From Asterias rubens (taxonomy: Eukaryota), in NCBI RefSeq assembly GCF_902459465.1, contig NC_047068.1, forward strand, positions 18,662,001 through 18,726,000: a DNA stretch of 64,000 nt. The letters are read 5' to 3'. The notes beneath the pieces were generated by a model. That model was given only the letters and a program-made list of their open reading frames with translations. It was not told where the DNA came from and did not search any database. Every line of letters starts with the position of its first letter. The stretch's first letter is position 1. The position numbers were made by a program, and so were the translations under genes. Positions 1 to 64,000 of the stretch are shown here, piece by piece.

Positions 1-95
1 TAGGATCCACACAAATACGCCTCGAAATTGCACGGTTTTTCCCCATCATGGTAAATTTTTTTAAACCACAAAATGGCCGACCGTGTTAGTTCTAG
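1..95. mobile_element. Partial copy of the AGGAACAC-TIR foldback MITE
   Basis: gatccacacaaatacgcctcgaaattgcacggtttt and aaatggccgaccgtgttagtt match the copies at 27126 and 38763. Confidence 0.7.
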
Positions 96-384
96 TGCTA
101 GGCGAATAGTGAAATTTTGATATTCGGATACCGCTGGCCAACTATCCGAAATTAACCGGATATTCAAATAGTTTTTTTCGTCGCTAGAGGGCGCTTTTAT
201 AAAATGAAAAAAAAATGCTACTTCGGGAAATTCTATTGGAAACAGAATTCATATGCTTTTCTAAATTCCAATGATGTACAATACTTTGACTAAAATATGT
301 TCAGATGTTTGTTGTATTGACCTAGTTAAAGGTTTTCTTAACTGTTTAACATTAATTCTCTTTCCTGTCTTTCATCCTCTACAG

Positions 385-465
385 ATCAACTAATCGAGAC
401 AGAGAGTGGCAGATCTCCATTCAAGTTCAAGGCCATCATCAGTGGAGATGCAGTGTTGGTCAACA
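385..465 (+). CDS. Isolated 81-nt internal exon candidate of an unidentified plus-strand gene
   Basis: Long pyrimidine tract plus ctacag| acceptor, A|gtaatt donor, length divisible by 3, two open frames (QLIETESGRSPFKFKAIISGDAVLVN or STNRDREWQISIQVQGHHQWRCSVGQ); no family recognised. Confidence 0.4.
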
Positions 466-605
466 GTAATTTAGTGTTTGTAGCTTTGAATTGTTCTACT
501 TGTATCTGGGATGGATCTGAAGGTTTAATATAATATCACCAAGATAATGAAGGCTTTTCTTGAAAGAGCATCATTGTCTGCAAGATTGAAATGTGCACAT
601 CCTGA

Positions 606-1165
606 GTGGTGAATCATTCATACTTTCCTTGTGTGGTGATCTACCTATACTTACCAAGAGTGAATCATTCATACTTCCCTTGTGTGGTGATCTACCTACA
701 TGTTTATTTACCCATGGTGAATCATTCATACTTTCCTTGTGTGGTGATCTACCAATATTTACCCTTGGTGAATCATTCATACTTTCCTTGTGTGGTGATC
801 TACCTATATTTACCCATGGTGAACTATTCATACTTTCCTTGTGTGGTGATCTACCTATATTTACCCATGATGAATCATTCATACTTTCCTTGTGTGGTGA
901 TCTACCTATATTTACCCATGGTGAATCATTCATACTTTCCTTGTGTGGTGATCTTCCTATATTTACCCATGGTGAATCATTCATACTTTCCTAGTGTGGT
1001 GATCTACTCTTATTTCCCTTGTATAGTGAATCATTCATACTTACCTTGTATGGTGATCTACCTATATTTACCCATGGTGAATCATTCATACTTACCTTGT
1101 ATGGTGATCTACCTATATTTACCCATGGTGAATCATTCATACTTTCCTTGTGTGGTGAATCATTC
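606..1165. repeat. 51-bp tandem repeat, about 11 copies
   Basis: Unit ggtgaatcattcatactttccttgtgtggtgatctacctatatttacccat; 17-aa periodicity in the ORF track. Confidence 0.95.
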
Positions 1166-1754
1166 AAATCAAAATTCCAAAAGGCCTAGTTGTATGTAGT
1201 TGTGTTTCACTCACTATTCATTCAGGCCATTCAATTTAGGTGTGCTGATGGCATGGAGTTGACAAACTTGGTTGCCATATAGTGGAGCCGGCATGGGAAT
1301 TTTCCCCCCCTTTTTTCCCCTTATGGGTTTTAGGGGGGTTTTCGCCCATCCCATACATCAGCAGTTAGCAGCCATGCAACTTTTCAGCTGGTCAGCTGAT
1401 TTTATGGTTTTGGTTTTCTCAGCCATTGAAAAGTTAAAACACAGTACAAAATCTTGCTGTGCTTGTTTCTGGAAACTTCAAATCTTTTGCGAAAATTCGA
1501 AGTTGCATGTCTGAAGTAGGTGACACTTTAGTGTCAAAGAAAGAAAAAACAGCACAAAACCTTGCTGTGCCTGTTTATGGAAGTACTATTTCTTCTTTAT
1601 TTGTTTTCTTCTTCAAAATACAAGGTCGGATATGTCTGAAATAGTAGACACTTTAGTGTCTAAACAGGTTCATTAGGTGTCAAAGAAAATTTGACCCTAC
1701 ATTTAAGGTGTGTATTTAATTAATACTGTTGTAGATGAGTAAACATTTCATTAC

Positions 1755-2870
1755 TGAGTTATCCATACTTACCCTGGTGTTGGGTATTCACTACACTTTC
1801 ACATGTGTTTTGAATTACCCATACTTCCCCTGGTGTTGCGTATTCTCTACACTTTCAACTGTGTTTTGAATTACCAATACTTCCCCTGGTGTTGCGTATT
1901 TTCTACATTTTTACCTGTGTCTTGAATTATCCATACTTTCACTGGTGTTGTCTATTCTGTACACTTCACATGTGTTTTGAATTTATACCCATACTTCCCC
2001 TGGTGTTGCGTATTCTCTACACTTTCACTTGTGTTTTGAATTACCCATACTTCCCCTGGTGTTGCGTATTCTCTGCACTTTCACTTGTGTTTTGAATTAC
2101 CCATACTTCCCCTGATGTGACGTATTCTCTACACTTTCACTTGTGTTTTGAATTACCCATACTTCCCCTGATGTGACGTATTCTCTACACTTTCGCTTGT
2201 GTTTTGAACTACCCATACTTCCCCTGATGTGTCGTATTCTCTGCACTTTCACATGTGTTTTGAATATACCCATACCTTACTGGTTTTGCATATTCTCTAC
2301 ACTTCAACATGTGTTTTGAATTACCCATACTTCCCCTGGTGTTGCGTATTCTCTACACTTTCACATGTGTTTTGAATTACCCATACTTCCCATTATCTCG
2401 GGTATTCTCTTCACTTTCACATGTGTTTTGAATTACCCATACTTCCCCTGGTGTTGCGTATTCTCTACACTTTCGCTTGTGTTTTGAACTACCCATACTT
2501 CCCCTGATGTGTCGTATTCTCTGCACTTTCACATGTGTTTTGAATTACCCATACTTCCCATTATCGCGGGTATTCTCTTCACTTTCACATGTGTTTTGAA
2601 TTACCCATACTTGCCTAGGTGTTGGTATTCTCTACAGATTCACCTGTGTTTTTAATTACCCATACTTCGTCTGGTGTGGCGTACTCTCTACACTTTCACA
2701 TGTGTATTGAATTACCCATACCTTACTGGTTTTGCGTATTCTGTACACTTTTACATGTGTTTTGAATTACGGTACCCATACTTTCCCTGGAGTTGTGTAT
2801 TCTCTATACTTTCACTTGCATTTTGAGTTACCCATACTTCCCCCGGTGTGGTGTATTTACTCCCCTTCTG
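1755..2870. repeat. 56-bp satellite array 1, about 20 copies
   Basis: Unit tgtgttttgaattacccatacttcccctggtgttgcgtattctctacactttcaca; period measured 1804 to 1860. Confidence 0.95.
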
Positions 2871-4956
2871 GTTGTGATTTTTGCATACTTCCCTTGTGTG
2901 GTGATCTACTCATACTTTTTTTGTGTGCTGATCTACCCATACTGAAATAGTTTCCCCTTTCAAGTCTATGAAGGTCATAAATTGGGTGTCCAAGTTAATG
3001 ACTTAATATATGATACATTGTAGGTATTTAATTTAGTTAGTTTTGTACATTAGTCTATGTCCCAGGGGTGTGCCAATAATCTTGTCTGGTGATCTACCCA
3101 TTCTTTACTCTGTGATTAATGTCCTTTCCCCTTGAGTGGTGAATTGCTTACACTTTTATTTGTGTGGTGGTCAACCTATTCCTTACACTGTGGTAAATGA
3201 CACTTCTCCTTGTGTTGTGAACTACTCACACGTAGTCGCCCCTTGTGTGGTGAAATATACATACAACCCTTTGTATGGTGAAATAACCACTTTGACTTCA
3301 GCTTAGATTTAGCCACACTTCTCCCTGTGTGGTGAATTACTCAAAATTCCCCTTTTGTCCCAAGATCCATCCCTTAGCTGCACTAAAGATGTATGATTCA
3401 GATATCAATTAATTCATAAATGACAAACTAATAAAAAAAAAATTCCTCATAAAACCAAAGGAAAATCTTCCCTTGCAGATAACCAGGGCACTTTGATTGC
3501 CTTCTTTGGAAACAGTTTTACCAGTCAGAGAGCACTCTGGTTGAAACTGTTCGGAGAAATGTCATACAAATTTTTCTTCTGCATTTGTGGATGAATGTAA
3601 TTTATACCTTCCCTTGCGGATAATCAGGGCACTCTGATTGTCTTCTTGGTAAACAGTTTTACCAGTCAGAGAACACTCTGATTTAAACAAGTTTTTGTAG
3701 AAATGGTTGATTCTAAGAATTGGAAGAGGAAACCCCAACCGCCCTGTCTGAATCATATGTCTTTGTGAAATTATTTTAGTGTAAATTAGTTTAAAAGTAA
3801 TTACTTTATGTAAGAGTTGCTCCTACCAAAGAATGAGACCATGAAAAAGAGTTGTTTTAATTAAAATAATGATTTTTCTCGCAAGCAAAGTCATTATTTA
3901 AGAAATTGGGCAAACACAAAAACAAAATTATGGAAATCTTAGTATCTTGCAGAGATGGAATTTTCTATCCAAAAAAGGACTGATAAAACTCATTTGTTTT
4001 TTTGTTTTGGTAAATCTCAGTAAGTGTTTTCAAAAAGTGTTGATTTTTTCTCTTATGGGTATAGTTATTAATATTTGTCAGTAATTGAGCAAATTATGGA
4101 AATTTCAGTATCTTGCAGAGATATGGAAATTTCTATCAAATAAAATGATAAAATTCCCATACTTGTACTTTTTTTCATTGGGGGTTTTAGCTCTAAAAGA
4201 TATTGAGAATATTTTTTAGAGCTCAAGGTAAAACCACATAAATATCTTGTTGACTCATTGTGTAGGAGCAGCTCATTCTGATGAGGGTTGTATGTATGTT
4301 AGGGCCTCATCCAAACCCTCTGAAAAACTCGCAGAGTTGTGCAAACACCTGTGCCTGTTGGTGGACCCCCTCGGCTGCCTGGAACAAGTGTTGGTCCTGC
4401 TGGTCTGGGTGCGATGGAAGGTATGTTCCCTGTTCAGTGAAGTTTAATTAGATGCACCACTAGTGTTTTGTTTCACTGGTGTATTGCCTTGCAAATTTGA
4501 TGAGCTAGAGCGAAGCAATTTTTGGATGCATACATACTAGCGCATTCCGAGCTGGAAAGTAGTGGTTGGTCCCTAAAACGTTTGGTTCGGCAAGATCTCT
4601 CAAGACGTCGGGATGAGGGCCCCTTATAATTTAGCCTTTTGTTGGTCACGTCACTCTTTTGTTCTCTAGTAAACAGGTTTGAACTGGGGATCTTTCAAGA
4701 TCATCAAAGGTGCCTTCAGATGTCTTTGCTTGAGCCAATGGAATCTGGACTTGGTGGATGATGAGGACTTCTATCCAGTTGATGGTATGAGAGCTGGAGA
4801 AACATGTTCTGCTTGGTCATGCCACTTTACCTAAAAAATATCTAGTAAGAACAACTTTTTATTGCCTTTTGATACCAAAGATGACATTGGATTTGTATTA
4901 ATCGAATTGGTTGGTTGTTAGAAGAGGTCAATGGTTGCAAATTCTCTCCTCTCTTT

Positions 4957-7815
4957 CATTGTGTTTTGAATTACCCATACTTCCCTTGGTGATGCGTATT
5001 CTCTACACTTTCATTGTGTTTTGAATTACCCATACTTCCCCTGGTGTTGCATATTCTCTACACTTTGACATGTGTTTTGAATTACCCATACTTCCCCCGG
5101 TGTTGCGTATTCTCTACACTTTCACCTGTGTTTTGAGTTACCCATACTTCCCCCGTTGTTGCGTATTCTATACATTTCACATGTGTTTTGAATTACCCAT
5201 CCTTCCCCTTTGCGTATTCTATACACTTTCAAATGTGTTTTGAATTACCAATACTTCCCCTTGTGTTGCGTATTCTCTGCATTTTCACCTGTGTTTTGAA
5301 TTACCAATACTTCCCCTTGTGTGTGTTCTCTACACTTTCACCTGTAATTTGAATTACCCATACTTCCCCTGGTGTTGCGTATTCCCTACACTTTCATTGT
5401 GTTTTGAATTACCCATACTTCCCCTGGTTTTGCGTATTTTCTACACTTTCATTGTGTTTTGAATTACCCATATTTTCCCTTATGTTGCGTATTCTCTACT
5501 CTTTCACATGCGTTTCAATTACCCATACTTCCCCTGGTGTTGCGTATTCTCTACACTTTCATTGTGTTCTGAATTACCCATATTTCCCCTTATGTTGCGT
5601 ATTCTATACACATTCACATGTGTTTTGAATTACCCATACTTCCCCTGGTATTGCGTATTCTCTACACATTCATTGTGTTTTGAATTATCCATATTTCCCC
5701 TTATGTTGCGTATTCTCTACACTTTAACATGTGTTTTGAATTATCCATATTTCCCCTTATGTTGCGTATTCTCTACACTTTTACATGTGGTTTGAATTAC
5801 CCATATTTCCCCTTATGTTGCGTATTCTATACACATTCACATGTGTTTTGAATTACCCATACATTCCCTGGTGTTGCATATTCTTTACACTTTCATTGTG
5901 TTGTGAATAACCCATACTTCCCCTGGTATTGCGTATTCTATACACATTCACATGTGTTTTGAATTACCCATACTTGCCCTGGTGTTGCATATTCTCTATC
6001 TTTTCATTGTGTTCTGAATTACCCATATTTTCCCTTATGTTGCGTATTCTATACACATTCACATGTGTTTTGAATTACCCATACTTCCCCTGGTATTGCG
6101 TATTCTCTACACATTCATTGTGTTTTGAATTATCCATACTTCCCCTTACGTTGCGTATTCTCTACACTTTAACATGTGTTTTGAATTATCCATATTTCCC
6201 CTTATGTTGCGTATTCTCTACACTTTTACATGTGTTTTGAATTACCCATATTTCCCCTTATGTTGCGTATTCTATACACATTCACATGTGTTTTGAATTA
6301 CCCATACATTCCCTGGTGTTGCATATTCTTTACACTTTCATTGTGTTGTGAATAACCCATACTTCCCCTGGTATTGCGTATTCTATACACATTCACATGT
6401 GTTTTGAATTACCCATACTTGCCCTGGTGTTGCATATTCTCTACACTTTCATTGTGTTGTGAATTACCCATACTTCCCCTGGTATTGCGTATTCTCTACA
6501 CTTTCACCTGTGTTTTGAATTACCCATTATTCCACTCTTTTGTGTATTCTCTACACTTACACATGTATGGTGAATAACCCATACTTCCCCTGGTCTTCCA
6601 AATTCTCTACACTTTGTGGTGCATTACCCATACTTCCCCTGGCATTACGTATTCTCTACACTTTCACATGTGTTTTAAATTACCCTTACTTCCCCTGGTC
6701 TTATTTGCGTATTCTCTATACTTTTACCTGTCTTTTGAATTACCCATACTTCCCCTGGTCTTGCTAGTTTCTCTACACTTTCAAATGTGTTTTGAATTAC
6801 CCATAATTCCCTGGTGTTGCATAATCTCTACACTTCCAACTGTGTTTTGATCTACCCATAATTCCCCCAGTGTTGCGTATTCTCTACACTTTCACCTGTG
6901 TTTTGAATTACCCATACTTCCCCTGGTATTTCATATTCTCTACACTTTCACCTGTGTTTTGAATTACCCATAATTCCCCTATTCTCTACACTTTCACCTG
7001 TGTTTTGAATTACCCATTATTCCCTTGGTGTTGCTTATTCTCTACTCTTTCACCTGTTTTGAATTTCCCATAATTCCCCTGGTGTTACCTATTCTCTACA
7101 CTTTCAAATGTGTTTTGAATTACCCATAATTCCCCGGTGTTGCGTAATCTCTACACTTCCAACTGTGTGTTGATCTGCCCATAATTCCCCCAGTGTTGCG
7201 TATTCTCTACACTTTCACCTGTGTTTTGAATTACCCATACTTCCCCTGGTATTTCATATTCTCTACACTTTCACCTGTGTTTTGAATTACCCATAATTCC
7301 CCTATTCTCTACACATTCACCTGTGTTTTGAATTACCCATAATTCCCCTGGTGTTACCTATTCTCTACACATTTACTTGTGTTTTGAATTACCCACAATT
7401 CCCTCGGTGTTGCGTATTCGCTACACTTTCACCTATGTTTGGAATTACCCATAATTCCTCTGGTGTTGCCTATTCTCTACACATTTACTTGTGTTTTGAA
7501 TTGCCCATAATTCCCCTGGTGTTGCCTACTCTATACTTTCACCTGTGTTTTGAATTACCCATAATTCCCTTGGTGTTGCCTTTTTTCTCTACACTTTCAC
7601 CTGTGTTTTGAATTACCCACAATTCCCTCAGTGTTGCGTATTCTCTACACTTTCACAGCTGTGTTTTGAATTACCCATAATTCCCTTGTGTTGCGTGTTC
7701 ACGACAATTTCACCTGTTTTGAATTACCCATAATTCCCTGGTGTTGCCTAGTCTCTACACATTCACTTGTGTTTTGAATTACCCATACTTCCCATGGTGT
7801 TGCCTATTCTCTACA
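4957..7815. repeat. 56-bp satellite array 2, about 50 copies, with 54-bp variants
   Basis: Same unit as array 1; variant blocks and a 445-bp higher-order duplication. Confidence 0.95.
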
Positions 7816-8959
7816 ACAAGACATGTTTTGGGACGACCCATACTGTCTTTGAGTGGTGAATAATATCACGATTAATTTTAGCCCTGTTGAAATGCTTGGT
7901 CAGTGTCTGTTCAATTAGGGATGGTAGTCTTAATATTGATCCAATGTCATCTCCAGTATAATTTATTGGCAAACATGCAGTGAGAAAAAATCACTACTTA
8001 TCATGCTCAAACTGTTTGAATTTGTGACGTTTGTGTAATACGTCAGCACTTTTCTGAAGAACTTTGGCGACTTGCTTTACACACAATTGGTAAATAAATT
8101 ACTGGCCATTACAGAACTTGTTTCTCCAACCAGCACATCATCATCTGGATAGAAGTCGTCATCATCTGTTGAGTTAGGATCCCATTGAAACAAGTGTCGA
8201 CACCTCTTGGCACCACCAGTGCGGCTTGGTTGCGAAACCACAATCGGTGAAATCCTAAGCACTCTTGAGGGCACCATTTCGTTTAAGCAAGCAACAACTA
8301 CCTTCTGCTCAGCACTTCTGCGTCTAAAACCAAGCGCTAAATTGCGTCTAGCTTGTTCGATTTGTAAGACAGTACATCGTTGTTACAAACCACTAGTAGT
8401 GCATCTAATTGAACTTCACTGAGCAGAGAACATATCAACCATTGCACTTGGACCTTTAGACCATCACAAGTTCCAGGTGGCCGAGGGGGTCCACCGACAG
8501 GCACAGGTGTTTGCACGACTCTGCTTTTTTTTTGGCCAAAATTTTCAATAAAAAATTGAACATAACTCTCCTTGTAACTTGTGTTTTATTTGCATCATCC
8601 CTTCCCCCCCCCACCCCTCAATTCAAATACGGAAGGTCCATCTTCTCCCGATGGAACCCACCTCCACACTATAAGGACCAATGAAAGCCCCCTCTACAGT
8701 GTGGGGGTGGGTTCCATCGGGTTAAGATGGACCCTCAGGCCACCATGTTTAACTACAATGCAATTGGGTATGTATTAAGTCGCTTTTAGCCAAGAAGTTT
8801 TGCGCATATGAAATTAGGTGTACAAAATAATACACTCCCATTGCTGCACTGTGTTCAAATATGGCTGCCAATTAGGCGACTCAAGTAATAATGAGATATT
8901 AGTCTTCGACCCTCAAAGTTAGCCTTTATTTTCGTACACACAAAACCAAACTTAAAATA

Positions 8960-10870
8960 TTTAAAACCTTTTACACATTTTCAAGCAAAATTTGATAAAA
9001 CCATGCCTTGTAAACATTTTGGGGAAAAATTTGATAAAACCATAAGACTAAATATAGCCTAGTAAACATTTTCAGGCACAATTTGATAAAACCATAAGAC
9101 TATATATAGCCTTGTTAACATTTTTGGGAAAAATTTGATGAAACGCACATTTTCGAGCAAAATTCGTGAAAAACCATAAGACTATAGCCTTGTAAACATT
9201 TTTGGGCAAAATTTGATGAAACCCACATTTTCGGGCAAAATTCGTGAAAAACCATAAGACTATAGCCTTGTGAACATTTTTGGGCAAAATTTGATGAAAA
9301 CCACATTTTAAAGCAAAATTTGATGAAAACCATAAGACTATAGCCTTGTAAACATTTTTGTGCACAATTTGATAAAACACACATTTTCGAGCAAAATTCG
9401 TGAAAAACCATAAGACCATAGCCTTGTAAACATTTTTGGGCAAAATTTGATGAAACCCACATTTTCGGGCAAAATTTGATGAAACCATAAGACTATAGCC
9501 TTGTAAACATTTTTGAGCAAAATTTGATGAAAACCATAAGCCTTGTAAAAATTTTCAGGCAAAATTTGATGAAACCCAGATTTTCGGGCAAAATTCATGA
9601 AAAACCATAAGACTATAGCCTTGTAAACATTTTTGGGCAAACTTTTATGAAAACCACATTTTTGGGCAAAATTTGTGAAAAAACATAAGACTTTAGCCTT
9701 GGAAACATTTTTGGACAAAATTTGATGAAACCCACAATTTCGGGCAAAATTTGATGAAAACCATAAGACTATAGCCTTGTAAACATTTTCAGGCAAAATT
9801 TGATAAAACCATAAGACTATACACCTTGTACACATTTTCAGGCAAAATTTGATGAAACCCACATTTTCGGGCAAAATTCGTGAAAAACCATAAGACATTT
9901 TTGCGCAAAATTTTATGAAACGCACATTTTCGAGCAAAGTTCGTGAAAAACCATAAGACCATAGGCCTTGTAAACACTTTTGGGCAAAATTATGATAAAC
10001 CATAAGACTATAGCCTTGTTAACACTTTTGGGCAAACTTTGATGAAAACCACATTTTCGGGCAAAATTCGTAAAAACCATAAGACTATAGCCATGTACAC
10101 ATTTTTGGCAAAATTTGATAAAAACTACAAGGCTATACTTTCTGGCAAAATTCGTGAAAATCTTTAAGAATTGATTATTAGCCTTGTAAACATTTTTGGG
10201 CTAAAATTTGATGAAAACCACATTTTCGGGCAAAATTCATGAAAAAACATAAGACTACCTTGTAAACATTTTTGGGCAAAATTTGTGAAAAACCAATTAG
10301 ACACATTTTCAAGCAAAATTTGATAAAACCATGAACATTTTGGGGCAAAACTTGATGAAAACCACATTTTCGGGCAAAATTTGATAAAACCACACATTTT
10401 CAAGGTCCATAAACCATAAGGTCTTGCACACATTTTCAAGCATAATTTGCTCAAACCATCTCAAAATTTGATAAAAACCATATTGCTATTATAAGCCTTG
10501 TACTCATTTTCAAGCAAAATTAGACAAAGCCACATTTTCAGGCAAAATTTGATAAAACCAAATTTTTAGGCAAAATTTGATAAAAACCATAAGCCTTGTA
10601 CTTATTTTTAAGCAAAATTTGATAAAGCTACATTTTCAGGTAAAATTTGATAAAACCACATTTTAAAGCAAAATTTGATAACAATAAGGCTATCCCTGCA
10701 CACATTTTCTAGCAAAATTTGATAAAGCCACATTTTTTGGCAAAACCACTTTTTCAGGAACATTTAATAAAGTCACATTTTTAGGCAAAACTTGATAAAA
10801 CCTTGTTTACTTTTTTAAGCAGAATTTGATAAAGCCACATTTTCAGGCAGTTTGATAAAGCCACATTTGG
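8960..10870. repeat. Degenerate modular minisatellite
   Basis: Interleaved modules cacattttcgggcaaaatttgatgaaac and cataagactatagccttgtaaa. Confidence 0.92.
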
Positions 10871-11094
10871 GGGAAAAAGTCCAGATCGTGGTTTCTGTAT
10901 ATACAACTGATTAAGTAAAACATAACGGTTATGCAAAACATCAACATTTTTTATTAGAATCTGAGGGGATTCATCAAAAGTAATATCTCAACCGACCCAT
11001 AATCTTGTAATTAAAAACACCATTGCAAGCAACAAATTTTAGTTTCAAATTTGGTCTATTCATCCTGGTAAGGTTTGTTCAATTAGCAGGGCTA

Positions 11095-11390
11095 CCAATC
11101 GTGCAGGTCCCAGGATACCGGCCCCACGCGCTTTTCCAGATCATCGGGGCCATTGCACCGCCCTCCCGAGCGGGTCCGGTCCGCCACCCCAGGGTTACCC
11201 AGGGCAGTCCCCTACTTTACTAAGGCGGTCCGCTAGCCGAAAAGACTAGGGACTACTTCCGTTGGTCAACCATTTGTGATAACACTGGCCCTCCTAAGGA
11301 AAGGAGCCCGAATGCACCTTTAAGATCAACCACCCAGTGGCCCGAGCCGGAAGTAGGACCCCACCTGCCACGTGCAAGTGTCCAGGTCCC
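11095..11390 (+). other. GC-rich, highly self-complementary 300-bp island of unknown type
   Basis: Several nested complementary pairs (ctacttccg/cggaagtag, gggtcc/ggaccc, ttgcac/gtgcaa, agtccc/gggact) and a caggtccc direct repeat near both ends. Confidence 0.5.
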
Positions 11391-13075
11391 TTTAATTTTT
11401 GAAGTTGTCGCACCACCAAGTTAGCGCAAACAAACGCGTATGTGCTTGTTATTTGGAATGGTGCTCGTAGTTACACGATTATGGGTCTATTTAGTTATTA
11501 CTATTGATGAATCACCTCATATTCAAATGAAAAATTAAATGTTTTTCATTACTGTGGTGTTCTACTTGTTCAGGCGTATAAAAAGTAACCCCTATCTAGT
11601 AGTTTCGGCCCAAAATAGGTAAACAATGTGTCTATTCTACATCTTAACTGTACAGTATTGCAATTACAGCCCACTATACACCAATTAGAAAAACAGAGAA
11701 AATCAAACTAAGATAATACCTACAATGAATTTGTTAGTAATAGTATTGATTACAACAAATTGCTGGGTTGTTACACAGATGAAATGCTAGGATGTCTTGA
11801 TGATACTGATTTGTTGTATACGTGTTGCTTTCCTTTGTACCATGCAGCCTTTCAAGATGTCAGTAGGGTTGATTCCCTCCATTCTTGGTTGTAGGAACTT
11901 CTAGCAAGGAAAGATAAAGTAAACAGTTTATATGCAATTGCAGGCAAACAATTAGGTGCAAAATCTCTTGCAGAGGTATCTATGGCCTCCTTCCCAGTGA
12001 TATTAGGGTTGTGTTTTAGTGTGATAAGTGACCAATGTTTACCTAATTAATTTTCAAACCATTACTCATCTTTTTTTGGGGGGAGGGCGGGCGGGGGGTT
12101 CAAAGTAGGTTGTAGTACTCTGTGAGGAAATATGACAAGTACTTTGTATTACCTCCTTTCCATCATCTATTCAGGGGAGGTTTTCGCTTGAATTAAATTT
12201 TAAAATCAATCACCACTCTAAAAATGTATTGCATTGATTGATGCACCTTTTGAAAGCTTGAACTAGCTTGACATATAAAGACAACCAAGGCCTGTCAATT
12301 CAAACAAGACATAAAACTGATTTGACTTCTGTACAAACAAGAGCCACATGACTTCTGTACAATTATTCAAGATCTCAATGGACCGGGTTAAAATTAAAAG
12401 TTTGTTTTCTGGGAATTCACCTTTTACTGGAGAGTGAAGCTCTTGTATCAGAGGCTGGTCTTGGACATCTACTTGGTGACGGGTAGTTGCAATGGAGATC
12501 CCGAAGCCCGACTGCAACACACAAAAAATTCACAATTCGCAACATTTAGATTTGTTACACACATTATCCATCAGTAAAACACCTAGATCAATTTTGTTTC
12601 AATACATTTGTTTTCTATACTTTCGATCACAAATATATGAAGACAAAACATTGAAAACACAAAACGGCAGCGTATTGATTGGCTGTGCTCATGCACATTA
12701 GGAGTATTTTGACTGGTGCAAAATGAAGCAACAGCAACTCAGGTGTATGCCAAATGCTGGGAACAGTTCTCTTAAGGGGTTGCTGATGATAATATGAACT
12801 TTATTGATCAGTCATGCCAGTTAGCTCTCAGAATAAATTATTTATAGCACATGACATAATCATAGTATAAATTAACAAGACTAAGATTTTGTGTCGTTTA
12901 ATTGATGACCACGTTTTGATCATTGTAAATCTCATTGCTGTCCTGTTAGTATCTGTGCACACAGCACAAACGTGTCTATCTGGTTAACGGCCAAGCTATG
13001 GGCTAGTTTTTCGTTATCTCACAAGCACTGCAATGCACAGCCGACAACTGCTAGCAGGTGCCTTTAAAAGATCAC

Positions 13076-13454
13076 TTAAAGACAGTGGACACTATTGGTA
13101 ATTACTAAAAAAATAAATATCAGCATAACACCTCACTTGCTAACAAGTAATGGGGAGAGGTTGATAGTATAAAACATTGTGAGAAACATCTCCCTCTGAA
13201 GTGACGTAGTTTTCAAGAAAGAAGTGATTTTCCACGAATTTGATTTTGAGACCTCAAGTTTAGAATTTGAGGTCTCAAAATCAAAGATATGAGAGCACAC
13301 AACTTCGAGTGACAAGGGTGTTTTTTCTTTCATAGTTATCTCGCAACTCTGACGACCAATCAAGCTCAAATTTTCACAGGTTTGTTATTTTATGCATATG
13401 TTAAGATGAGATGACTGGTCTTTGACAATTACCAATAGTGTCCACTGTCTTTAA
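13076..13454 (-). mobile_element. TTAA-flanked Kolobok/T2-like MITE, family A
   Basis: TTAA-AGACAGTGGACACTATTGGTAATT ... ATAGTGTCCACTGTCT-TTAA; body shared with five other copies. Confidence 0.9.
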
Positions 13455-14039
13455 TGGAAGGGTATGTTTTCTGTCAGCATTACAAATTACGAGATTCCAT
13501 ACATTAAGTTTGTTTCAAGCATGTGTCGTTAAGGAATGTTTCGGCCTGGCAAAAGATAGAGTGGCAGATTTCTTTGGGATAAAAAAACTGGCAATAGCTG
13601 GTAAAACTGGCACCCCTACACTTTGTACTAACCTCTACACAATGATTGCTGGTTGATCACTGCTCCCATGCTGAGTGTTTAGGGTCATCCCTGGCTGCTA
13701 GGTCTCTGACATGTCTTGGTAAAAACACAGATTGTTGGTGCTGTACATGTGTCTTCACTAAACACAAGGAGAAAAAAAAGGAGGAAATAATTCAAACTCA
13801 TGGTGACAAAAAACCTCATCAGGACCCTATTTCATGGCTCTGATTATAACTGAAATCTGTGCTTTTGATCAACATATTCTGCTTATGTGCAAGCGCCATA
13901 TTTCTGCGCTAGCAGTGTAGCTTGGAATGCCTACTAGTGTGGAGTATGCACGCACACAAGCAAAACTACACATTCTCTGTGGTCCATCAAGGGGGACGTA
14001 GAGCCGCCCAAACCAATCGATTTGTTGCAGACTGCCACA

Positions 14040-14150
14040 ACTGCTGTGCCAGTCCGGTGAGCCATGGTCCACTTCTAGCTGGCGCAACGAGATGCTGCGT
14101 GGTCGCCCTCTGGGTCTCTTCCAGGCTGGGCCAGGACGGAGTCCCCCTCG
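14040..14150 (-). mobile_element. Short RTE/RTEX-like ORF2 C-terminal remnant
   Basis: WKRPRGRPRSISLRQLE resembles the W.RPRGRPR..W..Q terminal motif of RTE-clade elements. Confidence 0.5.
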
Positions 14151-15687
14151 AGCGTACACGCTCAGCTTGAAAATTGTAGTCAAATTTGTGTTCGCTTTGT
14201 AAAGAACCTTTGTATATTTATACCCAGGACGTGACGTCCTGCAGGGCTAGTCAGCTCCCAGTGCCCTGCTTGTGGAGTGGGTCACTTGGGGGCTTGCCCC
14301 AGGTAAACGACGTCACTACGAGAGCGGTGAGTGGTCGTTCGTTTAGCTCATTGTCAGGGGCTCACCCGAGTGAGCACCGCGGGGTAGACCTGGGGAAGCT
14401 AAACGCTACCATAGAGCAATGTCAAACATTTGCTTTCAAATTTTGCGCCGTCGTAAACTAATTTATTTCACAAACATAGGTTTTGAATAGTTCTTTAATT
14501 TTCCACACAGATCCTACCAACTCACCCTTTTAATTTGTGAACATTCAAGCCATTCAGTCGTCCGTAAACACTGGTAAAGGAGAGAGTCGTCCACCGGGAA
14601 AACGAGGTCATCAGTTCAGGTAAATTTGTCTTGTATTAATGGCAGGCGGCAAGCTCGGTGGTGCCCGGGGTGTATTATTGGATTAGCGCGCTCTTGCATT
14701 GAAAACAGTTTGCACTGGTAGCCTGTTTATAGTGACGTCAGTAGTTTTGCCACGCCATGGGTGGGGTACAAAATGAAATAAAACTAAATCCAAAACAAAA
14801 TAAATAAAAACACGATGTTTTGTTTATATTTCTGTAGGACGAGCGGTCGGCGAGTTTTTTTTTTTTGTAATTTTGGTTTAGTTTTTTTTAAATACACGGT
14901 GTTTTCTCTGAAAGATTACCACGGAGGCTTTGAAGGGACACACTTAGAGAGAAGTTACAATCTTTTCATGACTTTCAGCCTACATCTCAAAAGTTTGACG
15001 TGGTACAAGTCATAATTTGGAATTATAATCTCATAAATATAATGTACGCATGTCATAGTTGCCCTTTGCTAAAACAAAAATCAATGCAGTGCGCTAATCT
15101 GTCCTTAAAAAATGGGCCGGGGCGTGCGTTATAGTCGGGATCAGGGGCCCGCTTTAGGGCCCGGAAAATTGTAAGGTCGTAGAATGCTCTCTGGTGCATT
15201 CGTCCTCTTTAGAGACATCTTTTGACCTATTCATTTAATATGAAATTATTTTAAAAGGTAATACAAAAAATGCAAGTTCCTCAAAAATGTTGTTGCCACC
15301 TTTTTTGCTGTGATATGCCGAGTCTATAAGGGGTGATTTGCATCATTTGGGGGATCACTTTTAGCCATTTGGTGCACCATTTTGCTATGATGTTGGTTAT
15401 TGTATCTGAAAAACAACTCAATAACAGCTTTGTATACATTTTTTGCACATTCAATGCTCAGATGGCGTTTCGTCCCGGTCATCGACAAGGGCGGATTTGT
15501 ATACATATTGTTTTTTTCGGAAGGGGGGGGGGTATTTGGGCAAAGACTATTTAAGATGGAGCATGTGTGTGCCAACACGAAACCTTTTACAGCGTGGGGG
15601 TCTGAGGAAATCATCAGATCAGATGAAAAGTTGCATGCCTGTTTGTTAAGGTCTTTTCATGCAAAGATATTTCAAAACAAACTTGCT

Positions 15688-16030
15688 TTAAAGGGAAGGT
15701 ACACTGTTGGTAATTGTCAAAGACCAGTGTTCTCACTTAATGTATCTCAACATATGCATAAAATAACAAACATTTGAAAGTTTGAACTCAATTGGTCATC
15801 GGAGTTGGGAGAAAATGATGAAAGAAAAAACACTCTTGTTGGACGAATTTGTGTACTTTCAGATAGGAATAAAAGACTTCTAGCTAGAAGTCCTTTATTA
15901 ATATTATTTTAGTGAGAAATCACCTCTTTCTCAAAAACTACGCAGAGGGAGTCTCCAATGGTAGTTACCAAGTTATTTTTTAAGTTGATATTTGTTTTGA
16001 GTAATTACCAAACGTGTACCTTCCCTTTAA
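15688..16030 (+). mobile_element. TTAA-flanked MITE, family A body with variant TIR AGGGAAGGTACAC
   Basis: ttaaagggaaggtacac ... gtgtaccttccctttaa. Confidence 0.85.
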
Positions 16031-16642
16031 CATGCATTATCCAAACATTTGAGACATCCACGAACACCATGTTATCACTATCAGAACACGCTAACAAATA
16101 ATTAATGGTGTGACTTTTCAACCATATAATACAGTCTTTCTCAAAGGCTAAAAAGAGAAAGACTCTGCTTTAGGGTCGAAACTTCAAATCATTAACTATC
16201 TTTTGCATATTACATGCTATGGTCGATAGCAGTTTCAAACAGCTATTTACTATTTTCCGAAATCAAAACTTATCACACAATGATTCTCTTTAAGACAAGA
16301 CACAATAGGATAGTTTATCTTCATCATTCTTGTAAGGTTTCTTACTCATTTTAATTGTATAAGTTATGCATTTATCTATTCCTTTCCAGTGTTACCAATA
16401 CAACAGTCAAATCAAATAGGCAGTACTGCAACCATTTCATTCGTATAAATAAAACCAAGACATAAAAACAGGACTTAAAATATATTTTACGACATCAAAT
16501 CTCTCCGTGTACCACACTGGTATCAAATTATTTCCATAAATTCATAAAAATAAATTAATAACTGTAAAGGTCGTACTCAAGTCAGGCATGATATATGAGA
16601 AAAAGTATGAATATTTTATTAAGTGAAAGGGCTGACCTAATT

Positions 16643-16825
16643 GTCGCGGCATATTGGTTAAAAGCACCAGACTAAAGCTCTTGTGTTTCTGATCAGCAGG
16701 GTGTTGGTTCGTGTCCCAGTCATGACAATTGTGTCCTTGAGCAAGAAAATTTACCATAATTGTTTTTTCCTCAGAAGCTGTAGGTCCGTTGTACTACAGT
16801 AGCATTGGTAGTTCACGTAAAAGCT
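16643..16825 (+). mobile_element. Truncated tRNA-derived CORE-like SINE
   Basis: gatcagcagggtgttggttcgtgtccc ... gtgtccttgagcaagaaaatttacc. Confidence 0.65.
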
Positions 16826-17679
16826 TTGAACGATTTTAATCTCTAAGCTTTCCTTTAATAAACTTGATTCACACCTCCCCCCCTAAAGTAATTAAGAAAG
16901 TATACACAGTGGTATTGTGATAGCTTACCCTGTTATAATATATCACATTTTTTCAGAATCCATCATTTGACACAATTACTATACGTTTTCCCAGTCATTT
17001 TGGGCTAATAAGAGGCCATTTTAAAAATTGGGTCATTCTACATGTATTTGGAATGAAATTGATTGCTTCTCACAACAGTCATTCAATTTTATTTAATATG
17101 CAGCAAATGTTCTCTTGCGTCAGGCAATTAAACAGTTTAAGACCAACACAAAGATTTTCAAAATGAATAGTAACTCTGGGCAAATCAGTATTTACCTGGT
17201 GCCCATCATGTGGCTTTAATTAAGGTCTAAATAGCTAAATCGCAAAAAAGGTCTTGCTGTCTTGCAGCCAATCGCAATTAATTGCTCTTTCATTTGCTCT
17301 TTTAATTTAATTTCTACATGTATATTTGGTTTGTGGTAACACCATATGTAAATCTACTTGATGGGTTGATTATGTTCTTCTAAGAACACCTTATTACTTT
17401 ATAATCTACTACCGCAAAGTAGTCTTGACTTGATTCAGAAGACTTTATATCTGTTCTAAGAAAATAAAGTTGTCCTGCTTTTTAGAACTGAGTAGTCTCC
17501 CGAATTAGGATAATCTACTAATGTTTATTATACTAAGGTTTATAAAGCAATAAAGATCTCCAAAGATCATAATCTACCCAGCAAATAGATACACACAGAG
17601 TGTTACCGCAAACAAAGTATACAATGATACCTCACCATGCAATACCTCTCAATCAAAATTCAATTTTCAATAGTATCCT

Positions 17680-18038
17680 TTAAAGGCAGTGGACACTATT
17701 GGTATAATACTCAAAATAATTATCAGCATAAAACCTCACTTGGTAACGAGTAATGGGGAGAGGTTGATAGTATAAAACATTATGAGAAACGGCTCCCTCT
17801 GAAGTGACGCAGTTTTCCAGAAAGAAGTAATTTTCCACGAATTTGATTTTGAGACCTCAAGTTTAGAATTTGAGGTCTCGAAATCAAGCATCTGGAAGCA
17901 CACAACTTTGTGTGACAAAGGTGTTTTTTTCTTTCACAGTTATCTTGCAACTTCGTGACCAAATGTTCACAGGTTTGTTATTTTATGCATATGATGGGAT
18001 ACACCAAGTGAGAAGACTGGTCTTTGATAATTACCAAA
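17680..18038 (-). mobile_element. Family A MITE, right end truncated
   Basis: ttaaaggcagtggacactattgg; body matches 13076 and 55026; ends at aattaccaaa. Confidence 0.85.
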
Positions 18039-18833
18039 CATGTGTTTTCTCCCGCATATCAGTGTTTGAGCTATCTTTTGAACTATCTTTTATACAAACA
18101 GGTGATTTAAAGAGAGTTCATGTTGTATTTGACTAGAGGAAAATACATAAAAAAGTACAAAATTCAATCGGCAAAATTATCTGTACATTTCATCTGGAAC
18201 GCCATTCTTCATTTCAACTTCAATTAGAAAAAATTATAATCCTCCATAAAAACAAATATCCTTAATCAAAAACAATTCTTTATCGAGACCTTATCCCTCT
18301 CTCTAAAAATCGACCTCGGTAACAACCTTCCCCTTCCCAAATAAAAAATAAATTAATTAAAACAAAAAAAGGTTGTTTAACCTAGGCCAGTGCTTTGAGG
18401 TCACCCTTTGAAATCTAGTATGAAACCTTATCTGGAGTAAACTTGTCCCCAAACCTTACCAATGTCATTTGTGAATTAGACTTGAATATTGTCAGGTAAA
18501 TAACTTGCTTATAGTCACAAGTGAAAGTTCAATTCAAATTCCTTGGACTACAGATAGTTGCTATTTCACACGACTTCAGGGCAAGCTTTTGCGTAAAGAT
18601 AATGTACACCATCACTAGTTCTAAATCAATATATATGGAACAATGGTACCAGGTTTTGCCCATCTGGGCCCAGTTTCATGAAGCCTGTATGCACAAAAAC
18701 TTGCTAAGCACAAAACAAGTCTGGCTAAGCAAACATAGGTTACCAATCAGAACACCATACAGTTACAATTGCTGCTACTGGATGGTACCCTACTCATTTC
18801 TTGTTTAGCAAAGAATTTTGCTCAGCAGAAGAC

Positions 18834-18877
18834 GTCTTCTGAAGACGAGCAGAGTATACTGTTCGAAATGTCGAGAC
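18834..18877 (+). ncRNA. Minimal type-I hammerhead ribozyme motif (Penelope-like element type)
   Basis: GTCTT-CTGAAGA-C-GAGCAG(agtata)CTGTTC-GAAA-TGTC-GAGAC: stem I 5 bp, intact CUGANGA and GAAA, 6-bp stem II, GUC triplet ending 18872. Confidence 0.72.
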
Positions 18878-19481
18878 CACACCGGCTCTTCTCAGAGTCA
18901 ACACTCCCCTAAAAGAGATACTTAATAGCTACTCTGTCTTTATACTGGGGAATCTATATCGAGTGTTCACTTGTGCTCAATCAAGTCATAGTTGTACCAG
19001 ACATTTTTCGAGTCTAACTTTCCAAAGGTTTTACTAGCCATGGGTTAACAATTACCTGCAGTATCAACAGCACCAGTCAAAACGCTGGGGTTTAAAATTA
19101 TATTGTACAAAAATAAATACTTTGGACTGTGAATAAAGTCTATTAATACATCTCTTAAATCTTATCTACAAACTCAAAAGGAATGAACCATTTTTGTTTA
19201 ACAGTGAGCTTATTCTTATTACAGATCATCAAGATAAATATGTATAGGCATAGCCCCACTCATCCTTGCTGCGAATGAGAACGCGCGATTACAAATTTGC
19301 AGGAGTTGATCACAAGTCGAATGTGTTTGTTGCGAAATTGTAACGCCAAATTTGTATCGCGTTTGCACATACAGAAAGTATAAACCGGGCTTAAAGCTGG
19401 TGATATTTTGGCAAGCATTCTTTTCTTGAGCAAATCACACTTGGCGGCAAACAATAATGGTTTATTCCTCTGTTGCCTTTC

Positions 19482-20153
19482 TCACCTAATCCTACCGTCC
19501 GATTTAATAAACTTTAACTCTGCTTTAGGATCTGGTGAAAGCGTACTCCATGACTGACTATAGCATGCCTTAAACTGTTTACAATCCGATTGTTTGGTAG
19601 CATTAGCTGGTGAGACGCAGAATCCAAGAACAGACCAGTGCTGACCTACGACCTCATCCACCCATTCATGAAGCCCCGCCCCGAGAAGATGAGCCTTTTT
19701 ATCTGCCTCTTCAATCAGAGGGGTCGAGTCCGTTAACTGGAAGAGTGACTTCATGCTAGAGAAGTCCTTATCAACGTATTTATTATTTGGCACGCCAGAG
19801 TTGAGCCTGACCGCATCGGCCTGGAGGATAGCCTTCCCGCTATTAAAAGCGAGCGGGACGATCAGAAACTCTATTTCAGCGACTACCATCCATTGATACA
19901 ACAGCTTGATGTACCATTTTCCAGGGCGAAGCGGTTTCTTAAATGGGGGGCTGTGATGCGTTTCCTCCTTGTCGTGGTCGACAGTCGTATCAAATGATGC
20001 AGCGACGTGATTGGTTGGATCGATCCATGAGATAGTGACTAGGACCTGCTCACCAGGCTTCCATTTTAGGAAGACGATGGGGGAGTCGGTGGGACCCATG
20101 ATGTTAGCAAAGTTACGCAGCACTCTTTCTTTCAGGTCGTACTCTGTGCCGAC
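19482..20153 (-). CDS. XYLT: XYLT terminal coding exon: [21 protein letters not shown]...[18 protein letters not shown]
   Basis: Acceptor cttacag|GTC; TGA at 19482-19484; typical XYLT C-terminus. Confidence 0.96.
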   Translation of the reverse strand, partial: VGTEYDLKERVLRNFANIMGPTDSPIVFLKWKPGEQVLVTISWIDPTNHVAASFDTTVDHDKEETHHSPPFKKPLRPGKWYIKLLYQWMVVAEIEFLIVPLAFNSGKAILQADAVRLNSGVPNNKYVDKDFSSMKSLFQLTDSTPLIEEADKKAHLLGAGLHEWVDEVVGQHWSVLGFCVSPANATKQSDCKQFKACYSQSWSTLSPDPKAELKFIKSDGRIR

Positions 20154-23100
20154 CTGTAAGACAATGAGACAACAGTCAATGATCTTTACTTGAGTTATGT
20201 CTTAGCAGTAGTTAGTTCCAAACCTAGGCTTTGGCTCCAGCTTCTGTCATCATCATTACTTGTTCAGATATTTCACAACCAACAGCACAACGAGCGCCAT
20301 AAGAGTGTCATGGCCGAGTTGGTTTAGAGCATCAAATTCAAATTCTGGTGGTTAAGTCATTAGAGTGTGGGTTTGATTCTCAGTTGTGACACTCGTGTCC
20401 TTGAGCAAGATACTTTACTATAATGGGAGACTTTCTGGGACGATAGAGGGCAGCAGACTTACCGGGTAAATCCATTGTTCTCAGAATTATGCGCATGTTC
20501 AGAACTACGTAAACAATGGAAATTTACCCGGTATGTCTGCTGCCACCTAGTGTTGGAAAGTCTCCTATTGCTTGAACTCTCCACCCAGGGGTACAAGTGG
20601 GTACCTGCGAGGGTAGAGGTTGATTTTGTGTATGAAAAAGCCTTTGGAGGGCTACGGCAGTTTTGGGCTGTACACTCCCCAGAGAGCTAAGAAAGAATAC
20701 AGGAATGTAATTGGCCCAATTACCAGGGTAAAACGCATTGAGACGTTATGATCATTATGACACTTCTGATCAGCAGAGTGTGGGTTCGAATTCCTAGCCT
20801 TGACACTTGTGTCCTTAAGCAAGACACTTAACCAATGCTTAGTCCTCGGATGGGACGTAAAGCCGTTGGTCCCATGTGTTATTGTGTTTATACGCATGTA
20901 AAAGAACACAGTCCACTTTATATCGAAAACAGAAGGGGGTTCGCCCTGGTATTCCTGGTTGTGGTTGCTTAATGCGCCGTAGCACCTTGTAAACCCTTAC
21001 AAGGTGCTAATAAATAATTGGGTCTCAGAATCCATCACTGCACTAACCTATCTTTCTGAAAGTTTGTACATACTCAGCGCCTTGAGTACCTTATTTGGTA
21101 GATACAGGCGCTATACAAGACTTTTATATTGTTATTGTGAACTGCACTGTATAAGCACTAGTTATAATTATTATATTAGGATGGATAGGAAAAGAGAAGA
21201 AATGTTCAGCTTTAGATGTGAGAGGAAACCACGCAACCAGGTAGGGACTGAAAACCCAATCCACATACAAAGCTCCAGTCTGAGGTGGAGAACGAACTGG
21301 TATCTACAGAGGTGAAATACAGGGAAAGAAACCCTGCACTGAGCCAACCGGAACCCAATTAGTTTTGCCAGGGGTAAAGATCAATGTACAACTTTAATCT
21401 AAAACCTCAAACCAACCTGAAATTTCTGCAGTCTGGTACTCGGCCCAATATAGTTAGTAACTTTATATTCAGACGACTTGGATAACCAGACCTCCATGTT
21501 GTCAGTGGTACCCTTGGGTGTCTGACCTTCCACGGTAACCACTAGACCTCTAAAGTCATCATTGTGCAAGTACATAGTGACTTCTTTAGGGGAAGATTTG
21601 ATGCTGTAGGCACAATGGTCATCATATGGCTGGCCCTTAAAATCAAACAACAAATAAAATATGACCATTAAAGAAAGATTTATAAAAATCTTGGTTTGGT
21701 TAGAAAACAGCAAAAATTACAAATGTGTAAATGAATCTAGACCAGTACTTGAAAGTATGAGCTTTGGCCTACTTAATAAATAGCCACAGGAGTGTTCACA
21801 ATTACATGGTAATATTAACTTGGTGATGCTTCATGTTCATTAAAGGAAATCATGTTGAATCCATTGATCTAGTTATAGATTTGAAAAGGTAGATCAATCA
21901 CATGTGTACATGTGGTATAGGTCATTAATTCTGTAAGGACATGTTTANNNNNNNNNNNNNNNNNNNNNNNNNNNNNNNNNNNNNNNNNNNNNNNNNNNNN
22001 NNNNNNNNNNNNNNNNNNNNNNNNNNNNNNNNNNNNNNNNNNNNNNNNNNNNNNNNNNNNNNNNNNNNNNNNNNNNNNNNNNNNNNNNNNNNNNNNNNNN
22101 NNNNNNNNNNNNNNNNNNNNNNNNNNNNNNNNNNNNNNNNNNNNNNNNNNNNNNNNNNNNNNNNNNNNNNNNNNNNNNNNNNNNNNNNNNNNNNNNNNNN
22201 NNNNNNNNNNNNNNNNNNNNNNNNNNNNNNNNNNNNNNNNNNNNNNNNNNNNNNNNNNNNNNNNNNNNNNNNNNNNNNNNNNNNNNNNNNNNNNNNNNNN
22301 NNNNNNNNNNNNNNNNNNNNNNNNNNNNNNNNNNNNNNNNNNNNNNNNNNNNNNNNNNNNNNNNNNNNNNNNNNNNNNNNNNNNNNNNNNNNNNNNNNNN
22401 NNNNNNNNNNNNNNNNNNNNNNNNNNNNNNNNNNNNNNNNNNNNNNNAATGATGAGTAGACAACTCTCGGGAGAAGCTCTGGGAGGGGGTGTAATGTAAA
22501 CCTGCAAAGAATTGAAACAAGAAATTACCAATAATAGTCATAATTCACTTCCAAGTTTCAGAAATCAATACAATGTTTTGGCTCAGAGACTTGAACTTCA
22601 CTCTGAAGGAAAACAGCACTTTTCCTCGAGGAAAATATAAATTTGTATAATTGGACTGCAAGGGGCACCACAGCAAAAGCACAGGGCACCACGGCAATTG
22701 CTTGTGGGTGTCAAGGGTTTTTTCCAGGTCTGGGCGTTGATACAAAGCTCTAGCTCCATTTGGAAAGTTTGTTTAGAAAGGAGATGGGAAACTGGATGGA
22801 GATTTACAAACTAAGTTTAATTCATTACACATGCTTCAGGAATCCATGTATGTGCACAAGTGTTCTCCTGAATTCTCCTGAATAGTTCTCCAGAACTATT
22901 CCCCATATCTACTTCTGTCAGATTTTGGCTTCAGATTACACAACACACTAGACATGAATCACTTTAAAACTCCTTAGATAAACAAATATTTTAATGAAAT
23001 TTTCTTGCTCAAGGACGGTAGCCAAAGTGAAGGAGTCAAGTGTACAAGAATGCAATGTACATTTACCATGACTGATGTTTATCTTGTAATGGCCAAGTAG

Positions 23101-26100
23101 CCCTTCTTTAGTAAAGACCATTCTCTAATCTATATGAGGAAAATCTAAATTTCTACTCAATCTTTTCATGACCATAACCTCTAAACTTAAACTGTCAATT
23201 TAGACCTTATCATCACTATTTTATCTTTTATTTTTATGAACAATTAAAATATGCCGTGAAGAATGAAAACATGATGGTTTTCATCAAAGAAATTTCAAAA
23301 ACAGTTAAAAAATTTGAAATGTACAGAACAAAATGAGTGTCTCACTTTAAAAAATTAGGTGTTTTGCAAACTGTCAACATTTCCTACTGGTGAAATGTCA
23401 CACAGGGTCAAAGAGATCAACAAACATAAAACATGTGATGTACTTCCTGGTATAAATTCAGTATAAAGGTAAATTCATGATCGCAATTATCACCTGACCC
23501 CTGCATACTGTATGTATGTTTACTTTCATTATTTGGTGCGAGAAAAAGTAAACATTATCTGACAATGGTAACATTATTATAAGCTTTTGGTATGAAACCA
23601 AAGATGCTTTGTAGCTCAAAAGCCTGAGGAAACCTGTAAACATGAACTTAAAGCCATTGGACCCTTTCGGTACAGAAAAAAAAAAAAGTTCACAGATTTA
23701 CAAATAACTTACAGGGTTCAGAAGGTAGTGGTAAAAGACTTCTCTTGAAATTATTCCATGAAATGCTTTACTTTTTGAGAAAACAGTAAAACAATATAAA
23801 TTCTCGTTAGCGAGAATTACGGATTTATTTTAAACACATGTCATGACACGGCGAAACGCGCGGATACAAGGGTGGGTTTTCCCGTTATTTTCTCCCGACT
23901 CCGATGACCGATTGAGCCTAAATTTTCACAGGTTTGTTAGATATAGAAGTTGTGATACACGAAGTGTGGGACTTGGACAACAATACTGTTTACCGAAAGG
24001 GTCCAATGGCTTTAAAGGGTACTTGAACGATATGTGAACCAGAAACAAGGTTAACGCCTACTCTTCCACAATGAGTTTTCTGAGTTGTTTTTACGAGCAC
24101 AATCAAAATCCTGGTAGTGGCTTACAGTCAGTCATGACAGAAGCTATAGACCTTGCTCAAGGACTTAAGACTGACTGGGCATCCAACCCAAACTCTGCTG
24201 ATCAGAAACTTTTGAGACTGACCTAAGGCCCGTTATGAAAAATAATCAAAAATATATATACAAAACTCAAATTTTTATATCCTGGTTCATGTACTGTGCT
24301 ATTATGATTGTATGAGACAATTGTCAATTTTCTGAACCGGATCCAAAAAACGAAATACCACAGCCAACAATTTGTTAGTACAATTGGTATTCTTTCCTTG
24401 TGCATGCCTTTAAAACCTGTCCAAGAAAATATCATGAAAACTAAAATGTGAACACTCACTGTGTTTAACTCTTGAAGATGATTACCTAGAAACTGGCCAC
24501 CTGTTAATTACATAATTATTTTTTAAACAAATTTCACTTTAATAAGTGAGTATGCCAAACTTTATCCTCTAACAGCTTATAAAAATATAATATCATTTCA
24601 TGGCATAAGTGCATGCATTCATGGCGACAGTATCATGATGAATATTCTAGGGATGCGTTGATGCATGACATAATTCTAGTGATATTAAGATACTCGATGA
24701 CTTCGCTTATTCTAAGAATCAGGTACTAAGTGTGTATGCATGGCTCAAATTTAGGGGGAAATCCACCTGACTATAGGTGTTAGTTACTCTTATTCTATCT
24801 CAGGGTATGCTTAAATGTGAAATCCACCTAACTACAGGTCTTAGTTACTCTTATTCTATCTCAGGGTATGCTTAAATGTGAAATCCACCTGACTACAGGT
24901 CTTAGTTACTCTTATTCTATCTCAGGGTATGCTTAAATGTGAAATCCACCTGACTACAGGTCTTAGTTACTCTTATTCTATCTCAGGGTATGCTTAAATG
25001 TGAAATCCACCTGACTACAGGTAGTTACTCTTATTCTATCTCAGGGTATGCTCAAATGTTTTACTGGAGCAGAATTTGTTTAATTAACAAGAGAAATTGT
25101 AATCAAAATGAGGAATAAATTTCTACAGACTTTAATGTTTTTTAATTAACAAGAGAAATTGTAATCAAAATGAGGAATAAATTTCTACAGACTTTAATGT
25201 TTTTATTTGAACAAGCACTATTCCTAAGATAAGACTTGTTTCATAAGACTTGGAGATATTTACCAGACTAAAAGTTAACGTCATCTTGACTTAATTTTAG
25301 TTTGTCAAGATTTACAGAGAACTTTGGTATAATTTTTATTCAGTTCAAAAACACAAACCCACCTAAACTATGATCATTAGTTCACTAGCCCACTGCTAAA
25401 TCCACTGGCTTCAGTCCAGTGGCCTCAGTCCAGTAAATACACGCCTGAAGTATTCATCCAAGCTCTGTATGCACTTTGTGCAGCAACAGACAGGTCAGTA
25501 GGCACTGTGGTTGATCATCAATCAATTATTATTATTTATTATCAACTTTGAATCTCTCTCTCAAGTATTCGTCAATATTGTCTGATTATATGACTTTTTG
25601 TCTGATATCTCGATGATGGGTAGATGATGATTGTTGAATGATGTATACCAATCTACCAGTAACATTATTATCCAAACTCCATTTTTGTATCTAGATTCAG
25701 AAATATTACATTTAGTCCAGTGCAGTGCCTAATGGCAGAAGGGGTTGGCTGGCTCTAGCAGTTTTAGTAATTTTGAAGTACAAGAAAGTTGTATGCAATA
25801 AAGTGGCTCAGATTAAAACAAGATTGCACCACTACTGACATTTGTGTTGAGCTAGAATTATACCCAAAGTATTGTTTTCCAAATTTCTTACCTTCCTACT
25901 TTTTATGAAAAGTAAACCTATCAATGTTCTGATTAGTTTCTTAAAAAATGATTTTCAATTCAGTTGTTTACAGCCTAATGCCTTTTTTCTGGTTAAACTT
26001 TCATTACATCCTCCAGGGCTCATGGTGATTTATTTCAATTGTGATGCAATAAAATATGTGTTTCTTTTTAACTTCCTTAGGCTCTGTTTCTATGGCTTTA

Positions 26101-29100
26101 GCCTTCCAGCTTCATATTCACTCTCTCATTCAAAAGACTACTAATTCTTGACTAGTTTTCTATCAACAACGACATATGCTGAAGCATCATGACTTGCAGT
26201 ATTTGTTCAGTGGATTGAATCAATCTTCAGACAATTGCCAGTCTCTATGCTTGAACAGACCAGAAGTGTTACAGGTGAATAAACAGTGTCAGCCTAAGGG
26301 CATTTTGTTTCACCTGATGATCAATCAGGAATAGACACGACTATGATTTATTAATCTGTTCATTATTTTAATAATCTCTTATTAAGTAAATATAATCTGA
26401 CAACAGTGACAATGTACTTCAGTCAACTAATGATAAGATAATAAATAACGCTCTGATATTAAACAACCTTTATGTCACTCAACACAAAGTGCACACATAA
26501 CATTTATTAGAACATCCTATAAACTTCTATCCTTGACATAGTGACACAAATTTTTTAATATAGGAGTCCATGTCAACATATAGGATGCTTGACTTTGGAC
26601 AAATCTGCAATGCTGTGACTGTTTCCACGGCAGTTACATCTAGCAGGCCTATTTGTGTATTTACGTGGGGAAAAAACCTAATAATTGGTAAACATTAAGT
26701 TGCCAAGGACATTTTTAAAACAAATTATTTTGACAAAAATACACCATTTTTATTTGTAACAGTGTGATGCTGTGATGATAAATGTTGGACAGTGACCGAT
26801 GCTCATGAAACAAAATTTGCCTGAATTTAGCCTGGTTCATACTTCCTGCGAATGCAATGCGATGCGAATTTGCCGTGAATTTGCCATCACAACTCTGTTT
26901 TCGCTGAGATACAATGTATTGGCAAGAGACTTGGGCACAACTCAACCCCTGCAAATTATTCGTTGCGAATTTGTGACGTCAACATTTGTATCGCATTCAC
27001 ATTCACAGGAAGTATGAACCGGGCTTATGTCTGTATCTCTTTTCAGTTCACTTCTTTCCACCTGACTGGCTTCTGTTTTTTAATACACTATGGAGACCGC
27101 TATGTAGTGTGTGTTGTGCTGTTATTTAAAGGAACACGTTGCCTTGGATCGGTCGAGTTGGTCTTTGAAAAGCGTTCTGTAACCGTTTGTTGTAAAATGT
27201 ATATGGTTAGAAAGATATTGTAAAAGTAGAATACAATGATCTACACAAATAGGCCCCCTATGCCTCGAAATTGCGTGGTTTTCTTTTTACCCTGTCGACT
27301 AACAAGGTCGGCCATTTATGGGAGTCAAAAGTTTGACTCCCATAAATGGCCGACCGTGATAGTTCGCGACGTAAAAGGAAAACCGTGCAATTTCGAGTGA
27401 TACTTGTGTGGATCATATATTCTACTTTTAAAACATCTTTCTAACCATATGCATTTTATAACAAACCAATCCAAGGCAACGTGTTCCTTTAATAGCCTTG
27501 GCACATGTTTCGAAAAAACTCTGCTACAACGAAATATTTAGGCCACTATCAATTTTGCTCAGAGCAATAAAAAACGCTGAAATTGCAAAGAACTTTTGAA
27601 AGGACTTCTGTAGTGTGGCGTTTCAAACATAGCTCATAAATTTATCTCTCTCATCAACATTCTTATTCAGTTCAATGAGTGTTTATTTATGCAATGACAC
27701 AGCATTTCCATTGAAGGCAAAATCAAGGTCAAATAGAAATGGTAGGCTAAAGAATGCTTGGACTGGCAACTGGTTTTGGATACCATAAATCATGGGGAAT
27801 ATTAATTTTAGTGCTTTACTGGAGCTTGGGTGATCTATGCTTGAACCTTAAATGATAAATAATAATAATAATAATAATAGTGGCAATTTATAATGCGCCA
27901 TGTCTGTCTAAAAGACACTCCTGGCGCAGGAGAGATGCCGAAGCCAGAATGCAAAGAATATAGTTAAGCACACAAATAAGTTTTCAAATGGGTTTTGAAG
28001 CTGGAATATGTAGTGAGTTGTCGGAGTTTAGGGGGGAGTTCGTTCATTCTAAACAGTCAACCATTCAGTATCAGGATGTGTATAGCACATTCAGACATTC
28101 CAGCATAGTCGTAAGAATGTGATGATTTTTGTTTTTAACAAACTTGTCCCTCTGCAAAACCCCACAGGGAAAATTGTGTTAAATTCATTGACAAATTCAA
28201 GAAAAGTTCCCCTTAAACACCAGCTGATTTCCAAGTACACTGTACCATGGAGGTAAACATGACTGTACCATGTATTTGAATTCTCATATTTTTCACTGTA
28301 CTACTACAAGGACAACTTGTATATAAAAATGACACTTACTGTATTCAATATACAATTTTAATTTGCTGCATAAATGCCTTTGGGTAACAGTCTAGACAGA
28401 GATTTGTTTTGAATTAAGGGGGCGGGGGGGGGGGTTACATAATCATAATGTAATGTTCTGAGCTTGTCAAATCTATTTGCATAGATTCTTAACACAGGAG
28501 AGAGCCAATAATCTAAGTGAAAATAAAATAAAATATATTTTAGGTTTTTTTTCAACAAGTTCCTTCCTCCATGATTCAAGGATTCGGGTACTTTTTCAAA
28601 ATGTCCATAGATTTACATTAAACTTACACAGTTTGAAGATAATGATAGTGGAAAGCTTCCCTTCAAATATTACTTACTGAGGTGCTGTAGTTTTTGAGAA
28701 ATTAGTAAATATTTGTAAATGATTAAAATAATTTTCGTCTCATGAGACGAAAATTATTTTCATTACATTGTTTTACTCATTTCTCAAAAACTACAGCACC
28801 TCAGCACGTAATATTTTCAGGGAAGCTTTCTACTATCATTATCTTCAAACTGTGTAAGTTTAGTGTAAATCTGTAGACATTGTGTTTTTTGTCCTACAAA
28901 AGTTACATAAACCCTTTAAACTGAAAACCTTCCCAGTCTACAGTAGCCTAATTCATAAATGGATTTAAAAATATGATTCAAAGTGCGTGTGGGAATCTTA
29001 CCCTATAACTTTCTAGGCCTTAAAAAAAACAAGTTGTAAATATAGGCCTGCAAATTACAAATTGAATGATTTTGGAGATTGCTTGGCAGTGGTTGCCTAG

Positions 29101-32100
29101 TAACCATAGATACATGACACTGTTGCAATGTCTGTGTGCATATAAGTGTCCATGTGAGAAGATGACAGATCAAACAATGTAAGGATGTGCAAGTTTTTTA
29201 AACATGATTTTTTAAATTAGTTTTCAAGGCAAATATATGTTGCATATATATTATGAAAAAGTCAAATTCTTCTTGAATTCTTGATGAAAAATGCATTATT
29301 GTAAAATATGGTTGAACTTTTGCAGGAGAGATTAAAGTGAAGTACACAAGGATTTGGTTGGCCTTGTTCTTGCACTGCTTACTGTTTAACCCCTGTAAAT
29401 TATTGACGAAGTATTCTTGTATAAATTATGTTTTATAACATCCACATGTAGGCCTATGGTTTTCTTTCTTTTTATTGTTTTTATTTTACATCTTATGTGT
29501 AACAGAATCTGGGTTGGCACAAAAGTTGACCTTTTTAACAAAACATTAAAATCCCTAGGAGGATTACCCACACAAGTTAATGGAAGCCACTCAGTATCAA
29601 GATTATGGTGATGGAAAGAGAAACGTCAGAAGACACTCAGTATCAAGATCATGGTGATGGAAAGAGAAATGTCAGAAGACATCCTCACCAAGGCTTCACA
29701 CAAATTAAATCAATGAGCCAGCATGCTATGCATTCCAGTCACCAAGCCATGCAAGCTACAGCATTGACATTGAACTAGGATGGGTAGAAATGTGAAGAAT
29801 ACACTGTGAGAGATAAGATGATGTTGCAAAAACTGTCATTGCAGATTTGGATTTGATTGAGTGATAAACTTTAATGAACAGAGACATTTAGTCTTATGTA
29901 GCGTCACATGTGACTGAAACTGTCAGGATTATTTTCAGCTATCAATATTTTAATTTAAGTCGGATTTTAAGCTGTGAGAGTGAATAAAATAATTGAAAAT
30001 ATTATTTGTAAGTGAAACCATGTGCAGGAAAAATTTTCTTTGAAGAAGTGATGTTTTTTCCCAAGAAGAATTTATAACGGCAAACTCACTGCATCGATTA
30101 ACTTTTCCTGTATAAACTAAAAACAAAATAATTGAGCTTAGTGATTTTAAATTTGAGGAAACTGTATCCAAATATTCTTACTTTTTTTTAAATACAATGT
30201 TTGCAAAGAGAAGTTCACTCATTCAATCTCAATCACTCTTATACTGTACAATGCAGTTATTTTAGAACTTCTGTCAACATGCCTTCTTGCTATTTTATAT
30301 ACTAGATCCCATTCCTACAGCCAGCGGCATAATTGTTGCTTTATGGGTGAACCAAAATCAATCCATCTTATTGGCAGCGAACCGATCAGCTTTCAAGTGT
30401 TTATCAAATAGTGAATGACTTACAGTTATGTCAGGCCATAGTCAGGCACTCTCAAAACAAGATACAGGAGGTTAAAAGGGTTGTCTTTGAAAATAAGCTT
30501 TTGAAAATCAAAATAGCTTGAATGCCAGAGTTAAAGGTACTTTACATACAAGCAGAAAGTCAAACTAAGCAAGAACAGTGCCTGACTGTAACCTGGGAAA
30601 CACTGAAACTAGTCAATCACACAAAACCCTAAACTTAGTAGAGGACACTTTACTTGATATTGATCAATTCTCTTTTCATCTCAAGACTTTCTTTGTTTCT
30701 TTGTGTTGTTTTGACCTACTTGTCTTCATGTTTCTTTCTTGTAAGGTCAAGGCAGTTTCCTCTCAGTAAAGGACAAAATCTCTACATAAGTGTAAGGGCA
30801 ATTTACATTTGTACAGTAACACTTCAAGGGGCCTCAAGGCAGTGGACCAGGGGCATTGAGACAATTCCTCTGTTGTCCCCATCAAGTATCAAATGGCTTG
30901 ACTCAATTTCAGTATTTGAAGAAAAGAAATTACTTTTCAAAACTCAGTTGGTGGCAAATACTTTAAAGACATTGGGCTTCAAAAGAGAAAGTGAACATGT
31001 ACTTTTAAATGAGGCACATCATCGTACTTTTAACCTACATGTGTATCACGCTTCTCTTTTGACAAACAGTGAAGCGATACAAAGTATACATGCAAGATTT
31101 GTAAAGTAGGTTGATTTGACATCCTATGTACGGAATTTACTAAATGTCAAAGGGGTTGGAACAAATTAGCCTCCCTGTTAATCTAGACACCTAGCACCTG
31201 TCATAATTGTCTAAATATAACTCACCAATCTGACATGAAATATTAAACCGTGACATTTCCACATTGAATCAGTCTTTGCTAAATATACTCAGTCCTTAAA
31301 TGCACTGTTTTCTTGTAAGGATGTGGCAATTTTTTCCCAAGTAAGGACACTATGGAGGAGTCAAAAGAAACTATTATAGGCAACGCACCACTTGGGCAAA
31401 AACCAGAGGGATAGAGGCAATTGTCTACAAAGAGGCCTCTGTATCAGGTAGCTCAATCTCACAAAACACAAGGCTATCGCAGTTTTCACTTTGTAGTGCA
31501 ATTGCACAAAGGGAAAACAAACTCCACAAAAAACAAATAAATAAATAAATGAAAATAATATGGCATTTATAAGCACTCTCAATGTTATAAAAATCCATCT
31601 TTTAAAACTAAATTGAGAAAATTCAATATTCATTCATGATTTTAAAAGTGAGTGGTCTGTTTTGTAATCTGTTAAAGTTGCACGACCCACTTCTCATCAA
31701 ACCTTTTATTTTTTAAGAATTGTTTCTCTGAATGAATTGACAATGCGGCTGATTCGGAACGATTCATTAGTTCATTGGATGGCATGATTGATGGTTTGTG
31801 CTTATTTCTACATCAAGCATAGAGAGAGAGAAGGACCTCTTAGACCAGTGTCAGCCTCAATGGATGATTTCAAGAACATGATGAGCTGGCTCATTATGGC
31901 AGAAAACATAAGACATGAGACAAAATTTGCATGCGCCCCAGACAATGCACAAAATACATACTAGTGTATTTTAATTTTTTTAGATACTAAAAACCTAAAG
32001 TGCATTTTCACTGTATCCTCCGTATGACCCTCCACTACCTCCAGTCAAAACTCAATCATAAATTTTGGAGGAAAACCAACCAAGAACCAAGAACTGTTTT

Positions 32101-35100
32101 TGTAACAATAAAATAGATTAACAAACTACTCACATGCAATTATTGTTTGTATAAAAAAATATGCGTAGTGGCTGTGTATGTGGGATAACGTCAGGATCGA
32201 GACAACAACTTACTTTTAGTTTCCTACCGTTTTGCCATAGTGTACATCACTCACAACTTTTTTGTTAGGCCTAAACACCTCAAATGAAAGCTGAAAAAAA
32301 AACTTTCTTAAAACTACAAAACCAGCCATTTTAAATCTTCATTTTACATTTTAACACATACGTTGTGTGTTTTGTCATAGACTTGGAATGAATGAACTCT
32401 TTGAGAATCAAACGATGTGATTATCAATCATAAGAAGCCACCTCTTCCGCACACCTAAACAACAAACTCAACTCACCAAGTTTTGCTAGAGTTGCTATCA
32501 TAATCCAGATACAGATTCCATACGACGTTTGAACCTCATCCCATTCAATACTAGCCACCATGAAGCGAGAATTGTTACCCAGGGCGCCATGGCAACCTTC
32601 ACCCCCTTCTTCATGCTCTTCAATCCCTCGATCCGCAGCATTTGTGGCTGACACACCAATGATGACAAGGAGCAGAAGTATTAATAGGCGATGCCAATAC
32701 ATCTTCAAGTTCTACTTCAGACTTTCTTCTTGTGGCATAGCGGCAAACGTCTTGGAGAGTTTATATTAAATATTCATCTCCTGAAAGAGAAGGTGTTAAC
32801 TGAGTTAACTACATGTGTAGAGCGTCTTCTCTAGGCCCCTCTCTCAATACTAGATTTTCAGAAACAAATTAGTATATTGCCACCACCTTTTCAGTTGTTA
32901 TGAAATAAATTAATTTCTAGTTTACTCAAATGAGATACTCCTTTTTTTGATTAGTGAAACACTCGTGACAGAATGCGGAAATCTTTTACAAAATTTCAAC
33001 GAAGAAATGCAATTTATATGAAAATTAATATTTTTAATTCACTCCTGAATGGAACACATCTGGTGAGAAAAATATAATCAATAAAGTGTATGAAGCAAGT
33101 AGTGAAGATTAACTCCAACTTTTTTAATGTTGCACAAGAGATTTGTGTTTTTCCCTGAAACTGAAGTGAATGAACTCATGGAGGAAGGATTTACCTTTAT
33201 TGTCCACCTAGTTCAACCAACCATGGTTCAACTCAATATTAAATCAACACACATTGTAATGCAATAGAATCTTCTAGGTGGTTGATCTTACAACAGGAAA
33301 TTCTGAAACTTAGTGGCATGTTTATTTCCCTGAAACCAAGATGCAATATTAAGTCACACAGGCTCTGATCAACCTGTTGTAGTGTTGATATAGAGCCTAG
33401 TTTAGAGAGGTAGAATTACATAATAAGTATGACAGTAAACACTGACAAATTTAAGTATTTCTTCATTGAGCAGTGCTCATGGTATTATATAGAGCAAGGA
33501 CTAAACTTCCCGATTTCAAACTACATGTAGTGTTAAAGTTAATAATGTTTATATAAAACACGTTTTTAACACATCACATTACACTACATTGTATAAGGCT
33601 ACTAAATTATTATACGAGATACGACGACGACCTACTTCCGTGTATCATGGCACTTCAAAGCTAACCACACGTACCACCTGGCTCCACAAGCATGAAAACA
33701 TTCAGTCTCTTTTAGTTGTAGTCCTTTTAGTTACTCCCTTCGCATCCAGTTTCTGCACGTCCTAACTCAAAACACGTCTCTAAGTAGTGTCTTTAAAACC
33801 TTGCCATCAATTGTATTTCATAACATTTCACTGACTGTACAAGATCCACTGAGCCGTGGACATGGTGGATAGAGTATTTAGGAGTAGGAGGTGGTTTACT
33901 GGATGGACCAAAAACTACAATCTGACAATGCAATCATAACTTTTAATTCAAACGGTCATCCATGTCAGAATGTCTTTTTATGTGGCTACTTCTACCTCCA
34001 CCGGTGTCTGGGTCCGGTTTCCGAACACAGTTGTTCTGAAATAGCACGTAACGCAGTCAACGAAAAGACCGAGTGCTGTCAATGATTGGGACGCCGAAGC
34101 AAAGTGTCGATACACGGTACGCTGTGGCCTCTACGCACGACGGACTAGACTATATTACGGCGACAAACGAGGAAATAAAATACAATTGAAAATACCTAAA
34201 TAACAATTATATACACAAACTTACCAAAGTGCTGTGTTGTTTTATTTGCCTCATTAAATAAGTCCCCGGTCCTTGCATGTTTCCATTTCAGTACGCTGTG
34301 TTGAAAATCTGCTTTATCTGTCGGTCGTTTTGTTGTATTTTGTCATCAGCAGATTTACCTGGATTGAGTTATATGGACAATACACCACCAACTGCACGTA
34401 TCACACTGCACTGTCATCAACACCGCCGCCGATACTCTTTTTCTAATTCGCGCCAGCATGCAGTGTGATGAGCCCTCCTCCCCTCGTCGTGCGTGTGTCC
34501 CATACGCGCACAAGTAACAATTTAAAGGAGAAAACGGACCTTTAATTTGTTAACCTTCGTTTTAAGGTTGTATTTAAAGAAAATATATATATATAAAGAA
34601 TGCAACAGTCATATCTTTTTCTAATAAAACGTTTTACTTTCAATTTTTAAATTTAACCAAAACATGAAACATTAGCAAATAAAAAATGATGGTCAGATAT
34701 TACATATTTCCCATTTTTTGTATTATAAAATAATTGGAGCAGCAATAAAGTCTAATGGGACTGGTACTTTAAGTTAAATAAAAAAATAGCTCCACTATCT
34801 GATCTGATCATTTTCAAATTTGTCGGAGATCATGACCAACAAATTAATTTGGACTCATAAAATCAAATTAATTTTTCATAGTTATAATCTGTAGATGGAT
34901 CTACGATGCTGCTGGTAGTATGTAGTAGCTATCCAATGTTATGCACAGTGTATTGCACCTAGCAATATTCTAATAATCCACTTTGTCCCTCCTTGGAGAT
35001 ATGTTTGTGTGCTTGTGGGATTCAAAATAGTCTTCATTGTTGTAAAGCAAAGAACGAATTAAATTAACTAAACCTAAAATAAAATAATTTAAACAAATAA

Positions 35101-38100
35101 AAAACAGGCACAAAATTCTGAGACTTAAAAAAAAAATATTGGTGTCAATAACACAAGCTTTTATTCTCTCAAAAGTGCATTTTAGCACAGGTTTATTGTT
35201 TATCAAATCAATTAACTTAAAATAAATGTGTGACAATTCCACAAATTGCTATTCTGTAAGGACATGTTTAAAGACACTGGACACTTTTAGTAATTGTCAA
35301 AGATAAGTCCTCTCACTCTGTGTATCTCAACACATGCACAAAATAACAAACCTGTGAAAAGTTGAGCTCAACTGGTCCTAGAAGTTGCAAGATAGGAAAA
35401 ACACACTTGTCACACTCTGTCACACGAAGTTGTGTGCTTTCAGATACTTGATTTCCAGACCTCAAATTTAATTCTGAAGGTCTTCAAATCAAATCCAAAT
35501 ATTTTAGCGGAAAATTACTTCTTTCTCAAAAACTATGTTACTTCAGAGGGAGCCGTTTCTCACAATACTGTCAACAGCTCTCTCCATTGCTTGTTACCAA
35601 GTAACTTTGTATGCAAATATTTATTTTGAGTAGTTAACAATAGTGTCCAGTGCCTTTAAGAGCTTAAAGATAAGATATATAGGATCGGTTGGTGGAAACA
35701 CCGCTGATATATTTTTAGTAAATGGTTGAGAAACTGCTGTTAGCCCACAATTTTTGCTCCCAAACTCTGACATACATTCAGTCAAATCTTACAAGAAAGT
35801 ATAAAAACCAAAGATACCTGTTACAAGAAAGGTATAAAAAACCAAAGATACCTGTAACAAGGAAAGTATAATAAACCTGTGCAACTAAGTTACCTGTGCA
35901 ACTAAGTTGATATGAGCAGCCATCAGTCTTATAAATGACTGGTAAACAGTCAATGCTACATCACTAGCTATGGTAGAGCTGTCCTCGTAGTGGTATAAAC
36001 TCTGCCAGTAGGACCGATCTCCCGGGGTACCAACAGGGTAAGAGCCGTACAGCCAAGAGTCTAACTGGTTGATAACAGCTTGGTTTATGATTGGTTCAAA
36101 CTTGCGGGCAAAGTAGGCTGGCCGATTAGGCTGTACAAAAGAGAAAAATAAAGAAAACACATATTTAAAATTTTGTGAAACCTCTATATATTTTTAATTC
36201 AAGGTACTATTGTCTGAAGAATAAAATGATTGAGAATATTTCTAAGTGTCTAGCTGAAAAACACGGCAGAGCAATGGATTGGACCTCTGTACTTAGAAGG
36301 CTTGTAGAACTAATGGAATACAACTTCTGATGCCCCAAGAGTTAATTCAAGGCTTTTTAGAAACAGTATTCACAGTTCTAGAGAAGTATACATACAATAT
36401 AAGTCTATTTTGAAGCCATTAAAACACAGTAATTACTACCCTGTTGGCAAGTCATTGCATCATATGCATGCATGTCAGCTGAATGCCTAAAGTTTCTGCT
36501 ACTTCCGGCACCATGGCAGGCATACATTTATGTGTAACTTGAGCTTGAGCCCAATCCGAGGTTTGGCAAAATAAAGGCTCAGGTAAGGACTGAAAACCCG
36601 GGCCAAATGCAAAGCTCCGATCTGAGCTTGGATTTGAATAGGGGTCGAAAGAGGTGAAGAAGGAAAAGAAACCACTGAGCCAACCTTAGCGTTAGCCTGA
36701 ACATATGGCATCTCCGAGGCTCTTGAATCACCTTTGACCTCACATCATTTCACATGACCTTCCTGGTTCTGGAGATTTGCAGTTAAATCTGACATACATG
36801 TGAATACATATAAAGCCAATACCTGTCCTTATCCGGGGACAGGGGATCAGTCTAAGCCAACCTAAACTCCCGGCTGATCCCCATCTTGTTGATTGTTTAC
36901 CTTGGTTTTATATAAATCTTCTGGTTTGAAGTCATTCGGAGAGCACCCACACCAGTCCACAATGTGCTTGTATTGACACTGACATCCAAGCTTGCGTTTC
37001 CAGTTTGTCACCCGAAGATTGTTATCCACAAAGGTCTTACATAGTTCACTGTTCTCAAGAACTGTATGAAAAAATGACTGCAATAAAACAATATAACAAG
37101 ATATTTTTTATTATAAAATACTCAAAGGTTTGTAAGATGTACAACTTACGAGAAAGACTCTACTATGGTTTAAACCTTCACACCATTTGTACCACAGGTC
37201 CTTTTGGTTAGTTAGCAAACTGCAAATAGCAATACTTTCTCTGAGTACAACTTTGGTCAAATTAGGAGAAACCTACTCATTTTAACCACATCTAAATGCA
37301 ATCATTAACGCTGAGAAATAATGCTTTTCATCATAAAAATTCAGACCTGGAAGGCCACACGGAGGCCCCCACCTCTGCTGCCTTTGTCTTGTACTTGTCG
37401 CCCCAAAATTTCCCAAAGATTGAAAAGATTTCCAAATGAAAGAGCCCTTTTCAAAATAAAAATGGCATTGTCCTCCAAAAGATGAAATTCCAGGCCTGAA
37501 ACCAGGACATCATAAATCCACTATGGCCTAAACATTTAAGACACAATCGGTAGCTACACATAAAAAAGCACCTTCACAATACCACTATAGGATTAGGATT
37601 GTGTACAGCAGAACATCATGTTATACCATCAGCAGATTAAGTCAAAACACACATGTTTCTAGTACTAGGTTACACTTAAATAAAATGAACATGTACACTG
37701 AACTTGACCCTGAGTTTATCCAAATCCAATCACTGAAGATAAATAGCAAGAGTCCAATGGGATTATTGGTGGGTTTCATCAAGGTCAGATTTTATATAGC
37801 AGCAGGTATTAATTTTGATGTAGATTTACTTTTCACCTTCGGAGTCCCTATGGGAATGTATTTTTGTGTACAAAATAAATTACTATTTAATGTTTGAGTC
37901 AGTAAACAATTTTGTCCAAAGGCACGTGAATGTATCCAGAGTTATAAGACCGCACAGTTTGAAGTTAATTCTGTTTTAGAGGAAGTACAAGTAAGTGAAC
38001 CACTTATCTACTGTCACGTTGGCAGATTTTCCAATGGCTTGTGATTTTTTTAAGGTACCTGAAACCTACCAAATTCTTTAGGTTCAAGGCCCGGTCACAC

Positions 38101-41100
38101 AGGCCCCAATAATGAGAACCAAAACGAGAACGATAAATGAACACCCTCGATCGGTTGAATTGCTCCACGCAGAATACGCCCACGCTTATTCAACCAATGG
38201 AGGGCATGCATTTTTATCGTTTTCTTTTTCGTTCTCGTTATTGGGGCCTGTGTGACCAGGCCTTAAGTCCAGAGTTCCACAGTGCTATGTAATTGGGCTC
38301 TATCTTGCCATACCCACATAAAGAGATTGTCACATTGTATTTAAAGTGACTTCCCAACGAGCACCAACAGTCCTCACTTCATTGTTTACAAAGCAGGCAG
38401 TTTATCAAATTTGAATGATCACTCAACTAATTTAAGTCGACGTAGAGTTTAACACACTGAAGTGTACCACAAGATGTACCTCACCCTATCACAACAAGTT
38501 ATTGTACGTGGTTAGTATGTGTGCCTACTACTGCCTTGTCCAAATACCATGTCATGGTTTGTAATGTATAAATAAATCAGCTGGAAATATACCTGTTGCC
38601 CCCTTTGCAAGCTTTGGATACAATTATATCACTTATAATAATACCCTTTGGGAATGCCTACAAAACAGGCCTTGCTTATTATGTGGACCACTAGCAGGAG
38701 AAAGGAATGCCTGCCTTGGAATTTCAAAGCTTAGACAAGACAAACTGTAGCACTGGCATATCTTAAAGGAACACATTGCCTTGGATCGTTCGAGTCTTTG
38801 AAAAGCAAAATCGTTTGTTTTATAATGCATATGCTGAAAGATATTTTAAAAGTAGAATATAATGATCCACTAAAGTATAACTCGAAATTGCGTGGTTTTC
38901 CTTTGACCTCGTCGACAAACACGGTCAGCCATTTATGGGAGTCACATTTTGACCCCCGTAAATGGCCGACCGTATTAGTTCGCAAAGTAAAAGGAAAACC
39001 ACGCAATTTCGAGGCAAATGTGTGTGGATCATTGTATTCTACTCTTTAAACATCTTTTTAACCATATGCATTTTATAACAAACGGTTACAAACGCTTTTC
39101 AAAGATCAACTTGACCGATCCAAGGCAACGTGTTCCTTTAAAGAAAAGATTCTGAGATTAAATTTAATTTTGGGGATACACTCTTCTTTTTTTTTTTCAA
39201 TAGATAGGGTCCTTTTGAAAGTGACTGACTCCTGTGAAGTATTATAATTTACAGTATAGTAATATGGTTTCACCGTACACCGATTGTGTGATAATTGTGT
39301 GATTTTTCTCTCGAGTAGTGCAGGAGTAAAACCTGCTGGCATACTACTCATGTGGGATTAAAAACTGTGACCCCCACATTGTGACCCCCACATTTTATTG
39401 CAGGGCCAAATGTCGTAGCTCTGCTTATACCATAAGCAAACAATTGCCCCTTACCAAAACTGGGAATTCCGAGCTTACGTCAAGCATTTTCACTGCTTAG
39501 CAGTAAATTGTTGCTTAGGTGCGTACGTACTCTATGTTACTAGGCAATCTAAAGTGGGGAACAGTGATCGTAAGCGCAGAATTAGGGGATAAGCAGAGCC
39601 ATGAAATAGGACCCACATATCTTAATTCACACATTTTCTAGCAGGTATCTCAACCACTAGCCCAACAATCGTGCCCTCAAACATCTAGAACAAATTACAG
39701 ACACAAAAAAGGGCACAACTAAGTGTATGCACACATTGGTCATCAAATTGGATCCCACTTTTAAATGCACTCTATATAAGAGTGAACAAAATATGCCGAA
39801 TTGTTCAAATACCTCAGCAGGAAGAAGTGTGTATTTGTACATGAGCTTCAGACCAGTCAGTAGCTCATTGGTTGACATAATCAAGTACTCTACAAACTGT
39901 CGATTGATAACGATCCAATCCGATCCGCCGTCCAGCGTGATTCCTAGAGGGAGTTGACGATCGCCCAGACGCCACATGTGTGTGTCGCACTCGAAGAATG
40001 TCTTATCTAATCCCTGCTTTTTAATGAATCTGGCGGGAGGTAGAAATCAAGAAAACAGCGTTAGAAACTGTAGGATTTGAAACTTTGCATGATGTAAATT
40101 AGTACAGCTTATGCTGTGTCCGAGTTGGCGGCTACAGCTAGGGCTACAGCTAGATTTCCACATCATCATGCGTTGAGGTATAGGACATTTTTGGCAACAC
40201 CCTTAGCAACAGCCGTAGCCGTTGCTGCAGACGCAAATTCGGATAAAGCCCAAGAGAGGTTGGCGGTACACCACTAGTGAATATCTTTTTGAGTAGTACA
40301 TAAGCAGCAACAAGTAACAGAGTCCAGCATTCTCCTGGAGATGGTCAGAGCATACTGATTGAATTGTTGAGTCATTAACCATTGGTTAGAACCCAGTATA
40401 ACTCAAAGATATTCTCATTGTGTAATCGCAAACATGTCTTAGCAATTTTTGTCTGGTTTCTGAAACCAACAAAATGGCAATCAATACCTTTTGAAAAACA
40501 TATCTGTGGACAACTCAGATGAAAACCTGATTGAGTTATTTATATAGGTCATACAAGCATAAGGTCAGAGGTTAAATGAAGGTCAATATTAAAAGCAGAT
40601 AGTCAGAAACAGGAAAGGATAGAGCATACATGTAATGTAGGGTGATACCCAGGGAGATGTAGTGCACTCAGGAGGGTCATGGTCACACATGTTATCCCAA
40701 TTGGGTATGAACGGTTTTAAAAAACGGTGTTAATCCAGGGTTAGGTCAGATGCATGGGGTGAGGAGTCAGTGCCACCAAGATATCCCAAATGGGGTATGA
40801 AAAGGGGGACTAGTGGTCAGTGCCACCAAGATATCCCAAATGGGGTTTGAAAAGGGGGACTAGTGGTTAGTGCCACCAAGATATCCCAAATGGGGTATGA
40901 AAAGGGGGACTAGTGGTCAGTGCCACAAAGATATCCCAAATGGGGTATGAAAAGGGGGACTAGTGGTCAGTGCCACCAAGATATCCCAAATGGGGTATGA
41001 AAGGGGGGACTAGTTGGGGGAAAAGTCCTGTTGTGATACGGTTTGAACCGGGGTCCACTAAGGTGAAAAGCAGAGAAAGAAACCACTAAGCAAACCAGAC

Positions 41101-44100
41101 TCCCAACTTATCAGTATTTCTTCGTAAACATTTAATAAACCTTTTTTATCTTCAAGTAGGCTTGAATCCTTGATTCTGATTGGTCCATCCAACAAAAGTG
41201 TGATATAAACACTTCAGCCTCATTGGATATGGGACGCAGAAGCGCTGTATTTTTCCGTGATAACTTATAATATCCAGCACTGTTGAATCGCTAATCTGCT
41301 TACAAGAACCACTGGCAAGCTAGTGGGCTTCTTGCTTTGCTTACAGGCAGCAATGCTTATGAAATGGGATTCTTCTAATGGGATCTCCATAAATAGAAAA
41401 CATCCGCTTATGTTATATGAATTTGGCCCTGGTAGATTATTGGAAAATTGTCAATTATCTTTGTTTTATTTTACCTATAAATCTTTAATCTTTATTGTTT
41501 GTCCCGAAAAAATTTGCGAAAAAAAGTTAACAGCCTGACTTTTCGACCCTAGCAGAGTCAGTCTCAAAGGCTAAAAAAGGAAACAACCTTGTTGAATATT
41601 AATTTTTTACCCATACACTGATGTGTGTTAGCACTGTATACTCAGTACTTCCCCAAGTCCAGTGAACAAAATATCACAGGCAAACACTGTATTACTCAGG
41701 TGGGATTTGAACCCACGACCCTTGCAATTCTAGAGCAGTGTCTTACCAACTAGACTACCGAGATTGCGCGGTAGCTATAGAGGCAGTTTGAATCCTATGT
41801 TTTGGCAGCGGGTACCGCATTGATATAATAGATGTTAAATTTGCATCTAGGATAAAGAATACGAACTTTGGTTTCTACACCAAATAATACACCAATGACA
41901 AACTTATGCCCCTAACCACCTCATTGGACTTATTTCATTGGTCTCATATTGCATGTATTGTTCTAGATTTAATTCTTAGAACTTCCCATCTGGGTCATTA
42001 CTTCACATCAGGGAACCATCTACCCATAGCACTCTCCCTTTAAATCTCTCCAGGGTTAAAATAATAAAAAGCCAGCATGTAGCTTCAACCCATGTGTTGC
42101 CAACATCCTCTCTCCTTATTGTTTTTAATCCACAGGCCAAAGTCATTTGAAGACAGGGGTGGGTGGACCATGTGGTCTAGCTCAACGTTTGTTTTTTACA
42201 AACTTAGTTCCCTGTTCGACCCTGACACATTCAGCTAATAATACACCAATGACAAACTTATGACCCTAATAACAATAAATTAAATAACTACATAAACAGT
42301 AGTGGCATAATTGCAGTTATACATAGCTCAAATATCTAAGAACAAAACACAGGTGACTAGGATTCAACATGGATTCAACTACGGGCGTATGTATCTGGAT
42401 GCAGACTTTGGACATGGACTCACCCCCCAAATGACTCAAGAGCAATTTTACATTGTGATAGGTAATGTGGACAGACTACAGTACCAATTCTACTACACCT
42501 GTAAGATCTGGGCCCAATTTCATAGAGCTGCTTAGCACAAAAAATGCTCAGCATGCAATTGCTTCCTTGATAAAAACAGGATTACCAACTAAACTTCCAT
42601 TTGTTGCATATTGCTTGTTACTCAGCTGTTGTTTACTTATTCTGAAAATCATGTGGAAATTTGGTTGGTAATCTTGTTTTTAACAAGGAAGACATTGCCA
42701 AGCAAATTTTTGAGCTAAGCAGCTCCATGAAATTTGGCCCTGGCGCTTGGCCAGCAGAGCAGACAACTGCTTGGAGAAAACACCATGGATATGGTGTGTC
42801 AATTACTTGCAATCTAGAATATGATGGATTTAGGGTGTTTCCCATAAACCAAAAATCTCTGTTGAGGTTCAACTTTTGAAAGACCCTCTTCCCCACAGGG
42901 CATAACCTACATGTAGTTGTGTCATTGTGTAAAACGAAATCAAGAGACAACGAACTTGATGGTTTAATAAACCTTGCAGGTAAATCCATGGAATTCAACA
43001 ATGTCTATGGCTCTGTAACCCAGAAAAAGGATAAGCTCTGAGTGGTAGTGAAAATGATCCCAAAACCAAACAGGGGTTAATATTGGGGTGGGTGTCAAGG
43101 AAAGAAAGGTTGTTCAAAATGTACATAAAAAGTAATGAATTAGTGGACGAGTGTACTTTGTAGGGGGTAACGAAAATGATTAAATGCAAGAAAACCTCTG
43201 AAGCACAAACACCAAAAATTGCTCCAAACCCGAGTTTGCGTAATACCTCAAAGAAAGATTTTCAAAATTCTATTTCATAAGTACTACTAGTGTGAGAAAG
43301 TATACTTTGAAGGGGTAGGGAGGTATTAACACATACTTATTCACTTCAAGAAAACCTCCGAAACGCTGACACAAACCAAAACTTGCTCCCGAGCAAAGTG
43401 TGTGTATACCTCAAAGAAAGACAGTATGAAGTCTACTGCATCAGTATTAATAGTGTGAGAAAGGAGTGGGTGGGAAGGAGTCTAAAATTGTGTATTTACT
43501 GCAAGAAACCCTCCAAAACAACGCACAAACCAAAATTTGCTCCAAACTAAAGGGTGCATATACTTGTATGAAAGAAATATTGTTATATTCAGGAAAAGGA
43601 ATTTACGTAGTAACGGGGATAAATTTAGAATGTTTTATTCACTGCAAAAAACTCCCAGGAACACACAAAAACCCAAGGTTGCCCTTCACCAAACAGACAT
43701 TATACCTGGGTAAGTGAAAAACCCTGTGGTGGAGAAATAGAAATAACCTTGGATTAAACCACTGGCGTCTTACCCATTGGTGATGTGCAATGGGAAGCAA
43801 CAGGCCCAACAGACAAAAAATATGGGTCAGTCCAAATGTTAGCAGCTGCAATTATTTGTTTTAAATAAATGTCAGAAATGATATTATGAGACCTGAAAGA
43901 ATTACATGTATACATGGGCAGTTAACCTTGTACCAATAGACCCAGGTTTTGATGCTGTCATGGTTTGCATTGCTTACAAATGATGTATAAAGTGGGTTGT
44001 CAAGCGTTGCTCTTTTTGTTTTCAGTGACTAGCCAGCAGGACCAGTTAGCTTGTCATTTCACTGGTCTACGAGATTTTTACACTGGTCAATATTTGAAGA

Positions 44101-47100
44101 TTTTTCTTTCAATATTGACATCAGCGTGGGAATTGTAATAAACTAAATATGAAGTGTTAAAAGGAGAACGTTGGTACTGCATTTCCAACAGTTTCACAGA
44201 GACAATATTTCAAATTTTTCAACAAAATATTTAACAAACTGTGATGTTTTCAGTACTAAGGTCTAGAGTCATAAAAAACTGATTGACAGTTACATCCATG
44301 AATGAGCTTTCAAAAATTCCTGATGAAATATCAGCCATTATTCGCGGTTTTCTTGTAAGCCCAAGCAAATGATGATAGTGGTGAAACTAAAATATTTGGC
44401 GCTTCCCAAAACCAATGATGCATATTAATGCTTTGAATAAGTTTTTTAAAACGTTAACAAGAAACACATGCGTGCTGGAAGTCATTTGTGCAATGGGACA
44501 AAATGAAGTGATGAGTAAGCAAACAGATATTAATGTTAGAACTCTAAAATGACCAATGGTTAACTATTGAGTACCATCATCAACCAGACAACAAGTCTAG
44601 CAAGCTGATGGTTGGTTCCCTGGTTTAAATTCCACTTATTGTTAATTCCATGGTTTTAGAAACGTTAGTAATGATATAACAAAAACAATGATTAAATTAC
44701 AATCGGACAAATGGTGCTTGTGGAAAAACCCATGAAATGCCAAATATTGTCCCTGTCACCAACTTTTATTCTTACCCCGGTTTAACCTTTCCATTTTTGT
44801 CTTTCCTGTCCAAATCAGAATTGCTTTAAGTTTAATCAAAGTAAAATATAAAGCAGAACACCTTTAAATATTACTATAAGGGCTCACATTCACTGAAAAC
44901 AATTTGATATCAAAAGACGTAAAATAAGTGAACTGGATTACTTTGTTTGCATTGACAGTCATGCAAAATAAAAAACAAGATAAAAAGGGGGAAATTATTC
45001 ATTACAGAAGAGGAAATAAATTCCGACTCTCATTGTTTTTTAAAGATGTGTCACTGGTCGTAAAATGAAATGATAGCAACGATAACATCACTGTCTTTTC
45101 CCTACCCTCTTCCCTTAAATGTGTAAACTCAGAAAGAAGAAGTTCTTTTTATGAATTTAAGTGGGAAGGTCAACTAAAAATATGTCTTGATGGGAAACTG
45201 CTATAAAATGAAGGGAAGTCCCCCTCAATCCACTTGATAAGATCTCACGTAAGAAGAAGTGTGTTTTTAAAATAATATTTGAATTGCCAAACAGCCTGGA
45301 CAAAAAAGTGATACTCTTAACCAAAATCAGGCACTTCCAGAAAATGTTGAAGTGACATTAAGGCTTTACTTTATTTGATGACCAAATGATGAGGTTTTGA
45401 CATGATGTGCCTGGGTTAGGCAGTGATTGTCATGCTCAGCATGCTATTAAATGAACTGGTTTTTACCCTGCATGCAAAAGGGTCTTTGATTATTCACAAA
45501 CATATACATCTTGAATGGAAACACAGACCACTTCAAGATCACATTTAAGCAGTGAATAAAAACCCACATTCCTGGCCGTCAAAAATTAAACGACAAACAC
45601 AAATGGGGGACCTTTTTTGAATGCTTGGTGGCAGTAGACTTACCAGGTACAACCATTGTTTTTAGTATTGTCTGCATGGTAAGAACTTTGTAAACAATGG
45701 AAATTTACCTGGTAAGTCTGCTGCCACCTAGCGTCAAAAGTCTCCATTCTACTCAGAAACATTTTGGCCGCAACTTGATAACAAAACAACTATAAATAGA
45801 AATGAGATTCCTTCATTGTGTATAAATACCTTTCATCGTCACTCCCATGGGACTTCAAGAAGTTGTTTTTACGATATCGACTCAGAAAACTTACTAAATA
45901 GTCATTAGTTCTGCAAAAGAAGATGTTGAGAAAAGTTATTAGATATCAATGAAAACAATAATACTGGAATATATCTGTATACTCAGTACTTTTCTGAGTT
46001 CTGTGAACAAAATCACAGGCATATTACTCTAGTGGGATTCAAACCCACGACCTTTGCAATTGTAGAGTAGTGTCTAACATGTACCAACTGGACCAATGAG
46101 ACTGCCTCTAGCTTAGCTACAAGTTAATCTCGCTGGTCTAGTTTGTAAAACACTGCTCTAGAGTTGCAAAGGTCAAGGATTTGAATCTCACCATAGAGTA
46201 ATATGCCAGTGACGTTTTCACAGAAGTTGGGAAGGTACTGAGTAGAGTACATGTACATGTATATACAGCGATAACACACATGTGTAAGGGTAAGACCCAA
46301 ATTAAGATAATATGTGACATGTATACAAATGTGTACAGCATGGACTGTGAAGTTTGTAAGACATAAAGACTGATGTGATGATTAGACCCTAGAGAAAGGT
46401 CTTTTCTCTATGATTTCCTTTGACAAGGAAAGACCCAATTGCCGCACAGGAAAACATACAGAGTGCCACTATATCCTTTGAATTTTACGCTTCTTGAACA
46501 CTGTGATTTCACAGGAAACAGTGCTATGAAATTTGACCTAGTTTGTGATAGACATGTAAGAGAATCCTGAACAATGAAACCTAAAGGAAATGTCCCAATT
46601 GTCTAATGATGCAAAGCACAACTGTGTACATGTGGTGTGCGTTAGAGTGGACTCTATAGCAGACTATTTGAGTATAGTTTGGAGTCCTTATAATTACACT
46701 TTTCTCCTTCACGAAGGCATTTAACCATAATTGCTCCTCTTCACCCAGGTGTATATATGGGAACCGGAGAGGGCTGATACAGGTATGATAAACCCTTTAG
46801 CCCAAATTCCAGCAGCTTGGGGGTGTACATGTATGCTCCCCAGGGAGTTGAAAGAAGTTTTGTAATAGTGCCTTCATTAAGGATAATGTGAGCATTTAGA
46901 CGTGATACTTCACGGAGGCAATGAAGGCGATGGACCCTTTTCATGAAATATGTAAATTGCACAAAGCCTATGCACACTAACATTTTGGTTGGCAAAAATA
47001 AGGGAAAATTGCGATGTTTTGTACACGGCTAATGGCTGCGTGATGCAGATGCGATTGTGTGTCTGCTTAGTGCACAACTCTATGGGATTTGCCAACCCCG

Positions 47101-49963
47101 GGTCTGTACTTATGGGTGAATGTGATCAGCATATTTTTACGAAAAGGGTCCATTGCCTCCATGCCCCCCCCCCTGGTCATTGTCTTGGTGCAGGCTGCTC
47201 TTACTAAAGAGAAAATGCCTTGGTACACTTGCCCTTTCAAAAAAGAAGCATAGGCGGGCCTGTGAAATACAAAAAAAGATATTTTATCAGTTGTTTATAA
47301 GTGATTAAACCATTGAAGGTTTTGTGCCACACTGCTTTGTCCACAGGCCATGTAAAAGTTTGTAATTTGTTTACGTTGAATCAGTTCAAAATATTAGCAT
47401 GATTAAAAAAAATTATGCATTTCAGGGATGCTTGACAAAACGGCCATGTGTATGATGTGATGTCACTGGTGAAACAAGAGACACAACCATTAAATCTGAA
47501 TGCCATTGCTACCATACAGGCATGTACTGCTGTAGTAGGATAAGCAGTTCTGAATTTCTCTTTCCAATTGACATTTATTTGCAATATGTCATAAGCAAGG
47601 CTTGTTTTTGTGGATATTCCCAGAAAGCATTATTCTAAATGAAATAAATGGAACATACACAATAGGAATTGCTACAGGCAGCTTTCCAGAGGACTTAAAG
47701 TATTACTATTACATCTTTTGAGTGGATGTGTGTATGGTACGTGCACGGACAGACTAAGATGACTTAATCCATGGAAAAATATCATTCAAGTGTATCGGTA
47801 CAGTATATTTTGAGAGTTTCAGATTTTCCACTCAGCTCAATAAGGTCCTCTGATTTATATTTGTGGAAACGTCAACATGGTTATTCATCCAAAATGCATT
47901 CACATTTTAGAAGACACAAAAATAAAGATCAAAGCGCATCCTTTTACAAAGCGCATCTACAATCCTGACCATAACTCGTTTGGCCCCCCTGCCCCCTTTC
48001 AATGTTGGCACAATTGGCGGTCTTCTTTTGCGTTACAGTCAACATTGAGCCGGGGGGGGGGGGGGGGGGGGGTGTGGGGGGGGCGCAGGGAGACAATGTT
48101 TATTGTCAATGGGAAGTGGACAGGCAATGGTTTTCTTCATTAGGAATGGATGGCCCAAGAAATTTGGCTGGGATGTAGCTTTATGCTAAACCCACTATGA
48201 AATACGGACACAATGAGCAGGCTTAGAATTTCATCTTTGAGAGGGCAAGGTCATTTTCATTTCACAAGGGGCATCTCCTGCAAAACTTTTGACAGGCATC
48301 AAGGCCAAGATTAGGGCAACAAAGGCCTTGGCTTTTAGTTTTCCAAAGACCCAAGTCACCAATGTTCTGTGGGCCTGGGCACCAGATGAGGAATGTGCTT
48401 ACTTTATAGGCATGTCTGACTCGCTGAGATTGATAAAGAAGTCCCAATCCCAGTCCTCCATATTCAGGAGGTCCTCCATGCACCGTAGATACACCTCAAG
48501 TAGACTAGCACCGCCCCAGATGGTCGCTAGACGCCATTTGGTCATCCGGATGTTAGAGAAGCCTTTAGTTGCCCTGGCGACCTCTCTGTACAGGTAGTCT
48601 GATCTCTGGACAGGAGAACAAGAAAAGTGGATGCGGTCATTAGATTCAGATGTACAAAGGGAATAAATGGACGCCATGTGATAAACAACCAGTGGTATAG
48701 TGACCAGGGGTCGATTTAACAAAGGCAGTCTTAACTTAAGACTGAGTCTTAGGAGTTATTGAAAACTTAAGACTTAGTCCTAAGTGAGGACGAGTAACCT
48801 GTCCCAACTCGAGATAAGACTAGTCTTAACACTTTGAGAGGTGTAGGGGGTATGGGCTTCCATTGATTTTGAGCATGCATCAAGGATATTTTACACGAGA
48901 TATGTACAACCTTTCAACATTTTAAAACTATGGAGCAAAGTAATTGCTATTTAAGGTATTTAAAGTTTGTGATGCCAGTTTCTGTTCCAGAGTGTTCACT
49001 TTAACACAGAAACATGTTTCTGACCTTCTGGCAGAGTGTTATGTGTATAGGTGAAACCTTAGTTTACAAAGTATTGTTTGCCAAGTTTACAAGTATGTAG
49101 GTATTTCTAAAAAGGAAACCATACAGGGAAAGGTGAACATACAAAAATTCAAACAATCTATTGTTTATCAATATAAACAAGAAATATTAAAACGAGTGAC
49201 ACAAAATAATAAATTTGATTAAAAAAAAAATAAAAAAAAAAAAAAAACGATTGAAATGACACCTGACACTACAGGCTCTCAATAACATCATAGAGATTCT
49301 CCCAAACTAACATTCTACTTGAAATCTCAACAAGTAAAGGCAATCCACACTTCATATCGTGTTATCATTTCCAAATCAAACACAATCGGCTGGAATTCAT
49401 TTCAACATCCTGTATTGTCACACACACACTTGTAGAGTGTTTACCAAAGGATATTACATTTCAATGTAGCAAGATCATATCTTTCCTTAAATCCTACTAA
49501 CGCCCGGTTCATACTTCCTGCGGTTGCGAATGCGAAGTGAATTTGACGTCACGACCCTCATTTCGCAGCGATATTCGCAAGTGAGTTGCCCAAAGTTGCC
49601 CTGCTGCGAGTTATTCATTGCGAATGTATGACGTCAATATTCGTATCGCATTCGCATTCACAGGAAGTATGAACCGGGCTTTACTCTCATCTTTTTTTAC
49701 AATATTCCAATGTGGGTTTTTTTTGTGTAGTGAAAACTATTTATGAAGTAATTGCAGGGTGAATAAACCACACAGCTCAACTGTGATAGGTGTTGATTTT
49801 ATAAAGTCTATTGTATCTGTGACTGTCAGCAGTTTCAAAATCTAAATGTGCAGCTGCCTTCTCACAATGCTAATAGCAATGCTCTAAAGTTAACCAGCAT
49901 CTAACAATATTAATCAATCAATCGAACAACCCATCAATCAATCATTCATTCATTCATTCAATC

Positions 49964-50003
<40 letters not shown>

Positions 50004-53000
50004 CATTACAATGTAGGAGAGGTTTGCAGTAACATCATGTGTAAAGCTCTTTCTTCTGAGAAGAACTATCCCAAAGCATGCTTCCTTGTCCCGATTAGGT
50101 TCTACATAACTCGACTAGCTCAGGCAACAGCTAAGCGTCAGCAGAGAAAGGATAGAGAATGTGAAAGACAACTCCATGGTCCAACCCTTCCTATAACTAC
50201 AACCTGTGACATCTGCCTGAGAGTATGTGGCTCACGGATCGGACTTTTGAGTCATTGACGGGGCCACCTTAGGCACCAGCTACCACAACCCTAATAACTT
50301 TGTTTATTGTGTGGAGAATATCTTCCTCGACATTGAGGGATTGCTTATTTTTATTACTACATGTGATACCCTGAATGAGGACATCTGCCATCAAATGTTT
50401 TGTAACAGCAAAATCAGTTCTGTAGTGTTCCTTTAATGAATGAGTTACTCAACATCCATCTTTTGCTACAGTAACAAGGCATCACATGTTAACATTATCC
50501 TGACAAATGAAGACAACCCTCCCCCCACACAATCCATGTAAGTTTATCATTTAGCCAAAAACTGACATCCATTGATTTTATACATCTCCATCACTCAATG
50601 AATACTGACGTTTGATTAGTGAACAGCCGACGTGCTCTTCTAGAAACCCAGGCTTTCTAAACCAATTTCCCCCCTCCCCTTCGTTCATCCCATTTGAGTG
50701 TTATACCTCCTGACTGATACAACAAATAATCAAGATCAAATTTCCGCTTCTTTCTCCGTGGTGGGTCCGTAGAATCAATTGGAGACTCGGCACACTCTGA
50801 TGCGTGCACGTGGGTGTCACGTTGCGCGTCAAATTAACGCAGCCTGCCTTCTGAATGTCGCTCAGTTCGACCAGCAATGAGACAATTGAGTTATGCAGAT
50901 CGTAACCCACAGGCCCAAGTTTAGAAGTGTTGTGTAGAGGCCATCGAAACAAAAAGTTATGGTTGCCGTCCATTCAAATAAAAAAAAAAGTACAAGGATG
51001 TTCTTTTCGTTCAGTAGAGTCTACAGTAACATCATGAAAGTATCTCTTTTAAATTAGGCAGCTTCTTACAAACAACCTTTACATTAATTCTCACCATTTC
51101 TAACTTCAAGTCCTGCTAACATTTGCTTCTTTCTTCCCTTCATTGTAAGTAGACGAGCATGGAATTCAGTTATGTGAATCACCGAGATGGAACCGCAATT
51201 TAAGTGTATTGGAAACTTTTGAAAGGGCACCAAGACCAAGATCGGGGCAACAGAAGCCATTGCCTTCTTTTCGTTCCGAACCCAGGGTGAGGGAAGTGTC
51301 AAATCGCTCCGCATCAGGATATCCTTCTCCAACCCAAGGATGAATGACAATATGGAAGAGGCTGTGAATTTAATACAAAACTTGTACAGTTTTGAATCCC
51401 TCCTTCATACATTATAATGATTAAAGGGGAAATTGAAGCTGTGCAAATGATAATTTATTGGCACAAGTGTTTAGTAGTTTTCTATAGACCATGAGCATCG
51501 GTGATTAGCCACTAAATTTTGGAGGCTGTATACACGAGTATTCCTTAGGCCCCAAGCACCCCTGTACAATAGAGTCCAGTCACAATGTGCTGTGGCCCTG
51601 GGACCCTGTATTGTATACATGTATGTCCCAGGCTCTTGTGTATTGAAGGCCCTAGATACCAGATTCCAATTGGTACTGCATATAGGTACCATAGTCCTAT
51701 AGGCCCTACTTTACGCACTAGGTACCATTGGGTCCTAAATGTAGGTTCCAGAGTCCAATAGGCCCCAGGTTCCAGTGTCCAGTAGGTCCTAGGCAGCAGA
51801 GTGTAGTCTAGCCCTAGTCTAGTCTAGCCAATGTTTTGTGTCTTTGCATAATGTTATTGCCCAGGACAAATATCCAATCTACTCTGGCATGGTTACCCCC
51901 TTCCCCCCACTCCCTTCTGGAGCTGATGTCCGAGGAATATGCCCAGTGACAAGAGGCCACCTGGAATCATGTTGTTAGCAGCATGTACTCAAAACAAAAA
52001 AACTACTATTCCAAACTATCAGTTACCTATCCTGAACTATACATTAAAAAAAAAAAAAAAAAGTTAGGCTTGGATTTGTACATGTTCATATAGATTCCAA
52101 TATTTTTTTTTTTTTTGTCTGACCAGTGTTTCATCGAAATTGTTAAGTGGTTGGTTTGGATTTCCCAGGTGCTACTAGAGTGGGAGGCATCTCCAATGAC
52201 TAGAATCCCTCTATGTCTATTTCATTTAATTTAATTATGACAATGGACATCCTAAAAGGGCAGATGTACGTGTACTTAATTGAGTATACGTAATGGGTAG
52301 AAATAGACTAACACAAAACACTCCATGTAATGGCATAATTTAAAAAATGAGGAAAAAAAACAAGCTTTCTAATTTCAAAGAAGAGCATTTACATGTAGAT
52401 CATTTTAAAATAACATACTGTATCTCAAATGGACATTTTCTGTACTTAAAGGCACTGGACCCATTTTGTAATTGTCAAAGACCAGTCCTCTCACATGGTG
52501 TATCTTATGCATAAAGTAACAAACCTATGAACATTTGGGCTCAATTGGTCATCAAAGTTCTAAGAAAATATTGAAAGAAAAATACCCTCGTTGTACACAA
52601 TTGTGTAGGCTTTCAGATGCCTGAAAAAGGCTTAAGACCTGAAGCTTTTTAGATTCAAATACTTGAGTGAGAAATTACCTCTTAAAAACTACGTTACTTC
52701 AAAGGGAGTTGTTCTCACAATTTGTTATACTATTAACAACTCTCTATTAATTGTTACCAACTAAGTTTTTATGCTAATATATATTTTTGGTAAATACAAA
52801 AAGTGTTCGGTGGGGGCCTTTAACTTGCTGTGTTCACACAAATTCACACAATTCACACAAATTAATTATACAGTCCATTAAAGTCCTATACTCTGTAGTC
52901 TGCACTGATTTAACCTGGCATGAACTTCAAAAGCCGGTCATTCTTTGTTATACATAAATATTTTTTTTTCTTTTGTAAAGGGAAGCGGCAGCCAAGTTTT

Positions 53001-56000
53001 CCCTGGCGTGTTTAGACTCCCTGTCAACAAGGAAACTGTACAATGCATATTTGTAGAATACATGGGTTGAGGGTACCCTGGGGCTGGGCTGGGCTGGGGG
53101 GGGGGGGTTGGACTAGGAGGTTGAACCAGCTGCTCTGCTGGGTTTTTCTTGATGCAAGAGATGTAAGATATAGAGAGGTATGACCTTTTCGTTGTCTGAG
53201 GCTGTAGAGAATTGAGGAAGATTGTTGGTTCTGTTTCGGCATTGATTACATGGCCCAAATTCATAGAGTTGCTGGATACAGGTGCTTCAGCACTGTAGCT
53301 TAGCATAACAAAAGTATGCTTACCAGAATAGGTTAACCAGCTAAACTACCATACATTTGACATGATGGTTTAGCAGGTAAACCTATTCTGGTAAGCATAC
53401 TTTTTGTTATGCTAAGCTAATTTTTAAAAGTGCTGAAGCAACTCTATGAAATTGGGCCCAGATCTCTACACGACTTGGATGGGATAGGGACTGGTTTAAA
53501 GTGAATTTATACCTTTGGTTTTTTGAACTTTTTGATTTTTTTAATCCTATACAAAAACAAAATAAAGGGCCTACATGTATACAATAAAACTAACCCGAGA
53601 AAATTTGATTTTCAGTCCCTTCCAGATTATATGGGATTTCCTCAAACATCTACAACTTAACCCTTCATAGACTTGGCAACATGTACAACTGTTTCTTCAG
53701 GCCTAGTTACGTAAACAGCTAGTGACCAGTCACTTTTAAAGGTGCCTTTGTTTCATTTTTTTCTTCAATTTTTGCACTCCTTGGGCAAAGTTACGGAGTA
53801 CAGAGGACAGCACTTGAACTCTTTTGTTAGAAGAGCAACCTGAGAAGCACATAGTAAGGGGATCACCTTAAGGGACTGCGACTCTTTCTTGTTCAATTCT
53901 TAATTGATGTAGGAAGTCTGTTCTACAATCAAGGAGCTGCTGGTACATATGCTCTGTCTCCTCAGGATCGGTTCGATTTTGGGGCAAACCAGAGAAAAAA
54001 CAATCGTTGGATGACCGAAGACTCGTGGAAGATGTCGCGTGGGTGTTTAGTGAGAGAAGTGATGGACTGCGGAGTTCTTCAACCCTGTATGCTAGGCACT
54101 ATTCTACGCGCTTTTTCGACAGACTAAAGACTTTAAAGAAATGGTGTAATTAATGAGAAAATTTCCATGAAATTGTTACAAGATGGTCAACACCCTAGGA
54201 ATAGCTTTAAGGCAAAGTAAACATTTTGTTTTAGGAACTATCTTATCAATTTTAATGTAGATGTACACAATAATCGTCTGAAAATGTTGTTTCAAAAGGT
54301 GGTCGCGTTTTTTTAGATATCGCTGACAATCTTGAGCATATTTCATATAACCGCAAAGAATTAAGGGGGGTATAAAAACTGGTGTCTCTCTACACAACTG
54401 CATGAAAGTGAAATGTTTATCAAAATGCTTTATACTATCCAAAGCTGCTGTGTGCTTCTAATCAAAGGTTCTTATTGCCATTCATTTTAAGAGTGATTAC
54501 CAAACAACGAACTTCCCTTTAAAAAAAATGATGTAATGAGAACATTTCCACGTATTGATAACCAGACGGTCAATACCTCAGTATTACCTTAAATGTTTAG
54601 GAAAATATTATAATTTAACAAAACAAAATTTACGCAGGTAAACTCCAAGGTTGACACACACACACACTCCCTGTACATCCCTAACCTGAGCCTGTAGACC
54701 AGATGACAGACATAATCAATGACTCAGAAGGACACAGACATTGACAAAAAGAGAAAACTGGTCTTAATTTAATTAGCTGATCGACAAACTGTCAATTAGA
54801 AACTCTTTATCACCAGAGATACAAGCTCTATCGCAAGTTTATAAATGCCATCACTTTGGTCAGTGAATATCCCTTGGTGTTGGAAATGTATCCTACATAA
54901 AGTCATCAAGTTTTCTGTAATGACCTCTCTTATTGCAACGTCACAGCCCAAGTTTTTGCCAACCTAGGTTGGAAAACTATGGAAAGCCATTAACACAAAT
55001 CAAAAACAGATAGTTTGTAGAAATGTTAAAGGCAGTGGACACTATTGGTAATTACTCAAAACAATAATTAGCACGAAACCTTACTTGGTAACAAGTAATG
55101 ATGAGAGGTTGGTAGTATAAAACATTGTGAGATACGGCTCCCTCTGAAGTGGAGTAGTTTTCGAGAAAGAAGTAATTTTCCACGAATTTGATTTCTCGAA
55201 ATCAACATCTAAACGCACACAACTTCGTGTGACAAGGGTGTTTTTTCTTTCATTATTATCTCGCAACTTCGACGACCAATTGAGCTCAAATTTTCACAGG
55301 TTTGTTATTTCATGCATATGTTAAGATACACCAAGTGAGAAGACTGGTCTTTGACAATTACCAATAGTGTCCATTGTCTTTAAAACAAAAACATGTTGAA
55401 TTTTGAAACATTACTTCAAAGGGGTTTCCACAACTAGGGGAAAGTTCGAGCAGTGACAATTTGTCAACCACTGGTCAATATTCCATGGTAACCTATACAT
55501 TCAATACATCCTGGGTGCTAGGGAAAATGGTCCACAATAGTCTACTATAAGTCCCTCGCTCAAACTAGCTCACATTGATCTGTACATTCCAAATAAGAAT
55601 TTTTTAACCATTTTTTTTACAATTTCACAATTAATGCCAATTTTATTGAATATCCTTGAAATTCAGAAATGGAAAAAAAAAAAAAAACCTTCCAGTTCAA
55701 AAACAAAAAGATCCATATAATTTAAATGTGACCTCTACAATGTTTGGGATGTTAAAAGAAAATTTTACTGGATGGAATTTCACACAATTAGTGTGAGGTA
55801 AGAGACTTTTGTTTTTCCCCCACTTTCATAAGGACCCATTTTCTGACAAATGAGTGCAACACAAAACTGAATTCAACCTTGGAGCCCCTCTTTAAAATAA
55901 ACTATCCATAAATATGTACTTGTTTATGTAAATTAACCCTACCTTCCGGAGCTATGGTGGATAAGTATTCTGCATGCATAATGTTAGTTTCCCTCAAGAT

Positions 56001-59000
56001 TCCCTCAAGTACTAGTCTGTCTAGTACTTACAGATTTATGTCAAGTAGTTTTTATAGTGTGATTTACCTGTGCAGGAACAATGATCGTAAGATTTACTAT
56101 ACCAGGGCCCAATTTCATAGAGCTGCTTAAATGGCCGATTTTGTGCTTACTGTTGGGTTCCCATTTCATAGTGCTGCTTACCATAAGCACACGCAAAGTC
56201 ATTCTAACCTTCCAGCGCTAAAAAAAATGGATGATGTTACAATCAAATCCAAATGGTGAATGTGTAAGATGGCTGCTTAATTTTCTTGCTAACCTGTGAA
56301 ATACGCTTACACCTCAGCAAACTTTCCTGCTACAGTAAGCAAGAAAATTTGCTTACGGTAAGCAGGGCTATGAAGTTGGGCCCTAAACATGGGAATGCTT
56401 AACATTGTTTAAAAAAGGTATACGATTGGTAATCACACTTGAAAGCTATGGCAATAACAACTTATTTGGCTACATACAGCAACTTTTGAGAAACATTTCA
56501 CTTCAAAGTAATGCAGTTATGTCAAAATGTATTAGTTCTTATGCCCCCAAATTTGAAGAATTTGAGAAATGAGTCTAGTTTTTGAAAGATGAGTAAAACA
56601 ATTAATGTTGATCTCACAGGTCCGAAAAGTGATGTTTGAAGACAGTAAAACTAGGGTTTTGCACTATTTTGTGACTCAACAAATGTATATTACCAATTGA
56701 GCTTACATTTTTGAGGTTTGTTTTTTCTAGTTTGGTCAGAGTATGGATACTGGTCTATGAATACAAAATACCTTCGAAGCAGCAAATAATAACAATAAAA
56801 TTGTGACACATTCTAAATAACTTATCGACTCAGGGAAGGATTTTGTCCAGCGAAATCCTTTGCATAGCAAAACATTTTGCAGGAATTTATTTTGTGCACA
56901 CTGAATGACATGCCTGAGTAGCAAAAGGTGATTTTTGAGTAGTAACTGATACACTTTGTGTAGCATTTTGCTCTGCTGTACAAGGGAAAACATAAGCTGC
57001 TTCTATGCCACCGTGCGTGTGGGTAATTCATAAAGAAATATACAACATCTATGAGCATATTTGTAGGTATGCACATGTCAGTAGGTTTATTTGTACATCT
57101 TGTAAAAACTAAATCTTGTTGCTCTACCTGTCCTCTTGGAAATTAATCTCTCAAATATAGAGGACCCATCATCGAGTCTGTCAAATTCTTCCAAGTGAAC
57201 ATTTTCATTTTTCAAAGTATACTTGTCCAATGAAGGATGCAGGGCATCAAAACAAACTAGACTCAGAAAAAACAAAAAAAAAGAACTTCCATCAAAGCTT
57301 CACCCCGACTTCTGAGGCGAAAAATGTTTTCATCCGTCAAAACTAATTTCCGGAAACTCTGAACAAAACGGGTAGAGGCCGTGATGTTTATGACGCTATT
57401 ACATGCACTTGACAGGTTCCCTTTACCTCTCTGGCAGAGAACTGCTTCAGGGACTGCAGTCCGCTGAACCGTGTGATACAGTTGAATGGCAACGGTCAGC
57501 ACAATACGGTCACTGGTCAATTATTAATAACAAGCATTCATATCATACTGTTTCGTACAGATATGTTTCAAATTCTTAATTGGAATTTCGCTGGAAGTAC
57601 AAAATACCATGTAAAAGCATATTGAATTGCGGTTTTGAATTTCCTTGTGTTGGAGTTTAACCACTTGAAAGTGTTGCATCTGAAGTGTTGATGTAGTGTG
57701 TGGGATACAATGTATGTATGTACCTTATAAAGGAATTAAAACATTTCGTAGCAAATTTATTCTTTATCTGACAATGCAAATCTACATGTACATGTATGCA
57801 TGGTTAGTGTACAAATGTCAGGCATATTATTTGGTCCTTGGGAAAAGTAGGACAATTTTATTTATTACAAGGGCCGTCCTACATGTACACATGGTGTAGG
57901 CTTTAAAAGACTTTTCAGGCTAAACAATGTAGGGACTTGAAACACTTTGTGGACCTGCATATGTCCACACAGTTTTATTTACAGTGCGTGGTTGTATTGT
58001 ATGTGTGTGTTATTTAGTTAGTCTTTGAGAAAAGACTGTGCTAGGGTCGAAATGTCTGGTCATCAGCATTTTGTTCCTTTTATACCACAGGTTGGTAAGC
58101 AGTTTGCTACGTTAGCTCATTATCTTTTTTTCCAGCATGTGATTATATTCTGGGTCGAAACGTCAGGCTACCAGTAATATTTACATTTATATCATTGGCT
58201 TGCTATGTCAGCTAATTCTATTTTGTCAAGACTAATACTCCTTTACAAAGTTGACTTTTCACTATGTCTAGAATACAGAAGTCTGTAAGATGGAAATTTC
58301 CACAATTTTATGAGGAACTACAATTTTTCAAATGCATTAAATCACACAAAGGAAGCTCCCATCAACAAATAGCATGATCATCAAAATTACAACGAGACGC
58401 GATTGAAATCAAACTGAATAGGTCCATTACTAGCATGTCGAGAGTGGAGATGTTTCCTGAACTGAGTGAATCACACAACGACAGTGGCTATAAGTACCCC
58501 ATCACTGGGCCAACTCAATTTGTGCTGTTGTATTTGTGACGCAATTACAAGGTTTCTGTAATTAAGGAATTCATTTAAGCCTCGCTACTGCTGCTAAAAG
58601 TCTATTCCACTCTGGGGCATTGAGAGAATTGAATCTTTGATGTGATTCATTCGGGAAGTTTCCTGAAATGTACACCCCCCCCCCTCCAACCAGGGTGATA
58701 AAATAAAGAGTGATTGATCTAAAATGTATATCACTAATGAACAATAAACCAATCCCATTGAGGCAACAAAAAGTGAGGACGCCATACGATATCACTCGAC
58801 AAATGAAACTTCTATATATTTTTGATTGTCAATACAGCCACTACATTTTTCGAACCCACACCCTTCTAATTTAACCACTCAAACTTAACTTGAGGTGCCT
58901 GCACTTAACAGTTCGTCCACAATACGCCAGAGCATGTGCTTTAATTTTCTCCCAAGAAAAACACTGTTTTAATAATAAACAGTATGCAGTGCTTTACCCA

Positions 59001-62000
59001 CGCTGTTTAGGGGTAAAATTAAATTGTTTCATTAGGAAACAGTATTAAAGGCAAAATATACTTTTGTTTTTGTTAACCATTTGATTTGTTTAATCAGATG
59101 TAGATGTGCACAATCAAACAACCATCTAAACATTGTATTTTATAAGGGATTGCCGATTGCGTTTTTGAGATTGCCGAAAAAAACCGCAGCAGTTTTGTCC
59201 ACCCAGGAAGAATAATCCATAATTGGAATACACCATCGAAGTTACATCTTTCTCTAACCTTCGAGAAAGACTCTACTTGGGTCAAAACATCAGGTCATTA
59301 ACTATTTTGTGCACTTTTCTAAAAAGAGTTAGGCCTACTACCTCTTAGAGAAGCAGAATTCATGTCAAGAGCACCTAGACACTTCAAGACAAGCAGCACT
59401 GTAAGTAATTAACTTCAGTTTGTCTCAAGTAATTTCCTCTCCCAGCACGGCGGCAAAGTCCCCCTCCTGATGGTGCCCTAAATATCGCAGCTTGGGTTGC
59501 ACGCTTCACACCAGCTAATTATCTCAATACTTCAACTCTCATAGCTATCTGTCACTGTTAAAATTATCACAGAACAACGCGGCCGTTGGTTGTAGCGGTG
59601 GAGCGTGCTGTCTGAGCAGTTAAAAGACGATTCGAAGAAACCGTATCAGACTTCTTTTCTATCAGACATCTTTTCTATCATCCAATTTTGAGGATGTCCT
59701 CGGGCAAGAAGATAATTGGCTCTCTGAGGACCCAGTTTGATGAGATCAGAACTTTACAAAAATCTGATCAGTGAAATTATTTTTTATTCCGCAAAGAGCT
59801 TCTCATGAAAACCAAACCAAACCGCTGGGAGAAGAGACACACTTTAAGAGTATGAATATTCTGCTTTCAGATGATTGTTTTTCTATCACAATTTGATGTT
59901 TGGGTAAAAGGCCAAACATCGAAGAAGAGGTCAGATCTTGTTTGTAAATTTTACTCAATATATTTTCCAAGAACTAAATATAATTCCTGTTTACCAATAT
60001 TTCATGGAATGCTATTTTTAAATGATATAACCTAAAGAGACAATGTCTTCACATCATTGTGCATGAAACCATGCACTCCTCTACGTGACAATTCCACTGA
60101 TAAAGGGGATTTGCTGGAAGCCAGTAAGAACAGAGACTAAAATGGTCAAGATGTTGTTGTACGTGTAGGGTTTTTGTAACAGTACCGGCTGTCTTTCAAT
60201 GGTTCATGCACGTGTGGGTATATGAAGAGTCGATAGTCAAGCAGTAAAAAGCAACATTGTCTCTCACTATTTGTCTCTTTTTTGGTCTCATGAAAGAAGT
60301 CAATGTTTCACCATTAAAGGCACTGGACATTATTGGTAATTTACCCTCAAATGATAGTTAGCATAAAAAACTTACTTGGTCACAGCAATGGAGAGCTGTT
60401 GAAAGTATAAAACATTGTTAGAAACAGCTCCCTCTGAAGTAACGTAATTTTTGAGAAAGAAGTAGTTTCTCAGTACAATATTTGAATTGAATTCAAGACC
60501 TCAGCTGAGGTCATGAAGTCAAGCATCTGAAAGCACACAACTTGTGCGACAAGGGTGTTTTTTCTTCCATAATATTCTCTCAACGACCAATTGAGTTCAA
60601 ATTTTCACAGGTTTGTTATTTTATGCATATGTTGAGATTGACGAAGTGAGAAGACCGGTCTTTGACAATTACCAAAGTTGTCCAGTGCCTTTAAAATTGC
60701 TATGTCAGATTTTTTGGCCCCAACATTTAAGAATAGATTTATTTGAGTGAATGGTATTTCAAAGAGTATCACCCCCTCTAACGAAAAAAAGTTTAAGTTT
60801 TACTTTTAATGGTCAGGAACCATGACAAAAATTTAAAACGTTTTTTATAAAACACATAAGAATTGGTCACGTGATATATTGTCGGGATCCTGACAAAAAC
60901 TAATTTTAAGCACTTTATTTCACTGCTACTAATAATTGGCGGACTTTTTCGAGCAATGGCTCAAATGAAAGCTTGTAACTTTCTCGACCCCCATCAAAAT
61001 ACATATTGAATTTTAAATCAAAATTTTTGGGTCAAATCGGCCAAAAATCTGACATAGCATCTTTAAATAGAAGCGAGAAAGTTGTTTGTGTTTACAAAAT
61101 TGCATTATTTTTGTTAATACCCAACATATTGCACCGGGCTTTTTAGAGCTGTAATGAAACCCCAGATTCATACTTTAGATGGGATTCAAACCCATGAACC
61201 CTGCCATTTTAGAGCAGATGTCTTACCACTAGACCACCAAGCATGCCTGGTGCCAAGAGGCCAATAATGTCAACGAGTACAGTGGATCTTAGACCAAGAG
61301 ATGTTATTCTAATAAAAGTTTGGACATCTACAATTCTCTTGATTCGTTTAACTCATTACAGACATTTATGAAAATGAATCATGTCAACGGGCACAGTGCA
61401 TCTTAGACCAAGAGACCTTACCCTAATAAAACTTTGGATTTCTACAAATCTCTTGATTCTTTAAACTCATTGACAGACATTTATGAAAATTAATACCATA
61501 AACTTAATAACCAATCAGCTTTAAACATGGTTGGTCTGGTATTAGTCTTACAAAAACCAAGGGCTACAAAGGCGACAGGATTTGTTTTTATCTCTAAAAC
61601 TTCCTTCTAAATGAGATAAATTAATTTATATTTTGAGCTTCTTATTTCAACATGGGACAGGCAGACGCTCTGGTATTTTGATTGCAAAGCTGCCCACTCA
61701 AGCGGAACGGGACATCAAGGCAATGTGTACTGATCCGAATTGTCAGATAACATTTTGCTAAGGTAGAACAAAAGCACCCTGGGGTGTTCTGATACATGGA
61801 GTGGGTTCTAAAAACAAAAAACATGTCAACATATTTACTAGAAACTGTTTTTATTGCTCCTGGTGATGTTTCTATCTTGAGATGTGGATAGGATGCGGAG
61901 TAAACGATGCCAGGGGCTAAATGTATTCGCTTGGGTGACTCCACATCATTAGAGTTTGCTACCAGTATACCATGGCATAGAGCAAGGAACCATAGAGAGA

Positions 62001-63605
62001 TCGTTTCTCAACGAGTACACCATGTACATCTACGCAGTCCATGGTCCTAGCTCGGATAGAAAAAACGTGTTCTGACCGATTGCTTAAAATCATCCCCTGT
62101 TACTTCTACATCCATGGTTTTAACATGCACAATGAAGGAACAACACATTATTAAAATCTTAATTCAATTGGTGCTAAGAATGTGAATCTATGTTGTCTTT
62201 TGTCTATCAAATCAGAGTTTCAAAGGAAACCATTTACTGCAGAAGCTCATAAAAAATAACACTTACACAATAGTTATTTACATTATTTAATAGCATTTAA
62301 AAAATGCACCAATTTCAAAATCAAAGCGTTAATCATTGAATGCTACAAACCATGCACCAATCTTTAACCTTTCTGACTGCAAGCCTCTGTCCACAGCTCA
62401 ACAACTCAAGCGGCAAAAACAAATCCGAAAATGAGCTTAATACAGCGTCAGTCGCGGCTTAGTATTATCTGTTGAAATTGCAAAATCAGACCGCGCTCGG
62501 CCGAGCTTATTTCAGAAATCGGATTCCATCACACCGGGTACTTATATCCCCGGCCAATCGGAGAAACAGTCGCGGACAGATCGGTTTACACGCAGAGGGA
62601 AAATATTGCCACCAAAGGCAAACCCCCCCGCCCCCCCCCCCCAACTCCTCACGGACAGGAAATCAGGTAGGCTTTAAAATCAATTGGTTGTTGTTGATTG
62701 GTCGGACATTTCAGAGAAGAGAGCTCTGTATGTTTGGGCATGACAGAGGGCAAGGAAAACAATTTATGTGTGGATAGTCAAGCAGTAGTCAAAGCAAATG
62801 AGGTCACGGTAATGTGAATTTGTATTGGAACCTTGCGAAGGGCACCACAGCAAAAGTACAGGGCACCGCAGCAATTGCTGCGGGTGCCATGGGTTATTTC
62901 GAGACCTGTTAATGTTATGTTTAACCTTCGTTACCTCTAATTGTTTTCTTGTGTTATTTTTACGGAGAGCCCAAATGATTATGGATGATTGCAAAATTAA
63001 AAACAGGCAGTAACTTGAGGCTAATCTGAAGATTCTAAGAGGTTTTCCAGATTTATCCAAGGTTTAACATCTTGTAACCTCTAGTTACCTCCAGTTAAAC
63101 AGGCAGGAAGGTTTCTTGAGGTTTTGTCAGGGTAATCCATGGTTTATCATCTTCTTACCTCTAGTTACCTCAAGTAAACTCGAGTTGAACAGGCAGTAAC
63201 TTAAGGTTAGCCTCAATGTCTCTCAAGGATTTCTAAGGTTATCAAGAGTTTAACCTCTAGTTCCCTCTAAAAGACAACTTCAGTTACCTCTTAGTTACAG
63301 TTAACTTGAGGTACCTCTTGTTTAATTCTTGTTCGATTCTACAACTCTCCCTATCTTGCTGCAGGTTCTTGAGGGTAAGAAATAAACAGTAAACATCTAT
63401 TTAAGAGAAACACCGTTCCTATAATGAGTACTTACAGAGTCGACGTGAATGTAGAAGTAGTGGTCTGTGTGGAACAGCAGCCTTATGAGCCTCTTCACCT
63501 GTCGTAAGGCTCGTCCATGAATCACTAACATGTAGACGATACGCACCGGCTTCCCATCAACGATCTTATACCGTGGGTTATCCTCAATCTCATTATCGGC
63601 CTTTC
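19482..63605 (-). CDS. XYLT: Protein xylosyltransferase (XYLT1/2 / oxt homolog); 8 coding exons in window, 5' exons beyond position 64000
   Basis: Spliced exons 63436-63605, 48403-48605, 45830-45910, 39813-40029, 36901-37077, 35894-36130, 21417-21635 and 19482-20153 join in frame via GT-AG (phases 0,2,2,0,0,0,0). They give the recognisable XYLT motifs [70 protein letters not shown] and C-terminal [13 protein letters not shown]. Confidence 0.96.
20308..20750 (+). mobile_element. tRNA-derived SINE interrupted by the MITE at 20421-20570
   Basis: A box tggccgagttgg, B-box-like ggtttgattctc, CORE-like gtgtccttgagcaagatacttta; body resumes ctctccacccaggggtacaagtgggtacc. Confidence 0.7.
20421..20570. 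mobile_element. 150-bp palindromic MITE inserted into a SINE; second copy at about 45601-45749
   Basis: aatgggagactttc ... gaaagtctcctatt, inner arms gcagcagacttaccgggtaaat / atttacccggtatgtctgctgc. Confidence 0.85.
20760..21130 (+). mobile_element. tRNA-derived SINE with CORE-like segment, Deu/Nin-like central domain and L2-like tail
   Basis: gggttcgaattcc, gtgtccttaagcaagacacttaacc, cggatgggacgtaaagccgttggtccc, tail cagcgccttgag...gcgctatacaag. Confidence 0.7.
21417..21635 (-). CDS. XYLT: XYLT exon: [30 protein letters not shown]...TRLQKFQ
   Basis: Acceptor ttttaag|GGC and donor CAG|gttggt; 219 nt, phase 0-0; fills the expected gap in the Xylo_C domain. Confidence 0.88.
21948..22447. other. 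Scaffold gap (500 N)
   Basis: Exactly 500 n, which looks like a placeholder; true size unknown. Confidence 0.99.
22448..22501 (-). CDS. SLC9A: Start of second NHE coding exon (GLHY...PESCLLII), frameshifted as assembled and truncated by the N gap
   Basis: Acceptor ttctttgcag|GT phase-compatible with the previous exon; the NHE hallmark PESCLLI is present but in a shifted frame. Confidence 0.75.
23648..24015. mobile_element. TTAA-flanked MITE, family C
   Basis: Perfect TIR ttaaagccattggaccctttcggta ... taccgaaagggtccaatggctttaa. Confidence 0.92.
24760..25058. repeat. 61-bp tandem repeat, about 5 copies
   Basis: tagttactcttattctatctcagggtatgc recurs at 24781, 24842, 24903, 24964 and 25022. 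Confidence 0.95.
25079..25205. repeat. 62-bp tandem duplication
   Basis: taattaacaagagaaattgtaatc... at 25081 and 25143. Confidence 0.9.
26830..27024. mobile_element. PIF/Harbinger-like MITE (TIR GCCCGGTTCATACTTCCTG, TTA target duplication)
   Basis: tta|gcctggttcatacttcctg ... caggaagtatgaaccgggc|tta. Confidence 0.85.
27126..27492. mobile_element. TTAA-flanked foldback MITE, family B
   Basis: ttaaaggaacacgttgccttgga ... tccaaggcaacgtgttcctttaa; the whole body is an imperfect palindrome. Confidence 0.92.
27858..28050 (-). mobile_element. L2/CR1-clade LINE 3' end
   Basis: Minus frame [26 protein letters not shown] resembles the L2 ORF2 C-terminus, followed by gcgcattataaattgcc and a (tat)n tail. 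Confidence 0.75.
28575..28919. mobile_element. Foldback MITE with a perfect 36-bp central palindrome
   Basis: aaaataattttcgtctca|tgagacgaaaattatttt at 28725-28760; arms extend about 140 bp; right end accctttaa. Confidence 0.8.
29588..29682. repeat. Tandem duplication of about 47 bp
   Basis: cactcagtatcaagat.atggtgatggaaagagaaa.gtcagaagac twice. Confidence 0.9.
32477..32702 (-). CDS. SLC9A: First coding exon of a Na+/H+ exchanger (SLC9A, NHE1-5-like): [19 protein letters not shown]...[27 protein letters not shown](G)
   Basis: The true ATG is at 32702 (the ORF track starts at an upstream TTG). Hydrophobic signal peptide, NHE TM1 motif W..VQT...I..WI..A.LAK.G, donor G|gtgagt at 32477, and acceptor ctctttcag| at 32780 with a 5'UTR portion. 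Confidence 0.85.
34225..34510 (-). promoter_or_regulatory. Putative NHE promoter and non-coding first exon
   Basis: CpG-rich stretch (33600-34510) in AT-rich surroundings; strong donor ttg|gtaagt at 34225 upstream of the exon whose acceptor is at 32780. Confidence 0.45.
35268..35659 (+). mobile_element. Family A MITE
   Basis: ttaaagacactggacac ... gtgtccagtgcctttaa. Confidence 0.9.
35894..36130 (-). CDS. XYLT: XYLT exon: [17 protein letters not shown]...[14 protein letters not shown]
   Basis: Acceptor cttttgtacag|CCT and donor CAG|gtaact; 237 nt. Confidence 0.95.
36901..37077 (-). CDS. XYLT: XYLT exon: [59 protein letters not shown]
   Basis: Acceptor ttattgcag|TCA and donor AAG|gtaaac; 177 nt. 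Confidence 0.97.
38088..38262. mobile_element. Harbinger-like MITE
   Basis: ggcccggtcacacaggccccaataa ... ttattggggcctgtgtgaccaggcc. Confidence 0.85.
38763..39141. mobile_element. TTAA-flanked foldback MITE, family B
   Basis: Same TIRs and palindromic body as 27126-27492. Confidence 0.92.
39813..40029 (-). CDS. XYLT: XYLT exon: (R)[24 protein letters not shown]...GGSDW...YKYTLLPAE
   Basis: Acceptor cctcccgccag|A and donor GAG|gtattt; 217 nt. Confidence 0.96.
40766..41015. repeat. 50-bp tandem repeat, 5 copies
   Basis: tgccaccaagatatcccaaatggggtatgaaaagggggactagtggtcag at 40771, 40821, 40871, 40921 and 40971. Confidence 0.95.
41532..41572 (-). ncRNA. Decayed U3:A8-variant hammerhead motif
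   Basis: AGCCT-TTGAGAC-T-GACTC(tgcta)GGGTC-GAAA-AGTC-AGGCT; stems I and II intact, two core substitutions. Confidence 0.5.
41592..41880 (-). mobile_element. Repeat unit containing an internal tRNA-like module (41692-41764)
   Basis: D arm GTCT/AGAC, T arm GTGGG-TTCAAAT-CCCAC, 5-bp acceptor remnant, broken anticodon stem; relatives at 45975-46305 and 61180-61240. Confidence 0.75.
42508..42742. mobile_element. MITE with GGGCCCAATTTCATAGAGCTGCT TIR
   Basis: ctgggcccaatttcatagagctgcttagc ... gctaagcagctccatgaaatttggccctg; relatives at 18663-18830, 39401-39613, 53251-53461 and 56102-56384. Confidence 0.8.
45830..45910 (-). CDS. XYLT: XYLT 81-nt exon (not in ORF track): (K)[26 protein letters not shown](R)
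   Basis: Acceptor tcttttgcag|A and donor AG|gtattt; phase 2-2; corresponds to the conserved [22 protein letters not shown] segment of XYLT1. Confidence 0.95.
45975..46305. mobile_element. Head-to-head inverted pair of the same tRNA-containing repeat
   Basis: Minus copy about 45975-46100 and plus copy about 46101-46305, sharing gagtaatatgcc.gtga..tt..cacagaa and gtactgagta. Confidence 0.75.
48403..48605 (-). CDS. XYLT: XYLT exon: RSDYLYREV...[13 protein letters not shown]...[12 protein letters not shown](K)
   Basis: Acceptor tcctgtccag|AGA and donor AA|gtaagc; 203 nt, phase 0 to 2. Confidence 0.96.
49502..49679. mobile_element. Second copy of the GCCCGGTTCATAC MITE
   Basis: gcccggttcatacttcctg ... 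caggaagtatgaaccgggc; a partial third copy lies at about 19265-19392 in the XYLT 3' flank. Confidence 0.85.
49912..50005. repeat. (AATC)n/(ATTC)n microsatellite
   Basis: Direct reading. Confidence 0.9.
50100..50345 (+). mobile_element. RTE (BovB-like) LINE 3' end
   Basis: KRQQRKDR...[18 protein letters not shown]: the C-terminal Cys-His motif typical of RTE ORF2. Confidence 0.8.
52446..52823 (+). mobile_element. Family A MITE, diverged
   Basis: ttaaaggcactggac ... ggcctttaa; family A body. Confidence 0.8.
53251..53461. mobile_element. GGGCCCAATTTCAT-family foldback MITE
   Basis: Inner arms agcttagcataacaaaagtatgcttaccagaataggtt / aacctattctggtaagcatactttttgttatgctaagct. Confidence 0.85.
55026..55383 (-). 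mobile_element. Family A MITE
   Basis: ttaaaggcagtggacactattgg ... ccaatagtgtccattgtctttaa. Confidence 0.9.
56102..56384. mobile_element. GGGCCCAATTTCAT-family MITE
   Basis: cagggcccaatttcatagagctgctt ... aagcagggctatgaagttgggccct. Confidence 0.8.
58021..58168 (+). ncRNA. Two tandem decayed hammerhead units (Penelope pseudo-LTR relic)
   Basis: gtct-TTGAGAA-aa-gactg(tgcta)gggtc-GAAA-tgtc at 58021-58056 and the half unit gggtc-GAAA-CGTC-aggc at 58152-58168. Confidence 0.5.
59257..59295 (+). ncRNA. Decayed hammerhead motif, same family
   Basis: acct-TCGAGAA-a-gactc(tactt)gggtc-AAAA-catc-aggt; stems intact, core mutated. Confidence 0.45.
60314..60694 (-). mobile_element. Family A MITE
   Basis: ttaaaggcactggaca ... 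tgtccagtgcctttaa. Confidence 0.9.
60691..61066. mobile_element. Distinct TTAA-flanked MITE sharing its left TTAA with the preceding element
   Basis: ttaa-aattgctatgtcagattttttggcc ... ggccaaaaatctgacatagcatct-ttaa. Confidence 0.85.
61267..61490. repeat. 114-bp diverged tandem duplication
   Basis: atgtcaacg...atcttagaccaagaga...acagacatttatgaaaat at 61267 and 61381. Confidence 0.85.
63436..63605 (-). CDS. XYLT: XYLT exon: (G)[56 protein letters not shown]
   Basis: Acceptor tttttag|GA at 63605 and donor TCT|gtaagt at 63436; start of the GT14/core-2 domain. Confidence 0.95.
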
Positions 63606-63779
63606 CTAAAAATTCAAGATAATTTAAATCGGTCATCAATTTATAATGAGACCATTGGAAAATCTGTACCACTAAAAATCCACTAACAGTATTTTTCAGA
63701 GGCATTTTTAATGGTAAACAAGGTGATCTGTATTAAGCCTCATGTAGCTCTAGTTCATAAGCATTTTGTAACCTAAAGG

Positions 63780-64000
63780 TAGCCATTTTGTAACTTACAG
63801 TGAGGTAGCCATTCTGAAGCCCTTTCAGCCATTCTGTAACCCACAATTAGCCATTCTGTAACCCAGTTAGCCATTCTGTAACCCACAATTAGCCATTCGG
63901 TAATCCAGTTAGCCATTTTGTAACCCAAAGTACATGCATTCTGAAACCTACAAGTACAATTCTCAATTCTATCACCCAGTCAACCATTTTGTAACCTCGT
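63780..64000. repeat. 20-22-bp minisatellite (agccattctgtaaccc...)
   Basis: Direct reading; continues to the window edge. Confidence 0.85.

What the first reader, a model, noticed from the sequence alone, without database searches (positions are those of the whole stretch)
21928..35270. 5' half of an NHE gene nested on the same strand in an XYLT intron, bracketed by an exact 20-bp direct repeat
XYLT exons 35894-36130 and 21417-21635 join in frame, yet the intron contains an NHE promoter-like region, a signal-peptide exon and the start of the next exon, all on the minus strand. The last 20 bases before the gap (attctgtaaggacatgttta, 21928-21947) recur exactly at 35251-35270, immediately before a MITE. 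Removing the block between the copies leaves an ordinary intron of about 935 bp. Three explanations fit: (a) a real insertion or rearrangement of >12.8 kb of NHE locus with a 20-bp duplication, possibly heterozygous; (b) a true same-strand nested gene whose remaining exons are hidden in an under-sized gap; (c) a chimeric contig or haplotype misjoin. Same-strand nesting is rare and would imply splicing and polyadenylation conflict or XYLT-NHE chimeric transcripts.
Basis: partly seen in the sequence, partly recalled or inferred. Interest (0 to 1): 0.78.

Follow-up and report, generated by a model that had tools for sequence, protein, structure and literature searches.

The report
Misjoined NHE fragment in XYLT intron
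The apparent sodium/proton-exchanger gene start sitting inside a xylosyltransferase intron is almost certainly an assembly error: in every public data set I could examine, the exchanger's upstream DNA runs on into different sequence at exactly the point where the assembly joins it to the intron.

Summary
The 20-mer is exact at 21928-21947, which is the last letters before the only gap, and again at 35251-35270. The two XYLT exons are consecutive. A 5' NHE fragment lies between them on the same strand.

The join of the NHE block to the XYLT intron at 35250|35251 is not supported by any outside data:
- Public contigs from a genomic run of the best-matching sample, a marine metagenome and an RNA run follow NHE-upstream DNA to about 35256 (the metagenome contig to 35243). 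They then continue for 184-577 letters that are unlike the window.
- An ORF from two metagenome assemblies crosses the same point and departs from the window at 35251.
- NHE and XYLT depths are equal, at single-copy level, so there is no extra NHE copy.
- The NHE block carries about 2 one-letter consensus errors per kb against every public contig.
- The orthologous intron in the starfish Patiria miniata is 1.86 kb and shows no NHE match.

Removing 21948-35270 gives a 935-bp intron.

It is not a nested gene and not an insertion with a target-site duplication. I did not read across 21947, because the operators bar looking up gap letters. This scan had not noted the feature before. Interest is low.

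The parts
21417..21635 (-). XYLT exon B (Xylo_C domain), on the contig left of the gap
   Evidence: Matches Pfam Xylo_C profile positions 60-129 and residues 725-797 of P. miniata XYLT.
21636..21927 (-). Genuine XYLT intron sequence on the left contig
   Evidence: Unique in the window and contiguous with exon B.
21928..21947 (.). 20-mer copy 1: the last 20 letters of the left contig, overlapping 35251-35270
   Evidence: Exact match with 0 expected by chance; it ends at the gap edge.
21948..22447 (.). 500-N scaffold gap between two contig ends that belong to different loci. Its letters were not looked up.
   Evidence: It is the only N run in the window. The left side is XYLT intron and the right side is the interior of an NHE coding exon.
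22448..22501 (-). First 54 nt of the second NHE coding exon, cut off by the contig end. The splice phase and the PESCLLII frame disagree.
   Evidence: The AG acceptor is at 22502-22503. The exon 1 donor phase is read. The frame conflict is my inference.
22502..32476 (-). NHE intron, about 10 kb
   Evidence: It lies between the donor at 32476-32475 and the acceptor at 22503-22502. RNA contig X22 record 17 runs on 1248 nt beyond 32475.
32477..32780 (-). NHE first coding exon: start codon at 32702-32700, a signal-peptide-like N-terminus and the first membrane segment
   Evidence: Residues 47-75 align to NHE3 7x2u_A residues 3-31, E 0.05. RNA contig X22 record 17 covers 32475-32779.
32781..34224 (-). 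NHE 5' intron (GT-AG)
   Evidence: It is skipped in RNA contig X22 record 17. The donor and acceptor are read.
34225..34422 (-). NHE 5'UTR exon; the transcript contig ends at 34422
   Evidence: X22 record 17 covers 34224-34422 and is joined to 32779.
34423..35250 (-). NHE upstream or promoter region, the last part of the foreign block
   Evidence: It is matched by X1 record 2, X3 records 29-30 and X22 record 18, and by P0001.
35250..35256 (.). False junction. The window leaves the real NHE-upstream sequence at 35251. Positions 35252-35256 (TTCTG) are shared by both sequences.
   Evidence: The contigs stop matching at 35256 and run on 577 letters unlike the window. P0001 reads ...NNDQK|SNLW where the window reads ...MSLQN|SNLW.
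35251..35270 (.). 20-mer copy 2: genuine XYLT intron, the same locus as 21928-21947
35268..35659 (.). TTAA-flanked MITE with terminal inverted repeats AGRCACTGGACAC, very high copy number
   Evidence: Other copies lie at 60314-60695, 55026-55384, 17680-18038 and 13075-13454. Summed depth is 10^4-10^5 times single copy.
35660..35893 (-). XYLT intron right of the MITE
   Evidence: X1 record 8 covers 35632-36400 with 0 differences.
35894..36130 (-). XYLT exon A
   Evidence: Human XYLT1 6ej7, E 2e-21. Xylo_C profile positions 1-52. P. miniata residues 645-724.

Best explanation
This is an assembly artefact. The stretch 22448-35250 is a fragment of the NHE locus: its upstream region, 5'UTR exon, first coding exon, a roughly 10-kb intron and 54 nt of the next exon. 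It comes from elsewhere in the genome and has been fused in the contig right of the gap to genuine XYLT intron sequence that starts at 35251.

The left contig, which carries XYLT exon B, really continues from 21947 into 35271. Its last 20 letters are the same piece of DNA as 35251-35270, so the '20-bp direct repeat' is a contig overlap and not a duplication. The scaffolder correctly placed the two XYLT-bearing contigs side by side with a conventional 500-N spacer, and that trapped the foreign 12.8-kb overhang between them. The true intron is about 935 bp.

What is shown:
- The NHE side of the junction is contradicted by outside data.
- The XYLT exons are consecutive.
- There is no extra NHE copy.

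What is inferred:
- 21947 runs straight into 35271.
- The overhang came from a chimeric long read or a similar contig-level misjoin. It stayed poorly polished because reads map to the true NHE locus elsewhere in the assembly.
For: 1. **Read-derived contigs.**
   - X1 record 2 (3775 nt, depth 159.5) matches 32064-35256 and then has 577 more letters unlike the window.
   - RNA-run contig X22 record 18 matches 35143-35256 and then also has 577 unlike letters.
   - Metagenome contig X3 record 30 matches 34902-35243 and then has 184 unlike letters.
   - An unbranched k-mer contig passing through the junction means X1 holds no competing path into the 20-mer.
2. **Metagenome ORF.** The 104-aa ORF P0001, from two ENA metagenome contigs, is identical to the window over 34973-35250. 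It then reads MWAEDQNNDQK where the window gives [11 protein letters not shown], so it departs at 35251, exactly where the 20-mer starts.
3. **The repeat.** The 20-mer is exact and ends exactly at a contig end.
4. **Depth.** In X1 the NHE block has depth 159-169 and the XYLT side 187. An added NHE copy would give about 1.5 times.
5. **Exons.** The XYLT exons on either side are consecutive.
6. **Synteny.** The orthologous P. miniata intron is 1861 bp with no gap, and NHE exon 1 finds no match in the 67-kb locus.
7. **Consensus quality.** Eight 1-nt indels in 30072-33864, plus one at 35216, are shared by all public contigs against the window. None are seen in 35632-36400.
8. **Transcript.** The NHE transcript uses its own 5'UTR exon, with no splice from XYLT.
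Against: - I did not see a read or contig that joins 21947 to 35271.
- Contigs show presence, not absence. X1 is probably the assembled individual, but that is not proven. A private junction in the assembled animal is therefore not strictly excluded.
- A 20-letter overlap that begins exactly at the chimeric point is not something I can derive from a specific assembler's behaviour.
- The difference in error rate between the NHE block and the XYLT side rests on only 769 nt of the XYLT side and is not significant on its own.
- NHE exon 1 is poorly conserved, so its absence from the P. miniata locus is weak evidence.
Confidence: 0.88

Rival explanations
1. A real, possibly heterozygous, insertion of more than 12.8 kb of NHE locus into the XYLT intron of the sequenced animal, flanked by a 20-bp target-site duplication. 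The assembler broke at the point where the two haplotypes diverge.
For: The exact 20-bp direct repeat brackets the block. A contig break at the end of the first copy is also what a heterozygous bubble would give. The 5-nt TTCTG shared at 35252-35256 could be repair microhomology.
Against: X1's NHE-upstream contig runs unbranched through the junction into other sequence. NHE depth is 0.85-0.9 times the XYLT depth, not 1.5 times. None of five outside data sets has the junction.
Confidence: 0.07
2. A true same-strand nested NHE gene whose remaining exons lie in an under-sized gap.
For: The fragment is on the same strand and has real, expressed NHE exons with canonical splice sites. XYLT has another 14.8-kb intron, so a long intron would not be odd in itself.
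Against: Nesting requires NHE-upstream DNA to be continuous with the XYLT intron, and in all outside data it is not. The left contig shows the 20-mer directly continuous with the intron down to exon B, which leaves no room unless the 20-mer is duplicated. The orthologous P. miniata intron is 1.86 kb and holds no NHE match.
Confidence: 0.02
3. Still an artefact (a sub-case of the best explanation, so its odds lie inside the 0.88), but made at the scaffolding or gap-closing stage. A separate small NHE contig was interleaved between two XYLT contigs that overlap by 20 letters, and it was then butt-joined to the right-hand one without N.
For: The left contig end and the XYLT part of the right contig overlap by exactly 20 letters, and that XYLT part starts exactly at the false junction. 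This looks more like contig ends than like a random chimeric-read breakpoint.
Against: There is no N at 35250|35251, and scaffolders normally mark joins with N. I have no information on the pipeline used.
Confidence: 0.25

Closest known systems
Chimeric contigs or misjoins in long-read, Hi-C-scaffolded assemblies
   Same: The junction is unsupported by independent reads. Reads from one side continue elsewhere. The foreign piece sits at a contig end next to a fixed-size N spacer. The foreign piece has poor consensus quality. Removing it restores an ordinary gene structure.
   Different: The exact 20-letter overlap between the neighbouring contig's end and the sequence just past the false junction is unusually tidy. 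I cannot tie it to a particular program.
Insertions or segmental duplications with target-site duplication
   Same: A direct repeat brackets a large block.
   Different: There is no extra copy by depth. The right-hand junction is absent from outside data. The left-hand junction is hidden in a gap. At 20 bp the repeat would sit at the upper end of known duplications (my own knowledge: L1-type 7-20 bp), yet the block contains introns and a promoter, so it is not a retrocopy.
Same-strand nested (host-intron) genes of animals
   Same: A gene start lies inside another gene's intron on the same strand in the assembly.
   Different: Only the first two exons and 54 nt of a third are present, and physical continuity with the host intron fails.

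Membership tests
Assembly chimera / misjoin | The junction is absent from independent sequence data, and reads from one side continue into other sequence. | tested here: met
   X1, X3 and X22 contigs run on for 184-577 unlike letters past 35243-35256. P0001 departs from the window at 35251.
Assembly chimera / misjoin | Reads join the two genuine flanks directly (21947 to 35271). | not tested
   The only support is the exact 20-letter overlap.
Assembly chimera / misjoin | Removing the block gives a structure consistent with orthologues. | tested here: met
   The exons are consecutive. The P. miniata intron is 1861 bp with no NHE match. The collapsed intron is 935 bp, of which about 390 bp is a MITE.
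Insertion with target-site duplication | A direct repeat flanks the inserted block. | tested here: met
   The exact 20-mer is at 21928-21947 and 35251-35270.
Insertion with target-site duplication | The insert-to-target junctions are present in genomic reads. | tested here: not met
   No contig carries the 35250|35251 junction, and the NHE-upstream contig passes it unbranched. The left junction lies in the gap.
Insertion with target-site duplication | An extra copy of the inserted DNA shows up in read depth. | tested here: not met
   X1 depth is 159-169 on the NHE block and 187 on the XYLT side.
Same-strand nested gene | The whole inner gene lies within one host intron, continuous with it on both sides. 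| tested here: not met
   Only the 5' exons are present, and the upstream side is not continuous with the intron in outside data.
Xylosyltransferase (GT14 Branch + Xylo_C) | A Xylo_C domain and similarity to XYLT1 across collinear exons. | tested here: met
   Pfam PF12529 on both exons. Human XYLT1 6ej7, E 2e-21. Eight collinear exons match P. miniata XYLT residues 362-1020.
NHE / SLC9A sodium-proton exchanger | A Na_H_Exchanger membrane domain. | tested here: inconclusive
   Only about 93 codons are present. There is no Pfam hit. Residues 47-75 align to NHE3 7x2u residues 3-31 at E 0.05, and the PESCLLII motif is in the exon remnant. This is enough to name the gene, not to test the domain.

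The most novel reading that the evidence does not exclude
The sequenced animal alone carries a private heterozygous insertion of the NHE promoter and first exons into the XYLT intron, with a 20-bp duplication. That would place an active same-strand promoter and splice donors inside XYLT and could yield NHE-XYLT fusion transcripts.
Probability: 0.05. Interest if true: 0.45.

Novelty: not a real feature. Interest (0 to 1): 0.07.

Why it matters
The value is practical. The stretch 22448-35250 should be flagged as misplaced in this assembly. Left as it is, gene predictors may report a truncated NHE gene, a 14-kb XYLT intron or a false nested pair, and synteny or structural-variant scans may count a false rearrangement.

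It also gives a useful rule for this scan. An exact short repeat with one copy ending at a gap edge is first of all a contig overlap, and it can be tested cheaply by asking whether public contigs pass through the other copy.

Tried and rejected
**Look-ups that gave nothing**
- An exact look-up of the ORF at 34277-34465 for contigs reaching the junction found nothing.
- The NHE exon 1 ORF contigs L001-L004 stop at 33864 and do not reach the junction. I used them only for error counting.
- P0001's two contigs have no DNA available. Only the protein's N-terminus could be used.
- To view the XYLT side of 35251 from the right, the exon A peptide search found no candidate, and the ORF at 35722-35868 is not on record.
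- To measure error rates on the XYLT contigs, the ORFs at 39660-39977 and 19485-20099 are not on record.
- The contig of a related species carrying P0011 has no DNA.
- Exon B alone finds nothing in the PDB. Isoform X2 of the P. miniata protein is not indexed, but isoform X1 worked.

**Ideas rejected**
- The 20-mer is not part of the MITE. Family copies begin at 35267-35268.
- The true NHE continuation does not lie elsewhere in the window. No six-frame match to P0001's N-terminus was found.

**Other**
- A search of earlier scan notes for NHE or misjoin notes was blank.
Full report
**Observation**

The 20-mer ATTCTGTAAGGACATGTTTA occurs exactly twice in the 64-kb window, at 21928-21947 and 35251-35270. 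None is expected by chance, and there are no further copies even with two mismatches allowed. The first copy is the last 20 letters before the window's only N run, 21948-22447, which is exactly 500 N. The second copy is followed by a MITE. Other family members in the window (60314-60695, 55026-55384, 17680-18038, 13075-13454) begin to align at 35267-35268 and are TTAA-flanked with AGRCACTGGACAC termini. The 20-mer is therefore unique flanking DNA, apart from its last 3-4 letters.

**The host gene**

The minus strand carries eight collinear exons of a xylosyltransferase: 63606-63430, 48605-48402, 45912-45823, 40031-39807, 37092-36895, 36136-35894, 21638-21393 and 20159-19485. They match residues 362-1020 of Patiria miniata xylosyltransferase 1-like.

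- Exon 35894-36130 matches human XYLT1 (6ej7, E 2e-21), Pfam Xylo_C profile positions 1-52 and P. miniata residues 645-724.
- Exon 21417-21635 matches Xylo_C positions 60-129 and P. miniata residues 725-797.

The two exons are therefore consecutive, and nothing coding is missing between them.

**The block between them**

On the same strand lies the start of an NHE gene.

- The first coding exon is 32477-32780. It has an ATG at 32702 and a hydrophobic N-terminus, and residues 47-75 align to residues 3-31 of human NHE3 chain 7x2u_A at E 0.05.
- A 1753-nt contig from an RNA run joins 34422-34224 to 32779-32475 and then continues for 1248 nt outside the laid stretch. The gene therefore also has a 5'UTR exon at 34225-34422, with GT-AG borders. 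The acceptor at 32780 is fed by the NHE gene's own upstream exon and not by XYLT exon 35894.
- The next exon starts at 22501 and is cut off after 54 nt by the contig end at 22448.
- The donor phase of the coding exon leads into the frame LHYTPSQS, while the family motif PESCLLII is in another frame. I infer a one-letter error in the C-run there.

**The gap, tested first**

The left edge of the gap is XYLT intron. The right edge is the interior of a coding exon of another gene. The two sides are not continuous and not in frame. The 500 N are a conventional spacer between two contig ends.

**The decisive junction is 35250|35251, which is not a gap**

I laid Logan contigs of four public runs on 31200-36400.

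- X1 is the best holder (share 0.93) and probably the assembled sample. Its record 2 (3775 nt, depth 159.5) matches 32064-35256 and then has 577 further letters that match nothing in the stretch.
- Orientation check: the other end of record 2 sits at 32064, where X1 record 1, X3 record 25 and X3 record 26 also end or begin. The unmatched letters therefore lie beyond 35256.
- RNA-run contig X22 record 18 matches 35143-35256 and again has 577 unmatched letters.
- Metagenome contig X3 record 30 matches 34902-35243 and has 184 unmatched letters.

An independent route gives the same answer. A protein search with the ORF at 34973-35215 found P0001, a 104-aa ORF from two ENA metagenome contigs. It is identical to the window through [12 protein letters not shown]... 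but upstream reads MWAEDQNNDQK, where the window in that frame reads [11 protein letters not shown]. Codon by codon, the real sequence differs from the window at 35251, agrees by chance or microhomology at 35252-35256 (TTCTG), and is unrelated from 35257 on. The window leaves genuine NHE-upstream DNA exactly where the 20-mer begins.

**Copy number**

In X1 the NHE block has word depth 159-169 and the XYLT side 187. An additional inserted NHE copy would give about 1.5 times. An unbranched k-mer contig through the junction also means X1 holds no competing path into the 20-mer at usable depth.

**Consensus quality**

Four independent public contigs over 30072-33864 all show the same eight 1-nt indels against the window. 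The read-derived contigs add one more at 35216. None is seen in 35632-36400, although that is only 769 nt. This fits a poorly supported, poorly polished piece. A chimeric long-read overhang whose short reads map to the true NHE locus would behave this way. That mechanism is my inference.

**Synteny**

In P. miniata (GCA_015706575.1, locus L005) the orthologous intron is 59326-61186, which is 1861 bp without N. The NHE exon 1 peptide finds nothing in the 67-kb locus. Exon 1 is poorly conserved, so the absence is weak evidence, but the intron is simply too short to hold such a gene.

**Conclusion**

The stretch 22448-35250 is foreign to this place. The left contig's last 20 letters and 35251-35270 are one and the same piece of XYLT intron. 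The true intron is 312 + 623 = 935 bp, of which about 390 bp is MITE.

- Option (b), a nested gene, fails because the upstream side is not continuous with the intron.
- Option (a), a real insertion with a 20-bp duplication, survives only as a private allele of the assembled animal, and only if X1 is a different animal. I give it about 0.07.
- Whether the error arose from a chimeric read at contig level or at scaffolding or gap closing I cannot tell. The tidy 20-letter overlap hints at contig ends.

**What I did not do**

I did not fetch or read any public contig of this species that crosses 21947. Direct continuity from 21947 to 35271 therefore remains inferred.

Noticed in passing
window 35268-35659; also 60314-60695, 55026-55384, 17680-18038, 13075-13454, 15701-15940, 52446-52550: A MITE family of about 390 bp, TTAA-flanked, with terminal inverted repeats AGRCACTGGACAC. 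Copies are 76-82% alike. Summed contig depth over it is 10^4-10^5 times that of single-copy DNA in all four runs, so it is one of the most abundant repeats of this genome.
   Followed up: partly
window 31628, 31703, 31975, 32024, 32348, 32751, 32983, 33152, 35216: One-letter indels, mostly missing T in short T runs, in the window relative to every public contig examined. These are consensus errors of the assembly, concentrated in the misplaced block.
   Followed up: yes
window 22448-22501 (-): In the NHE exon remnant the splice phase gives LHYTPSQS, while the conserved PESCLLII motif is in another frame. This is probably a 1-nt error in the CCCCC run close to the contig end.
   Followed up: partly
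window 35143-35256 and beyond (true NHE locus): A 692-nt contig from an RNA run (depth 70) covers NHE-upstream DNA and continues 577 nt into the sequence missing from the window. It is either an upstream transcript at the true locus or DNA carried over in the library.
   Followed up: no
window 27185-27466 and 38813-39083: A repeat of about 270 bp that matches its own reverse complement (80-84%), a foldback element. It gives look-alike ORFs on both strands (KGKPRNFE / SHKWPTV peptides).
   Followed up: partly
window 35933-36095 (XYLT exon A), run X15: About 20 substitutions within 160 nt in one X15 contig, at depth 77.6 of 118.8. Organism D's run holds a second, diverged XYLT exon beside the matching one. 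It could be an allele, a paralogue or another species in the sample.
   Followed up: no
proteins P0004 (3596 aa) and P0005 (1405 aa): Long database proteins with 11 and 7 separate stretches matching part of the Xylo_C exon B peptide (E 1.6e-15 and 2.8e-10). Unexplained.
   Followed up: no
ENA contig carrying P0011 (10,688 nt, no DNA available): In a relative with 84% identity in the last exon, two Xylo_C ORFs of 143 and 248 aa lie only 38 nt apart. Either the introns are absent there or the contig is transcript-derived.
   Followed up: no
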